A stretch of 56,542 nt of DNA, the filler included, from Dugesia japonica (taxonomy: Eukaryota), in the NCBI GenBank assembly GCA_001938525.1. It is 4 parts of 4 records of this genome, joined end to end, with 100 filler letters (N's around TTAATTAATTAA, not from the genome) between each part and the next. Parts side by side here need not be neighbours in the genome. Positions count along the whole stretch, not along the records: positions 26,978 to 43,380 come from MQRL01165966.1; 3 more parts are not named here. The stretch is one strand, 5' to 3'. The translations under genes and the position numbers were made by a program. The notes under the pieces are model-generated. The model had not been told where the DNA came from and did no database searches. It saw only the letters and a program-made list of their open reading frames with translations. Below, piece after piece: positions 1-56,542 of the stretch (positions are counted from its first letter, which is position 1; each line of letters opens with the position of its first letter).

Positions 1-14370: not shown

Positions 14371-15699
14371 GTAATAATTTATATTAATTTGATAACAAAA
14401 ATTAACTCAATACATGTATTACGTCAGTACACATATATTTATATTTTAGTACAAATATATCTGCGTGAGTATATATGTTAGTTTATTTCAATAAATCTAA
14501 AAACTTTTCCAAATTATTCCGCGTTGTATATATGTTTAATAAACTCTAAAAATAACAATGTCTTTAAACATGTCTTATTCAATTGTTTTTGACAAATTCT
14601 TTCAAAAATTTACAAAACAATAAAAACTGTCAAAAAAAAAACAGTTTCAAAAAAAATTCCAAATAAAATTTCAAAATAAAATTTAATTGATGACAATAAA
14701 GTGTTTGTTAAAATAAATTGAAATATATTTGCTTTTGGAAAGAACAATAACTTCTATTGGATATATCGATATATCCAGTCTAAATATTAATTCAGAGGAA
14801 TACCCATGAATTTAGTGATCTAATGAAATTATACATTTTAAACAGTTTTGAAGTATAAAATTCGCTTGCAAAATGAATTTTGATTTTATAATCTTCTTAT
14901 TTATCTCTAGAAATCTCAATCTAATTAGTTTTAATTGGGTTTTGATAATTTTTCTTCAACAGTAACCTCATCAAGAGAGCCATAATTAACTTAGTTTTAA
15001 GTATTGTTTATATAAATTATTACTGATAACAATTTTCTAAAGAAGGCCAATACTTTTTAATCATGAAAGTAATTTCAAAATATTACCTAATTTTTAAAGA
15101 TTCGTTATCACATTAATAAAATCAACTATGAATACAATACTTGAATCCCGTAAAAATTGCGTCAATCCTGGGATTGTATACACCAATACTACGTTTACAT
15201 TCAAAATATAATTAATAATTTTACATATAAAATAGTAACTTTCTGACATTTGATAATAAAATTTAAATAAAAAGTTTCAAACGTCATTTAAAAAGATTTT
15301 TTACAACATGTTTTACAAGATAATAGTTTTACATAAATGTTTAAATATTAAAAATATTAAATATTAAAAATATTTAAATATTTAAATATAAATTTTAAAT
15401 AAATATTTTACATCATAATCTCTTAAACAAAATTAATTAAATTAATGAATTAATTTAAAACACTCAATAAAAACTCAATTTAATATTTATGACCAAAATC
15501 ATGGATAACGATAAGCAAATTGCAGTTCAATTCACAAATCCCAAAAAAGAAATCAGAAAAAACCTTTAATAATATTTTAAAGTTATACTATTATCTATAA
15601 GATAATTGATAAGATAAATTCTAAAAATAATGAGAAAACTAACTATCTTGCTATATTTCCAAGGTTAGGTCAAAAGCTTTATAGTAATACTAAATTATG

Positions 15700-15795
15700 G
15701 GTTCTAAGAAAATTTCCCCCTAGAAAATATCAACCCCCCTGAACAATATCCCCCTAGGACAATATCCCCCTGGAAAATATGCCCCTGGACAATTA
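15700..15795 (+). mobile_element. Single terminus of a MULE/Phantom-like DNA transposon with tandem subterminal repeats
   Basis: Begins GGTTCTAAGA, like the GGTTCTATGA terminus at 48263, followed by ~5 copies of GGA(C/A)AATATCCCCCT. No partner end is visible before the contig spacer. Confidence 0.55.
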
Positions 15796-17106
15796 TTTAA
15801 TTATATTATTTCTTTTTAATTCCAAGTAATAGTTATCTAAGCAAATTTTAAAAGTTAAATGAGTCTTGGACAATTTCCCGCGGAAGAAATAATTAAAATT
15901 TTGAGGAAAGTGAAATATTTTTTTCTTTTCAATTTCAATTAATTAATTAATTAGTAAAGTAAAATATTTTAAATATTATACAATAAAATATATAATCAAA
16001 TAAAATAGATTGCAGCCTATGACAACTCAATAATACTAGTTTACCAACTGTTGGTTTTTGAAATCTTTTTCAATTTGTTAACTTATTTGACGATCTTTTT
16101 CGTTAACATTAACACTAAAATCAATTTCTACTTTATGTTAATTTTTATCCTCACTAGAAGTTCCTTTTATCGAGGACTTGTTACTAGTTTATGCTCAATT
16201 ATCATATCCTTGTACTTTAAAACCAAGGATTTTATGATAAAATGATTCATAATGAAAAGCTAAGCTCTGAAGTTCAATAATTATTCCATAATTTATTAAT
16301 TTTTCGTTTTCAATTTTACCACCAATTAGAAAGTAATTATATTTTTCTGTTTTGTTTAAAATTATATTATAACAAGGAAACTATAATAATTGAAATTCAT
16401 AATTATAAGGATTTCCACTTAAATCTATAGTAGTTGGAAATATTACTTTCAAATTCACTGAAATTATTTTGTGCTAAAATACTAGCTGACAACTTTGATC
16501 GATTTCTGATCGCTTTTTGAAATGATCTCCATTTTAAAAAGTAATTCATAACTTGTTTATTAGTATATAAATTTTTGAAATATGCTTTTTTTATTTGTTG
16601 ATCCATTTGTAACATTACTTATTTAACTAGATTTTCATATTCTTTCACTATCTCATTTAGTTTCACTAATTACATGATATAAACAAAGTTTGTCCTAATA
16701 AAATTTTGAAAATTCTTTATAAATCATTATAATGTCTAATATTTTTAATATTTTTCTCTAGAAATTTTTAATTAGTTATTCATCATAGCAATTCTATTTT
16801 CATTTTCTTTTTCATTATTGCAAATTTTTCAAAGTTTATTTTTAATCACTGTTTTTACTGTATTTTATTTTACTGTACATTTTACTTTTTACTGTGTAGT
16901 TTATCAAACAATTTACATTTCAAACAATACCTTTCAGTTTATTTTTCATGATTTTCATCATATTTTTAGTGAATTTTCTTAGCAATTTTCGTGATTTTAA
17001 AAATGTATCTTTAAGGAGACTTCTTAGCAAGGCATGGGTTATGGTTTACTTGTGTCCTTGGTACACCGATTTTATAATTATTAATGATGATGATAATAAT
17101 AATTAA

Positions 17107-17163
<57 letters not shown>

Positions 17164-17213
17164 NNNNNNNNNNNNNNNNNNNNNNNNNNNNNNNNNNNNN
17201 NNNNNNNNNNNNN

Positions 17214-17269
<56 letters not shown>

Positions 17270-17292
17270 TATAATAATAAGAATAATCATAA

Positions 17293-17392
17293 NNNNNNNN
17301 NNNNNNNNNNNNNNNNNNNNNNNNNNNNNNNNNNNNTTAATTAATTAANNNNNNNNNNNNNNNNNNNNNNNNNNNNNNNNNNNNNNNNNNNN
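17293..17392. other. Artificial contig spacer
   Basis: Exactly 44 N + TTAATTAATTAA (stops in all six frames) + 44 N. Confidence 0.97.
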
Positions 17393-17848
17393 CTTTGACA
17401 TTAGTGATAGGCCCATTCTTAATTTAGCTTTCAAAACATTTGCTAAAAATCAATCAAAATCGAGGTTTTTCGTTCAATATAGGCTAAAAACAAGCCTTTT
17501 CCAAAAATAAATTTTTCAAATTTCTGAGGCTTAAAAAATTTTTCAAATTTTTACAAGTCCTAAAATCATCAAAAATAGACTTTTTCAACGATTCTGAGTA
17601 AAAAAATTGGAGAAATCTCAAAAATTTATTAATATATAAAAAGTGATTTTTTAGTGATTCTAAGAAAAACATTTATAAAAAAAATTATTAAAAAAAGAGT
17701 CATGCAAATCAAATTAATATAAGAATAAAAGTTTAAGAAATTATAGATAAAAATATAATTAGATATTCTAAATTCTATTATCTATCTAAAAACATGATGA
17801 TTTCTTCACCAGTTGTTTTACAGAAGATTATCAATATATTAATCTTTA

Positions 17849-18160
17849 TTGGATTATTTTAAAACAAGAATAGGAACAATTTATAAAGAAACATTTGAAT
17901 ATTTAGGTTTTGTTAGACAATCAATAGTATTTGATTTTAAATGCGATAGAATGAAATTGGAATTAGAATTAAAATATTCTATTTCCACAAATAGTTGGGA
18001 TTTATACAAAAATTTTTATAGAAAATTACATAAATTTAAAATTTTATATCCCGATAATCAAGTTATTTATGGGTGTTTAAAATATAATAAACCAAAACAA
18101 TTTAAAGATAAAAATGATATTTGCACAATAACTAGTGAATATTTATGGAACAGACTACTC
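17849..18160 (+). pseudogene. PD-(D/E)xK restriction-endonuclease-like ORF (Eco47II-like pattern); N-terminus frameshifted
   Basis: RIGTIYKE...FDFKCDRMKLELELKYSISTNS...KLHKFKILYPDNQVIYGCL has the D...ExK...T/N layout of type II REase-like folds. Pattern recognition only. Confidence 0.5.
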
Positions 18161-21137
18161 CATTTCATTGTAGTATATGTAATAGATATTTTAAAAATAT
18201 TCAAGGTCTTAGAGGTCATNNNNNNNNNNNNNNNNNNNNNNNNNNNNNNNNNNNNNNNNNNNNNNNNNNNNNNNNNNNNNNNNCAGTTTACCCAAATAAT
18301 AATTTACAACCAATTAATCAAAATAATAATATTCCTCAAATACCTTGTGAAATTTGTATTAGATTTTTCAAAGTCAAACTGGATTTCAATCACATTTAAG
18401 AAGTAGAAGTCATTTAAGACGATTAAGAGAAATTGAAAATTATCAAAAATATAAATATTTATCAAATAATCAAGAATTAATTAATTTTTTAATTAATTAT
18501 GGTTTTCNAAGATTTAATATGTTTAATAGACAAGAATTAGTACCTATAACTAAGAGATTTGAATAAAATAATAATAGAAAAAAAATTCCATTAGATTATT
18601 TTAAAATATTTAATCAATTATTAACTAGATATTACTTCACAAACTTTAATTCATTCAAAATGAAAATTAATTTAGTTTGTATATATTTAAAGACTGATCA
18701 AACATTAGTTGATTACGGTATTTCACATCCAGCTAAAGTAGTAACAACAATTCAAGACATCGAAAACAATTTACAAGAAATATATAATTACTTTAAAACA
18801 AAGATGGATGATGAAGGAAGAGGAAGTGGATTAAATATTTCTAGTTTAACTGAAATATCTTTAACAATTATTGAATATAGAACACATTTAGCTATATCTT
18901 ATATTCCTTTACTTTTTACTACTGATTATATATTAAATATTACGAATAAAGATAATAACTTTTGTTTTGTTTTATCAATTTTAGCTTCATTNNNNNNNNN
19001 NNNNNNNNNNNNNNNNNNNNNNNNNNNNNNTTATAGATATACAAATGAATTAAATTTAAATAGTATTTCTTATTCTTTATCTTTGAAAGATATTAAATTA
19101 TTTAATTTATTAAATTCTTCAATAAAAGTAAATGCATTTGAAATAGACTATTATAAATCTATTAAACAAATTCATATTGAACATCTTTATTGGAAACCTA
19201 TTACAATAAATAATATTCATTACACTAATTTATTTCTATATACAGATAATAATTCAAGTCATTACGTTTTATGTAAAGATGTTTCTATATTTCTAAAACA
19301 TTCAGATAAAAATAAAGCATGTCCATGTTTAAATTGTTTATGTTCATTTAGAACAATGAATGAATTACAAAATCATTATTTTTTAGGTTGTATTGAAATA
19401 AACCAGCTGAAAATTCATTTCCTAGTATAAATATTTTAGAATTTAATATATATCAATATAAAAATAAAGTTTCATTTACAATTTACCTTGAGTCTGAAGC
19501 ATATAACAAAGTAAATCAAGAATCCACAATTAATATTTTACTCAAGCAAGAAATAATGTGTTTTAGAATATATATTAAATAAAATTATACAAATTTATAT
19601 GAATCTAAATATATAAAATACTTTGGAGAAGATGCAGCAACTAAATTTGTTAAATATTTTGAAGAATTAGAATGAATATTCAATAGAAATTTAGGAACAA
19701 ATTATAATATTGAAATGACTACCGAAGATCAAATAAACTATGATAATTCAACATATTGCTTTAATTGTAAAAGAAAATTTGAATCAGAACCAAAACAATT
19801 CGCTATATTTAAGAAACAAAAGACATACATATACAAATCATAAAGATATCACGATCATTTAAATGGAAAAAATAGAGGTGCAGCTCACAATGAGTATAAT
19901 TTAAATGTAAAGAAATGCAAGTTTGTTCCTATGTATTTTTATAATGGTTCAACATATGATATTCATTTAATATTTAAAGAATTATTTAAATCTGAATATT
20001 TAATATCTAAGCAAATTAAACCATTAACTAAAACTGACGAAGAACGCATTTCATTACAAATCGGTTCTATTAGAATTCTAGATTCTGTTTGATATTTTAC
20101 ACCCTTTAGTTTATAATTTATGGGTTTAACATTAATAGAAGCAAATTTTAAAATATTAAGAGAACATAATTTAAAAAATATGAAAGTAATCTATCCTTAT
20201 GAATATTTTAAATACAACAATAGTTTTAATGATGTAATAAATATAATGAATAAAACGCAATTACCTTCATATGAACATTTCTATTTAAGATTAAAATAGT
20301 CAAATATAAAACCTGAAGATTATGTAAAAGCACAACAAAATAAGAATGAATTACAATGTAGAAATGTGTATGATTTTACAATGAAGTATTTAAATATAGA
20401 TGTTTTATTATTANCTGATTTATTTGAAAATCTTAGAAATGTATGTTTAAATGATTACGGAATAGATACTTGTTATTGTTATTCAACACCTGGATTAAAA
20501 TGGTTAGCAGGTTTAAAATATACAAAAGTAAAATTAAAACATTATGAAGAAGATACATATGAAAAAGTAGTAGAGGCAGTGTAAGTTTTGTATTAGGTAA
20601 TAGTAAAGCAACATGTAATAATAGACATACGAATAAATCAATTAAATTTATGAATAATAAAATTAATCAAACACCTGAATTACATTTATTATATAAACCA
20701 TATTTAAAAGAGAATTATTTATTATATTATTATGATGCAAATTCTTTATATTCATCTGCAATGGTACAAAAACTACCAATGGAATGGAGTAATGATTTAA
20801 CTTATCAGAGAACATTATTAAATGAACATGATATAAATAATAATGTATTTAAATATAATTATGGTTATACTTATGATGTAGATTTAGAATATTCAAATAA
20901 TATTAAAGATGCAACAAAGTATTATCCATATTTTTCCTGAGAAATGTAAACCAAATGAACAAGAATTTAGTCAATATCCAAATATGTTTAAACCTAATAA
21001 ATATAAATCTAATGAAAAATTAATATTAAATNAAAATGATAAATTTCGTTATGTAATCGAAGGAAGAATGTCAAATTGATATGTAGATCACGGAATTAAA
21101 ATAATTCAAATACATAGAAAATTAATGTATTTTAAAT
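18145..21137 (+). pseudogene. Polinton/Maverick-type protein-primed DNA polymerase B, 5' part
   Basis: N-terminal C2H2 fingers (CSICNRYFKNIQGLRGH), NNFCFVLSILA, HYVLCKD...CLNCL, EndoVII-like YHDHLNGKNRGAAHNEYNL, Exo motifs PMYFYNGSTYDIH and DVLLLxDLFENLR, IYPYEYF, Pol motif A YYDANSLYSSAM. Many stops and frameshifts. Confidence 0.9.
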
Positions 21138-21238
21138 AGTTGGAAATAAATGTGACCTTAAAGTTTTGTTTGTATATTAAAGTGTAAATAATAAATATAT
21201 TTTCAAATTTCACGATGTCCGTTATTACTGATTTAACT
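21138..21238 (+). repeat. 5' LTR (101 bp, AGTT...AACT)
   Basis: Matches 25084-25184 with 6 mismatches in 101 bp (manual count). Confidence 0.97.
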
Positions 21239-21252
21239 GGCGATCACTGCCA
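21238..21252 (+). promoter_or_regulatory. Primer-binding site, probably tRNA-Arg
   Basis: TGGCGATCACTGCCA overlaps the last T of the LTR and resembles the TGGCGA(C/T)C... Arg-tRNA PBS class. Confidence 0.75.
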
Positions 21253-24200
21253 TGTCAATTCAATAAAAAGAAACCAAGCAGCAGAAGCAAAAAGAATTTA
21301 CTAAGCTTTACCTAAAGAATCGCGAGAACTGTTATTTCCAAGAATAACAAAATTCTCAGGAAATTATGATGAAGATCTAATTGCGTGATTGAAAGGAATT
21401 GAAACGTTCTCAGCCACAAATAACTTCTACCTCATGTCAACGTTTGACATTTTATTAGATGGCGACGCTAACAATTTATGGCTAGCTTGCAAATCACGAA
21501 CCAAAATGGACGNNNNNNNNNNNNNAGATTGATTCAAATTAAAGTTCATCCAAGATAAATCCTTTTTACGAATTACTGAAGATTTCAGTATAATCACTCA
21601 AAAGACTGATGAAAGATATGAAAATTTGGAATTACGAGTTATAAGAGCACTGAAAGAAATATTCGAACCAGGATTATCAATGGAAAAAATTGTGAAGCAA
21701 GTAATTCAAAAAAGAATAAAATCTCTAGATTTAAAATAAGCCTTTGTCCTGAAACCAGATTTGAATGCTGATGATATGCAACAGTTAGCTGAAAATTATG
21801 AAAAAAACGATGACATTGAAGAAAAGTCATAAGTCAATAAATTATCATATTCTGATGTGGCAGCAGCTAATTACTGTCCAATGTTGAAGAGAATGGATAC
21901 ATAAAAATTAACGGTTGGAATTACATGATAATTCCGGATAGGTCAATGGCATCAAAGCCAGCTCTATATGAACTATTTATGAACTATTTAAACAAGAAAA
22001 ACTTCACTGTTCCAATTTCGTCTGTGAAGTCAAGACAGTAAGAACAAATCAAAATCAAAATTTAAACGTAGAAGATGAGATGTATTTAAAGAGCGATGGA
22101 AGAACTTGAAGCGTGATTAAAGTGAATAGTAGAGGTGTAGAAATGTTATGGGATACAGGAGCATCAATTTCAGTAATGTATATGAATGCTTGGAAAAGCT
22201 GTGGTTCGTTTTCAGTGAAAAATTTAGAGATAAAATTGAATGGAGCACTTTNNNNNNNNNNNNNNNNNNNNNNNNNNNNNNNNNNNNNNNNNNNNNNNNN
22301 NNNNNNNNNNNNNNNNNNNNCAGAGTATAAGCCCAGAGTTCATTGGTGGAATAGACATGTTCAAAGTTTTTAATATTCAATTAAAAATGATTGGGTTAAT
22401 CGAGTCAGATAATGCAATGTGTGATGTTTCTGATGAGAATCGTTTAAGAGTCACTATGGACGTTTTCAAACCAAGAGATGACACCTTTAAAAAATTGTTA
22501 ACGCGTTTCGCCTCGATATTCATGGTGAATACTTTTGAACTGGGTAAAACACAATTAGTTAAACATTCTATCCAAACAACGGGGAATACTGTCTTACAAC
22601 AGCCAAGACGACTACTCATGCATCTAGAAGGCAAGATTGATGAGATAATTGAAACACTTGTCAAAAGCGGTATTATCTAAAAATGCAGTAGCCAGTGGAA
22701 CTCACTTATGATGATTGTTAACAAAAAGAATGAAAATATTCGTATGTGTCATGATTTCAAATTACTAAATGAAGCAACTCATAAATTTTCGTTTCCTATG
22801 CTAGATCGTCAGATGTTATTCGATTATCTTAGTGAGTGTACCATATTCTCAACAATAGATATAAACCAAGCGTATTATCAAGTCGAACTAGAAGAGAAGG
22901 AAAAAATTAAAACCGCTTTTTTTACTAAAAAAGGCCAGTACTGCTATAATCACATTCCATTTGGCCCTATCAACCGCTCCGGCTACGTTTAAAAAATTAA
23001 TGCATACAATTTTTTCAGATATTCTTTTTAAAGTCGTAGTTTATATCAATAATTTTCTAATCTTTGCGAAAAATTGGAAGGATCACGATCGCATTTTATC
23101 AGAAGTATTTCAAAGAATTTAAGCATCTGGTCTTAAAGTAAATCCAGCCAAATGCAAACTGTATCAAGAAGAGCTCGTGTTTTTGGGTCATACAATAAAT
23201 AAATTTAGATTAAAACCAAATTCGGAAAAAGTCAAGGAGATTATTAATGCAGTAATTCAAAAATGTACTAAAAATTTGAGATCTTTTCTTGGAATAACCA
23301 ACTATAAAAAATTTTTCGCAACTTAATACACCTTTATTTGCTGCTACCAAAGGTCAAAAGCACGAGATAATCTGGAAAAAATGCGAGACAAGTTTCAGAA
23401 AAATCAAGGAAGCTCTTTGTAATTCTCCAGTATTAGGGTATCCTAATTATGAAGATCAATTTATTCTGGATACTGTTGTCAGTTTTTCGAGATTTGGTGC
23501 TGTACTAAGGCAATCACAAAAAGGTATGGAAGTCCTTATAGCAAATGGATCATGGTTGCTGAACGCACATGAAAAAGAATATTGTGTGAACAGGTAGGAG
23601 TTATTGGCTCTTTATGAATTTATTCAACATTTTTGGCATTATCTTTATGGGGAAGGTTTTATCGCGAAAGCATATCACAAAGCTTTAGAGTTTGTAAAGA
23701 ATTCAAAAGAACCAATTACGCTGCAGTTTCAGACTTGGATGAACGAGTTATCAGAATATATTTTCGTATTGAAGTACAGAAAATAGGGAACATCATTCCA
23801 ATGCTGCTGTTATGCCAAGACTGATGTCTAGTTATTGTTCACAATGTCAAACTAAACATGAAAATGCCAAGTCTAAATCGTCTAAGGTAAAATATTTAAA
23901 TGTTATGAACGTTTTCAGAAGTGATTTGCACAATTACATAAAAGAATTTAAAGACGAATTATTTAAGGAAATCAAGATTCATTTGATGAACATATCTATT
24001 AAATTATCAGAAACTATAAAAACATCCCAGTATTTTAAATATTTAGGTTTTTAATTGCAGACGATATGTTGTTAATTGAGTCAGACAATGAGCAAAAGAT
24101 CGAGGTTCCTAAAAAATGAGTAACTAATTTTGTGAACAAAATTCACAGAGATTCATGCCATTTTGGAATAAAGAAAACAACAAAATTTGTATCTAATTAT

Positions 24201-25063
24201 TTCTTCTGGCCAAATATGATTACTGATATTCAGAATGCTATCAGAGAATGTCATTTTTTTATGCACAGGTAGGTTAGTAGTGAGGAAGTTAAGGAAAAAT
24301 AAATACCAAGATACGCAGCTTGGTATAAATTTTGTATCCAATTTTTGTATCCAACAAACAAATACATGATAATCATAATTTATCAGTTCAGTAAGTTAGT
24401 TAGTCTTTATGCAACCACAAATCAAAACNAAAACACGATCAAAAGTGCATTGTTAAATAACTGGAAAAACAAAATATGGAAAACCTAAACGTATTGTTTC
24501 TGATCGAATAAGAGGGTTTGAAAGAAAGGTTTTACAAGAGTTTGCTTTAAAATTTCATATTTCGTAAATATTTACATCTCCCATAAGCATAAGTCAAATG
24601 ATTTAGCAGAACGCGCAATTAGAACTGTCAGAGATATGATAGTAACATCCTTGAAATCTGTAGGAGAGGAGAAGTGTTGAGATGAAATCCTTCCAAAAGT
24701 TGAGTTTTCATTTAATTGCGCGATATCAATGGCGACAAGATTCTCTCCAATGGAAGTTATCTATAAAGGAAAGTTAATATTCATTCAACGAAAGAATTNN
24801 NNNNNNNNNNNNNNNNNNNNNNNNNNNNNNNNNNNNNNNNNNNNNNNNNNNNNNNNNNNAAAATGATGAATCAAGAAGAAAACCGAGTTGAAAGGGAATT
24901 TAAAGTTTAAGATAAAGTTCTGGTGAAGAGATATCCGACAAAACGAAAGAAAAGCGATTATATATATGATGGGCCTTTCAAAATTATGGAATTCCTATCA
25001 GTAAGATTGCAGAATTTGGAAGGTTCGACATACAGACGTAAAGAATTGCTGAAAAAGTGTTAA
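21252..25063 (+). pseudogene. gag-pol of the compact gypsy element (disrupted)
   Basis: Gag TKFSGNYDED; protease MLWDTGASISV; RT IRMCHDFKLLN, FSTIDINQAYYQV and IPFG; RNase H RELLALYEFIQHF; integrase SNDLAERAIRTV and YDGPFKI. Confidence 0.93.
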
Positions 25064-25069
25064 AAATCT

Positions 25070-25083
25070 GAAAGAGACGGAGA
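25070..25083 (+). promoter_or_regulatory. Polypurine tract
   Basis: GAAAGAGACGGAGA directly precedes the 3' LTR. Confidence 0.85.
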
Positions 25084-25184
25084 AGTTGGAAATAAATATG
25101 ACCTTGAAGTTTTGTTTGTATATTAAAGTGTAAATAATAAATATATTTTAAAATTTCACGATGTCTACTATTACTGATTTAACT
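25084..25184 (+). repeat. 3' LTR (101 bp)
   Basis: Direct repeat of 21138-21238, followed by TSD TAAAT. Confidence 0.97.
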
Positions 25185-25189
25185 TAAAT

Positions 25190-25367
25190 TTAATTGGTTA
25201 AAATATTATATAAATTTTACCATTGCAAAAAGAAAAGGAAAAACAACAAGTTATCTAAGTTAATAATGTATCAATTTATATATGACTGTATTAATCAACG
25301 TATAAAGGATTGGAAAATACATTATACAGATACAGATTTTATGTTTTTAGATTGTATGTCTAAATAA
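25190..25367 (+). pseudogene. pPolB 3' part (internally deleted)
   Basis: Continues the frame from 21137 (...IHRKLMYFK|FNWLKYYINFTIAKRK), then LSKLIMYQFIYD and motif C KIHYTDTDF. Motif B is missing. Confidence 0.88.
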
Positions 25368-25549
25368 ATGTCTTTCACCAGGATATTTTTCAAAAGTAAA
25401 TGGCTTTAATAATAATGAAGTAATTTTAGAAGATTGAATATCTTCACTAGTTTTTTCCCACGTGAAATAATTAGTTAAATTATTATTTACTGGCTTATCT
25501 ATTAGTCTATTTGTTTATTTTATAATTATTTTTATGATAAGCGAATTAA

Positions 25550-25640
25550 GATTTCTAATATGTTCATCTGTTCTTTCAAGTCTAGCTTTATGTTTACGTA
25601 AATTAGAAGAATTACATACATTGCAGTACCAATTTAAGTC
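25550..25640 (-). pseudogene. Zinc-finger-like remnant, probably a Polinton accessory ORF
   Basis: Reverse strand reads WYCNVCNSSNLRKHKARLERTDEHIRN. Confidence 0.4.
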
Positions 25641-25964
25641 ATTTATTTTTATTTGTTTGTTTATTTATTCATTTATAAAATATATGCGTCTTCTCTAACT
25701 TTTCTTTTATACCTATTTTACCTCCGTTAAATCTCATTTCAATTTTCTATTCTTCAAGAATTTAACCGTATAATTTAGCTTTGAAACATGTATCTTTTGT
25801 ATAATGTAAANNNNNNNNNNNNNNNNNNNNNNNNNNNNNNNNNNNNNNNNNNNNNNNNNNNNNNNNNNNNNNNNNNNNNNNNNNNNNNNNNNNNNNNNNN
25901 NNNNNNNNNNNNNNNNNNNNNNNNNNNNNNNNNNNNNNNNNNNNNNNNNNNATTAGTCCCTGAT

Positions 25965-26225
25965 CTAGTATACTTCTTTCTCATTGGCTGAAATAATTCA
26001 AGGTCAAATTCTCAAGGTTAGTTTTCTAGTATACTTCATTTTCATTGGCTGAAATAATTCAAGGTCGAATTCTCAAGATCAAATTGATCCAGTATACTAA
26101 ATTTTTAATGTCAGTTATCTAGTCTTATCAATTTTGATTAGCGGATTATTTCAAGGTCGAATTCCTATGATCAAATTTTCTGCCCAGTTTTTCCCGCGTA
26201 GAATTTATAATTAAATTTCCGGCGC
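25965..26225 (+). promoter_or_regulatory. ~61-bp tandem repeats with CCAAT boxes, TCAAGGTCA-like sites and E2F-like sites
   Basis: Two CTAGTATACTTC...CATTGGCTGAAATAATTCAAGGTC units plus a degenerate third; TTTTCCCGCG at ~26189 and TTTCCGGCGC at 26216. The repeat is certain; the regulatory role is inferred. Confidence 0.5.
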
Positions 26226-26877
26226 AAAATTAATAATAATATATATTTTTTTCTAAATATTTATTTTTTTTAAAAAAAAACCAATTATTTTTCCAAAATA
26301 AGATAGGATTATCTCATAAATCTGTAGCGTAAAATAATTCCATCCCTATGAAAATCGCAATTAAAGTTCAAAGTTTGTAAATTGAGCATATTAAATGTAT
26401 TAATAGGTATATGAATTAAGTTTTTCAAGAACATATAGTAAATACTTTGAAATAATTACATGACTTCTGGTAACCTTTATTAAAATTTATGTATTTTTAA
26501 AAGAATTGTTTAATAAGCTCATATAAAAGCTCATGATTACTCTAAAAAACCTATGATTATATTATAAAACACATATAATCACCATATTAAACTCTATAAA
26601 AGCATAATAAGAATAAATAAAACCTATAGGGTTTTATATACTCTATATATATATATATATATATAAGTAATAGATAAACAATGTAAATTCCCCCAGGGTT
26701 TTTTTTACCCTTGGGAAAATGGTTTTTTTTAAAAAATAATCGAAATATAACATAATATAACACAATATAGCAATAAATATAGTATAATATAACAAAATAT
26801 AACAATAAATGTTAGTGTAAAAAATATAACAAATAAAATATAGCATTAAATTTAACACAATATAGCAAAATATAACA

Positions 26878-26977
26878 NNNNNNNNNNNNNNNNNNNNNNN
26901 NNNNNNNNNNNNNNNNNNNNNTTAATTAATTAANNNNNNNNNNNNNNNNNNNNNNNNNNNNNNNNNNNNNNNNNNNN
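26878..26977. other. Artificial contig spacer
   Basis: 44 N + TTAATTAATTAA + 44 N. Confidence 0.97.
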
Positions 26978-27454
26978 GATTTAATCATTAATAATTTTAT
27001 TTTCCCAGCAACTTTTATTAATTAATTAGTTTCTCTGGCCATAAACAATGACGATAAACATGGTAGAGTTCTGTCTCAACAAATTACTTCGGGGCCCGTT
27101 AAGATTCGGTCCCCGAATCAGAATAATTGGAGTTTCTTTGGTCAGAATTTGCTTATTGAATTTGTATTAATTTGGGTTGATTTTCCGAGAGTAGTCATCG
27201 AACAATAAAAATGAATAAAAATATGCTATGTTTATCATCAATAGTATAAAGATAGGACTACACAGATATAAGATAAGAGTTGATAAGATTAAGCAAGGCA
27301 TGAAAGATCATATAAAAATGATCACACAAATGGATAAAAATTAAGTTAAATAAGTAATTACACATATGGATAAAGTAAGTGTAAATATAGTTTAACGATC
27401 ACAAGTTTAAACAGAATTTTCTTTGTAATATTTGAATTTATCCGCTGTTGTTAG

Positions 27455-28363
27455 TTAGATAACTGTATGGATTTGGTTGGAATCCTTCTGAAAAGTTATT
27501 TTGATGTGTGAAGGCTGTCTAATTGCATAGTACAATAAGTCGTGGAGGTATTCCAGATCCCGTATTTCTTCTTTATTCTCTTTTAAGTCTCCCGTTAAAT
27601 TTACTCCTCTTTGCGATAACTCCTTGATCTTGCTATTGCGTTTCTGAATGACCAATTCTCTTTTACTGCTCCACTCTTTCGTTTCTTGTAATAGCTTTTT
27701 TAGCTCAACATTTTCCCTTGCTACTTTGACAGACCTCTGCATAATCTGACGAGCAACTACTGCCTATAGCCTTTTGTTTTCTCGATTTGCCAGTATTACT
27801 CGATTTTGAACGTTTATTTCGGCCTGCATCTCTACCATTTCCATTTTCGCAAAGATTAATTTATCCTTATTAGATTTTAGTCGGCTTAATTTTTCCTGAG
27901 CCGCTTTTAACTTTTCTTCCAGGTCTTCTACTTGGTCTTTTCTTTTATCTGTAGTTACAACTTTATTTTTGTTGTAACCCCTGAGCATAGCCATTTTGTT
28001 TCAATGTTGAGCCTCTCCTATGATGTTACGGGTTGCGCGTTTTACGTATCTGAGTTCAGATACCTTCCTCTTAATACATAAGACCGCTACTTGCGCACTC
28101 TTTCTTTTCGATCTCTCATCTTCCCATCGATTTTTATGGTCTTCGCTAATTCGCGTCAGTACTTGATTTCACAAATTTTGCGCAATAGCCCACAGCTTCC
28201 ATTTTTCGGCTTGTCTTATTGTTGAAGCACATTGGTAACATGTTTTTTGACAGTTTGTTTCCTTGAGGGTTCCGTCTCTGACTGGCTTTCCTAGGTAGAG
28301 CCGGTCTCTCAACTTTCTAGCTTGTTTCCGTAAGGCTTTTGTTTTATTTGGTAATCCCTGCAT
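27455..28363 (-). pseudogene. ~300-aa coiled-coil protein with CxxxCxxC motif (accessory ORF)
   Basis: Track ORFs 28169-28363, 27764-27994 and 27455-27742 share one frame and join across three premature stops; K/E/Q/L heptad-rich. Confidence 0.8.
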
Positions 28364-29375
28364 CTGAATGATAAAGCGATTATCATTTATGATACTTATT
28401 TATAATGACTAATTATTAAATCGATTAATAATTATGAAAGTTATGGATTTAAATTAATACAGATTATTAATTCGTTTAATAATTGTAATCACAAATAATG
28501 ATAAGTCGATTATCACTGCCATACGTTATCGGTTCATAATTTGACTGTTTTCATTTTATTATTAATTCATTCAATAATTCCATTTAATGATAAATCGATT
28601 ATCATTATAATACATTGTTGGAACATTGTTTTACCATTTTAGTGATACTATTCAATTATTAAATGATTTTTGATTGACTTCTTTTATTATCAGGGTTCTA
28701 ATACTTGTTTACCAAATCGACTTCTGCTAGATTATTAAATCGTTTAATTATTCATTATTACGGCGTTCGTTAGTATTTAGTTAATTATTAATTCGTTTTA
28801 TAATTTAGAGTTAGCTGGATTATTAAATCGGTTAATAATCTTATTATTAATGCGCTTAATAATATTTGGTTAATTACTTTATGGTTTATTAATCTTATCA
28901 TTAATGCGTTTAATAATACTTGGCTACTTATCACTTCGTTTAATAGTTTTATGCTAGCCGAATTACTAAATCGTTTAATAATATATTATTAATTCGTTTA
29001 ATAACTTGTTAATTTGTTTAATCATGTTTAGTCAATTATAAACTTGTTTAATAATTTTATGTTAGCCAGATTAATAAATTGTTTAATAATTTAGCGTTTT
29101 GTTGGATTATGAAATCGTTTAATAAGCTTATTATTAGTGCGTTTATTAATTTATTCAGACAATTGATTTTATTAAATTTTCTTTTCAGTTAATTTTTGAC
29201 TTTTTGACACCATCCTTTTGATTGTTGGGTTTCTGAGATTGGCACGACTCTGTCATTAATTTTCATACTTCTTTCTTTCTGTGCATATTTTTTTGGTATT
29301 TTATTTGGTAATTGACTACTTTTACTGTTTTTGTATTTTTATTGAACTTTTTTATTTTTTTCTGTTTTTTATAAT

Positions 29376-30818
29376 TTACAATTTTTTTACATGTACTACA
29401 CTTTCTTTACCCACATTTCTTACTTCTATAAATATGTTACCACCTTTTACGAAATTTGTTAGCACACTTTTTATTAATATGAACGTTGGAGATCCTGATC
29501 CTTAGTTCATATCGGATATAGGTTTCTGAAAGAAGATCTCGCTTGGCTTACCTTTATATATTTCGCCATGCCCTTCTGACCATCTGTCGTATCCTGGGGT
29601 TATTCTCATACTAACTTTGTTTGCCATGGGCCATTTTAACTGGTCGTCATATTTTCCTTTTCTAATTATAAAGAAAATTTTTAAATGAGTTCTTCTTCTT
29701 AATCCATCTCTATTAGGGTAAATTCTTAAAGACACGAGTTAACCTTCTTTAAATATAAAAAATGGTGGGCTGGTATAATGTAGGCTGTTATATCGTCCAT
29801 CTTTCCCATCTGAAGATGATCTTACTATGGCTAATTTGTGTGCGAAGTCTTCTATCTGCCATATATAAGAGCATACTGATGTCTTGACCTCTGGTGGTGT
29901 TGAGGGTAAAGATATAATGATTTGGCTGTGTTTCTCCTTTATAGCATTCCATAATTGGTTTTTTGTTTCGTACATTTTGTTGAATAAATCGTTTATCAAC
30001 TCCAGGGTATGATTCTTTAGGTTTTCTTCTACTTGAGTTACTCTTTGTTCAAAATTAAATGTGATAGCTTGGATATGTTCTTTAGCCTTTTTGAAAATAT
30101 GCTCATTTACCTTTATTCGGGTTCCTTTGAATCTAGAATCACGGGCATTCTTTAAGTTCTTTAATGCATGTAATTATGTGAGTACTCACTTTTACTACTT
30201 CTTCGCAACAATTGTTAGGGCATTTGGCCATTAGTTCTTGGCATACTTGTATTTTATGGGGGTTCATGTGGTTTTTCATGGGTTTTCTCAACAAAAATTG
30301 TTAACAATTTCTGCATACTATTTCTGTCATGGGGCATAATTCTTTAAAATGTTCCTCTTCGTTGAATTTAAATATGGGTGTTTTACACTTTTCGCACATT
30401 ATCGGACCTTTAGAGCAGTTCATTGTGTGTTCGTCTAGATTCATTATTTTCTCTTCAAATTCGCACTCTGGATACGGGCAGGTTCTTTCAAGACCCGCCA
30501 TTTCTCTGGCTATTGATCAGTCAGGTAGAACTTGTATATTTTCTTCGCATTCAATATTAAAACATTTATTCTGGTTTTCTATAATTTGTTTACTGATGAC
30601 AATATCTGCATCCACAGCTACTTTACATGAGTTCCATCATTATTAGGTTGCACTTGGTACATTTATAACGCGTTTCTATTTCTTCTGCTGACTCGAGGTT
30701 CTGTATTAATTTTACTACATTTGCTAGTTTTTTGCGAGTGGTGTTGCATCTGCCTGAGGTATATCGATTGGATTGGTTGTTACATCCTGAATATTTACAA
30801 TTTGTTAATTCTTTTCAT
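29376..30818 (-). pseudogene. TRAF-family protein (RING, TRAF zinc fingers, coiled coil, MATH), intron-less, disrupted
   Basis: RING CTKCNLIMMELMxSSCGCRYCHQ...KCFNIEC; VLPDxSIAREMAGL; ZnFs CPYPEC...H...C, CEKC...H...C and CPNNC; MATH YIWQIEDF, YTSPPFF, SLRIYPNRDG, THLKIFF, GKYDDQLKWP, FQKPISDMN and FVKGGNIFIEV. Confidence 0.93.
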
Positions 30819-30965
30819 AATTACAATTTCTAATTATCAAAACGTAGGTACATATAATATTATTAATGGTTATAATTTTTGTCAGGCCTTTAAATTTATT
30901 TACATTTATTTTTATTTTTGGAATGTTTTCTGGGACGTTGAAGAAGGTATGAATTGTTCATTCTC

Positions 30966-31421
30966 TTAACGTCTTTCTTCCTCATTAAGTAATATGTCTA
31001 GTAAACTTCGTGTGCCTCTCGTATCTCCTAATTCATTCTGTATTGTAACATTGTGGTTTGTAATAGTTTGGATTTCTATTTCATTATTATGTATAATATT
31101 TCTTTGTTGTTGAATGATGTTCGGGTAATATTGGTGTGTGATGGTTGCTTCCCATAATTGGCGACGAGCTTCCAATGACGCCGATTCTGTTGAAACTAAT
31201 AATGAATTTAAAGTAACAAAATGTTGTTCCCATAATGCTTCTGATCTAATACTTTCGTATACTGGCATAGCTGCAAAGTTTATTTCATTTGCTGCAATTA
31301 CTGGTGGATGAGGAAATTCTATTGGAAAGTTGAGTTATCTGACAATTTGGATTCTTTTATTTACATTTGGCTGTTCACTGGAATGAAAGACTGGTCGTAG
31401 TGATTGATTAGCTTCTGCCAT
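30966..31421 (-). pseudogene. Small accessory ORF of unknown function (~150 aa)
   Basis: ATG at 31421 is in frame with track ORF 30966-31268 across one TAA; MAEANQSLRPVF...LLDILLNEEERR. Confidence 0.6.
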
Positions 31422-31576
31422 CTACAATATTATTTTTCATCAATTTTCTCTACTATTTTTACATATACAATCATATTTCTGCATTTAATACTGATAATTT
31501 TTCTAATTTTTTATATTTTTACAATATTTATTCTTTTTACATCTGTACGATAGGAGTTTCTTTATGCAAAAGTGTA

Positions 31577-33726
31577 TTACGGTGATCCACTTATATCTGT
31601 TGACCACATAATTTTTGCCCTATCGAAGGGTAGCTGATAATTATTATTTCGTTGGTTTCGCATAGCGACAGGGAGTCTTAATCCTTTGTGCTGCCCCCTG
31701 AGTCGCTTGACTATTAATATTGTTGCTATTATACATGTTATGCAGAAAATTATTGAAGTTGTTGCTGCTAACACATTTGTCTTTCAGTTCTCTGTCTTTG
31801 GTGTATCTATTAATATTGCTGAGCTTATACTTATTAATCCCGCGTTGTAAATTGATGCAATTGTCGTAGCATTTGGTTTAGGTATTTTTTTTATTATTTT
31901 TTCTAGAAATGCTTCTTGTTTTAGAGTTAATACATTACCTTCTTCATTTTGTGGTTCTGGTTGTTTTGTTTCCTTTTATTTTGCCGTTTTTATCTTTTCT
32001 GTAGTTCGTTTTTTTGTTGTTGGTACCTTTGATGTAGATGAGATCTTTTTGTAATTTATTTGTTGGATTGAAATTCGTCTGTTTTTCAACATGACGAGCT
32101 GTAAAAATAAAATTTTGTTATATATGATGAATTCTTTAATAAAGCTGTCTTTCTCAAATTCTGAGCGTTCTACTGCTAATCTATTCGTTGGTTTTAACCA
32201 TTGTTTAAGAAGGTTGATTTGTTCGATTATCATATTTTGTGCATCTAGACTGGTCTATTCTATTTTTGCAATTTTATTCGAGTGTCTTATAAATGTATTT
32301 ATTTTCGTTTTCATCGTTATGGATTGGTTTTTTACTTCCAGCATTTGTGGTTTGGTATCCTGCATTCGATATCATTCGATGCTTATTTCTTGTCCTGAAA
32401 AACTCATAACCATCACATATATTTTGTTGTAACTGAATTTTATTAGTTGTTCGACTTTAACTGTTTCTGCTGTTGTACATCCATTAAATGTTACAATCCT
32501 GAATACCTGCTTTGTTGCGGTCGTAAACGTTATTAGAATAATCCGTTTATGTGTAATTGTACTAGTTTATTATTCATTGATGGACTCGTTTTATTTCTCT
32601 ACTCTCGTAAAGTATTAGTGGTTATTACAATTATCGTTGTCAAATTGAATTATTACTATTTTTAACAGTTCTGAAGTTTGCAATTTTATCTTCAATCCTT
32701 CGTTGTTATTACTTAAGAGTATTCTTGCTCTTGCCTTTTCGGTTGGTAATGCTAGTTTTAATTCTGTAGTTTTATTAAGGAATGTTTTTCTGGTCTATGT
32801 TTCTTCGCTTGAAAATTCATCACGACTGATAGTCTCTATAATCTATAATCTGACTCTATAAGCAGGTGATGCTCTGTATGTACATATTCTGTTATTTTAC
32901 AACTTTGGCTGGTGCATTTTCCTAATAATGCCAATATCATTAGAGCCCATAGTCGATGTCCGCAATATAGTATAACAATACCAGCTAGCAACAAGCTTAT
33001 TCATAGTTCGTATATGTCCCTGTCAATTATAGTTTGTTTGCAATTACATGGTGTAGATTTTCGTTCTTTTGCTTGTGATATTGGTAACATTAATATAACC
33101 ATTATCAAAATTAATAATATTCCTGATGCAAATGAGCTGAATAAATTTCTGAATATTGTTGTTTCCGGTTTTGATTCTTCTTGTCTTCCTTTTTAGGGTT
33201 GATCGTCTAATTCGTTTATTTTTTCTGAGCCGGCATTTTCCGTTGTTTCTCTTCGCTGCTTTGCTACCACTTGTTCCTTGTTTAAATGTAGTGGGGTGTC
33301 CAGAATTTAGTTATTTTGATCTTCCATCAGCTTTCCTTGTAATTCCTTATCTTTTGTTTGGTTTTCTTTTTCTGCCTACTTTACATATGCTATCCTTTGT
33401 GTTTGCTGTGCCCAACTAGATTTGAGTTCTTCGTACTCGACCATTTTCCTGCTAATGACTACCATTGAATATCCTCTCTTTATTTTAAAACTCTTGCCGT
33501 CCTCGGCAATGTCCTTCATTTCCATTCGTTGGGAATCGGTTATATGTCGTCGGAATTTGGTGTCACTCGCTGAGTTATTTGCTTTTCGACTTTCTTGCGC
33601 TTTATTTCCTTTGATATTCTCCTTGGTGGTAATGGGTGTTCCATGCTCACTTTGTCTAGTTTTATATGAATAGATCGTTCCATACGTAGTATTATTTCGG
33701 TCGTGCTTTCTAGACAGTTCATACAC
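31577..33726 (-). pseudogene. Env-like multi-pass membrane protein region
   Basis: Hydrophobic segments GILLILIMVILMLPISQA, ISLLLAGIVILYC and LWALMILALLG; ~380-aa ectodomain with N-glycosylation sequons (NKT, NES, NQS, NAT); C-terminal TM VLAATTSIIFCITCIIATILIV followed by basic KRLR and a short tail. Confidence 0.6.
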
Positions 33727-34779
33727 ATTTCTTTTACGTCTTTTGTAGTTATTGGTAGTGGTTTATTAATTGTTGCATCCTCGTGACAACATCCTTTCTT
33801 TTGTCCATTTTTTCATATATTCGTTTAATTGCTTCTCTAACTGGTAATATTGAGGTTTCTAATTGATATTTGACAGTAATTAGACAGTGGTAACACATTT
33901 TCTTTAACTCATTTCTGCTCACTGGTAATGTTGAAGGTCGAACTCTTTTACTATTAGACATTTGATCCGCTTTGCTTCAATTGTTTTTTTCGGTTTTGTT
34001 TTCTTTTTTACTTTCCCGATCTTTGGTTTTCAGTTGTGAGTTGTTGCTTGGTAGATATTTGTAGTAATTGGAATAACACCATTTTTTGGCCGTCGTCGAC
34101 TGCTCTGTTTACTTGAAATTTTGCCTGTTTTGTAGTTTGGATACCATTCTGCATGTTTACATCCAACTAATCTAATTTTTTGAAACTTTGTTCGCATGAA
34201 ATTAGCTGCTGTAACTATTTCCGTTTTTGTTGTTGATAGATAGTAAGCAAAATAATTTTGTATACTTTCCTTGTTGATAAGGAGTTGTTTAGGTATTCGC
34301 AGTATCTAAAACATTTATTGTCTTTGCATTGATTTCTGTTTTTATCTTGTACACGGAATAATTCCCTCAATTCTAGGGCTACTGCTGCCTCTGATACCAT
34401 TAATTCATTTTAAAAAGTAATATTACATTGGTAACAGTCAAATCGTGCTGTTCTTTGATCTATTGGTATTGTGTTTCTTTGAGTGACACCACATTTTTTA
34501 CAAGACTTTGTTTCTGAAACTTTGTTGATTTGCAACATACAAATTTGTTCTAGTTGAGATCTGAGATGATAATCCTTTACTTCTGTTGGTGGTTAAATTC
34601 GTATTTCTCTTGGATTTCGTCCACATTTTAATCCTTTGTATGGCAATTTTTGTTAATCATCCGAGTTACTCGATACTTCTTGAGTTGGTTTTGTTTCTCT
34701 AATTTTTTTACTTCTGTTTCTTGGGTTTTTGTGATAAATTTTTCATCTGTAACCTTTGTTAAAGCTGCCTTTTTTACAT

Positions 34780-36640
34780 CTATTCACATGAATCCATAGT
34801 GGTTTCTGAAGTATTTAACCAACTTATCTGACTTTTACATTTGTTTCTGTGACTACTAATACTTCGTAAGGCCCTTTGCCTGGTCTATTTAACTTTGATA
34901 TTGTGTTGACTTCTTTTTCTGGAGTATTAACTAATACTTTATCTTCTTCTTTGAACATATGAGGTTTTGCTTTCTTGTCATGATAATCTTTGATACTTTC
35001 TTGATAATATTTGATATTTAATCTTACTTTATTCCAGATCTCTTGTATTTTCTTTTTCATTCAAATGACATACTCTTCTTGTTCCATATATTGTAATATG
35101 GGAGTCTGGTATTCCAAATCGATTGGTAAATTACATTCTCTTCCATACATGAGAAAAAATGGAGTATAATTAGTGGCTGGTATTTGGAAGCAGTATTTGG
35201 AAGTATAAAGTGACTTCAGTAAAAATATCACTCATACAATTTTGGCCTTGATCCATTAGGATATTTTTTTGGTGTACCATATTTCAGCAAGTTTCATTTA
35301 CAAATATTTCTGCAATTGTTGTGGCTTTTTGATTTTTCATTGGTTATGTTTCATGATACTTAGACAGATAATTCATACATACCAGAATGTATGAGTTTCC
35401 ATTTACAGTTTCGTGTAATGGTCCAACCACGTCCATCACCATTTGGTTTAGTTGGTATTAGCATTAGTTTGAATGATGCTTTTTCTGAAGCTCCTGTTCG
35501 TCTTCTGGAAGCGCATATCTGACAATTTTCTATCCAATCCTTTACATCTTGAGCGATTCTTGGCCAATAAAATTTGTGTCTTAGATTGGCTTTTGTTTTT
35601 CTTGTTGACATATGTCCTCCGAGTACTCCATTATGTTATTGCTGTAAAATTCATTCTTTGTGTGATTTTGGTACAAATATCGCCTTTTTATATCCATTCT
35701 GTACCATTAACCATCCCTTTTCCATTGTGTAACGACATCCATTTTTCAGTAAGTGTTCTTTCATTTATGGGTCGAATTTTAGTGCATCACTTTATTTTGC
35801 CATTATATATTTCTTAATAATTTTTGCTTCCGAGTCTTCCTTTTGATCCTCCTTGATATGTTCAAAATTTATGTCCTCTGATAATAAAAAACAAATAGCT
35901 TCTGTTTGTTCGTTTACAAGTTCTGGAAATATTGCACGTGATAGACAATCTGCATTAGAATTTGCTTTGCTGCTCCTAAATTTTATTTTTGTCATGTACT
36001 CTTGTAAACTCATTGCCCATTTTACCAGTCTGAGAGTTTGTAAGGGTTTCTGGCTAATCATAGTTAGTGGTTGATGACCTGAAAATATAATGACTTCATG
36101 TCCGAGAAGTAGATGTCAGATTTAAGTCGGTTTGACTTTTAAATTCCTAGTGTCGAAGTCTAACGAAGACTGTTTGAAGATCCTCTATGTGTTCTTCAAA
36201 TGACGTTGAGAACATTAGTAGATCGTTTATATATACCATACAATGTACTATACCATGTGTGACAAAATTCATGCATCTCTGAAATGACGCTGGTGCGTTA
36301 GTTAGACCAAATGGTATTCGAATAAAATGATATAAATCGCGTCCTGCTGTAAATGTTGTCTTTTTCTTATCTTTTGGTTTGATTTTTAATTGCTAATATC
36401 CGCTTCTTAGATCAAGTGTTGAATATGTTATCGCTCTTTATTTGCATTGTTGCATTTTCTCGTTGAATTGAGCCGCTTATCTGTCCGAGCGGGTAGATAA
36501 CTTGTCCGTTCAGAATATTAACTCTTAATTTAGTCCCTTTCATTGGTCTGTGTGTTTGTGGTGGAAGTGCATCTGCTCCTGTGTCGATCAATGCTATAAG
36601 TTCTATGTCATTAATTTTTACTTTCATTAGTAGACCACCT
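34780..36640 (-). pseudogene. pol (PR-RT-RNase H-integrase) of the giant element, with internal deletions
   Basis: ALIDTGA; TLDLRSGY, IPFGLTNAPASFQR, VYINDLL; RLVKWAMSLQEY...NSNADCLSR; HHCC GGHM...FYWPRI...CQIC; MDVVGPL, ILMDQG, TPFFLMYGRE, KGPYEV. Confidence 0.95.
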
Positions 36641-39600
36641 CCTCCCACTGTTGTTTCTGTACAGACATTTCTTGTTTCTAAGTCTTGACTGCTCTGCATT
36701 GTTAATGATTGCCGGTTTTGTACCGGTGGTTGTGCATTGTCTTGTAATACCATTAAGCTTCTTGAACTCCTAATGTTCTGCTGTATTATTGGTTCCATTT
36801 AATGTGGCACTGGTGAATTTATTGGTTGCGATATTGTTTGGCCTGGTAATACTGAATTCATTGGCATAGTCCAACTTAGATTAAGTAGTGGATTTGAAAA
36901 ATCGTATAATCTAGGTACTCGTCTCAATTGTGTTGGATCTTCCATTGGTTAATATAATCCGTCATTACCTATAACATCTGTAATAGATAAATTTGGTACT
37001 TGTAGATTTCCTAGATCATAGGTTTGTGCATGTCTTTGATACATATATTTGAATGATTTTTTAACTTTTTTATTTTTTGATTTCCTTCTGGCCTTTTTCT
37101 TCTGTTTTCTGTCTTTCCGTACAACCTATTCATAATCTGGAGTTTTTTTCTCTGTAATAACTTGTTGACTGAATATTTCCTCCTGATTCATTGCTATCAC
37201 TACAGGTACTGTTGTATGCTAGAGTTTTTTGTCTGGTTACTTCAGTTCTGCTTATCTTTGATTTTGGTTGTTCTACTTCCATGATTTCAATATAATCATT
37301 TTATTTGGGAGTCTAGATCTCCACGCTGTATGATCAAATATAGTTTCGTCTGGTTGGATCTTTTCGTAATTATCATCTAAAAGTGCTGAATCTCCTCTAC
37401 CCGTTGTATGGGTACTTGTTCTTTTTGGTGGATCAAAATTTGCTAACAATCGTCTAAAAGATCGCATAGATTCACCCGTACTTTGTTTTTTTTTTGACTT
37501 CATTTGAGTTTTAATATTTTCTGCTTCTGGTTGGTGGTAACTTTCTCTTTAAGCTCGCTACTTTTGGTTCTTATTGATGATTGAATTGGTTTGTCCTTTG
37601 TTCGAGTACTACCTCAACTATACTTGATTGATCCTTTCTTGCGCTCGTACTTGATTGATCATCTATTTCTATTATTTCTGGAATTTCTTCTTATTTCTTT
37701 AACCAATATTCTGGTGGTATAGGGCGTACTGTAATTGCGTTCGGTCGTTTTGAGTTAAGTCCTCGCATGCTGATAATTTCATCATTTTGAATCGATCTGC
37801 CTCGTAATTGGAAAAAATATGGTTCAACCCATGGTAATCTCTTCTTTATTTTTCCCATTCTTTTGTATTCTAATACTTCTATATTTGAAGTTGTACTATC
37901 TGGATCTGTTTTTTAAGTTCAAAATTGTTTGAAGGATCTTCTTCTATTTCCATTCTACACCATTTTATTTATCAAATTTTTTAGATTTTCATGCAACCAA
38001 TACGTTCCCTCTTTTAAATGTTGTAACTATTCGACCACAATTCTCAATTCTTTAAGTGACACATCTTCTTCACATGCCTTTTAAGCTACTCGTATTATTT
38101 CTCTCGTAGGAACTGGATCCCTTCTCAATAGCGGAACGAGCTCATCTAGAATGTTCTTTTGTACATCCGCTGATAACATAGAGATACTTTCTTGGCCTGA
38201 TTTCACTTTATATTCTGTTTCTAGATTCGACGCGCTTGGATCTGATTTTTTAAACCGGTCCTTAGATATTTACTCTCACCAGACTTCTTGATGTATTCAA
38301 TTTTTAACTCGTCTGGTATCACTGGGTTGAGTATTTTGGCAAATTGTCGTATTATTTTCTCTGATTACTCTGAGATTCTAGATAAGGATAAATAAGGGTT
38401 TTCTTGTGGCTCTTCACTACCGTTAACATATAGTTTCAACTTCGACCCTTTTCATAGTACTAATAATTTAACTGGTACTTTATCGTAATTTTCGATTATC
38501 TCTTGACCGTAAAATATTGATATATCTTTTTCTGTTACTGAAGTAACTTGTATATCATCATCATCATCTGATTCCTCTACTTATTCATTTTCTTGTCTTA
38601 TATTAATTGCTTTTACGAAATCTTTTTTAACTTGACTCCAAGTGTCGTCTTCATAATTGATCAATGTATTTTTTTTGACTTATTTAGATATTTCAGCTGC
38701 ATTTCAAAATTTGTGGTTTCCTGAATCTCTTCACTGTATGCTGATACTAAATTGTTGATTGCTATCCGCAGTTTTTCTCCTTTATGTGCTTTAATTTTAT
38801 TGAATCGGTCAATAATTTTTCGGATATTTTTATCCTTCAAACTGTTAAAATTGTATAAAAGTGTCAACACGATTCGAGTTAACTTTTGATCATGTGGCTG
38901 GTCCAATTTTGCTGTTTTATCTATGTTATGTTGTGGGACCAACGTTTTCCGGTTAAGACCTTCAATTACTCTATCACAACTATCCTTTACTGATTTTACG
39001 ATGGCTGATACTATTCTCATTACTTACCGCTTCTACATCGTCTACATTTTCTTTTAGCCGTCACGGAAAGTCTTTGATTATTGATATTAAATCTCCGGAA
39101 CTTGTTGATGGTAGCTTTTTGATTACTTGATATTCTTGTACGAATCGTAGTATAACTTTGTAGTCGTCAACTAAAGTGTTTTGACGCAAATCCTCTTTAT
39201 ATTTCTTTAGCATGTCTGCCCATTGCAATCGCGTGTAAAGATCAATGTGATGATGATTGTATAATTCTGGTAGATGATTTATAACTTCCCAATACATCGA
39301 TATTGGGATCTTTCTTTTAACTCTTTTTTGTCTCTTAATCATTTGAGTATAACCTATAAAGGTTAGAATTTTTTTAATTTCTTCCGAGTCTATATTGTAT
39401 GTTTCATCGGGTTTTATCTGTAATTTTTGTTTACTAGTTCTTGATATATCTTCATCGTTTGATCTTTCGTCTAGATTTTTCAAATGTCATTCGTTGACTT
39501 TGTTGTTTGAATTGTGCTTCGCAGCATGTTTATTGTTACCATTGTAGTTGGTATTTTTGGTTTAATTTATGTTTCGAAGATATTTAGTATATTTTTATTT

Positions 39601-40500
39601 TATTTCGCTACGAATACGAAATCGTTTCCACACCTCTGCTGGTGTGTCGGGAAATTCATCGGGATGTATTAACATTGGCCTTGTTTCTACTCCAGGTCTC
39701 ACTCCTGCATTACACAAATGTTTATTGCTGCAATCGATGTACACTAGATTCCAATTATTTTGAATAATGTTTTCATCCAGTGATTTGTTTAATGGTAATT
39801 TTCGTAATTCTCGTTTTAGACTACCTACTAAAACGAAGTCAAGCTCAATTCATTGGCTTTCTTTTGCAAATTCCACCATGATTCAGAATCCACTGGCCCA
39901 GGTTATTGTAAATATTTTATGTCTGTAATCTTTTACTGAGGCTGCCCAATTTGATTTAACTGGTAATGCTACTGCATATTGTTGGCATAATTTCTCAATA
40001 TTAAATAATAACTTCTTGTAAGTTTATGTTGTTATCAGATTTCTCTACTATTGGGCTTTTTCCAGTGCCAATGTAGCAATCATTATTTCTGGGGAATCAT
40101 CTACAAATTTTCTCGCTTGTTTTGCGATTAGCATTTCTCTTTTATTCACTACAGCTTCCATTTCTCTAACCTCTTTTATCGGAATTTTAACTGGAATTAC
40201 CACACCTGGCCTAATATTAGGTTTGGCTACTTCTATGACTTTTTTTAAGAGTTCTTCCTTTAATTCGTTGCCCAGTGCCTTGGCTTTTTGCGTTTCCTCA
40301 ATAACTATTTTTGTATAAACCTCTACTAAAAAGCGATCTTCTAAATGTTTTAGTATTTGCTTAATACTTCTGGATTCGTAGAAAGCCTGTAGTATATTTC
40401 GTGATAAGTGGATTTTATTCCACTAAACCATTTTTATTATGGTTATCTCCACTGGACTGATACCAAAGGCAGTAATATGAGCATTATCATCATTCAGATT
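36640..40500 (-). pseudogene. ~1300-codon coding-like region of unknown function between nucleocapsid and protease
   Basis: Chain of same-strand ORF fragments (39061-39483, 38661-39020, 37273-37503, 36412-36798) with protein-like composition and no AT-rich non-coding gap. Confidence 0.65.
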
Positions 40501-41202
40501 GATGACCGTTTGCCCTGTAATAGCTGTATTCCATTCTTTCCGCAATAGTTGCAATATATTGCTCTGCTATCTTTATTTTTGTTTTCGAATCTCCTGAAAT
40601 TAGAATTTTTTTCACTATTATTACGTGTATTAAAATTATTTCTATTGTTATTTCTGTTATCTCGTTGAAAATTAGAGTTTATATTACTATTTCTATCTTG
40701 TCTAGGTGTAAATGGTTTCATTATTGTTTGAGTTCTAGGTATAAATTGTTCTATTTTTGGTGCTGTTTGCTTTTCTTTCTCTACTGCGAAGATTCGTTCT
40801 GATCGCTTGCAGACTTTTTTAGCTAACATAGCTAACCCGATTGCTTCCTAAACTGATTGGGGTCTATTCGTTGCTACCCACTTTTTGACTTCACGGTTTC
40901 GTATACTATCGATAAAGATACTAAGTATATGATCATCGGATACTTCTCCTTTGTATGCTATTTCACCAAGTCGTTTGAGTTCACTAGCATATGTGTGATA
41001 AGATTCATCTTTGTGTTGTGGTCTTCAATCAAATTCTTTGAATTCTTGGCCTCTTGTTCTTTGGCTTGTAAATTTTCCGTGAGAATTTCTTTGGCTCTCT
41101 CCCATGAGCTTGGCAATTCGGTTAGTTGTTTTGTTTTATCGAGATATAATCTTTTAGCTGCTCTAGTCATGGATGATATTATTCTGGAAACGTTTTCCGT
41201 TT
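40500..41202 (-). pseudogene. gag (capsid-like part, N/R-rich linker, truncated zinc knuckle)
   Basis: ELPSSWERAKEIL; RDNRNNNRNNFN; YCNYCGKNG (first half of a CCHC knuckle). Confidence 0.75.
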
Positions 41203-42350
41203 CTGTATAAATATAAAATTTTCTGAATATTAATTTGTTAATAATAATAATTATTTAATTTAAAATCCGAATTATTTTTGATTACATATCTCGTAAATCA
41301 GTTTGAACAGTTTCATTGAATATATTTTTTAAAACCATTAAACCTTATTTTTTTTATTGTCTTAAATCGTACTTCAAAAGAAGCTCAAAAGTTATATATT
41401 TCGCATTCTACTTATAATTATTTTCGTACTTCTTTAAAGAAGCTCATTTATTTAACCCTTAATCAAATCATTCTGGTCAATTTTCTAGTTTATTTCGTCA
41501 ATCTTAAAATCTAGTTTTGTTCAATCTAAATCGCTTATAATTTTATCGTTTCCTGCGAAGTTTTGTTTAATTCTATTTATTATTCTCCAATTTCTCTTTT
41601 GATTATCACCATCCAGTTTTACATTTATTGTTGTTCGTTGTCTTATTTTGTTTCTTAGTTGATCACCAGTTATCGTTCAAATATAATAATTCGTTTATTA
41701 TTTACTATTGCCAGTTAATATAACTCGCTTATTATTCTCCACAACTTCTTTATCAATCCAAATTAATAATAATTCGTTTATTATACTATCAATTTATTGC
41801 TTTATGCCAAAATTTATTAAATTATTTCGTTTAATATTTTGTTTTAATTATATCAATTTGTTTTCAAAATTAATTCGTTTAATATCATTATTTTCTATTA
41901 ATTCGTTTAATAAGTTTCCGTCATAATTGAGTTTGAAATAATATTAATTCGTTTTAATATTTTAATATTCATTTTATTTCCTCCGAATTTTTACGATTTA
42001 ATATTTATTCGTTAAATATTTAAATTATTAATTCGATTTATAATCTAATTTATGTTTAAATTTTCTTCATTTTACAATAGCAATATTAAATATACCGGAT
42101 CGTTTAACATCTAAATTTTTAATTTTGTTTAAATTTACCCAAATTACATTTTTATTTTCTATTTGTTTAATATTTTATAATAGATTTAATAATAGTTTGA
42201 TTTTTTAAAGCGTTTAAAATATCGACAGCATTAATTTGTTTAATACCAAAATAATAATCCGATTAATATTTGAACTTCTTATTATTAATTCAATTGTTAT
42301 TTTAATATTGAGTTCTTTGCTGTTTTACTTTCCCTAAATTTTTATCAAGT

Positions 42351-42367
42351 ATCCCAACTGAGCCCCA
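42351..42367 (-). promoter_or_regulatory. Primer-binding site, tRNA-Pro-like
   Basis: Minus strand TGGGGCTCAGTTGGGAT resembles the Pro PBS TGGGGGCTC...GGGAT and lies ~1.1 kb upstream of gag. Confidence 0.75.
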
Positions 42368-43380
42368 AAAATTCTTTTGGGGTCATGGATGATATGACTC
42401 AAAAATTATATCACTCACAACCCTCAAAACTGGGATTTAAATACCCGTCCTGAGAGTATGTTGATGGCAGCCCGGTGACTTTTGTCCGACGTCAAGAGTG
42501 CATGAGCGCACCACATGCGTATTATTTAGGTTCATTATTGAAGTCGACGATAGAAGTAGTAATGGAAGGGAGTTTAATCATTTGTATTTATAGTAATTGA
42601 TACGCACATGTACAATACATTTATAAGTGTTATAAACAGTATTGTTAATTTATCAATGATCTTTCAATAAGTCTACAAAAATCTTTCGGATTTTTCTGGG
42701 TGGAGGAACTGAAGATGGTGTTGAAGGCTGACTATGCAGGAGTTCGCTCAACTGCTTGTTTTCGGTACGAAGCCATTCAACCTCGGCATCTAATTCCAAA
42801 ATTCGCATACCCTGCACAGTGTCCCTTCGGGTAAATTCTATGTTCAGCCGCCTGAGCTGCGACATTTGGAATACCAGCATACCAATCTTATCCTGCAATG
42901 CTTGGCATGCTCTGGACTAGTTGGTTGTCGTAGCCAATTGACCATCAAAACTGGCCGCTATTTGTACCTCCTGACCAAATGTTCTGCTGGGACAGAGTTG
43001 AAACAAATGTTGATTCGCGACATTTTGTGGAGCATTCTCGTCCATATCTAAACATTTCAGAATAAATCATGCTTAGTCCTGCGAGATAGAGACTTACTAT
43101 AATGCTTATGGCAAATAACGATATTAGATATGTAATATTTTATATAGTAAAATTATTAAATTTACAATTTTATAATTAGTTAATAACATCCATAAATTAA
43201 TAATAATTAGTGGTTTAGAGTAAAACTATAATAAGGGAATAATAGTAGTTACCTATATCAATAATGGTCGTTGGTGCTTACAAGGTGAATATTAAGTAAT
43301 AAAAATAATAATCCCGTAACAATAGTGATGTCGAAAATCTTACTAATAGTAATAATAGTAGTATGGCCATTGTGAGGTAA
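42368..43380 (-). repeat. Presumed 5' LTR (partial) of the giant element
   Basis: Directly upstream of the PBS; TATA-like TATTTAAA at ~42436-42443 (minus). No second copy is visible to confirm it. Confidence 0.55.
42653..43045 (-). pseudogene. ~130-aa coiled-coil ORF inside the presumed LTR
   Basis: ATG at 43045 is in frame with track ORF 42653-42898 across one TAG; RILELDAEVEWLRTENKQLSELL coiled coil, then PPPRKIRK. Confidence 0.65.
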
Positions 43381-43480
43381 NNNNNNNNNNNNNNNNNNNN
43401 NNNNNNNNNNNNNNNNNNNNNNNNTTAATTAATTAANNNNNNNNNNNNNNNNNNNNNNNNNNNNNNNNNNNNNNNNNNNN
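43381..43480. other. Artificial contig spacer
   Basis: 44 N + TTAATTAATTAA + 44 N. Confidence 0.97.
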
Positions 43481-43574
43481 TTCAATCAATATTAATCGAT
43501 TAAATTGTAGATACATATTTTTATGGTACTATTCTCATATAATTATATAATTGAAATAGCTGTGTGAATTGAAA

Positions 43575-43750
43575 TTAATTATATCTAAAGATAGTTGTAA
43601 TTTTGCAAATGAATTACCAATTAAAGAATTACTTAACATGGTGGCTACGGTAAATACCGATTCTATTACAGATATATTTTTGACGAATGTGTTCTGCAGA
43701 GAAGTTGATATTGAGAAATTCATCAAGCGGTGTGAATTATATTTTTAGGC
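43575..43750 (+). mobile_element. gag N-terminal fragment, paralogous to 56225-56395
   Basis: NELPIKELLNMVATVNTDSITDIFLTNVFCREVDIEKFIKRCELYF is nearly identical to the ORF at 56225. Confidence 0.75.
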
Positions 43751-43966
43751 TAATAAAAGACAAAATAACTACAAGTAGTGAACCAAGCAACTTTAAACTG
43801 TATTGAAAATCAATAAACTTAGAACCTAAAATGGAAAAAGCTATCCAGAACCTGTTTGAGCGGATAATTAATTGAAGAATTACCTCACATTTTCATTATT
43901 ATTATTATTATTATTATTCACTTAAAAGGCTTCGATCAAAATTTGTTTTTTTTGGATTTTGTAAAT

Positions 43967-44001
43967 AATTCTATATTTCGACTTTGTCTTCTTCAGGAAT
44001 T
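43967..44001 (-). ncRNA. Minimal type I hammerhead ribozyme motif
   Basis: Minus strand AATTC-CTGAAGA-A-GAC-AAA-GTC-GAAA-TATA-GAATT: intact core boxes, stems I and II, short palindromic helix III region. Confidence 0.8.
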
Positions 44002-44556
44002 GACTTTTTGACTTATTATTATTATTATTATTATTATTAAACTGTAATATGTTATTTTACATTTATTTTTTTTCTAGATAAAAGCCGGAATACTTATGGA
44101 TATCGTTTTCATATTGCTCACATCAACTTTTACTTACTTGATAGTATTTAACTTCAAGTTTAGAAATTAATGGGTTCTATAAAACAATACTGATTAATTT
44201 AGTAATTTAACAACCACTGTTAAAGAGTATTTATAAATGTTTTGATTTTTTATTACAATATATATAGTAAATAAACCAATCTCAAATAAAGTGAAATAAT
44301 CATAATTAAATGAAATAAATAATAATAGTAATGATAATAATAATAAAAAGAATAATTTGCATTAAATTAAAAGCTTCGGTTTTGTTTTTTTTTTTGTTAG
44401 TTTTTCGAAGAAATTGACTTTTTGATTTATTTAATATTTATTTTTACAATAGAAATACTTTTTTAAATTAATTGATTAATTTTAATATTTTTTTAATTTT
44501 AATTATGTATTCCTTAAAATAAAATATTCGATCAACATAATTTTTGTTTTGATAAT

Positions 44557-44591
44557 AATTCTAATGTTTGACTTTGTCTTCGTCAGTAATT
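44557..44591 (-). ncRNA. Degenerate hammerhead copy
   Basis: AATTA-CTGACGA-AGACAAAGTC-AAACATTA-GAATT; the GAAA box is mutated. Flanks match the 43967 copy. Confidence 0.6.
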
Positions 44592-44749
44592 GACTTTTTT
44601 AATTATTAATTTTAATTATGAATTATTAATATTAATTATTTAATTTTATATAAATTTCATTGATTTTAAGATTATCTTCTTTAATTAGCAATTATTTATG
44701 TTTTTCCTATGAAGTGTGAAAATTTAGTCTGTTCTTAATGTTTTCCATG

Positions 44750-44950
44750 TTATATGATGTTGTTCTGGTTATATTTTATGTTGACGTTGAAAGTGTTTGA
44801 AGATTTCACTTCTTGCTTGAGATGTTTCGTAATTCTTCTTCTGGTGGTTCTGCGTATTTTACCTGTATATGTTTCTCTACGAATGTAGAATGTTATAAAT
44901 TTAATTGAAATTGCATTCACCGACAAACAAATATACTTACTTAACAAAGG
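44750..44950 (-). mobile_element. Penelope-like GIY-YIG endonuclease remnant
   Basis: ETYTGKIRRTTRRRITKHLK matches the YxGxTxR...RxxEH pattern. Confidence 0.6.
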
Positions 44951-45499
44951 TCCGAGCTAAGTTCTTGCCAATTAAAGAGTCTGTAACTGATCAAACATTG
45001 CAATGATTAAAGCTTCCATTTACAGTTTAAAGTGTCAATTATAACTATATAGACTAGAAAATATTATATAGACTAGAAAATACAGCAAATGAAACATCCA
45101 ATGGTTCTTCAACTTTTTCATCAAAATACACCAACATTAAGGCGCGTAATAACAGCTTACTATTTTTCTATTATGGAAATTGTTAACAACATTGTGGACC
45201 TTCAATTTAAATTATTACAAACATATAAAGACAACAAAAATAGTATTAAAAAGATTTTTGAAAATCAAATTATTAAAGAAACTAAAAATTTTAAATTAAT
45301 TATCATTACATTAACAGACAAAATAAATAAATTGGAAGCTCTTTATGAAGAGACATACAATGAATTTTTTTCTGAACATTTAAATAATTAAGAAACAATA
45401 GCCTACAAAAGACCACCAACTAAATAAGAAATTAAATTCAATAAACAATTCATTTAAATAGCATAAAAATATGAAATGACTCGATAAAATCTTTTCTTT

Positions 45500-45890
45500 T
45501 AAAAGTCAAAGGTCATAAACCAGTTTCATCCTCAATGCACTGTGTTCATAAAGATCACTGAACAACAATTAAAGGAATACCTATTGCTAACGCTTCTAAG
45601 ACTCATATTACATTATGCAAACTTATGGAAGATATATAAAAATCACTATTAAGTTTCATTCCGAAACATTTAAAGAATAGTTACGAGTTTATCGAACGAA
45701 TTAAAAATGAATACTGAAAGAATGATGATACATTTGGTTCATTAGATGTAACAAATCTATATTCCAATTGAAGCACCTAAAAATGTCATCGATATTGTAA
45801 GTGACTTCTTTGAAAGATACAAAGAACACACAGATATTCCAGAGATCACTAAAAATGATTTTAAAGATATCATAAATTTGTGTCTTTTCA
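45500..45890 (+). mobile_element. Penelope-like reverse transcriptase fragment
   Basis: VHKD, IPKHLKNSYEFIERIK, FGSLDVTNLY and FKDIINLCL are typical PLE RT motifs. ORF 45089-45391 may be its N-terminal region. Confidence 0.8.
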
Positions 45891-48262
45891 CTCATAGCAC
45901 TTTCATTGGTGAATAAGTACAAATATTCGCAAGTATTTAAATTAATATAATAAACCATAAAATAAATTAGATAGAAACACTAATATAAAACGCTCAGTAA
46001 TTGGCAAATATATGCTGTCTGTAATTACAAATTCAGAAATATTTCCTGAATAACAAAATAAATAAATATTTTCCGAAAATAAATTAAAATATAAGTAATA
46101 ATAAAAATCTCGCCATTATCAGGCACAATTTGTAATTTAATGAAAGCTGGCGATATAATTTTTCAATCTGTACAATCATAAAATCCATTATATATTTTTA
46201 ATGCAAAATTGTATTATATGATTTCAATAGAATTTTCAGATATATAGATAAAATATTTTTTAAAAATATTATCTTTCCAGATTTAATTAAATCAATTAGA
46301 TTAAAATTAGGATCAGCAGAAGTAGAATGTATAAAGAAGTCAGTAACAATTTCTAAAATGTTAAATTTTGTATTAACATCTTAAACATATAAAAGAGAAT
46401 ATGTTCAATTAAAAGGTTGAATTCTTATTGTTAATAAATAAGATTGTGATAGAGATTGTTGGAATACAAAAATATGTTATTATAAAAGAAAATAAGTGTA
46501 TAATTCAGTAGATAGGTAGTAGTGCACTGGATCAGCACACTTTCAAACCTCATGGTGTGTACAATTATTACATACTTTTTCTAATTTAAATAGGCGGTGA
46601 TACACATTTGTGTGCTATTACGTAAATATTACATCACTTGTTCTCTGTAATCCCACTCATTTTCTGAATCTTCACCATATGATGGCCACTGTCCCTTCTC
46701 CATCTAGTTATTTTCTAACTTGATATTAAAGAAATTCAAAAGGATGGCTTTCATTTTAATGATATAAATATGAAAATTAAATCTATTTATTTACAGATTC
46801 AAATAATCAAATTATACTTGTATTACTCTATCAAATTCATAAATATATAAACACCTAAACTTATTTTACTTGTTAGGTTAAAGTCTTGGTAATAATAATA
46901 ATAATAATAANNNNNNNNNNNNNNNNNNNNNNAATAATAATAATAATAATAAAACAAAAGAGATGCCATCAAAACACTTGCTAAAATTAAATAAAATAAA
47001 CGAAATCTGATATACTAGTTTTATCACGGAAAAGTCATGGACTTATTGAAAATAAAAGTTTAACATAGAAAAGATTGCAAAATACATGTTTAATATTGAA
47101 TATGTGTATTTTCCTGAAAATATTAGTTTTATCATAAAAAGATTGGTTTTATCATTGAATATAAAACAACTCAATTAACCAATTGTTGTAAGTAGATCCT
47201 ACTAGGATTTATTGATATTTCTAACACTTAGACCAATACAGGGACAACCAAATTTTATGATGATGAAGATTGAAAATTATTGAATTAGGAAAATTAAATC
47301 TAGTTAGTTTTGTGTTAGTTATGATTCTAATTTGGATTAAGGCTTAAATAATATGAATGTTGCATTTATTTTAATTAAAACGTTAAAATTAACAGTTAAT
47401 TGTATTAAAATTTTGATTAAATATTGTTAAAATTCATTGTTTGCAATAAATGTAATCTTTTCAAATTTCAAAGTTTGTTATTCGGATTTACAAGTAAAAT
47501 ATTTTAGAAATTGTTTAATATTATAAAGGAAAACACTTGTATACATTTTATCTAGACTAATAAAAATCATTAAACCTGATACATTCATTAACCCAATACA
47601 ATCAATAAACCTAGTACATTCAATGAAACCGATACGTTCATTAAACATATAGATTCAATTTGTATACGTATTTGACTTATATATTGTATCCAATACTTTC
47701 ATTTATTTTAATCTTATCGTTCAAGTTAATCAATACAGTCACTTAATTCATTGAACATGTTTAATTTGTTATATTAGACATAAACCTATAAGCAATAGAT
47801 ACTATTTTCATTAAAATAAACACTAAGCTAATTCTAATGTTTGCTGAGGATTAAAATGATTATATAGTTATAATACATTTTATCTTACAACTAATAATAC
47901 GGTTAATCAAATTACAGTTATTAAGTTATATAGCATTTCTTCTTTTCAAATACAGTAAATTAATCCATTAATCAATTTACACAGCAAAGTCTATATGTGT
48001 CTTTATATGCAAAGCTTATGGATAGCGTAAGCAAATAAGTACAGTAACCTAATGTAATAGAGTGAAACCAATGAAACACAGTAAGACCAATGAATAGAGT
48101 AAACAGATTAGTGCAATAAGCCAATAAACCCTAAGTGATACAGTAAAATAATGTGTAGCAGTGAAACTGATTGTCGCAGTAAAACCAGTGTAATATAGTA
48201 AAAACGTCAATGAATATCACACATAGTACCTGATCGAATAAAATTGTTCAAGTAAATTATTT

Positions 48263-49931
48263 GGTTCTATGATAAAATATACTCAGACAAAATATATCAG
48301 ACAAAATATATTAAGACAAAATATTTTGGACAAAATATATTGTGAAAAAATATATTGAGACAAAATATATTCAGACTAAATACATAATGACAAAATATTT
48401 GGACCAATTATATAACGATTAATTATATTAATTAACTATTAATGTAACTATTAAATAATTATTAATTACATAAATTATTTCATTAAAATAAGATAAGGCT
48501 TATAAATCAAAAAATTAAGATCATTAAATTTTATAAAAAAAATTTAAAAATAATAAAAATAATAAAAAAAATAAACCNNNNNNNNNNNNNNNNNNNNNNN
48601 NNNNNNNNNNNNNNNNNNNNNNNNNNNNNNNNNNNNNNNNNNNNNNNNNNNNNNNNNNNNNNNNNNNNNNNNNNNNNNNNNNNNNNNNNNNNNNNNNNNN
48701 NNNNNNNNNNNNNNNNNNNNNNNNNNNNNNNNNNNNNNNNNNNNNNNNNNNNNNNNNNNNNNNNNNNNNNNNNNNNNNNNNNNNNNTACATAAATTATAT
48801 TACTCCAAATATTTTAATATATTTTGTAAGGGAATGCAAGTGAATGTAAATAAGGGAATGAATAATCAACAAATTCAGGAATACAAACACACTATCAGCG
48901 GTGGTACATTTTTGCGAATCAAAGATGTTAATAAAGTGTTCAAAAATCTTAGAAACATAGACCATTTCAAAGATGACCTAGATAATGTAAATTTCTTGTT
49001 GGATTATTTTGAAGACAATTATATTGGTCATCTGCGACATAAACAGAGTGCAACCTAGGTTTCTAATTAGCATTTGAAATCAATATGAACGTGTAATTAA
49101 CGACCTGCCAAGAACCAATAACGCGGCAGAAGGATGGCATAGTGCATTGAACTCTGTGGTCACATCCAACTGTAGGAAGACTGGCTCAAAAATGGCAACA
49201 ACAACAGCACACCTCAGCTATCAAGAGAAAAAAAATTAAAACTGGTCAACAATTCTGGTTACAACTCAATGGATCCACTGACATATTTAAAGAATATTGC
49301 TAGTATTTTGAATATTAATGTGACAAAGTTAAGTTTTGTTAATTAAATTACAATTTTGTTAGTTAATTTATTGGTTATTAATTTTTTTTGTTAAAAATAT
49401 TATTATTAATAATGTTATTTATTAATGTTTTTTATATTGTGACATAGTTAAATATTATTTACTATAGACTCTCGATTATCCGTATATTGATTGTCCAGTT
49501 TTCGGATTATTTGTGTATTTAACTAAATTATTAATTAATAAATAAAACACATATATGTGAAACCTAGTCTCACTGTTAAGCTGTAAAATTTATACATCAA
49601 TTTATTGATAGTTTGATATTTGATCAAATTAATTTTATTTAATCATATATTAGTATAACTTTTATTTGACAGTAATGCAGGTTCTTCAAATTGAAAAACT
49701 TTGAAGATGTCATCATATATATTTTGTCTCAATATATTTTGTCACAATATATTTTGTTTCAATATATTTTGTCCTAAAATATTTTGTCCTAATATTTCTT
49801 GTCATAATATAGTTTGTCCCAATATGTTTTGTCTCCAAATATTTTGTCTGAATATATCTTGTCGTAATTTATTTTGTCCTAATATATTTTGTCTAAATAT
49901 ATTTTGTCTAAGTATATTTTGTCTTATAACC
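48263..49931 (+). mobile_element. Internally deleted MULE/Phantom-like DNA transposon
   Basis: TIRs GGTTCTATGATAAAATATACTCAGACAAAATATAT and its inverse ...GTCTTATAACC are built of ~15-bp tandem units. TSD AATTATTT at 48255-48262 and 49932-49939. Transposase remnant LLDYFEDNYIG...NDLPRTNNAAEGWHSALN at ~48990-49155. Confidence 0.9.
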
Positions 49932-50729
49932 AATTATTTGACTTATTACTAATTTATCAGTTGAATATGCATCAAGACAAATCATCTATACACTAATTTC
50001 ATTAAACTGTGAATAAATTTTAGTCACCTACAAGCAAATTATACCACTTATATACAAATTACGATCACCGAGATGTAATTTACTGTAACCTATAAGCAAA
50101 TTATCACCACCTATGTGGAAAAGATAGTAGACTATATACATATTATTGCAAGTTATGAGAAACTTATCACCCCCTATGAATATATTATATTTACATATAA
50201 GCAAATTGTAACGCACTGTGTGTAAATTCTCACCATCTATTGTACATTGAGACATTAGTTTGAAAATTTTTCAAGTCTAAATTTTATTTGAATAACTTGA
50301 TTTTATAATATCTTTAAAAATTTTAATATAATATTAATAAATATATACTGAGTCCATAAGCAATTTCATTAAAATGTGTAGACCCGTAATTAAAAATATA
50401 AACTAATTTTATTAAGATTTGTTAAATTTCCATTAATTTTCTCAAGTTTCATAAACTTTAATTATTAAGTTATTTCCTCTTATATATTGATTTAGTTTAG
50501 ATTACACAGCGCAGCACAATAAGAGTTTAGATATTCAAATTAATAAATATCAATCAATTATCCAACATTATTATTATTATTTATTATGATGATTATTGTT
50601 ATTTTTATTATTATTTATTATTATTATAATTATTATTATTATTAATTTCATTATTATTAATAATTATTAAGTACTTGATTTTTCTGTATAACTTTTATGT
50701 ATGATATTTGTTGGTTTTTAACTTTAATA

Positions 50730-51400
50730 TTCTTACTCAATGAAAAATTCCCTATCAAATAGATGGTTTGATGTTCAAAATCGAGTTAGTCTTTTCAAAA
50801 TTCATTATTTTCTCGAGGAGCCTCTAAACGTATATACTTGTTTTTCAATATAACTCTGTATGTATAAGGTTTGAAGATTTTAGATCATAATATTGTTAAT
50901 TACCTTAGAATTCTCTATCGAATAGGTAGTTTAATTATTAAATTTCAGATACTTTTTTATTTTTAATTAATTATTGAGAATTAAAATATGTAAAATATTT
51001 TCAAATAATATGATTTGACAAGTTTTACCATATATATTCTTGATCAGTAAAAGGTTTTCTATAGAATACTACTTAGATTATTAAATTTGGATAAAAATTA
51101 GAAAAAATAATTTTTTATTTGTGTCGGTTTATCATCCTCGGTATTTTTGAGCATTTTTTATCAATTTTTCTCAGTCAAAATTAAGTTTGGCGATTTTAGG
51201 TGATGTTTTTCTTGATCAGTGAAATATTCTCTATCGAATAATATTTGTTTCGTTACGATTAGAGAAGACGAATTTTCAAAAATTCTTGAAAAATTATATG
51301 TTTTTCTATATTTCCTCAGCCTCGGCGATTTTTAATTAGGTCTGTCGTTATCAGCAAAAAATTCTCTATTGAATGAATTAGTTTATAATTAAATTCAAGA
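50730..51400. repeat. Degenerate tandem repeat, ~140-170-bp unit
   Basis: Recurring ATCAGT.AAA.ATTCTCTATCGAATA at about 50737, 50910, 51043, 51215 and 51350. Confidence 0.6.
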
Positions 51401-51729
51401 ATAAAACGTTTTTTGAAAATATTATTTTTAGATAGAAATGATTACGAGGTTATTCTGAATCAATTGATGTTAAAATCTCGACAACAAATTTTTTCAAAGA
51501 TTTTTAAAATTTTGGTTTATTCGTGGGATTCCCATAAAAATTTGAATTATTTGAACAAATTTCGTCTATTTCAGACGGATTTCCGTAAAACATTCAACCC
51601 AAACCGACTAGTCCGAGGAAATTATTGTCCAAAATCACTCAAAAATCAACCTTCTCGAAGAATTTCCTTAAAAAATGGTATAAAAATTTAAATTATTTAG
51701 TAAACTAATCAAATAATTCGGTAAACTTA

Positions 51730-51950
51730 TCAATCGAAAATTGGAGAAAGTAGAAGATATAAAAGAAACGTTATCATTAGTTGAAAAAATAGAAAGAAGA
51801 AAGTCTATTAATGTAGTAAAGAGTTATGCTAGTGTAACACGTGAAGTACGTACCGGGGAAGAAGACAAAATATCGAGAGAGTTACAAAAAGAACAGAACC
51901 ACAGTGTTGGATATGCCAGAGTTATGGGCACACAAAAAGAGAGTATTCAA
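51730..51950 (+). mobile_element. gag C-terminal fragment with decayed zinc knuckle
   Basis: IEKLEKVEDIKETLSLVEKIE...SYASV, then after a frameshift PQCWICQSYGHTKREY. Confidence 0.7.
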
Positions 51951-54828
51951 ATATTTGCATGATGGTATTTTAATTGATGAATAAATTTCTACATCTGAAT
52001 AAATGATTCAAAAAATAAAAATATTTTAAAAATAAAAATATTACATACTGAGACAAAATAAAATTCAAGTTAATGATTAATTACATAAATTAAAAGATAT
52101 TGATAAAAAAATTTTGAATTGTTAGAAAATAAAAAAAAAGATTTAAAAAGATTTTCAAAAATATACATAATTTTTTATAAGAAAATGGAGAAAGTAATGA
52201 ATATATAGATAAACTTATTAATATTATTAATTAATATAAACTTGGCAACGAGAAACACGCAATTTTTTAAAATTTTTATTTGCAAGACATTTTTGGAAAA
52301 ATCTGTCAATCATCAGTTATGTAATCAATCCAATAGAATAAAATTAAATTAAATTTAAAAGTAAATATGTGTCAATCTGAGTATTAAAAATCAGGTTATG
52401 CAACCCAATTAAAAAACCTCGTACGAAACTCTTTTTTGGGGAAGATTTAAGTCAAAACTAAGTACATATTCATACGAGCATTTACAACATATATATAACA
52501 AAACATAAATACGTAACATTCAACAATATTCAATAATATTTGACAATATTTCTCAATCATCAATTCAATACAAAGCGATCTACAGGTGCGGAACAATCCA
52601 GTGGCAGATATGGTTCATGAACTTTATTGTGTGATCCTTTGACTTTAATTATTGATCCATTTACAAATCATTTAATTTTTATTTACAATCTTTTTTATTA
52701 TTGTAAATAATTTTATTAGATTATTATAAAATGCATGCTAATTTTGTGTTATTTTCTTTAAATAACTTCTGTTATTGATTTAGTTATTAAAAAAAGGCAT
52801 AGAATTTTCATGAAAATTTTTATATTCTTATTAAATTTTTGACGGCTTACAGATCTGTTAGTTACAAAATAACTTTCTAAAAAGTCTATTAAATTCAATA
52901 AAATTTTATTTTTGAAAAAAAATTTCAAATCTTCAAATCTTCAAAAAACTAGATTTAAAAAGGTCAATATTTTAACAATGTTTTTAAATATTTTAGAAAA
53001 TTCTTGAAATTTTTTATAACATTTTCTTCTTCAAATTTTAATTTACAATTTTTAATCCTTACAAGGCCAAAAATAGTATATATACTAATGTGTTTCCTTA
53101 TATTTTTACTCATTTTTGAAAGCAAGTAAAACAGTTTGCTTCTTTTGTTTGAGTACAACAAAAGGTAAACACCATAACTCGATAATTCATAACTTGTAAA
53201 ATAACGAATTGGGTTTTGGATAGAAACTTTTCAAAAGTAATACTTATTGATTTTAATATGAACGACTATATAACGTATAAAATATAATTATATTTATATT
53301 AAACATATTGAGGTTTATAAGGATATTTACATAGCGTAACTATACGATACCTATTGGATTATTAGATTTGATAAAACCATCAGAAGACTCACGCACTAGT
53401 TTATTTATTTTGGCAATAATCCCCAAAGTATTTCAAAATCTTTAAAATTAATTATCATAACCGCTGCTCGAAACTGTAAAATCATCGATGCTTATTTTGT
53501 GTTTGCTATTTTAGCAGCAACAGGCATGATCTAAAACCGAACTTTACCTACTCAATTGCAAACGCTCAGTAAAACATACGCAAAGATTACTTTTTCTCAC
53601 ACCAGTAATCATGGCATCAAACCCGTTAAAATTAAATTGATAAACTTGGTTACCAACCAAAGTAGTACATTTGTTGTTTAAATAACTGGAAGCTTTTTTG
53701 AAGTAAAAATTCATCTAAATTTATTATCATCATAAATATTTTATGAGTGAGCATTTTAATGATTTAGCTCCTTTGTTAATTTTCCCCCATTGATCATTAT
53801 TTAATAATGAGCACAGTTTGTTATAACAGCTTGGATAGCAAATGGTACTAATAACTAATTTTAATTATATCTTAAAAACTTCTATTGTTGGAGGCTAGTT
53901 ATTTTTTTGTTTTAATACAGTATGCTACAACAAAGAATTTTTCAATCAAAGAAAGTGGAGTATACTGGAACAAATAACCAAAATTCGGCATAACAGATAC
54001 TAAATTTACTTGTTCCACAGCGCACATATCTATCTACTGATAAAAAAATATTAACCGGTAAGTTATCAACCTTTACAAGAAATAAAATAGTGATTCGTTA
54101 AGTTTTCGATATTTTAATGCATTAATTAAATTTTACCCCGATCTACTAGTTTTGAAAATGCTAACCTACCCCTTTTTCAAAATCATCGATCTTTAAATAT
54201 ATTGCTTAAAATAATTTTGTTATCAAAATATGTTATCATAAACGCTTTCATAAAGGCATTTTTAACTGATTCTAAGTCACCGAAATTTCAAATTTGGTAA
54301 GATGTTGAAAAACTAATGAAAACTACACTATTTTATCAGTTATGTGAAAGAAACAACAATTTTAAAGGAAATCTGAATTATGAAACGAGAGACCACTGAT
54401 GGTAATTTTCATCTAAGTATTTTTACACTTTAAGGTCCTAAGAATTAATGCTTTATTTAATTTGATTTTTCTTGATTTATAAAAAGTTTCAAGTTCAAAA
54501 ATAAAATAATAACGATATTTCCCGAGTCGACTTTTGAAGATGTTCGATTACAAATTTTACAAAGAAGAAGATTGATTTGTGATCCTAAAATCTTTTACTA
54601 AGACGGAAAGATGAAATTAATGTCCAAATCAAACAATTATTTTAGATGAATCTACACAAAATTAATTAGTTAAACGTTAGTCTATTATTTTATTATTGGT
54701 GAGTTAAATTATATTTGAAAATAAAATACAAATAACATCAAATAAATTATAATGATTAATTTAGATTTACCTTATTTTTTATTTAATTAAAAGCTTCTGT
54801 CAAAATATTATTTTGATTGTGTTATTAG

Positions 54829-54866
54829 AAATTCAAATTTTCGACTATTGTCTTTTTCAGGAATTT
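54829..54866 (-). ncRNA. Hammerhead motif copy with one core mutation
   Basis: AAATTC-CTGAAAA-AGAC-AATA-GTC-GAAA-ATTT-GAATTT; the same AAAAGCTTC flank as other copies. Confidence 0.6.
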
Positions 54867-56224
54867 AGTTTTACATTATTTTACATAAAATAGTTTGACA
54901 AAATAAATTGAATGGAATTTATATATTGTCAAAAAATATTAAAATGGAAGTTTGTTTTAATAAATCAATATATTTAAAAAATAATTATACAATTTAAGAA
55001 AATAATTTTCTAACATTTTGAAATTCAAAAATGTCAGAAAGCATTCAAAATTACACAATTTCCAAATTAGATGGTAATTAAAACTTTTTTTATTGAAATG
55101 GCTAAATTTAAGAATTAATATTTTTTATTAGATAAAGTATATTAAAAATTATAATTCAGTAAAACACTTCCTATTTTGAAGTCAAATTTTGTGAAAATCT
55201 TTAATGAAATGAATTTCTTATTTAAAATCAAATGTAATGCTTAAATTTTTAGTCACGATATTATATTTAAAACTTTATTAACTTCTTAAATCTCAATATT
55301 TTAAAACTTTATTTTAATCGAAGACATTAAATTGTTCGTTGTCATATTTTATATAATATAATCGTTGAATAATTTTAATTTTGTATTATTATATGATTTC
55401 GTTAATAAATAAAGATTTGGATAATAAAAGGTCAGTATTAGCATATTTACACTTCTAGTCTAAAATATGTTCTTAATTATCTATTCAGTTTATACATTTA
55501 CACACTTGATCTGGTAACTTTATAATATCGTTATAATACTAAATGACATCAAAGGCAACTGCGCCTGTTTAATTTCATTTTATTAAAGTTTGGTTGATGA
55601 TTTTTTTATGTTCTTGATTAATTTAAGTAATTTCTTTTACTATTCTCACGGTTAGTTCTCCTTGATGCTAATTTTTTTAATTCTATAAAATAATTTATTC
55701 ATTTTTAAATTACTCGGCATCGTATTTGTTCTCACTTTCCTATTTAATTGTTTCTCTTCAAGAAAAACATTTATTCATGGCTATATATTTCCAATGGTCC
55801 TCTTTTAAATGGAAAAGCGTCAATTGAGGATCCTTAATAATAGATCCTTAATATTTAGATTCTGAGAAAATCTGAAAGATATTTTTCAAAATTCTGTGTT
55901 TTATTTGTCTCATTAAGAAAAATNNNNNNNNNNNNNNNNNNAATGAAGAAATTATGTATGGAAGATTTTTTATAATTATTATCATATGTAGGGAAATCAC
56001 AAGAATTATATCATAATGGTTATTATTATTTGTAGAATGAAGTATCTTACTATAATAATGTACTTATACTACGACAAAATGAATTATTATTTTTTAAGAG
56101 GAAATTATTATTAATTAATAATTTCACCCAATAGAAATTTAGTTATATAAATATTAATAATGAAATGCTTGTATTTCGATATTATTTATATTATGAAACA
56201 TGGTTTGTAATAGTAAAATAAATT

Positions 56225-56542
56225 ATGTCTCAAAATATTAGTTCTGATTTGGAAAATGAATTACCAATTGAAAATTTACCTAACATGGTGTCAGCGGTAA
56301 ATACCGATTCTATTACAGAGAGGTTATTGACAAATGTGTTCTGCAGAGGAGATGATATTGAGAAATTTATCAAGCGGTGTGAATTGTATTTTGAAGTCAA
56401 AAATATCACCCATGTGAAACAACAGGAGAGATAAGTCTCGTGTTTGTTAGATGAAGATTTGTTGGAATAATATGCAAAGACGTTGAAAAAAGTTGAAAGT
56501 TTTCAGGCTCGTTTACGTATGGCATTTGAGAAAGAGAAAGAT
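56225..56542 (+). mobile_element. Start of a gypsy-type gag (disrupted, runs off the window)
   Basis: FCRGDDIEKFIKRCELYF...LLDEDLL...FQARLRMAFEK, with in-frame stops. Confidence 0.7.

Follow-up and report, generated by a model that had tools for sequence, protein, structure and literature searches.

The window, a stretch of 56,542 nucleotides of Dugesia japonica DNA joined from four parts, carries at positions 26978–43380 exactly one contig (MQRL01165966.1), which is flanked by two N44-TTAATTAATTAA-N44 linkers and has zero N within. All coding sequence of this contig, and every feature located below, lies on the minus strand, and the coding strand is A-rich from end to end. Read in that direction, the order is a remnant of the 5' LTR with an ORF, a primer site, gag, an unknown protein, protease, reverse transcriptase, RNase H and integrase (PR-RT-RH-IN), a membrane-protein ORF, a 150-codon ORF, a TRAF, a coiled-coil ORF, a hairpin, a PPT-like tract and what is likely the beginning of the 3' LTR, the same single-strand arrangement as given in the first-pass annotation. 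The internal region measures 15.3 kb and both putative LTRs are cut by the contig ends; together with two visible deletions in pol, this agrees with the earlier description of an element exceeding 16 kb in spite of deletions and truncated ends. The contig is a decayed copy of a highly repeated LTR element family of the Ty3/gypsy type.

The 3' part of the 5' LTR (42371–43380) lies upstream of the primer site and is multi-copy; with its border inferred, the LTR would be at least 1.1 kb long. It contains an ATTAAA at 42578 and a TATA-like octamer at 42592, the latter alone being expected by chance; two such octamers were found, a number within chance. An ORF of 130 codons within the remnant (ORF-U, 42653–43045) is recognised by stop depletion, its frame holding 1 internal stop where the other two hold 7 and 4. 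It encodes a short coiled coil and a Pro/Ser-rich tail, gives only weak bZIP/coiled-coil family matches (E 0.04–0.4) and has a YAG 2 nt upstream of its ATG. ORF-U is likely inside U3, in which case it would likely be read from its copy in the 3' LTR. The tRNA-Pro-like primer binding site (42351–42368) agrees with the PBS-Pro of PMC4587795 at 13 of 18 positions. This site, at 42368, is the best PBS-Pro match on either contig strand, and since 4 of 100 shuffles reach a score of 13 somewhere, it is modest evidence alone; a search of the window for tRNAs returned none. The AT-rich non-coding leader (41171–42350) contains ten copies of a 13-mer motif, which occurs 14 times in a spacer near the other end of the element (28364–29375), consisting of an A-rich tract and AT-rich imperfect repeats. 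CpG-containing 10-mers of this 3' spacer have 29 same-strand matches in the 5' leader, as against five or fewer in each of the remaining 212 of 214 sequence segments, and a private motif ties leader and spacer together. The spacer region also holds a second primer-site-like TGGTGTCA at 29217.

At the 3' end, a perfect 7-bp hairpin is followed by the PPT-like tract (27089–27119). In Ty3/gypsy elements a hairpin is found ahead of the PPT. Both this structure and the primer site (13/18, at the expected place) are decayed. By position only, 26978–27088 likely represents the opening 111 nt of a 3' LTR that is truncated where the contig stops; the 3' and 5' remnants have neither overlap nor self-match. 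The first-pass annotation had named an LTR between integrase and TRAF as one observation that would overturn its reading, and none was found: pol, membrane ORF, small ORF and TRAF are separated by gaps of less than 200 nt, and comparison of the contig with itself detected no internal repeat of the 5' 1 kb, which leaves no space for an LTR there.

The gag-like ORF (40530–41170) is frameshifted and ends halfway through a zinc knuckle (40553). Its assignment draws on its position, the half knuckle and stop depletion, and the earlier naming of gag is to be corrected in that Pfam has no match to it. Between gag and protease, about 1,300 stop-depleted codons in several frames (36661–40529) encode protein without a known family. 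From the gag knuckle to the protease motif there are 3,968 nt, in line with the approximately 4 kb noted previously, vs 115 residues in one distant pol relative. The best frame of the first segment of this region (part A) has 9 stops vs 49 and 38 in the other two minus frames. Neither Pfam nor PDB provided a credible match to the region, env included, and a hydropathy scan of five pieces of it showed no TM-like segment. SGNH-like and chromodomain-like motifs picked out by eye had no Pfam or PDB support and were dropped. A single-sequence AlphaFold model reached a pLDDT of 34.

A truncated aspartic protease (36421–36660; DTG motif at 36585, gag-asp_proteas E=0.13) has suffered a deletion that also takes the start of RT; the first RT motif comes 56 codons later, as compared with 413 residues in the protein P0002. 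The reverse transcriptase core (36150–36419; RVT_1 E=3e-14) has a degenerate catalytic motif in this copy, and after it about 170 codons are deleted across thumb and RNase H, the integrase zinc finger being reached after 199 codons vs 367. The end of RNase H, the integrase H2C2 and core and the GPY module follow at 34700–36118 (Pfam: RT_RNaseH 5e-5, Integrase_H2C2 2e-19, rve 8e-4). The domain order PR-RT-RH-IN, an RT closest in PDB to Ty3 (1e-17; caulimovirus-type 6e-10, foamy 1e-6) and an integrase with a GPY/F module (GPY at 34874) are those of Ty3/gypsy elements. RH-IN retained 1 of 121 candidates in the protein collection, 27% identical. Pol continues in a Cys-rich C-terminal extension of about 390 stop-depleted codons (33522–34699) with four CxxC pairs and no match among family profiles. 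From gag to the end of pol there are about 2,550 codons, plus 300–500 deleted, two deletions being visible.

In the position of env lies an ORF of about 630 codons (31577–33525; start at 33525 or 33465). Its first third has three hydrophobic segments by hydropathy, its middle is beta-rich and helical with 4 N-glycosylation sequons, and its C-terminal part consists of a Thr/Lys-rich stalk, a TM helix (31765) and a basic tail; the C-terminal half has 9 stops vs 52 and 25 in the other minus frames. The first-pass annotation called this ORF Env-like. The position fits, but homology to env was absent: no env or fusion-family match was obtained from Pfam, PDB or the protein database, and no furin site is present. 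The C-terminal half retained none of 6,507 candidates in a protein collection searched by word index with length limits, in which host proteins are seemingly absent and a blank thus says little, and a fold search with a single-sequence AlphaFold model, too poor to be informative at pLDDT 34, gave nothing at E<=0.001. Most likely the ORF encodes a surface glycoprotein that serves particle or cell contact. With Env called by position alone, the label of endogenous retrovirus stays putative.

Three ORFs follow the membrane-protein gene. The first (30966–31421) has 151 codons, 1 internal stop vs 9 and 10 in the other minus frames and a YAG directly before its ATG; it has no credible family match, and no atlas neighbour above 0.80. 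The second (29376–30790, start approximate) is an intronless full-length TRAF, broken by stops and frameshifts, in which RING, TRAF zinc fingers, coiled coil and MATH were all found, in the order of the TRAF family and as previously proposed, the coiled coil being judged from the intervening sequence. Pfam recognises MATH (E=1.8e-18) and zf-TRAF (9e-4); in PDB the MATH domain is nearest to TRAF3/TRAF2 (1e-19), the zinc fingers to TRAF6 (6e-8) and the RING half to TRAF3 (1.5e-3). The MATH groove keeps the Arg/Tyr pair typical of TRAF2/3, and the MATH serine cluster survives in part only. The C-terminal half of the TRAF has 2 stops vs 28 and 16 in the other minus frames, and retained none of 372 candidates at E<=1e-10 as a close host TRAF in the word-indexed collection, from which the host may be absent. 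The third ORF, 318 codons of coiled coil (27407–28363), corresponds to the previously reported coiled-coil ORF of about 300 residues and has 4 stops vs 24 and 19 in the other frames. It starts with a pyrimidine-rich YAG directly before the ATG, and has one intact distant relative, P0001 (E=3e-17, 29% over 280 aa), whose atlas neighbours are generic coiled coils only. Compared among themselves, the cargo ORFs showed no homology.

Coding was assessed by stop depletion, the best frame being compared with the other two minus frames; segment borders were set by eye, so that shuffle P values are optimistic. Five of the 27 segments treated as coding are non-significant alone (rve, two short unknown pieces, the last piece of the IN extension and RING). 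Across nine ORF groups the density of stops is homogeneous (70 stops in 3,998 codons, chi2 6.5, df 8, P=0.59), the pattern to be expected of ORFs that had all been intact when the element inserted, and the TRAF, with 6 stops in 459 codons, has decayed no further than pol, with 13 in 642. Third-position GC is 0.30–0.37 in the TRAF, close to pol (0.24–0.29), and higher in ORF-U (0.45) and the coiled-coil ORF (0.37), both of which have a negative codon score; beyond its training set, codon usage failed to tell true frames from false ones.

Related sequence was collected at 80% likeness as reads or contigs from 4 of 24 listed runs, of which two are DNA-type (X1, X4) and two RNA (X12, X15). All 30 bins of the element were covered, by 35,252 contigs in X1 and 19,286 in X4, most of them 90–95% alike. 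Every part of the element is therefore multi-copy in two sequencing runs, including the TRAF and the other cargo ORFs, whose presence in single copy would have contradicted the first-pass annotation. Summed depth, which is not copy number, reached 51,000–74,000 over the TRAF and 6,800–13,500 over the coiled-coil ORF in X1, possibly the window's own sample, with contigs identical to this copy at 5–10; at displayed sites 12–16 distinct contigs lay over the TRAF and 11–21 over the coiled-coil ORF. The depth profiles of X1 and X4 agree (r=0.95), and in both the gag-like ORF is deepest. Relative to pol, depth is 0.74–0.86 in the gag-protease region, 0.54–0.72 in the membrane ORF, 0.64–0.78 in the 151-codon ORF, 0.33–0.43 in the TRAF, 0.05–0.09 in the coiled-coil ORF, 0.10–0.38 in the leader and 0.13–0.16 in the LTR. 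At 29166, the border of TRAF and spacer, X1 depth falls about sixfold, from 51,000 to 9,100. These profiles suggest a family with a shared core and subfamily-specific ends, in which a third to half of the related sequence (at 80% likeness) would include the TRAF and a tenth or so the coiled-coil ORF with an LTR of the present type. Contigs bridging pol and TRAF or TRAF and coiled-coil ORF were absent among the matches listed, whose longest aligned pieces are about 430 nt, and scans of viral and metagenome sets for related loci returned nothing; no second full-length copy was seen. We infer that pol and cargo are linked in other insertions as well. As the extra ORFs are multi-copy and fall within the stretch bounded by the primer site and the probable 3' terminus, the earlier view of one giant Ty3/gypsy-type element is borne out.

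RNA signal is low, 1–7x over most bins and on both strands, and consists mainly of reads less than 90% alike (1,143 of 1,441 in X12; 695 of 774 in X15). Depth over the TRAF and the LTR ORF is 3.1x and 3.5x that of pol in X12, and the TRAF excess in X15 is weak (1.5x). A peak in X15 at 29166–29712 was rejected as an expression signal; it is an artefact of the A-rich tract, with unaligned poly-T tails. Of 185 joints 15 are displayed, and none of these comes from RNA. A YAG stands within 2 nt of three of the five ORF starts vs 39 of 335 background ATGs (P=0.013, post hoc), the acceptor-like sites lying at 43048, 31422 and 28364.

Errantiviruses, the env-bearing gypsy elements of insects, also have an ORF for a membrane glycoprotein behind gag-pol, and the element possibly shares with them, on weak grounds, AGT...ATT LTR ends. 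It differs in having no match to the gypsy/baculovirus F env, no furin site, three more ORFs and twice the size. Complex retroviruses carry 3' accessory or U3 genes such as MMTV sag and HIV nef; the likeness, which is one of organisation only, extends to accessory ORFs between the env position and the 3' LTR, an ORF probably in U3 and, likely, spliced RNAs. Foamy-like fish ERVs reach 17 kb, according to the accessible part of PMC6431247, but the RT of the element is nearer to Ty3 (E 1e-17) than to foamy (1e-6). The iridovirus ISKNV likewise has a mobile genome with its own TRAF, ORF111L, a DNA-virus protein compared here by description only; in the portion of PMC3352826 consulted it is reported to induce apoptosis, so that this viral precedent promotes apoptosis, not survival.

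The closest parallel is Burro/GYPSM1, the giant planarian Ty3/gypsy elements (Jurka 2007; Grohme 2018) reviewed in PMC6431247. In the sections of that review available to us, Burro has an internal region of about 25 kb, an ORF1 of 4,873–5,140 residues and env between gag and protease, with MATH/TRAF-C in or upstream of the polyprotein, BIR, ankyrin, BCL2-like and env-like domains as cargo; Burro1–4 have an Smc-like coiled coil, tandem repeats, a long gag-protease insert and thousands of copies. By these descriptions our element resembles Burro in its Ty3/gypsy pol, very high copy number, long gag-protease insert, tandem repeats, MATH/TRAF and coiled-coil cargo and accessory ORFs. It differs in an internal region of about 15–16 kb instead of up to 25 kb (larger unseen deletions are possible), the lack of an ORF1 of about 5,000 residues and of env between gag and protease, an ORF in the likely LTR, a membrane ORF without env homology after pol and, also after pol, a whole RING-to-MATH TRAF as an ORF of its own, of which the MATH domain (E=1.8e-18) is part. 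BIR, ankyrin and BCL2 were absent from the three minus frames at E<=0.1 and from fragments, a search whose sensitivity is lowered by decay. Since TRAF-type and anti-apoptotic cargo (MATH/TRAF-C, BIR, BCL2-like) and env-like domains are already on record for Burro, as far as the consulted text goes, the novelty is less than the first-pass annotation had hoped and consists in the whole TRAF within a 3' cassette. The literature searched, in which PMC6431247 was the one relevant text, describes no LTR element with a complete TRAF behind pol; Grohme 2018, Lee 2026 and Repbase, outside that search, may describe one.

The contig is probably a dead copy of an abundant family that has a body of about 15 kb, membrane-protein, small, TRAF and coiled-coil genes after pol and a further gene in the likely LTR, and whose TRAF would tilt the host cell toward survival. 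A substantial but lesser chance exists that this family is already catalogued, as a shorter Burro relative or another planarian LTR family of Grohme et al. (2018) or Repbase. Sequences of such abundance would be present in any repeat library of the host, and MATH/TRAF, Smc-like coiled coil, tandem repeats and gag-protease insert all occur in Burro1–4 in the description at hand. The same description places env between gag and protease within some 25 kb, while here a gag-pol stretch of about 2,550 codons with 300–500 deleted has no membrane segment at that place, BIR, ankyrin and BCL2 matches are lacking (as decay would also favour) and a whole TRAF follows pol; one primer each for BURRO1, GLT, GLT2, Gypsy4 and Gypsy8 matches at most 15 of 20 bases, a weak test. 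We consider it rather unlikely that the element is truly endogenous-retrovirus-like, its membrane ORF an unrecognised fusion protein and its cargo serving cell-to-cell infection and immune evasion. An LTR ORF and a 3' cassette do recall complex retroviruses, and the membrane ORF, located after pol with signal-like segments, sequons and a C-terminal TM and tail, is well retained in related copies (0.54–0.72 of pol); env homology is moreover described for Burro in the part of PMC6431247 seen. Against this, the ORF matches no env or fusion family, lacks a furin site, has only 4 Cys in its last 413 codons and three extra hydrophobic segments, and presents a stalk, not a heptad repeat, ahead of the TM.

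That the segment from spacer to 3' end (coiled-coil ORF, PPT and LTR with ORF-U) was taken from a different element by template switching, or mis-joined during assembly, and forms no stable unit with the rest is improbable. The fall in X1 depth at 29166, the primer-site-like TGGTGTCA at 29217, the deviating composition of ORF-U and the coiled-coil ORF and the lack, among the matches listed, of a contig bridging TRAF and coiled-coil ORF would suit such a chimera. But leader and LTR fall into the same low depth class, as expected for the private ends of one subfamily, spacer and leader have a motif in common, and decay is equal throughout. An ancient recombination fits the preferred reading of a dead copy of an abundant cargo-bearing family, and only a one-off join conflicts with it. 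There is little to commend the idea of the TRAF as a neutral passenger, derived from a single capture of a host mRNA and propagated since without a function: it is intronless, occurs in only part of the related sequence and has weak RNA evidence, yet it is complete from RING to MATH, decayed no more than pol and element-like in composition, and has no close host TRAF in the word-indexed collection, which may lack the host.

By analogy with the element family, active copies would be transcribed from the 5' LTR, primed by tRNA-Pro and at the PPT and inserted by integrase, with gag, the gag-protease region and pol translated either into a single polyprotein or, by frameshifting, into two products. 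The YAGs at ORF starts suggest that the 3' ORFs are likely expressed from shorter spliced subgenomic RNAs. Such copies likely used the TRAF to bias host signalling in favour of the survival of their carrier cells. That this TRAF, which retains the RING and the Arg/Tyr pair in the groove, works on host TNF-receptor or stress pathways, either as an adaptor or as a ubiquitin ligase, is a proposition to which we give slightly less than even weight; its model is the captured IAP of Burro1, reported at second hand in PMC13465017 as protecting stem cells.

Planarian TRAF/MATH transcripts number 121–282 (PMC6109357, PMC7586133), and a 2021 preprint called the meaning of this expansion unresolved. Neither 'retro' nor 'transpos' occurs in the main texts of PMC7586133 and the preprint, and term searches found no sequence match in the supplementary files of PMC7586133 or PMC6109357. 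More speculatively, and with doubtful odds, the element could represent a second giant Ty3/gypsy lineage beside Burro, with an independently evolved complex-retrovirus layout (new surface protein, spliced 3' accessory genes and a U3 gene) and a whole TRAF, that was a main source of the planarian TRAF expansion and supplied some TRAFs now transcribed and used by the host; such a lineage would have hundreds to thousands of copies. In a planarian host, a retrotransposon of high copy number that bears a complete intronless TRAF would offer a direct and countable account of part of the TRAF expansion, the acquisition of regulators of cell death by giant LTR elements would extend beyond Burro1, and retrovirus-like accessory cassettes would have arisen inside Ty3/gypsy elements.

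The element fills the third contig exactly (26978-43380, 16,403 nt, without a single N inside), the four contigs of the window being linked by N44-TTAATTAATTAA-N44. Its GC content is about 0.32 versus about 0.22 in the neighbouring contigs of the window, which are AT-rich with many AAT microsatellites located at gaps. Such flanks and microsatellites, together with DNA-type runs from 2014-2025 and many RNA runs for the species, point to a freshwater planarian as the probable host. The element's minus strand is A-rich from 42380 to 27400. In a three-frame reading all genes lie on this strand. ORF-U, a 130-codon ORF in the putative 5' LTR (43045-42653), is followed by a putative tRNA-Pro-type primer site at 42368 (comparison sequence from the accessible portion of PMC4587795), a non-coding leader of 1.2 kb and a gag-like ORF (41170-40530) ending in half a zinc knuckle. 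Then come about 1,300 codons without recognised family, followed in series by protease, reverse transcriptase (RT), the end of RNase H, and an integrase with GPY module and Cys-rich extension (ending around 33520). Downstream lie a membrane-protein ORF ending at 31577, a 151-codon small ORF (31421-30966), a TRAF gene (about 30790-29376), an AT-rich spacer of 1 kb, a 318-codon coiled-coil ORF (28363-27407), and a 7-bp hairpin with a PPT-like tract (27119-27089), 111 nt before the contig end. This is the one-strand order proposed in the first-pass annotation: PBS, gag, insert, pol, multi-TM, ~150-aa, TRAF and ~300-aa coiled-coil ORFs. Pfam and PDB matches confirm the RT, RNase H and integrase and each domain of the full TRAF; among 8 solved sequences matched, Ty3 is closest to the RT. 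A perfect 8-bp hairpin (42363-42382, minus) overlaps the primer site and the likely LTR end.

The present copy is dead. Sized against P0002, the one distant pol relative found, two deletions leave 56 versus 413 and 199 versus 367 codons; P0002 itself is a gypsy polyprotein of 1,775 residues whose 413 residues from protease motif to RT are longer than usual. Given these deletions, the intact element would likely exceed 18 kb, each LTR measuring no less than 1.1 kb.

Do the additional ORFs form one unit with pol? In every long ORF stops are depleted in a single frame, with segment borders drawn by eye and five short coding segments individually non-significant, and the density of stops, 1.75 per 100 codons overall, does not differ among nine groups of ORFs (P=0.59). 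Since the contig's first kilobase does not recur within the contig and the pol-to-TRAF gaps are each below 200 nt, integrase and TRAF are not separated by an LTR; a 3' LTR in that place would, according to the earlier annotation, have been fatal to its reading. Both ends of the element body bear one private signature, given by two observations. A 13-mer motif, chosen from leader and spacer themselves, has 10 copies in the leader and 14 in the spacer, all of them on the coding strand (shuffled sequence gave no more than 3); in a spacer-derived test the leader shares 29 CpG-containing 10-mers, and none of the other 212 of 214 windows exceeds 5. A second primer-site-like sequence, TGGTGTCA at 29217 (minus), lies at the spacer start, where depth falls, and may reflect chance or recombination.

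Four of 24 listed runs were aligned to the whole contig at 80 % likeness. The DNA-type runs X1 and X4 come from different studies, their kind being guessed, and X1 is possibly the window's own sample. Contigs on all 30 bins numbered 35,252 (X1) and 19,286 (X4), mostly 90-95 % alike; those identical to the present copy have a depth of 5-10, while bins reach thousands to hundreds of thousands. Relative to pol, summed depths (X1/X4), which do not equal copy number, are 1.06/1.25 for gag, 0.74/0.86 for the 1,300-codon region, 0.54/0.72 for the membrane ORF, 0.64/0.78 for the small ORF, 0.33/0.43 for TRAF, 0.10/0.38 for the leader, 0.13/0.16 for the LTR, 0.04/0.13 for the spacer and 0.05/0.09 for the coiled-coil ORF. 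Neither TRAF nor any other part is single-copy by depth in these runs, single-copy cargo being another outcome that had been named as refuting; hundreds to thousands of copies of each are likely, and the summed depth likely reflects a family with a common core and subfamily-specific ends. Because none of the 16 pieces listed, out of over 55,000, spans pol and TRAF, we only infer their linkage in other insertions.

Elsewhere in the window lie a gypsy-type RT fragment (922-1191, minus; 36 % identity to the element's RT) and a small, decayed 4-kb Ty3/gypsy element (21138-25193, plus). The latter has AGT...ACT ends and LTRs of about 110 nt that agree at 94 % over 101 nt; its 5' LTR is followed by a primer-site-like sequence, and it gives matches to RT, RNase H and integrase. 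Decayed ORFs at 17843-20940 (plus) resemble by eye a protein-primed DNA polymerase and may belong to a Polinton-type element; two pieces searched gave no Pfam match. A DEG/ENaC-family channel ORF of some 560 codons (5988-7673, minus; Pfam ASC, E=9e-43), on another contig than the giant element, is intact and apparently free of introns. Inverted arrays of a 15-nt unit (48270-48430 and 49717-49924, about 1.3 kb apart) look like the sub-terminal repeats found in DNA transposons or MITEs, and a 165-nt direct repeat, 85 % alike, occupies both ends of the fourth contig (43592-43756 and 56239-56403).

The element TRAF is complete and without introns. Its MATH domain matches TRAF3/2/1/5 (E 1e-19 to 2e-15) and, more weakly, TRAF6/4 (3e-10 to 3e-7); the Arg/Tyr pair of the receptor groove is kept and the serine cluster partly altered. 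Three hydrophobic segments occupy the first third of the membrane ORF, which also contains four sequons and a stalk and finishes with a C-terminal TM helix and a basic tail. A scan of its sequence found no furin site, and searches of Pfam, PDB, the protein collection and viral folds (fold query, a model with pLDDT 34) brought up no match. The "Env-like" label holds for its position after pol, not for homology. The giant gypsy element with its cassette is confirmed as an observation, and the first-pass interpretation is supported in part: for one giant element with multi-copy cargo, a support that does not extend to an endogenous retrovirus. For the coiled-coil ORF, 1.84 billion representatives yielded one relative (P0001), which is intact, 344 residues long and encoded on a contig of 1,953 nt. 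TATA-like and poly(A)-like motifs directly beyond the end of ORF-U suggest its placement in U3.

The element is expected to copy by the usual LTR cycle of the Ty3/gypsy family, and its 3' genes would be expressed from shorter RNAs. A YAG lies within 2 nt of the start in 3 of 5 ORFs versus 39 of 335 in the background (P=0.013, post hoc), a hint of spliced subgenomic RNAs; alternatively, internal promoters at the motif arrays may drive the 3' genes. In the RNA runs X12 and X15, depth over the element is low and reads stem mostly from diverged relatives; relative to pol, TRAF reaches 3.1x and 1.5x and the LTR ORF 3.5x and 2.2x, respectively, and none of the 15 joints listed out of 185 is an RNA joint. 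By analogy, the TRAF might have intervened in the TNF-receptor or stress pathways of the host in favour of cells with active copies, a proposal falling just short of an even chance. It could also be a decoy or a pro-death factor, the latter having a precedent in an iridovirus TRAF, according to the title of PMC3352826.

The element works like Burro in carrying TRAF-type cargo in a giant gypsy body. The accessible text of PMC6431247 gives Burro elements an internal region of up to 25 kb, an ORF1 of 4,873-5,140 residues, further BIR, ankyrin and BCL2-like cargo, and env between gag and protease; that of PMC13465017 states second-hand that the IAP of Burro1 protects stem cells. Hence giant gypsy elements were already known to carry cargo of TRAF type and death regulators. 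Going by this description, our element differs in size, env position and BIR/ankyrin/BCL2 cargo; moreover, Burro MATH_TRAF_C forms part of the polyprotein or of an ORF upstream of it, whereas here a whole TRAF follows pol. The literature searched (Grohme 2018, Lee 2026 and Repbase lying outside its scope) held no description of that arrangement in an LTR element, and the accessible portions of PMC8532177, PMC11410931 and PMC13238120 add nothing on such cargo. The family may already be catalogued, although this seems somewhat less likely than not.

Planarian TRAF/MATH transcripts number 121-282 (accessible portions of PMC6109357 and PMC7586133), an expansion whose meaning is called unresolved in the part available of preprint 10.1101/2021.10.12.463740. 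The element may, although we consider it unlikely, belong to a second giant lineage whose layout is that of a complex retrovirus and which was the source of much of this expansion.

What the first reader, a model, noticed from the sequence alone, without database searches (positions are those of the whole stretch)
29376..30818. Complete intron-less TRAF E3 ligase/adaptor carried by a retroelement
Seen: RING, several TRAF zinc fingers, coiled coil and MATH in one intron-free, co-oriented frame, decayed like pol. Known: TRAFs relay TNFR/TLR signals to NF-kB and JNK and are targeted by viruses such as EBV LMP1; planarians have an expanded TRAF-like family. Inference: a captured host gene acting as decoy or survival factor, and part of the host TRAF expansion may be retroelement-borne.
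Basis: partly seen in the sequence, partly recalled or inferred. Interest (0 to 1): 0.85.

Follow-up and report, generated by a model that had tools for sequence, protein, structure and literature searches.

The report
Giant retroelement carrying whole TRAF gene
A broken, intron-free copy of a complete TRAF signalling gene lies inside a large, highly repeated gypsy retroelement and is itself highly repeated, so it is likely cargo that live copies once used to steer host cell-death and immune signalling, a fuller form of the TRAF-domain cargo already reported for planarian Burro elements.

Summary
At 30818-29376 (minus strand) a complete TRAF (RING variant, five zinc fingers, coiled coil, MATH) is collinear with an intact 446-aa relative and has no intron. 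It is not one frame: it has 3 frameshifts and 5 internal stops. It lies 3' of gag, PR-RT-RH-IN and a membrane-protein ORF of a decayed gypsy element over 14 kb long. In 3 of 3 contig runs the TRAF has 0.40-0.44 of the element body's depth and 4-7 times that of the 3' flank. Its stop density and silent-site bias match gag-pol, and no TSD or true poly(A) was found. It is therefore likely co-amplified cargo, not a one-off pseudogene. No listed contig bridges the junction, no genome was held, and no LTR pair is in the contig. TRAF/MATH cargo is already reported for planarian Burro elements, once as a separate accessory ORF. The full-length form 3' of pol is what I did not find described. Function is inferred and this copy is dead. 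Related poly(A) transcripts come from other loci. Verdict: new variant of a known kind, with a testable link to the planarian TRAF expansion.

The parts
29376..30818 (-). Decayed intron-free full-length TRAF (TRAF2/3/5-like); 3 frameshifts, 5 internal stops
   Evidence: PDB best matches of the relatives' profile are TRAF2 and TRAF3
30593..30733 (-). RING variant, first five ligands (C-x2-C-x11-C-x-C-x2-C); the domain is cut by a break near 30590 and its last two Cys lie in the next piece
   Evidence: 36% to P0001; alignment; no Pfam hit alone
30142..30582 (-). End of RING, four TRAF-type zinc fingers and the start of a fifth
   Evidence: 56% to P0001; zf-TRAF E 7e-4; ligand spacing read from the sequence
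29871..30131 (-). End of fifth finger, coiled coil (TRAF-N) and linker
   Evidence: the matching part of P0001 is one helix, residues 225-283, in an otherwise low-confidence model
29421..29870 (-). MATH / TRAF-C domain
   Evidence: PF22486 E 1.7e-14, PF21355 E 9.6e-19
29268..29377 (-). A-rich tract after the TRAF stop (65% A, longest A run 7) ending in a 13-nt purine tract; possible old poly(A) remnant, UTR or PPT
28400..29250 (-). Degenerate array with strand-specific TAAACG words (3' side)
   Evidence: 8 sense, 0 antisense; shuffle mean 0.77, max 3 of 100; periods 30-54
27410..28363 (-). Co-oriented decayed ORF, 318 codons, Cys pair and coiled-coil-like; lower copy than the element core, membership uncertain
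   Evidence: (no significant Pfam hit)
30966..31421 (-). Small co-oriented ORF (151 codons, 1 internal stop) just upstream of the TRAF; unknown
31577..33200 (-). Decayed ORF with hydrophobic N-terminal segments, N-glycosylation sequons and a C-terminal membrane-like segment, in the usual env position; env not shown
   Evidence: no Pfam hit; no PDB hit
33200..34760 (-). Decayed coding-like stretch after integrase with Cys pairs; unknown
   Evidence: no Pfam hit; high depth
34760..36624 (-). Gypsy pol, order PR (36624-36568), RT (36461-36138), RNase H (36118-35996), integrase H2C2 (35674-35501) and core (35445-35194); shortened between PR and RT and between RT and RNase H
   Evidence: RVT_1 4.1e-15, RT_RNaseH 4.6e-5, Integrase_H2C2 1.3e-18; rve 9.2e-5, protease 0.043; best PDB matches for the RT piece are a RT/RNase H chain at 3.7e-17 and Ty3-G Gag-Pol at 1.6e-16
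36700..40530 (-). About 3.8 kb of decayed coding-like sequence between gag and protease; unknown domains
   Evidence: (no significant hit)
40530..41170 (-). Gag-like region ending in a broken Cys knuckle
   Evidence: recognised by eye from the translation (motif recalled); no Pfam hit; highest depth bin
41250..42350 (-). Degenerate array with the same TAAACG words (5' side)
   Evidence: 7 sense, 0 antisense; shuffle mean 1.31, max 6 of 100; only 43-46 nt align to the 3' array
42653..43045 (-). Upstream short ORF (130 codons, 1 stop), coiled-coil-like; membership uncertain
   Evidence: bZIP_1 E 0.044, weak

Best explanation
This is a dead copy of a large gypsy retroelement in which a complete, intron-free TRAF gene lies downstream of pol, likely as accessory cargo captured long ago from a spliced host TRAF2/3/5-like mRNA and amplified with the element, and in live copies it would likely have acted as an adaptor that tunes TNFR/TLR-type death and immune signalling in the element's favour. 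Shown: domain set, lack of introns, position and strand, decay, high depth continuous with the element body. Inferred: capture from mRNA during reverse transcription; long residence under protein-level constraint, because silent sites have the element's A bias while the zinc-finger ligands are kept; expression as a separate ORF; trimer formation through coiled coil and MATH (known TRAF behaviour, recalled). Only about 0.4 of the body's depth covers the TRAF, so it may be carried by a subfamily. The direction of the effect (pro-survival or pro-death) is open. Odds: cargo about 0.85; a function useful to the element about 0.65 given cargo.
For: (likeness 80; ratios): TRAF bins 82-117 thousand in X1, against body mean 245 thousand (lowest bins 110-135 thousand), 3' flank 9-20 thousand, and 13-19 for the two listed contigs nearly identical to the window. 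TRAF/body ratio 0.40, 0.44, 0.43 in X1, X4, X8 (3 of 3 contig runs, two organism labels, two studies). The bin holding the spacer and small ORF next to the TRAF is at body level (222 thousand). No joint that skips only the TRAF among the 15 of 192 shown; share running on into unlike sequence 0, 0, 0.01. Four-fold sites A 0.50/T 0.23, like pol (0.62/0.20; p 0.11 against gag+pol) and unlike the one host gene tested (0.43/0.42; p 1.2e-4). Equal stop density. The same strand-specific word array lies before gag and after the TRAF. Precedent: MATH_TRAF_C, BIR, BCL2 and ankyrin in Burro (PMC6431247 section 7).
Against: The tool warns that summed contig depth is no copy number. None of the 24 of 68,785 pieces shown bridges TRAF and upstream ORF. 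No genome was held, so no second pol-linked copy was read directly. No LTR pair in the contig. The most A-rich 100 nt of the element follow the stop codon, as an old poly(A) would. Only one host gene was used for the codon comparison, and the pol set included some codons outside the frame. The three closest relatives (P0001-P0003) have no known context. Function is untested; the RING has His replaced by Cys, and the serine run of the TRAF2 binding groove (recalled) is not kept in this copy.
Confidence: 0.65

Rival explanations
1. The TRAF is real cargo but a passive passenger: captured once, amplified with a subfamily, of no use to the element.
For: Only about 0.4 of body depth covers it; no selection test was possible; pol of this copy is shortened at two places, so the family may be non-autonomous.
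Against: Silent sites have shifted to the element's bias while zinc-finger ligands and MATH stay 45-56% identical to an intact relative; stop density is no higher than in gag-pol; similar cargo recurs in Burro elements.
Confidence: 0.18
2. The TRAF belongs to a separate high-copy mobile unit, or to a tandem host family, that only neighbours the gypsy element here.
For: Depth steps down about twofold at the TRAF's 5' end; no bridging contig among those shown; RNA depth on the TRAF is 20 against 5.1 on the body, and those reads come from other loci.
Against: No terminal repeats or TSD of 12 nt or more around it; the two loose ends shown near its 5' end (30734, 30778) resemble the adjoining window sequence by eye rather than foreign flank; the same ratio to the body in three runs.
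Confidence: 0.12
3. An independent processed pseudogene of a host TRAF inserted into this one element copy.
For: Intron-free; A-rich tract (65% A) right after the stop.
Against: Depth thousands of times that of window-identical contigs; longest A run 7; no shared word of 12 nt between the two flanks, and 1 of 11 nt against 0.46 in shuffles; silent sites unlike the host gene.
Confidence: 0.05

Closest known systems
Burro1-4 / GYPSM1 giant gypsy elements of Schmidtea mediterranea and the Burro-like element of Dugesia tigrina (as described in PMC6431247, section 7 read whole)
   Same: Large gypsy element with a long insert between gag and protease, accessory ORFs, tandem arrays and TRAF-type cargo; in D. 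tigrina MATH_TRAF_C is also a separate accessory ORF; decayed fragments are reported for D. japonica.
   Different: The review names only the MATH_TRAF_C domain, inside ORF1 or upstream of it; here a RING, five fingers, coiled coil and MATH form one ORF 3' of pol. No BIR, BCL2, ankyrin, SUMO, dUTPase or env hit was found here. The gag-pol span is about 6.4 kb against a 4,873-aa ORF1. A membrane ORF lies after integrase.
Animal TRAF2/3/5 adaptors (PDB 1czz, 1kzz, 4gjh) and planarian TRAF-like genes (PMC7586133, PMC6109357; passages)
   Same: Domain order RING - zinc fingers - coiled coil - MATH; MATH closest to TRAF2/3 (E 3e-29 for the relatives' profile) rather than TRAF6 (6e-9).
   Different: Intron-free, inside a retroelement, His-to-Cys RING variant, short coiled coil; forms a separate clade with three unnamed metagenomic proteins (99/98 support); this copy is broken.
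ISKNV ORF111L viral TRAF (PMC3352826, abstract)
   Same: A TRAF-like gene carried by a selfish element and acting on host death signalling.
   Different: DNA iridovirus of fish, intact, shown to be pro-apoptotic through TRADD and caspase 8; no sequence comparison was made here.

Membership tests
TRAF family | C-terminal MATH/TRAF-C domain | tested here: met
   PF21355 68.4 bits, cut-off 27.4
TRAF family | TRAF-type zinc fingers and coiled coil before MATH | tested here: met
   zf-TRAF E 7e-4 but under cut-off; 56% identity to P0001; relatives match TRAF5/6 RING-finger structures at 1e-10; helix 225-283 in the P0001 model
TRAF family | Canonical C3HC4-type RING with ligase activity | tested here: inconclusive
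   His position is Cys in the window and in P0001-P0003; window piece has no Pfam hit, P0003 hits TRAF3_RING at 3.4e-4; activity not testable
Ty3/gypsy LTR retroelements | pol order PR-RT-RH-IN and Ty3-like RT | tested here: met
Ty3/gypsy LTR retroelements | Two LTRs, PBS, PPT, TSD | tested here: inconclusive
   No LTR pair within 26978-43380, which is bounded by assembly gaps; one purine tract at 29280-29268; PBS not searched
Burro giant elements | Total length over 30 kb, single ORF1 of about 5,000 aa | tested here: not met
   Contig piece 16.4 kb; gag to integrase end about 6.4 kb in this shortened copy
Burro giant elements | BIR, BCL2-like, ankyrin, SUMO-like, env between gag and PR, dUTPase | tested here: inconclusive
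   No such Pfam or PDB hit in any minus frame, but breaks lower sensitivity and no profile-profile library was on hand
Burro giant elements | MATH_TRAF_C cargo | tested here: met
   position differs (3' of pol)
Burro giant elements | RT groups with Burro RTs | not testable with these tools
   No Burro sequence was retrievable (searches found no relative)
Processed pseudogene | Own poly(A) tail, TSD, single locus | tested here: not met
   only an A-rich tract

The most novel reading that the evidence does not exclude
A large share of the 'expanded planarian TRAF family' is retroelement cargo: gypsy families carry complete TRAF genes, express them as separate poly(A) transcripts to rewire host death and immune signalling, seed domesticated host copies, and are the reason why planarian piRNAs degrade a multitude of traf mRNAs.
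Probability: 0.25. Interest if true: 0.82.

Novelty: new variant of a known kind. Interest (0 to 1): 0.55.

Why it matters
Two published puzzles meet here. The TRAF family is greatly expanded in planarians (121 MATH domains, PMC6109357 passages) and its significance is called unresolved (PMC8807557 passages). SMEDWI-3 piRNAs degrade 'a multitude of traf mRNAs' and ankyrin transcripts (PMC6824462, section 14 and passages), which are also the cargo domains of Burro elements. A complete TRAF amplified inside a gypsy family gives one testable cause for both. It also warns that counts of TRAF genes and RNAi phenotypes may include element-borne copies. The host is inferred to be a planarian from composition and element type; no call names it.

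Tried and rejected
No genome was held, so no copy census or intron survey was possible. Protein search with the window's coiled coil and MATH gave 1 hit of 1,194 candidates; with P0001, 4 of 3,113; with the RNase H-integrase piece for longer proteins, 0 of 137 at E 1e-20, which is weak evidence. The library of protein representatives never opened, so a TRAF fused into a long polyprotein was not searched. Metagenome scans gave 0 of 331 and 5 of 174 stretches; those five are distant TRAFs (26-32%) that share nothing else with the element. Viral contigs gave 0 of 39 and 0 of 22. The AlphaFold model of P0001 had mean pLDDT 50 and was not used for a fold search. The Atlas placed P0003 among eukaryotic TRAF clusters (0.95) and added nothing on host; the membrane ORF has no Atlas result. 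The membrane ORF and the gag-PR insert had no significant hit in Pfam or PDB, nor, for the pieces given, in NCBIfam. The two word arrays are not LTR copies of each other. No RNA holder listed in the indexed runs. Earlier findings of the scan: none in 3 look-ups. Grohme 2018 was not held, Jurka 2007 was not looked up, and the review's supplements were not readable; these may already describe a full-length TRAF ORF. Two frames were mis-set in scripts (3' ORF, upstream ORF) and those rows were dropped.

Full report
Setting. The window is an AT-rich animal scaffold with many gaps and one intact host ORF of the ASC/ENaC family at 5991-7760. The finding lies in a 16.4-kb piece, 26978-43380, between two gaps. 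From about 27,000 to 42,000 the minus strand is A-rich. No whole genome was held. That the host is a planarian is my inference from composition and element type; no call names it.

The observation. Six-frame reading shows a TRAF on the minus strand. Pfam finds MATH (E 9.6e-19) and zf-TRAF (7e-4, under the cut-off). The one hit among 1,194 candidates, P0001 (446 aa, unnamed), aligns in three collinear pieces, combined E 3e-115, with 36, 56 and 45% identity; P0003 adds the N-terminus. The gaps between pieces are 10 nt, so there is no intron. The gene is in four pieces, with breaks near 30730, 30590 and 30135 and five internal stops. By ligand spacing there are five zinc fingers. The RING has Cys at the usual His position, as in P0001-P0003, so ligase activity is not assured. 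A profile of the three relatives matches TRAF2 and TRAF3 best (3e-29 to 8e-29) and the TRAF6 MATH far less (6e-9). In a tree of 10 rows over the C-terminal 200 residues, rooted at the midpoint for drawing only, the window's TRAF groups with P0001-P0003 (99/98), apart from a mollusc TRAF and five distant metagenomic TRAFs.

The element. Reading 5' to 3' on the minus strand: a short ORF, an array of TAAACG words, a gag-like region (by eye; no Pfam hit), 3.8 kb of unknown coding-like sequence, PR, RT, RNase H and integrase (Ty3 Gag-Pol at 1.6e-16), a Cys-rich stretch, a membrane-protein ORF in the env position, a 151-codon ORF, a 147-nt spacer, the TRAF, an A-rich tract, a second TAAACG array and a 318-codon ORF. 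Pol is shortened at two places. No LTR pair lies in the piece; the LTRs may be lost in the gaps. None of the unknown ORFs had a significant hit.

Is the TRAF cargo? Four of 24 listed runs were laid at likeness 80. In X1 the three TRAF bins have summed depths of 82, 96 and 117 thousand. The 19 body bins average 245 thousand (lowest 110), the four 3' flank bins 9-20 thousand, and the two listed contigs nearly identical to the window 13 and 19. The TRAF/body ratio is 0.40, 0.44 and 0.43 in X1, X4 and X8. The bin with the spacer is at body level. None of the 15 of 192 joints shown skips only the TRAF, and almost nothing laid runs on into unlike sequence. The tool warns that these sums are no copy number, and none of the 24 of 68,785 pieces shown bridges the junction, so linkage in other copies is inferred. 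Three sequence tests agree. Four-fold sites resemble gag+pol (p 0.11) and differ from the single host gene tested (p 1.2e-4). Stops are 5 of 471 against 11-12 of 696 codons (p 0.46-0.61). The same strand-specific word is enriched after the TRAF (8 against a shuffle mean of 0.77) and, less clearly, before gag (7 against 1.31, shuffle maximum 6). Against: the most A-rich 100 nt of the element follow the stop (65% against a mean of 43%). Its longest A run is 7, though, and no flanking repeat of 12 nt exists. It may be a relic of the first capture or a UTR.

Expression. In the poly(A) run X14 (about a quarter read) depth on the TRAF averages 20 against 5.1 on the body. Of 1,441 reads laid on the whole piece, 1,143 are under 90% alike, and at 29983 all 24 reads differ from the window. 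At 29556 only 2 of 31 RNA reads carry the letter that 88% of X1 depth carries. So the transcripts come from other loci, probably a lineage apart from the bulk of DNA copies: a host gene, a domesticated copy or another subfamily. This copy is not shown to be expressed.

How it likely works. An ancestral gypsy element likely took up a spliced TRAF mRNA and kept it as a downstream accessory ORF long enough for silent sites to take on the element's bias while the protein motifs were kept. A subfamily then amplified it. TRAFs trimerise through coiled coil and MATH and bind receptor tails (recalled). An element-made TRAF would compete with or mimic host TRAFs. Planarian TRAF-like genes are needed for cell survival (PMC7586133, listing and passages; PMC8807557, passages) and Burro also carries BIR and BCL2-like domains, so a pro-survival role is my first guess. 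The iridoviral TRAF ORF111L is pro-apoptotic (PMC3352826, abstract), so the direction is open.

What is known. PMC6431247 (section 7 read whole) reports MATH_TRAF_C in the polyprotein of Burro1/GYPSM1 and, with other motifs, in Burro2-4, in an upstream accessory ORF of a D. tigrina element, and decayed Burro fragments in D. japonica. It already suggests meddling with apoptosis and ubiquitination. So TRAF-type cargo in such elements is known. I did not find a full RING-finger-coil-MATH ORF 3' of pol, or a link between retroelements and the TRAF expansion, in six searches. The element works like a Burro but does not pass the size test and shows none of the other Burro cargo, so I do not file it as one.

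Why it could matter. TRAFs are expanded in planarians (PMC6109357, passages) for reasons called unresolved (PMC8807557). SMEDWI-3 piRNAs degrade many traf and ankyrin mRNAs, and the traf-6 example has a neighbouring transposable element (PMC6824462, passages and section 14); in the passages I saw, the paper reads this as gene regulation. Element-borne TRAFs offer a simple, testable alternative.

Verdict. Real feature; cargo likely (about 0.85); mechanism as stated 0.65; new variant of a known kind; interest 0.55.

Noticed in passing
window 5991-7760 (-): Intact, intron-free 590-codon ORF of the ASC (ENaC/degenerin) family, Pfam E 2.4e-47; used as the host control for codon bias.
   Followed up: partly
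window 21138-25184 (+): A second, ordinary decayed gypsy element with RT, RNase H and integrase hits and 101-nt direct repeats (94%) at 21138 and 25084 that may be LTR remnants.
   Followed up: partly
window 18567-19430 (+): 287-codon ORF with a stretch that recalls Polinton-type DNA polymerase fragments (resemblance from memory); no Pfam hit.
   Followed up: partly
window 42294-43380: Poly(A) RNA depth of 27 and 16 in the last two bins, with many loose ends, one ending in an A run; contigs of organism B are 98-99% identical at 42484-42944. May belong to another repeat or an LTR-like region.
   Followed up: no
window 36138-36624 and near 36130: pol is shortened between protease and RT and between RT and RNase H; whether this is private to this copy or marks a non-autonomous subfamily is unresolved.
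   Followed up: no
window 31577-33200 (-): Membrane-protein ORF with no homolog found, next to the TRAF; could be an env or a receptor-like partner of the TRAF.
   Followed up: partly
P0001-P0003: Three unnamed TRAFs from short metagenomic contigs, each a single ORF (P0002 shorter), share the His-to-Cys RING and form one clade with the window's copy; their context is unknown.
   Followed up: partly
window 48322-48414 and 49687-49968: 15-nt tandem arrays in inverted orientation, about 1.3 kb apart.
   Followed up: no

Follow-up and report, generated by a model that had tools for sequence, protein, structure and literature searches.

Four groups of described retroelements lie closest to the locus reported here, and what follows on them is drawn from excerpts of the cited articles. 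Atlas virus combines a Bel/Pao pol with a 498-residue class II Gc, which carries 30 cysteines and stands behind Gn (PMC9094657). The planarian Burro elements exceed 30 kb, have an in-frame F-like env between gag and pol and encode BCL2, BIR and ankyrin domains (PMC6431247). Among Ty3/gypsy elements, the excerpt of a recent metazoan survey gives two envelope types only, the F type with a conserved furin site and fusion peptide and the gB type with conserved cysteine bridges; its flatworm elements have only gB, in the order GAG-ENV-POL (PMC13524379). According to the same excerpt, the survey used baits and limited GAG-POL-ENV candidate regions to 10 kb, and it would therefore probably miss an element like the present one. 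The sORF2 of the MDG1 group has been linked to cell-to-cell transfer (PMC11952523), and TRAF genes are greatly expanded in planarians (PMC6109357).

The window analysed here comprises 56,542 nucleotides of Dugesia japonica (GCA_001938525.1) in four parts, one of which, from MQRL01165966.1, holds a Ty3/gypsy element that carries a membrane protein right after the integrase, probably within the same giant protein, and then a captured TRAF signalling gene. The module occupies the position of an envelope gene, yet it matched no known viral envelope in the searches made. No published description of this layout, a membrane module behind the integrase and then a TRAF, was found in the literature searched. 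Several smaller planarian LTR families are reportedly annotated by Grohme et al. (2018), and the element family may be drawn there or in Repbase.

Results

Organization of the element

The following features were assigned outside the membrane module:
26978..43380, minus strand: decayed Ty3/gypsy LTR element of 16.4 kb or more, whose two ends are lost in assembly gaps
40537..41114, minus strand: gag-like segment with a zinc-knuckle-like Cys motif at its end (motif by eye, coding by statistics, start uncertain)
36660..40536, minus strand: unknown coding sequence of about 1300 codons between gag and protease (coding statistics)
36151..36660, minus strand: N-terminal part of the protease and RT core (RVT_1, E=1.2e-15; protease weak, E=0.067)
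34760..36115, minus strand: RNase H end, integrase zinc domain, core and GPY module (Integrase_H2C2, E=2.7e-19; RT_RNaseH, E=3.3e-5; rve, E=0.0094; GPY by reading)
29376..31421, minus strand: separate TRAF frame with RING-like Cys motif, TRAF zinc fingers, coiled coil and MATH (TRAF-mep_MATH, E=8.6e-20; zf-TRAF, E=6e-4; RING by eye)
27480..28363, minus strand: coiled-coil-like frame, about 290 codons long (3 stops, where shuffles have 12.6)

The order PR-RT-RNase H-IN, with the H2C2 zinc domain and the GPY module (34874-34866, minus strand), is that of Ty3/gypsy (Metaviridae), and the protease and RT core are each shortened by internal deletions in this copy. No LTR pair was found inside 26978..43380. 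The gag-like segment had no significant Pfam match; the sequence between gag and protease showed no transmembrane segment in the pieces scanned and no significant Pfam or PHROGs match. The family is present in many copies, with a high copy number, and the membrane module is also found in other copies, from which this one differs at about 12% of sites. RNA reads cover the region of the module about 0-3 fold per direction, in both directions, in one read set, where 1138 of 1436 reads are less than 90% alike, and a second set has almost no reads there.

The TRAF frame, whose closest solved structures are TRAF3 and TRAF2 (E about 1e-19), begins 155 bases past the terminal stop at 31577, and no intron is apparent in it; the 153-base spacer behind that stop behaves as non-coding. 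Since the depth over TRAF is about half of that over the orphan domain of the module, the two may not always travel together. The frame at 27480..28363 had no Pfam match.

Membrane segments and topology

The features named in the earlier note, namely coding sequence after GPY, Cys-containing segments, hydrophobic stretches, an ectodomain and an anchor, are all present on the minus strand. Past GPY, about 540 codons, Cys-rich and then charged, lead to three hydrophobic stretches (H1-H3), a 377-codon domain, an anchor (H4) and a tail:
33570..34760, minus strand: Cys-rich extension after integrase, with a zinc-ribbon-like CxxC pair and a duplicated helical CxxC motif (sequence motifs)
33147..33570, minus strand: charged helical linker ahead of H1 (helices in the predicted model; length differs among copies)
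33070..33144, minus strand: H1, strong (hydrophobic 33144-33079; KD 2.66, approximate dG -5.0), with a signal-peptidase-like site at its end
32962..33069, minus strand: 21-residue peptide carrying a CxC pair, followed by H2 (33006-32962), with a stop at 33003-33001 in this copy
32908..32952, minus strand: H3, short and marginal (11-residue KD 2.52, approximate dG -0.3), with a second signal-peptidase-like site at its end
31775..32907, minus strand: 377-codon orphan domain with 3 Cys and 4 sequons, interrupted in this copy by 9 stops and a frame change
31709..31774, minus strand: H4, C-terminal membrane anchor, 4 basic and 0 acidic among the next 10 residues
31577..31708, minus strand: 43-residue tail and terminal stop (31579-31577), no TRAF-binding pattern

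H2 and H3 merge when a 19-residue window is used, which leaves the module with three segments, a number reached by 0 of 2000 residue shuffles; none of 12 gag, pol and TRAF pieces, one of them read one base off frame, has any segment. Signal-peptidase sites had been proposed after two of the hydrophobic stretches. Both satisfy the -1/-3 rule; each is weak taken singly, because 22% of random 8-residue stretches do so too, and the joint chance for both is about 5%. With alternating topology, the basic final tail would be cytosolic.

Our best reading, held tentatively and at somewhat under even confidence, is that the region forms the C-terminal third of a giant Gag-X-Pol-membrane polyprotein and includes an orphan glycoprotein in Env position, released by signal peptidase as in Atlas-type polyproteins. 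Translation would reach H1, which as an internal signal would take the ribosome to the ER, and signal peptidase would cleave past H1 and past H3, giving two products, a membrane peptide of about 54 residues (a short lumenal part, H2 and H3) and, at about 440 residues, a type I glycoprotein. In its layout the membrane peptide would resemble alphavirus 6K or flavivirus M. The Cys-rich extension, probably cytosolic and zinc-binding, would remain tethered by H1 and, until the integrase is freed by the protease of the element, could keep the particle membrane-bound during assembly, while the glycoprotein, Env-like in position and processing, would serve as the surface protein of the particle in budding, attachment or cell-to-cell passage.

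A four-pass protein with the large domain cytosolic, in which H1 and H2 would form one hairpin (H3 not being inserted) and a marginal segment at 31864-31808 would form a second one with H4, appears unlikely, and would serve either as a membrane scaffold or, together with the TRAF of the element, as a signalling mimic independent of any ligand. Herpesvirus LMP1 and K15 are signalling mimics of this kind. It would fit the energies, as the added segment (31852-31808, approximate dG +0.4) is about as marginal as H3, and the predicted model (pLDDT 59), in which H2 and H3 are one continuous helix; the tail would stay cytosolic, the Cys content of the domain is only 0.8%, its sequons do not exceed chance, its K+R content of 15.5% is as in pol, and a full TRAF lies directly downstream. 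Two short TRAF2-type motifs in the large domain (32812 and 32398) would also suit it, but two observed against 0.94 expected is chance level (P=0.24). Such a topology would make both signal-like sites accidental, whereas the Ser+Thr content of the domain, 18% against 11-14% elsewhere, suits an ectodomain; the lower depth over TRAF argues against a fixed partnership, and Burro has a TRAF beside a conventional Env, which implies that a TRAF needs no special receptor (PMC6431247, excerpt). The suggestion of a receptor mimic acting with the neighbouring TRAF could thus hold only if the large domain is cytosolic: in the type I layout the cytosolic part is the 43-residue tail, which was rejected as a TRAF-binding tail, as it contains none of three TRAF-binding patterns.

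Probable continuity from integrase to anchor

The type I glycoprotein of our preferred reading would be made as part of the polyprotein, and continuity with the integrase, as raised in the earlier note, was supported statistically. Breaks per 100 codons number 2.62 from GPY to H1 (9 breaks in this copy) and 2.50 from the domain to the stop, against 2.93 in pol and 6.9-7.0 in the untranslated flanks. The cheapest read-through costs 14 from GPY to H1 (shuffle mean 24.0) and 11 from the domain to the stop (shuffle mean 22.1), and in both cases 0 of 100 shuffles were as low. A codon model, trained on pieces almost wholly outside the region under study, showed the sequence from 41114 down to at least 32765 to be free of non-coding gaps with both penalty sets; with the stricter penalties 32764-30622 was called non-coding. 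Because the break density of the module matches that of pol and is far below that of the flanks, it is likely that gag to anchor forms a single polyprotein, of about 3,200 codons in this copy.

In this copy no single frame joins the transmembrane segments: H1-H3 are in one (with the stop at 33003), the domain and anchor in another, and the change lies near 32840. Gaps of one base in other copies, near 34770 and near 33810, lie beside inferred frame changes (at least two such cases among the 12 gaps listed of 54). None of the 12 substitution sites listed falls on a stop. In the Cys-rich extension, where CxxC pairs begin at 34502 and 34436, a 16-residue CxxC-containing motif is duplicated (33928-33881 and 33758-33711; 7 of 16 identical, E=1e-4); its copies lie in two frames, which would be expected if decay caused the frame change between them. 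The linker is joined differently in other copies (33359-33484 and 33187-33281), one variant differing by net 87 bases and another skipping 93, of intervening content not known, both multiples of three. The extension had no family match in Pfam, PDB sequences or PHROGs, and its stop-free stretch no usable ESM Atlas match.

The evidence for continuity comes from one broken copy, no intact one having been seen, and a true stop or a programmed frame change is possible among its breaks between GPY and H1. In a further reading, rather unlikely in our view, a true stop follows the integrase and the membrane protein, either alone or together with the Cys-rich part, forms a third frame of its own; as in errantiviruses, its message would be spliced or started internally. 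Gypsy-like elements are usually arranged in this way (PMC6431247, excerpt), and the arrangement would suit the five Met codons upstream of H1 in the H1 frame and the stops close behind GPY (34745, 34655 and 34595). Against it stand the absence of a non-coding spacer, the break density equal to pol, the distance of about 540 codons between GPY and H1 and, as weak evidence, the lack of an acceptor-like splice site in 34800-33120, compared with 1-5 in each of five other stretches.

The orphan domain and the known envelope classes

The putative glycoprotein belongs to no fusogen class tested. Two of the nine stops in its domain are TGA. Its layout, a strand-like N-terminal part, a long amphipathic helix, a Ser/Thr/Lys-rich linker and a helix, comes from a model with pLDDT 34 only, and the same holds for the question of a heptad or trimeric hairpin in the long amphipathic stretch at 32314-32039. 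The sequons named earlier are present at chance level (4 against 5.0 +/- 2.0 in shuffles) and were dropped as evidence.

As stated in the earlier note, there is no furin-plus-fusion-peptide motif: R-x-K/R-R is absent from the three pieces scanned, and for the F type (class I) the domain of this copy shows neither this motif, nor R-x-x-R, nor a fusion peptide. F or gypsy Env profiles were not matched either (for the domain, Pfam gave 0 families at E<=1 and the PDB no relevant match). The conserved cysteine bridges and five-domain ectodomain of gB (class III) are not compatible with 3 Cys in 377 codons, and a phlebovirus-like Gc (class II, as in Atlas), a beta-rich ectodomain of about 450 residues with 20-30 Cys, was likewise not found. 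Envelopes of the F, gB and Gc types thus do not fit a domain that has 3 Cys and lacks both a furin site and a fusion peptide. Nor does the module resemble a FAST- or sORF2-like protein, short, separate and single-pass with an N-terminal myristoylation motif, being about 520 residues long and multi-segment with an internal start.

Homologues of the domain piece were found neither among 4418 candidates of 738-2105 residues nor among 1.84 billion representatives, and the H1-H3 piece had none among 832 candidates. No related loci were present among metagenome contigs or viral contigs, the best E in the PDB sequence search was 0.11, and a PHROGs search with seven pieces gave nothing relevant. These blank searches are weak evidence for novelty, since the RNase H/integrase part also gave only one distant match (24% identity) among 252 candidates and the databases hardly cover the family. 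AlphaFold2 without alignment gave an unusable domain model (the one with pLDDT 34) and helices only for the H1-H3 piece; Foldseek with the domain model returned 0 matches at E<=0.001, the model being too poor for the result to count. Position, layout and missing homologues agree with the proposal of an unrecognised envelope, but the domain showed no fusogen feature and the folding was uninformative.

Quite unlikely, in our judgement, is a type I protein that is a non-fusogenic accessory, which might serve in adhesion, act as a decoy, block superinfection or derive from a surface protein captured from the host. The missing fusogen hallmarks would agree with it, and an env is not identifiable from transmembrane segments, glycosylation or coiled coils (PMC5408684, excerpt). 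Against it, the searches gave no homologue from the host animal, though its proteins seem to be missing from the databases, and the post-integrase position and double signal are virus-like.

A true gene at 31581-32840 on the plus strand, with the minus-strand domain as its shadow, was rejected as highly improbable: the plus strand is unusually open too (cost 8 against 17.9 in shuffles, z -4.8) and its open frame shares third codon positions, but minus codon content accounts for that frame (7 stops against 10.0, P=0.16), plus content fails to account for the open minus frame (9 against 14.1, P=0.02), base composition by codon position resembles pol, and the plus frame has no Pfam match.

Discussion

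A cysteine-poor, furin-less membrane protein behind the integrase of a high-copy family would be a third solution beside the two envelope types or a new membrane accessory, a claim limited by its resting on one dead copy with no homologue. The stronger form, in which the domain would truly mediate fusion or cell-to-cell transfer by means of a new fold outside classes I, II and III and would be a third Ty3/gypsy envelope beside F and gB, made as a Gag-Pol tail through two signal-peptidase cuts in an infectious retroelement whose own TRAF tunes host death or immune signalling, seems to us rather unlikely. The element would add a second planarian family that links retroelements to TRAF genes, and would make element movement between cells testable in an animal maintained by somatic stem cells.

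The comparison with known systems again uses excerpts of the articles. As in Atlas virus and related nematode belpaoviruses, a single Gag-Pol-Env polyprotein would have a membrane module after the integrase, internal TM segments and a C-terminal anchor (PMC9094657); unlike Atlas, the pol is of Ty3/gypsy type, the 377-residue domain has 3 Cys, and no Gn-sized ectodomain lies ahead. The giant planarian gypsy elements Burro and GYPSM1 share the giant polyprotein, probable in the present element, the long gag-protease insert, TRAF/MATH cargo, high copy number and an AT-rich host (PMC6431247). Membership in Burro was rejected, as there is no in-frame Env between gag and protease: the insert pieces hold no hydrophobic segment and no BCL2, BIR or ankyrin Pfam match, the membrane module follows the integrase, and the MATH/TRAF cargo is present as a separate downstream frame. 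With errantiviruses bearing F- or gB-type Env the element shares a Ty3/gypsy pol followed by a protein with a signal-like segment, an ectodomain and an anchor (PMC13524379). Rotifer Vesta4 and Vesta6c (PMC5408684) and MDG1-group sORF2 (PMC11952523) are, like the present module, gypsy membrane proteins without homology to known env; Vesta (210-230 residues) and FAST-like proteins (about 100-200) are short separate frames, unlike the module described here, which measures about 520 residues between the start of H1 and the stop and is apparently fused to pol.

Results

The element and its gene order

One element fills positions 26978-43380 from gap to gap, and its predicted domain order is that of Ty3/gypsy. 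Three-frame translation with Pfam gave a gag-like part, about 1300 unknown codons, a protease (weak match), a reverse transcriptase (RT, E=1.2e-15), the RNase H end, an integrase (E=2.7e-19) closed by the GPY module, the membrane region, a TRAF and a coiled-coil-like frame. The copy is dead: two internal deletions lie in its pol, which shows about 3 breaks in every 100 codons. A search for an LTR pair within 26978-43380 found none. G+C is 0.24-0.36 inside the element and about 0.12-0.32 in the remainder of the window, and the element's minus strand is A-rich. Together with AAT repeats and the TRAF borne by a retroelement, the low G+C would point to a dugesiid planarian as host. The features of the element are:

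26978-43380, minus strand: Ty3/gypsy element
42655-43045, minus strand: frame of 130 codons interrupted by one stop and including a coiled-coil-like part, where the 5′ LTR probably lies; RNA reads are more numerous here and many continue into other sequence
42350-42390: short inverted repeat adjoining a possible primer-binding site, which would mark the inner 5′ LTR edge
36660-40536, minus strand: about 1300 codons between gag and protease, coding, without significant Pfam or PHROGs match and without transmembrane segment
33144-33079, 33006-32962 and 32952-32908, minus strand: hydrophobic segments H1, H2 and H3
31775-32907, minus strand: 377-codon orphan domain
31774-31709, minus strand: hydrophobic anchor H4, followed by a tail to the stop at 31577
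29376-31421, minus strand: TRAF, in a frame of its own that begins at 31421, 155 bases past the membrane-protein stop
27480-28363, minus strand: basic, coiled-coil-like frame of 290 codons towards the 3′ end; with 1 break per 100 codons it has decayed less than any other part of the element, and its depth is far below that of the core
28400-29200 and 41700-42050: AT-rich degenerate tandem repeats of 35-54 base units

Short joints tie the 3′-flank repeats to the 5′ flank, so a motif may be common to the two untranslated regions. Elsewhere in the window we observed:

922-1191, minus strand: piece of an RT from a third element, with 36% identity to the RT of the element studied
5988-7760, minus strand: amiloride-sensitive sodium channel, an uninterrupted, single-exon frame of 590 codons (ASC, E=2.4e-47)
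10840-11358, minus strand: 172-codon frame weakly matching a piggyBac-type zinc finger (zf-Tnp_2, E=0.064)
21000-25200, plus strand: second, compact decayed Ty3/gypsy element with protease, RT, RNase H and integrase (Pfam) and a direct repeat of 101 bases, with copies at 21138 and 25084
48324-48414 and 49687-49968: 15-base tandem arrays, inverted to each other, with about 1.3 kb between them and open frames (48487-49058) enclosed; this may be a DNA element of foldback type

The membrane region is coding and recurs across the family

The coding-like character proposed for the membrane region in the earlier note was borne out: the cheapest read-through cost 14 from GPY to H1 (24.0 in dinucleotide shuffles) and 11 from the domain to the stop (22.1 in shuffles), values as low occurring in 0 of 100 shuffles in either case, and breaks per 100 codons were 2.62 and 2.50, respectively, as in pol (2.93), with 6.9-7.0 in the flanks. 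The hydrophobic stretches are also real. Three were found with a 19-residue window, at which width H2 and H3 merge, and none of 2000 residue shuffles reached three; narrower windows separate H1, H2 and H3. Twelve pieces from elsewhere in the element, one of them off frame, contained no hydrophobic segment.

At 31581-32840 the plus strand is also open (z -4.8), in the frame sharing third codon positions, and this is the sole region of the element where it is so open. Codon shuffles keeping the minus-strand content predicted 10.0 plus-frame stops, with 7 observed (P=0.16), and the reverse test predicted 14.1 minus-frame stops, with 9 observed (P=0.02); a plus-strand gene was thus rejected as a shadow of the minus-strand codons.

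Comparison with other sequence records (run X1; 44,225 contig records, 4693 at ≥99% alike, 11,608 at 95-99, 18,929 at 90-95 and 8995 below 90) gave a summed depth, which is not equal to copy number, of 254-364 thousand over pol (34648-36835) and 214-230 thousand over 31366-32459 and 33554-34647. The membrane module clearly belongs to the family as a regular component. Over 32460-33553 depth drops to 112-127 thousand, a shape repeated in a second run (X4). The dip takes in H1-H3 together with the strand-rich domain half and may mean that this part diverges faster or that some copies have lost it; a comparable dip lies at 38477-39023. TRAF depth is about half that of the membrane domain.

Probable continuity with the integrase

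The suggested continuity with the integrase is not visible as a single frame in this copy: the cheapest path from GPY to H1 takes 4 stops and 5 frame changes, followed by a stop at 33003 and, near 32840, a change of frame. Several lines of evidence suggest that these breaks are decay, although one true stop among the nine would give an identical picture and none of 12 listed substitution sites among copies fell on a stop. Break density matches that of pol, and a duplicated 16-residue Cys motif lies across two frames. Other copies have one-base gaps near 34770 and 33810 (among the 12 of 54 gaps listed), and the charged linker ahead of H1 has two length variants, both multiples of three (among the 15 of 184 joints listed). 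At least one of the contig pieces listed spans 34462-34816, joining the integrase end to the Cys-rich part. No acceptor-like splice site was found in the linker. A codon model ran from 41114 to at least 32765 without a non-coding gap; mild penalties extended the coding call to the TRAF end and stricter ones dropped 32764-30622, and its power is therefore low. On balance it is quite probable that the module closes a single Gag-Pol polyprotein.

Topology and identity of the domain

With the integrase and the basic tail both placed in the cytosol, the number of membrane passes should be even. With H1, H2, H3 and H4 all used, the module would contain two signals and yield a small membrane peptide plus a glycoprotein of type I. 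Alternatively, H1, H2, a marginal segment (31864-31808) and H4 would be used and the domain would be cytosolic, a live rival that fits its few cysteines and its sequons, which are present (4) at chance level (5.0 expected). On an approximate insertion scale, H1 scored -5.0, H2 -2.9, H3 -0.3, the marginal segment +0.4 and H4 -4.6; H2-H3 form a single helix in the predicted model. Two signal-like sites, matching the proposed signal-peptidase sites, and a Ser+Thr content of 18% favour the glycoprotein arrangement, although the -1/-3 rule is met by 22% of random stretches and carries little weight. Overall, the glycoprotein arrangement appears the likelier.

No homologue of the module was found in the protein collections, contigs, profiles or PDB searched; the integrase part had only one distant protein match, and therefore the collections barely contain the family. 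Judged from its sequence, the domain begins with a strand-like half, continues through a long amphipathic helix and a linker rich in Ser, Thr and Lys, and has a further helix ahead of the anchor; its model, built without an alignment, had a pLDDT of 34 and its Foldseek comparison was uninformative. Our scan of this copy agreed with the earlier note in finding no furin motif or fusion peptide, nor CX6CC. Furin site and fusion peptide are conserved in F-type Env and cysteine bridges in gB-type Env (excerpts of PMC13524379), and Atlas Gc has 30 Cys (excerpts of PMC9094657); lacking the first two and with 3 Cys in 377 codons, this copy was excluded from the F, gB and Gc types, and by these tests the module would lie outside the known fusogen classes.

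The TRAF frame

The TRAF (MATH E=8.6e-20; TRAF3 and TRAF2 nearest among solved structures) appears full and without intron, with RING-like, zinc-finger, coiled-coil and MATH parts and a long N-terminal extension; RNA reads are somewhat higher at its 3′ end. A receptor mimic acting with this TRAF, as once proposed, found no support in the glycoprotein arrangement, as none of three TRAF-binding patterns was present in the tail; the domain carries two TRAF2-type motifs, no more than chance would give. Since, in addition, Burro carries TRAF cargo alongside a conventional env (excerpts of PMC6431247), the TRAF is more simply explained as a host-modulating accessory than as the membrane protein's partner.

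Discussion

The module is a real, family-wide, orphan membrane module. The idea of an unrecognised envelope agrees with the position and layout of the module and with the lack of homologues in our searches, and it is weakened by the missing fusion peptide and furin site and the uninformative fold; that the module works as the element's surface glycoprotein is the favoured reading, though a tentative one, slightly short of even. Rotifer (PMC5408684) and fly elements (PMC11952523) also carry orphan transmembrane frames, and the excerpts of the former caution that such features by themselves do not make an env. Those of PMC8532177 and PMC11410931 hold nothing on structure. No account of this layout was found in the literature searched; the family may be shown in Grohme et al. 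(2018). In their survey, Chary and Hayashi report only F and gB types, by a bait-based search of GAG-POL-ENV candidates up to 10 kb (PMC13524379).

As far as the excerpts describe them, two systems come closest. In Burro, the planarian giant gypsy polyprotein that also bears a TRAF and whose long inserts resemble the one at 36660-40536, env lies between gag and pol, whereas the module here follows the integrase; in Atlas (Bel/Pao), the envelope is fused behind the integrase, the same placement as here.
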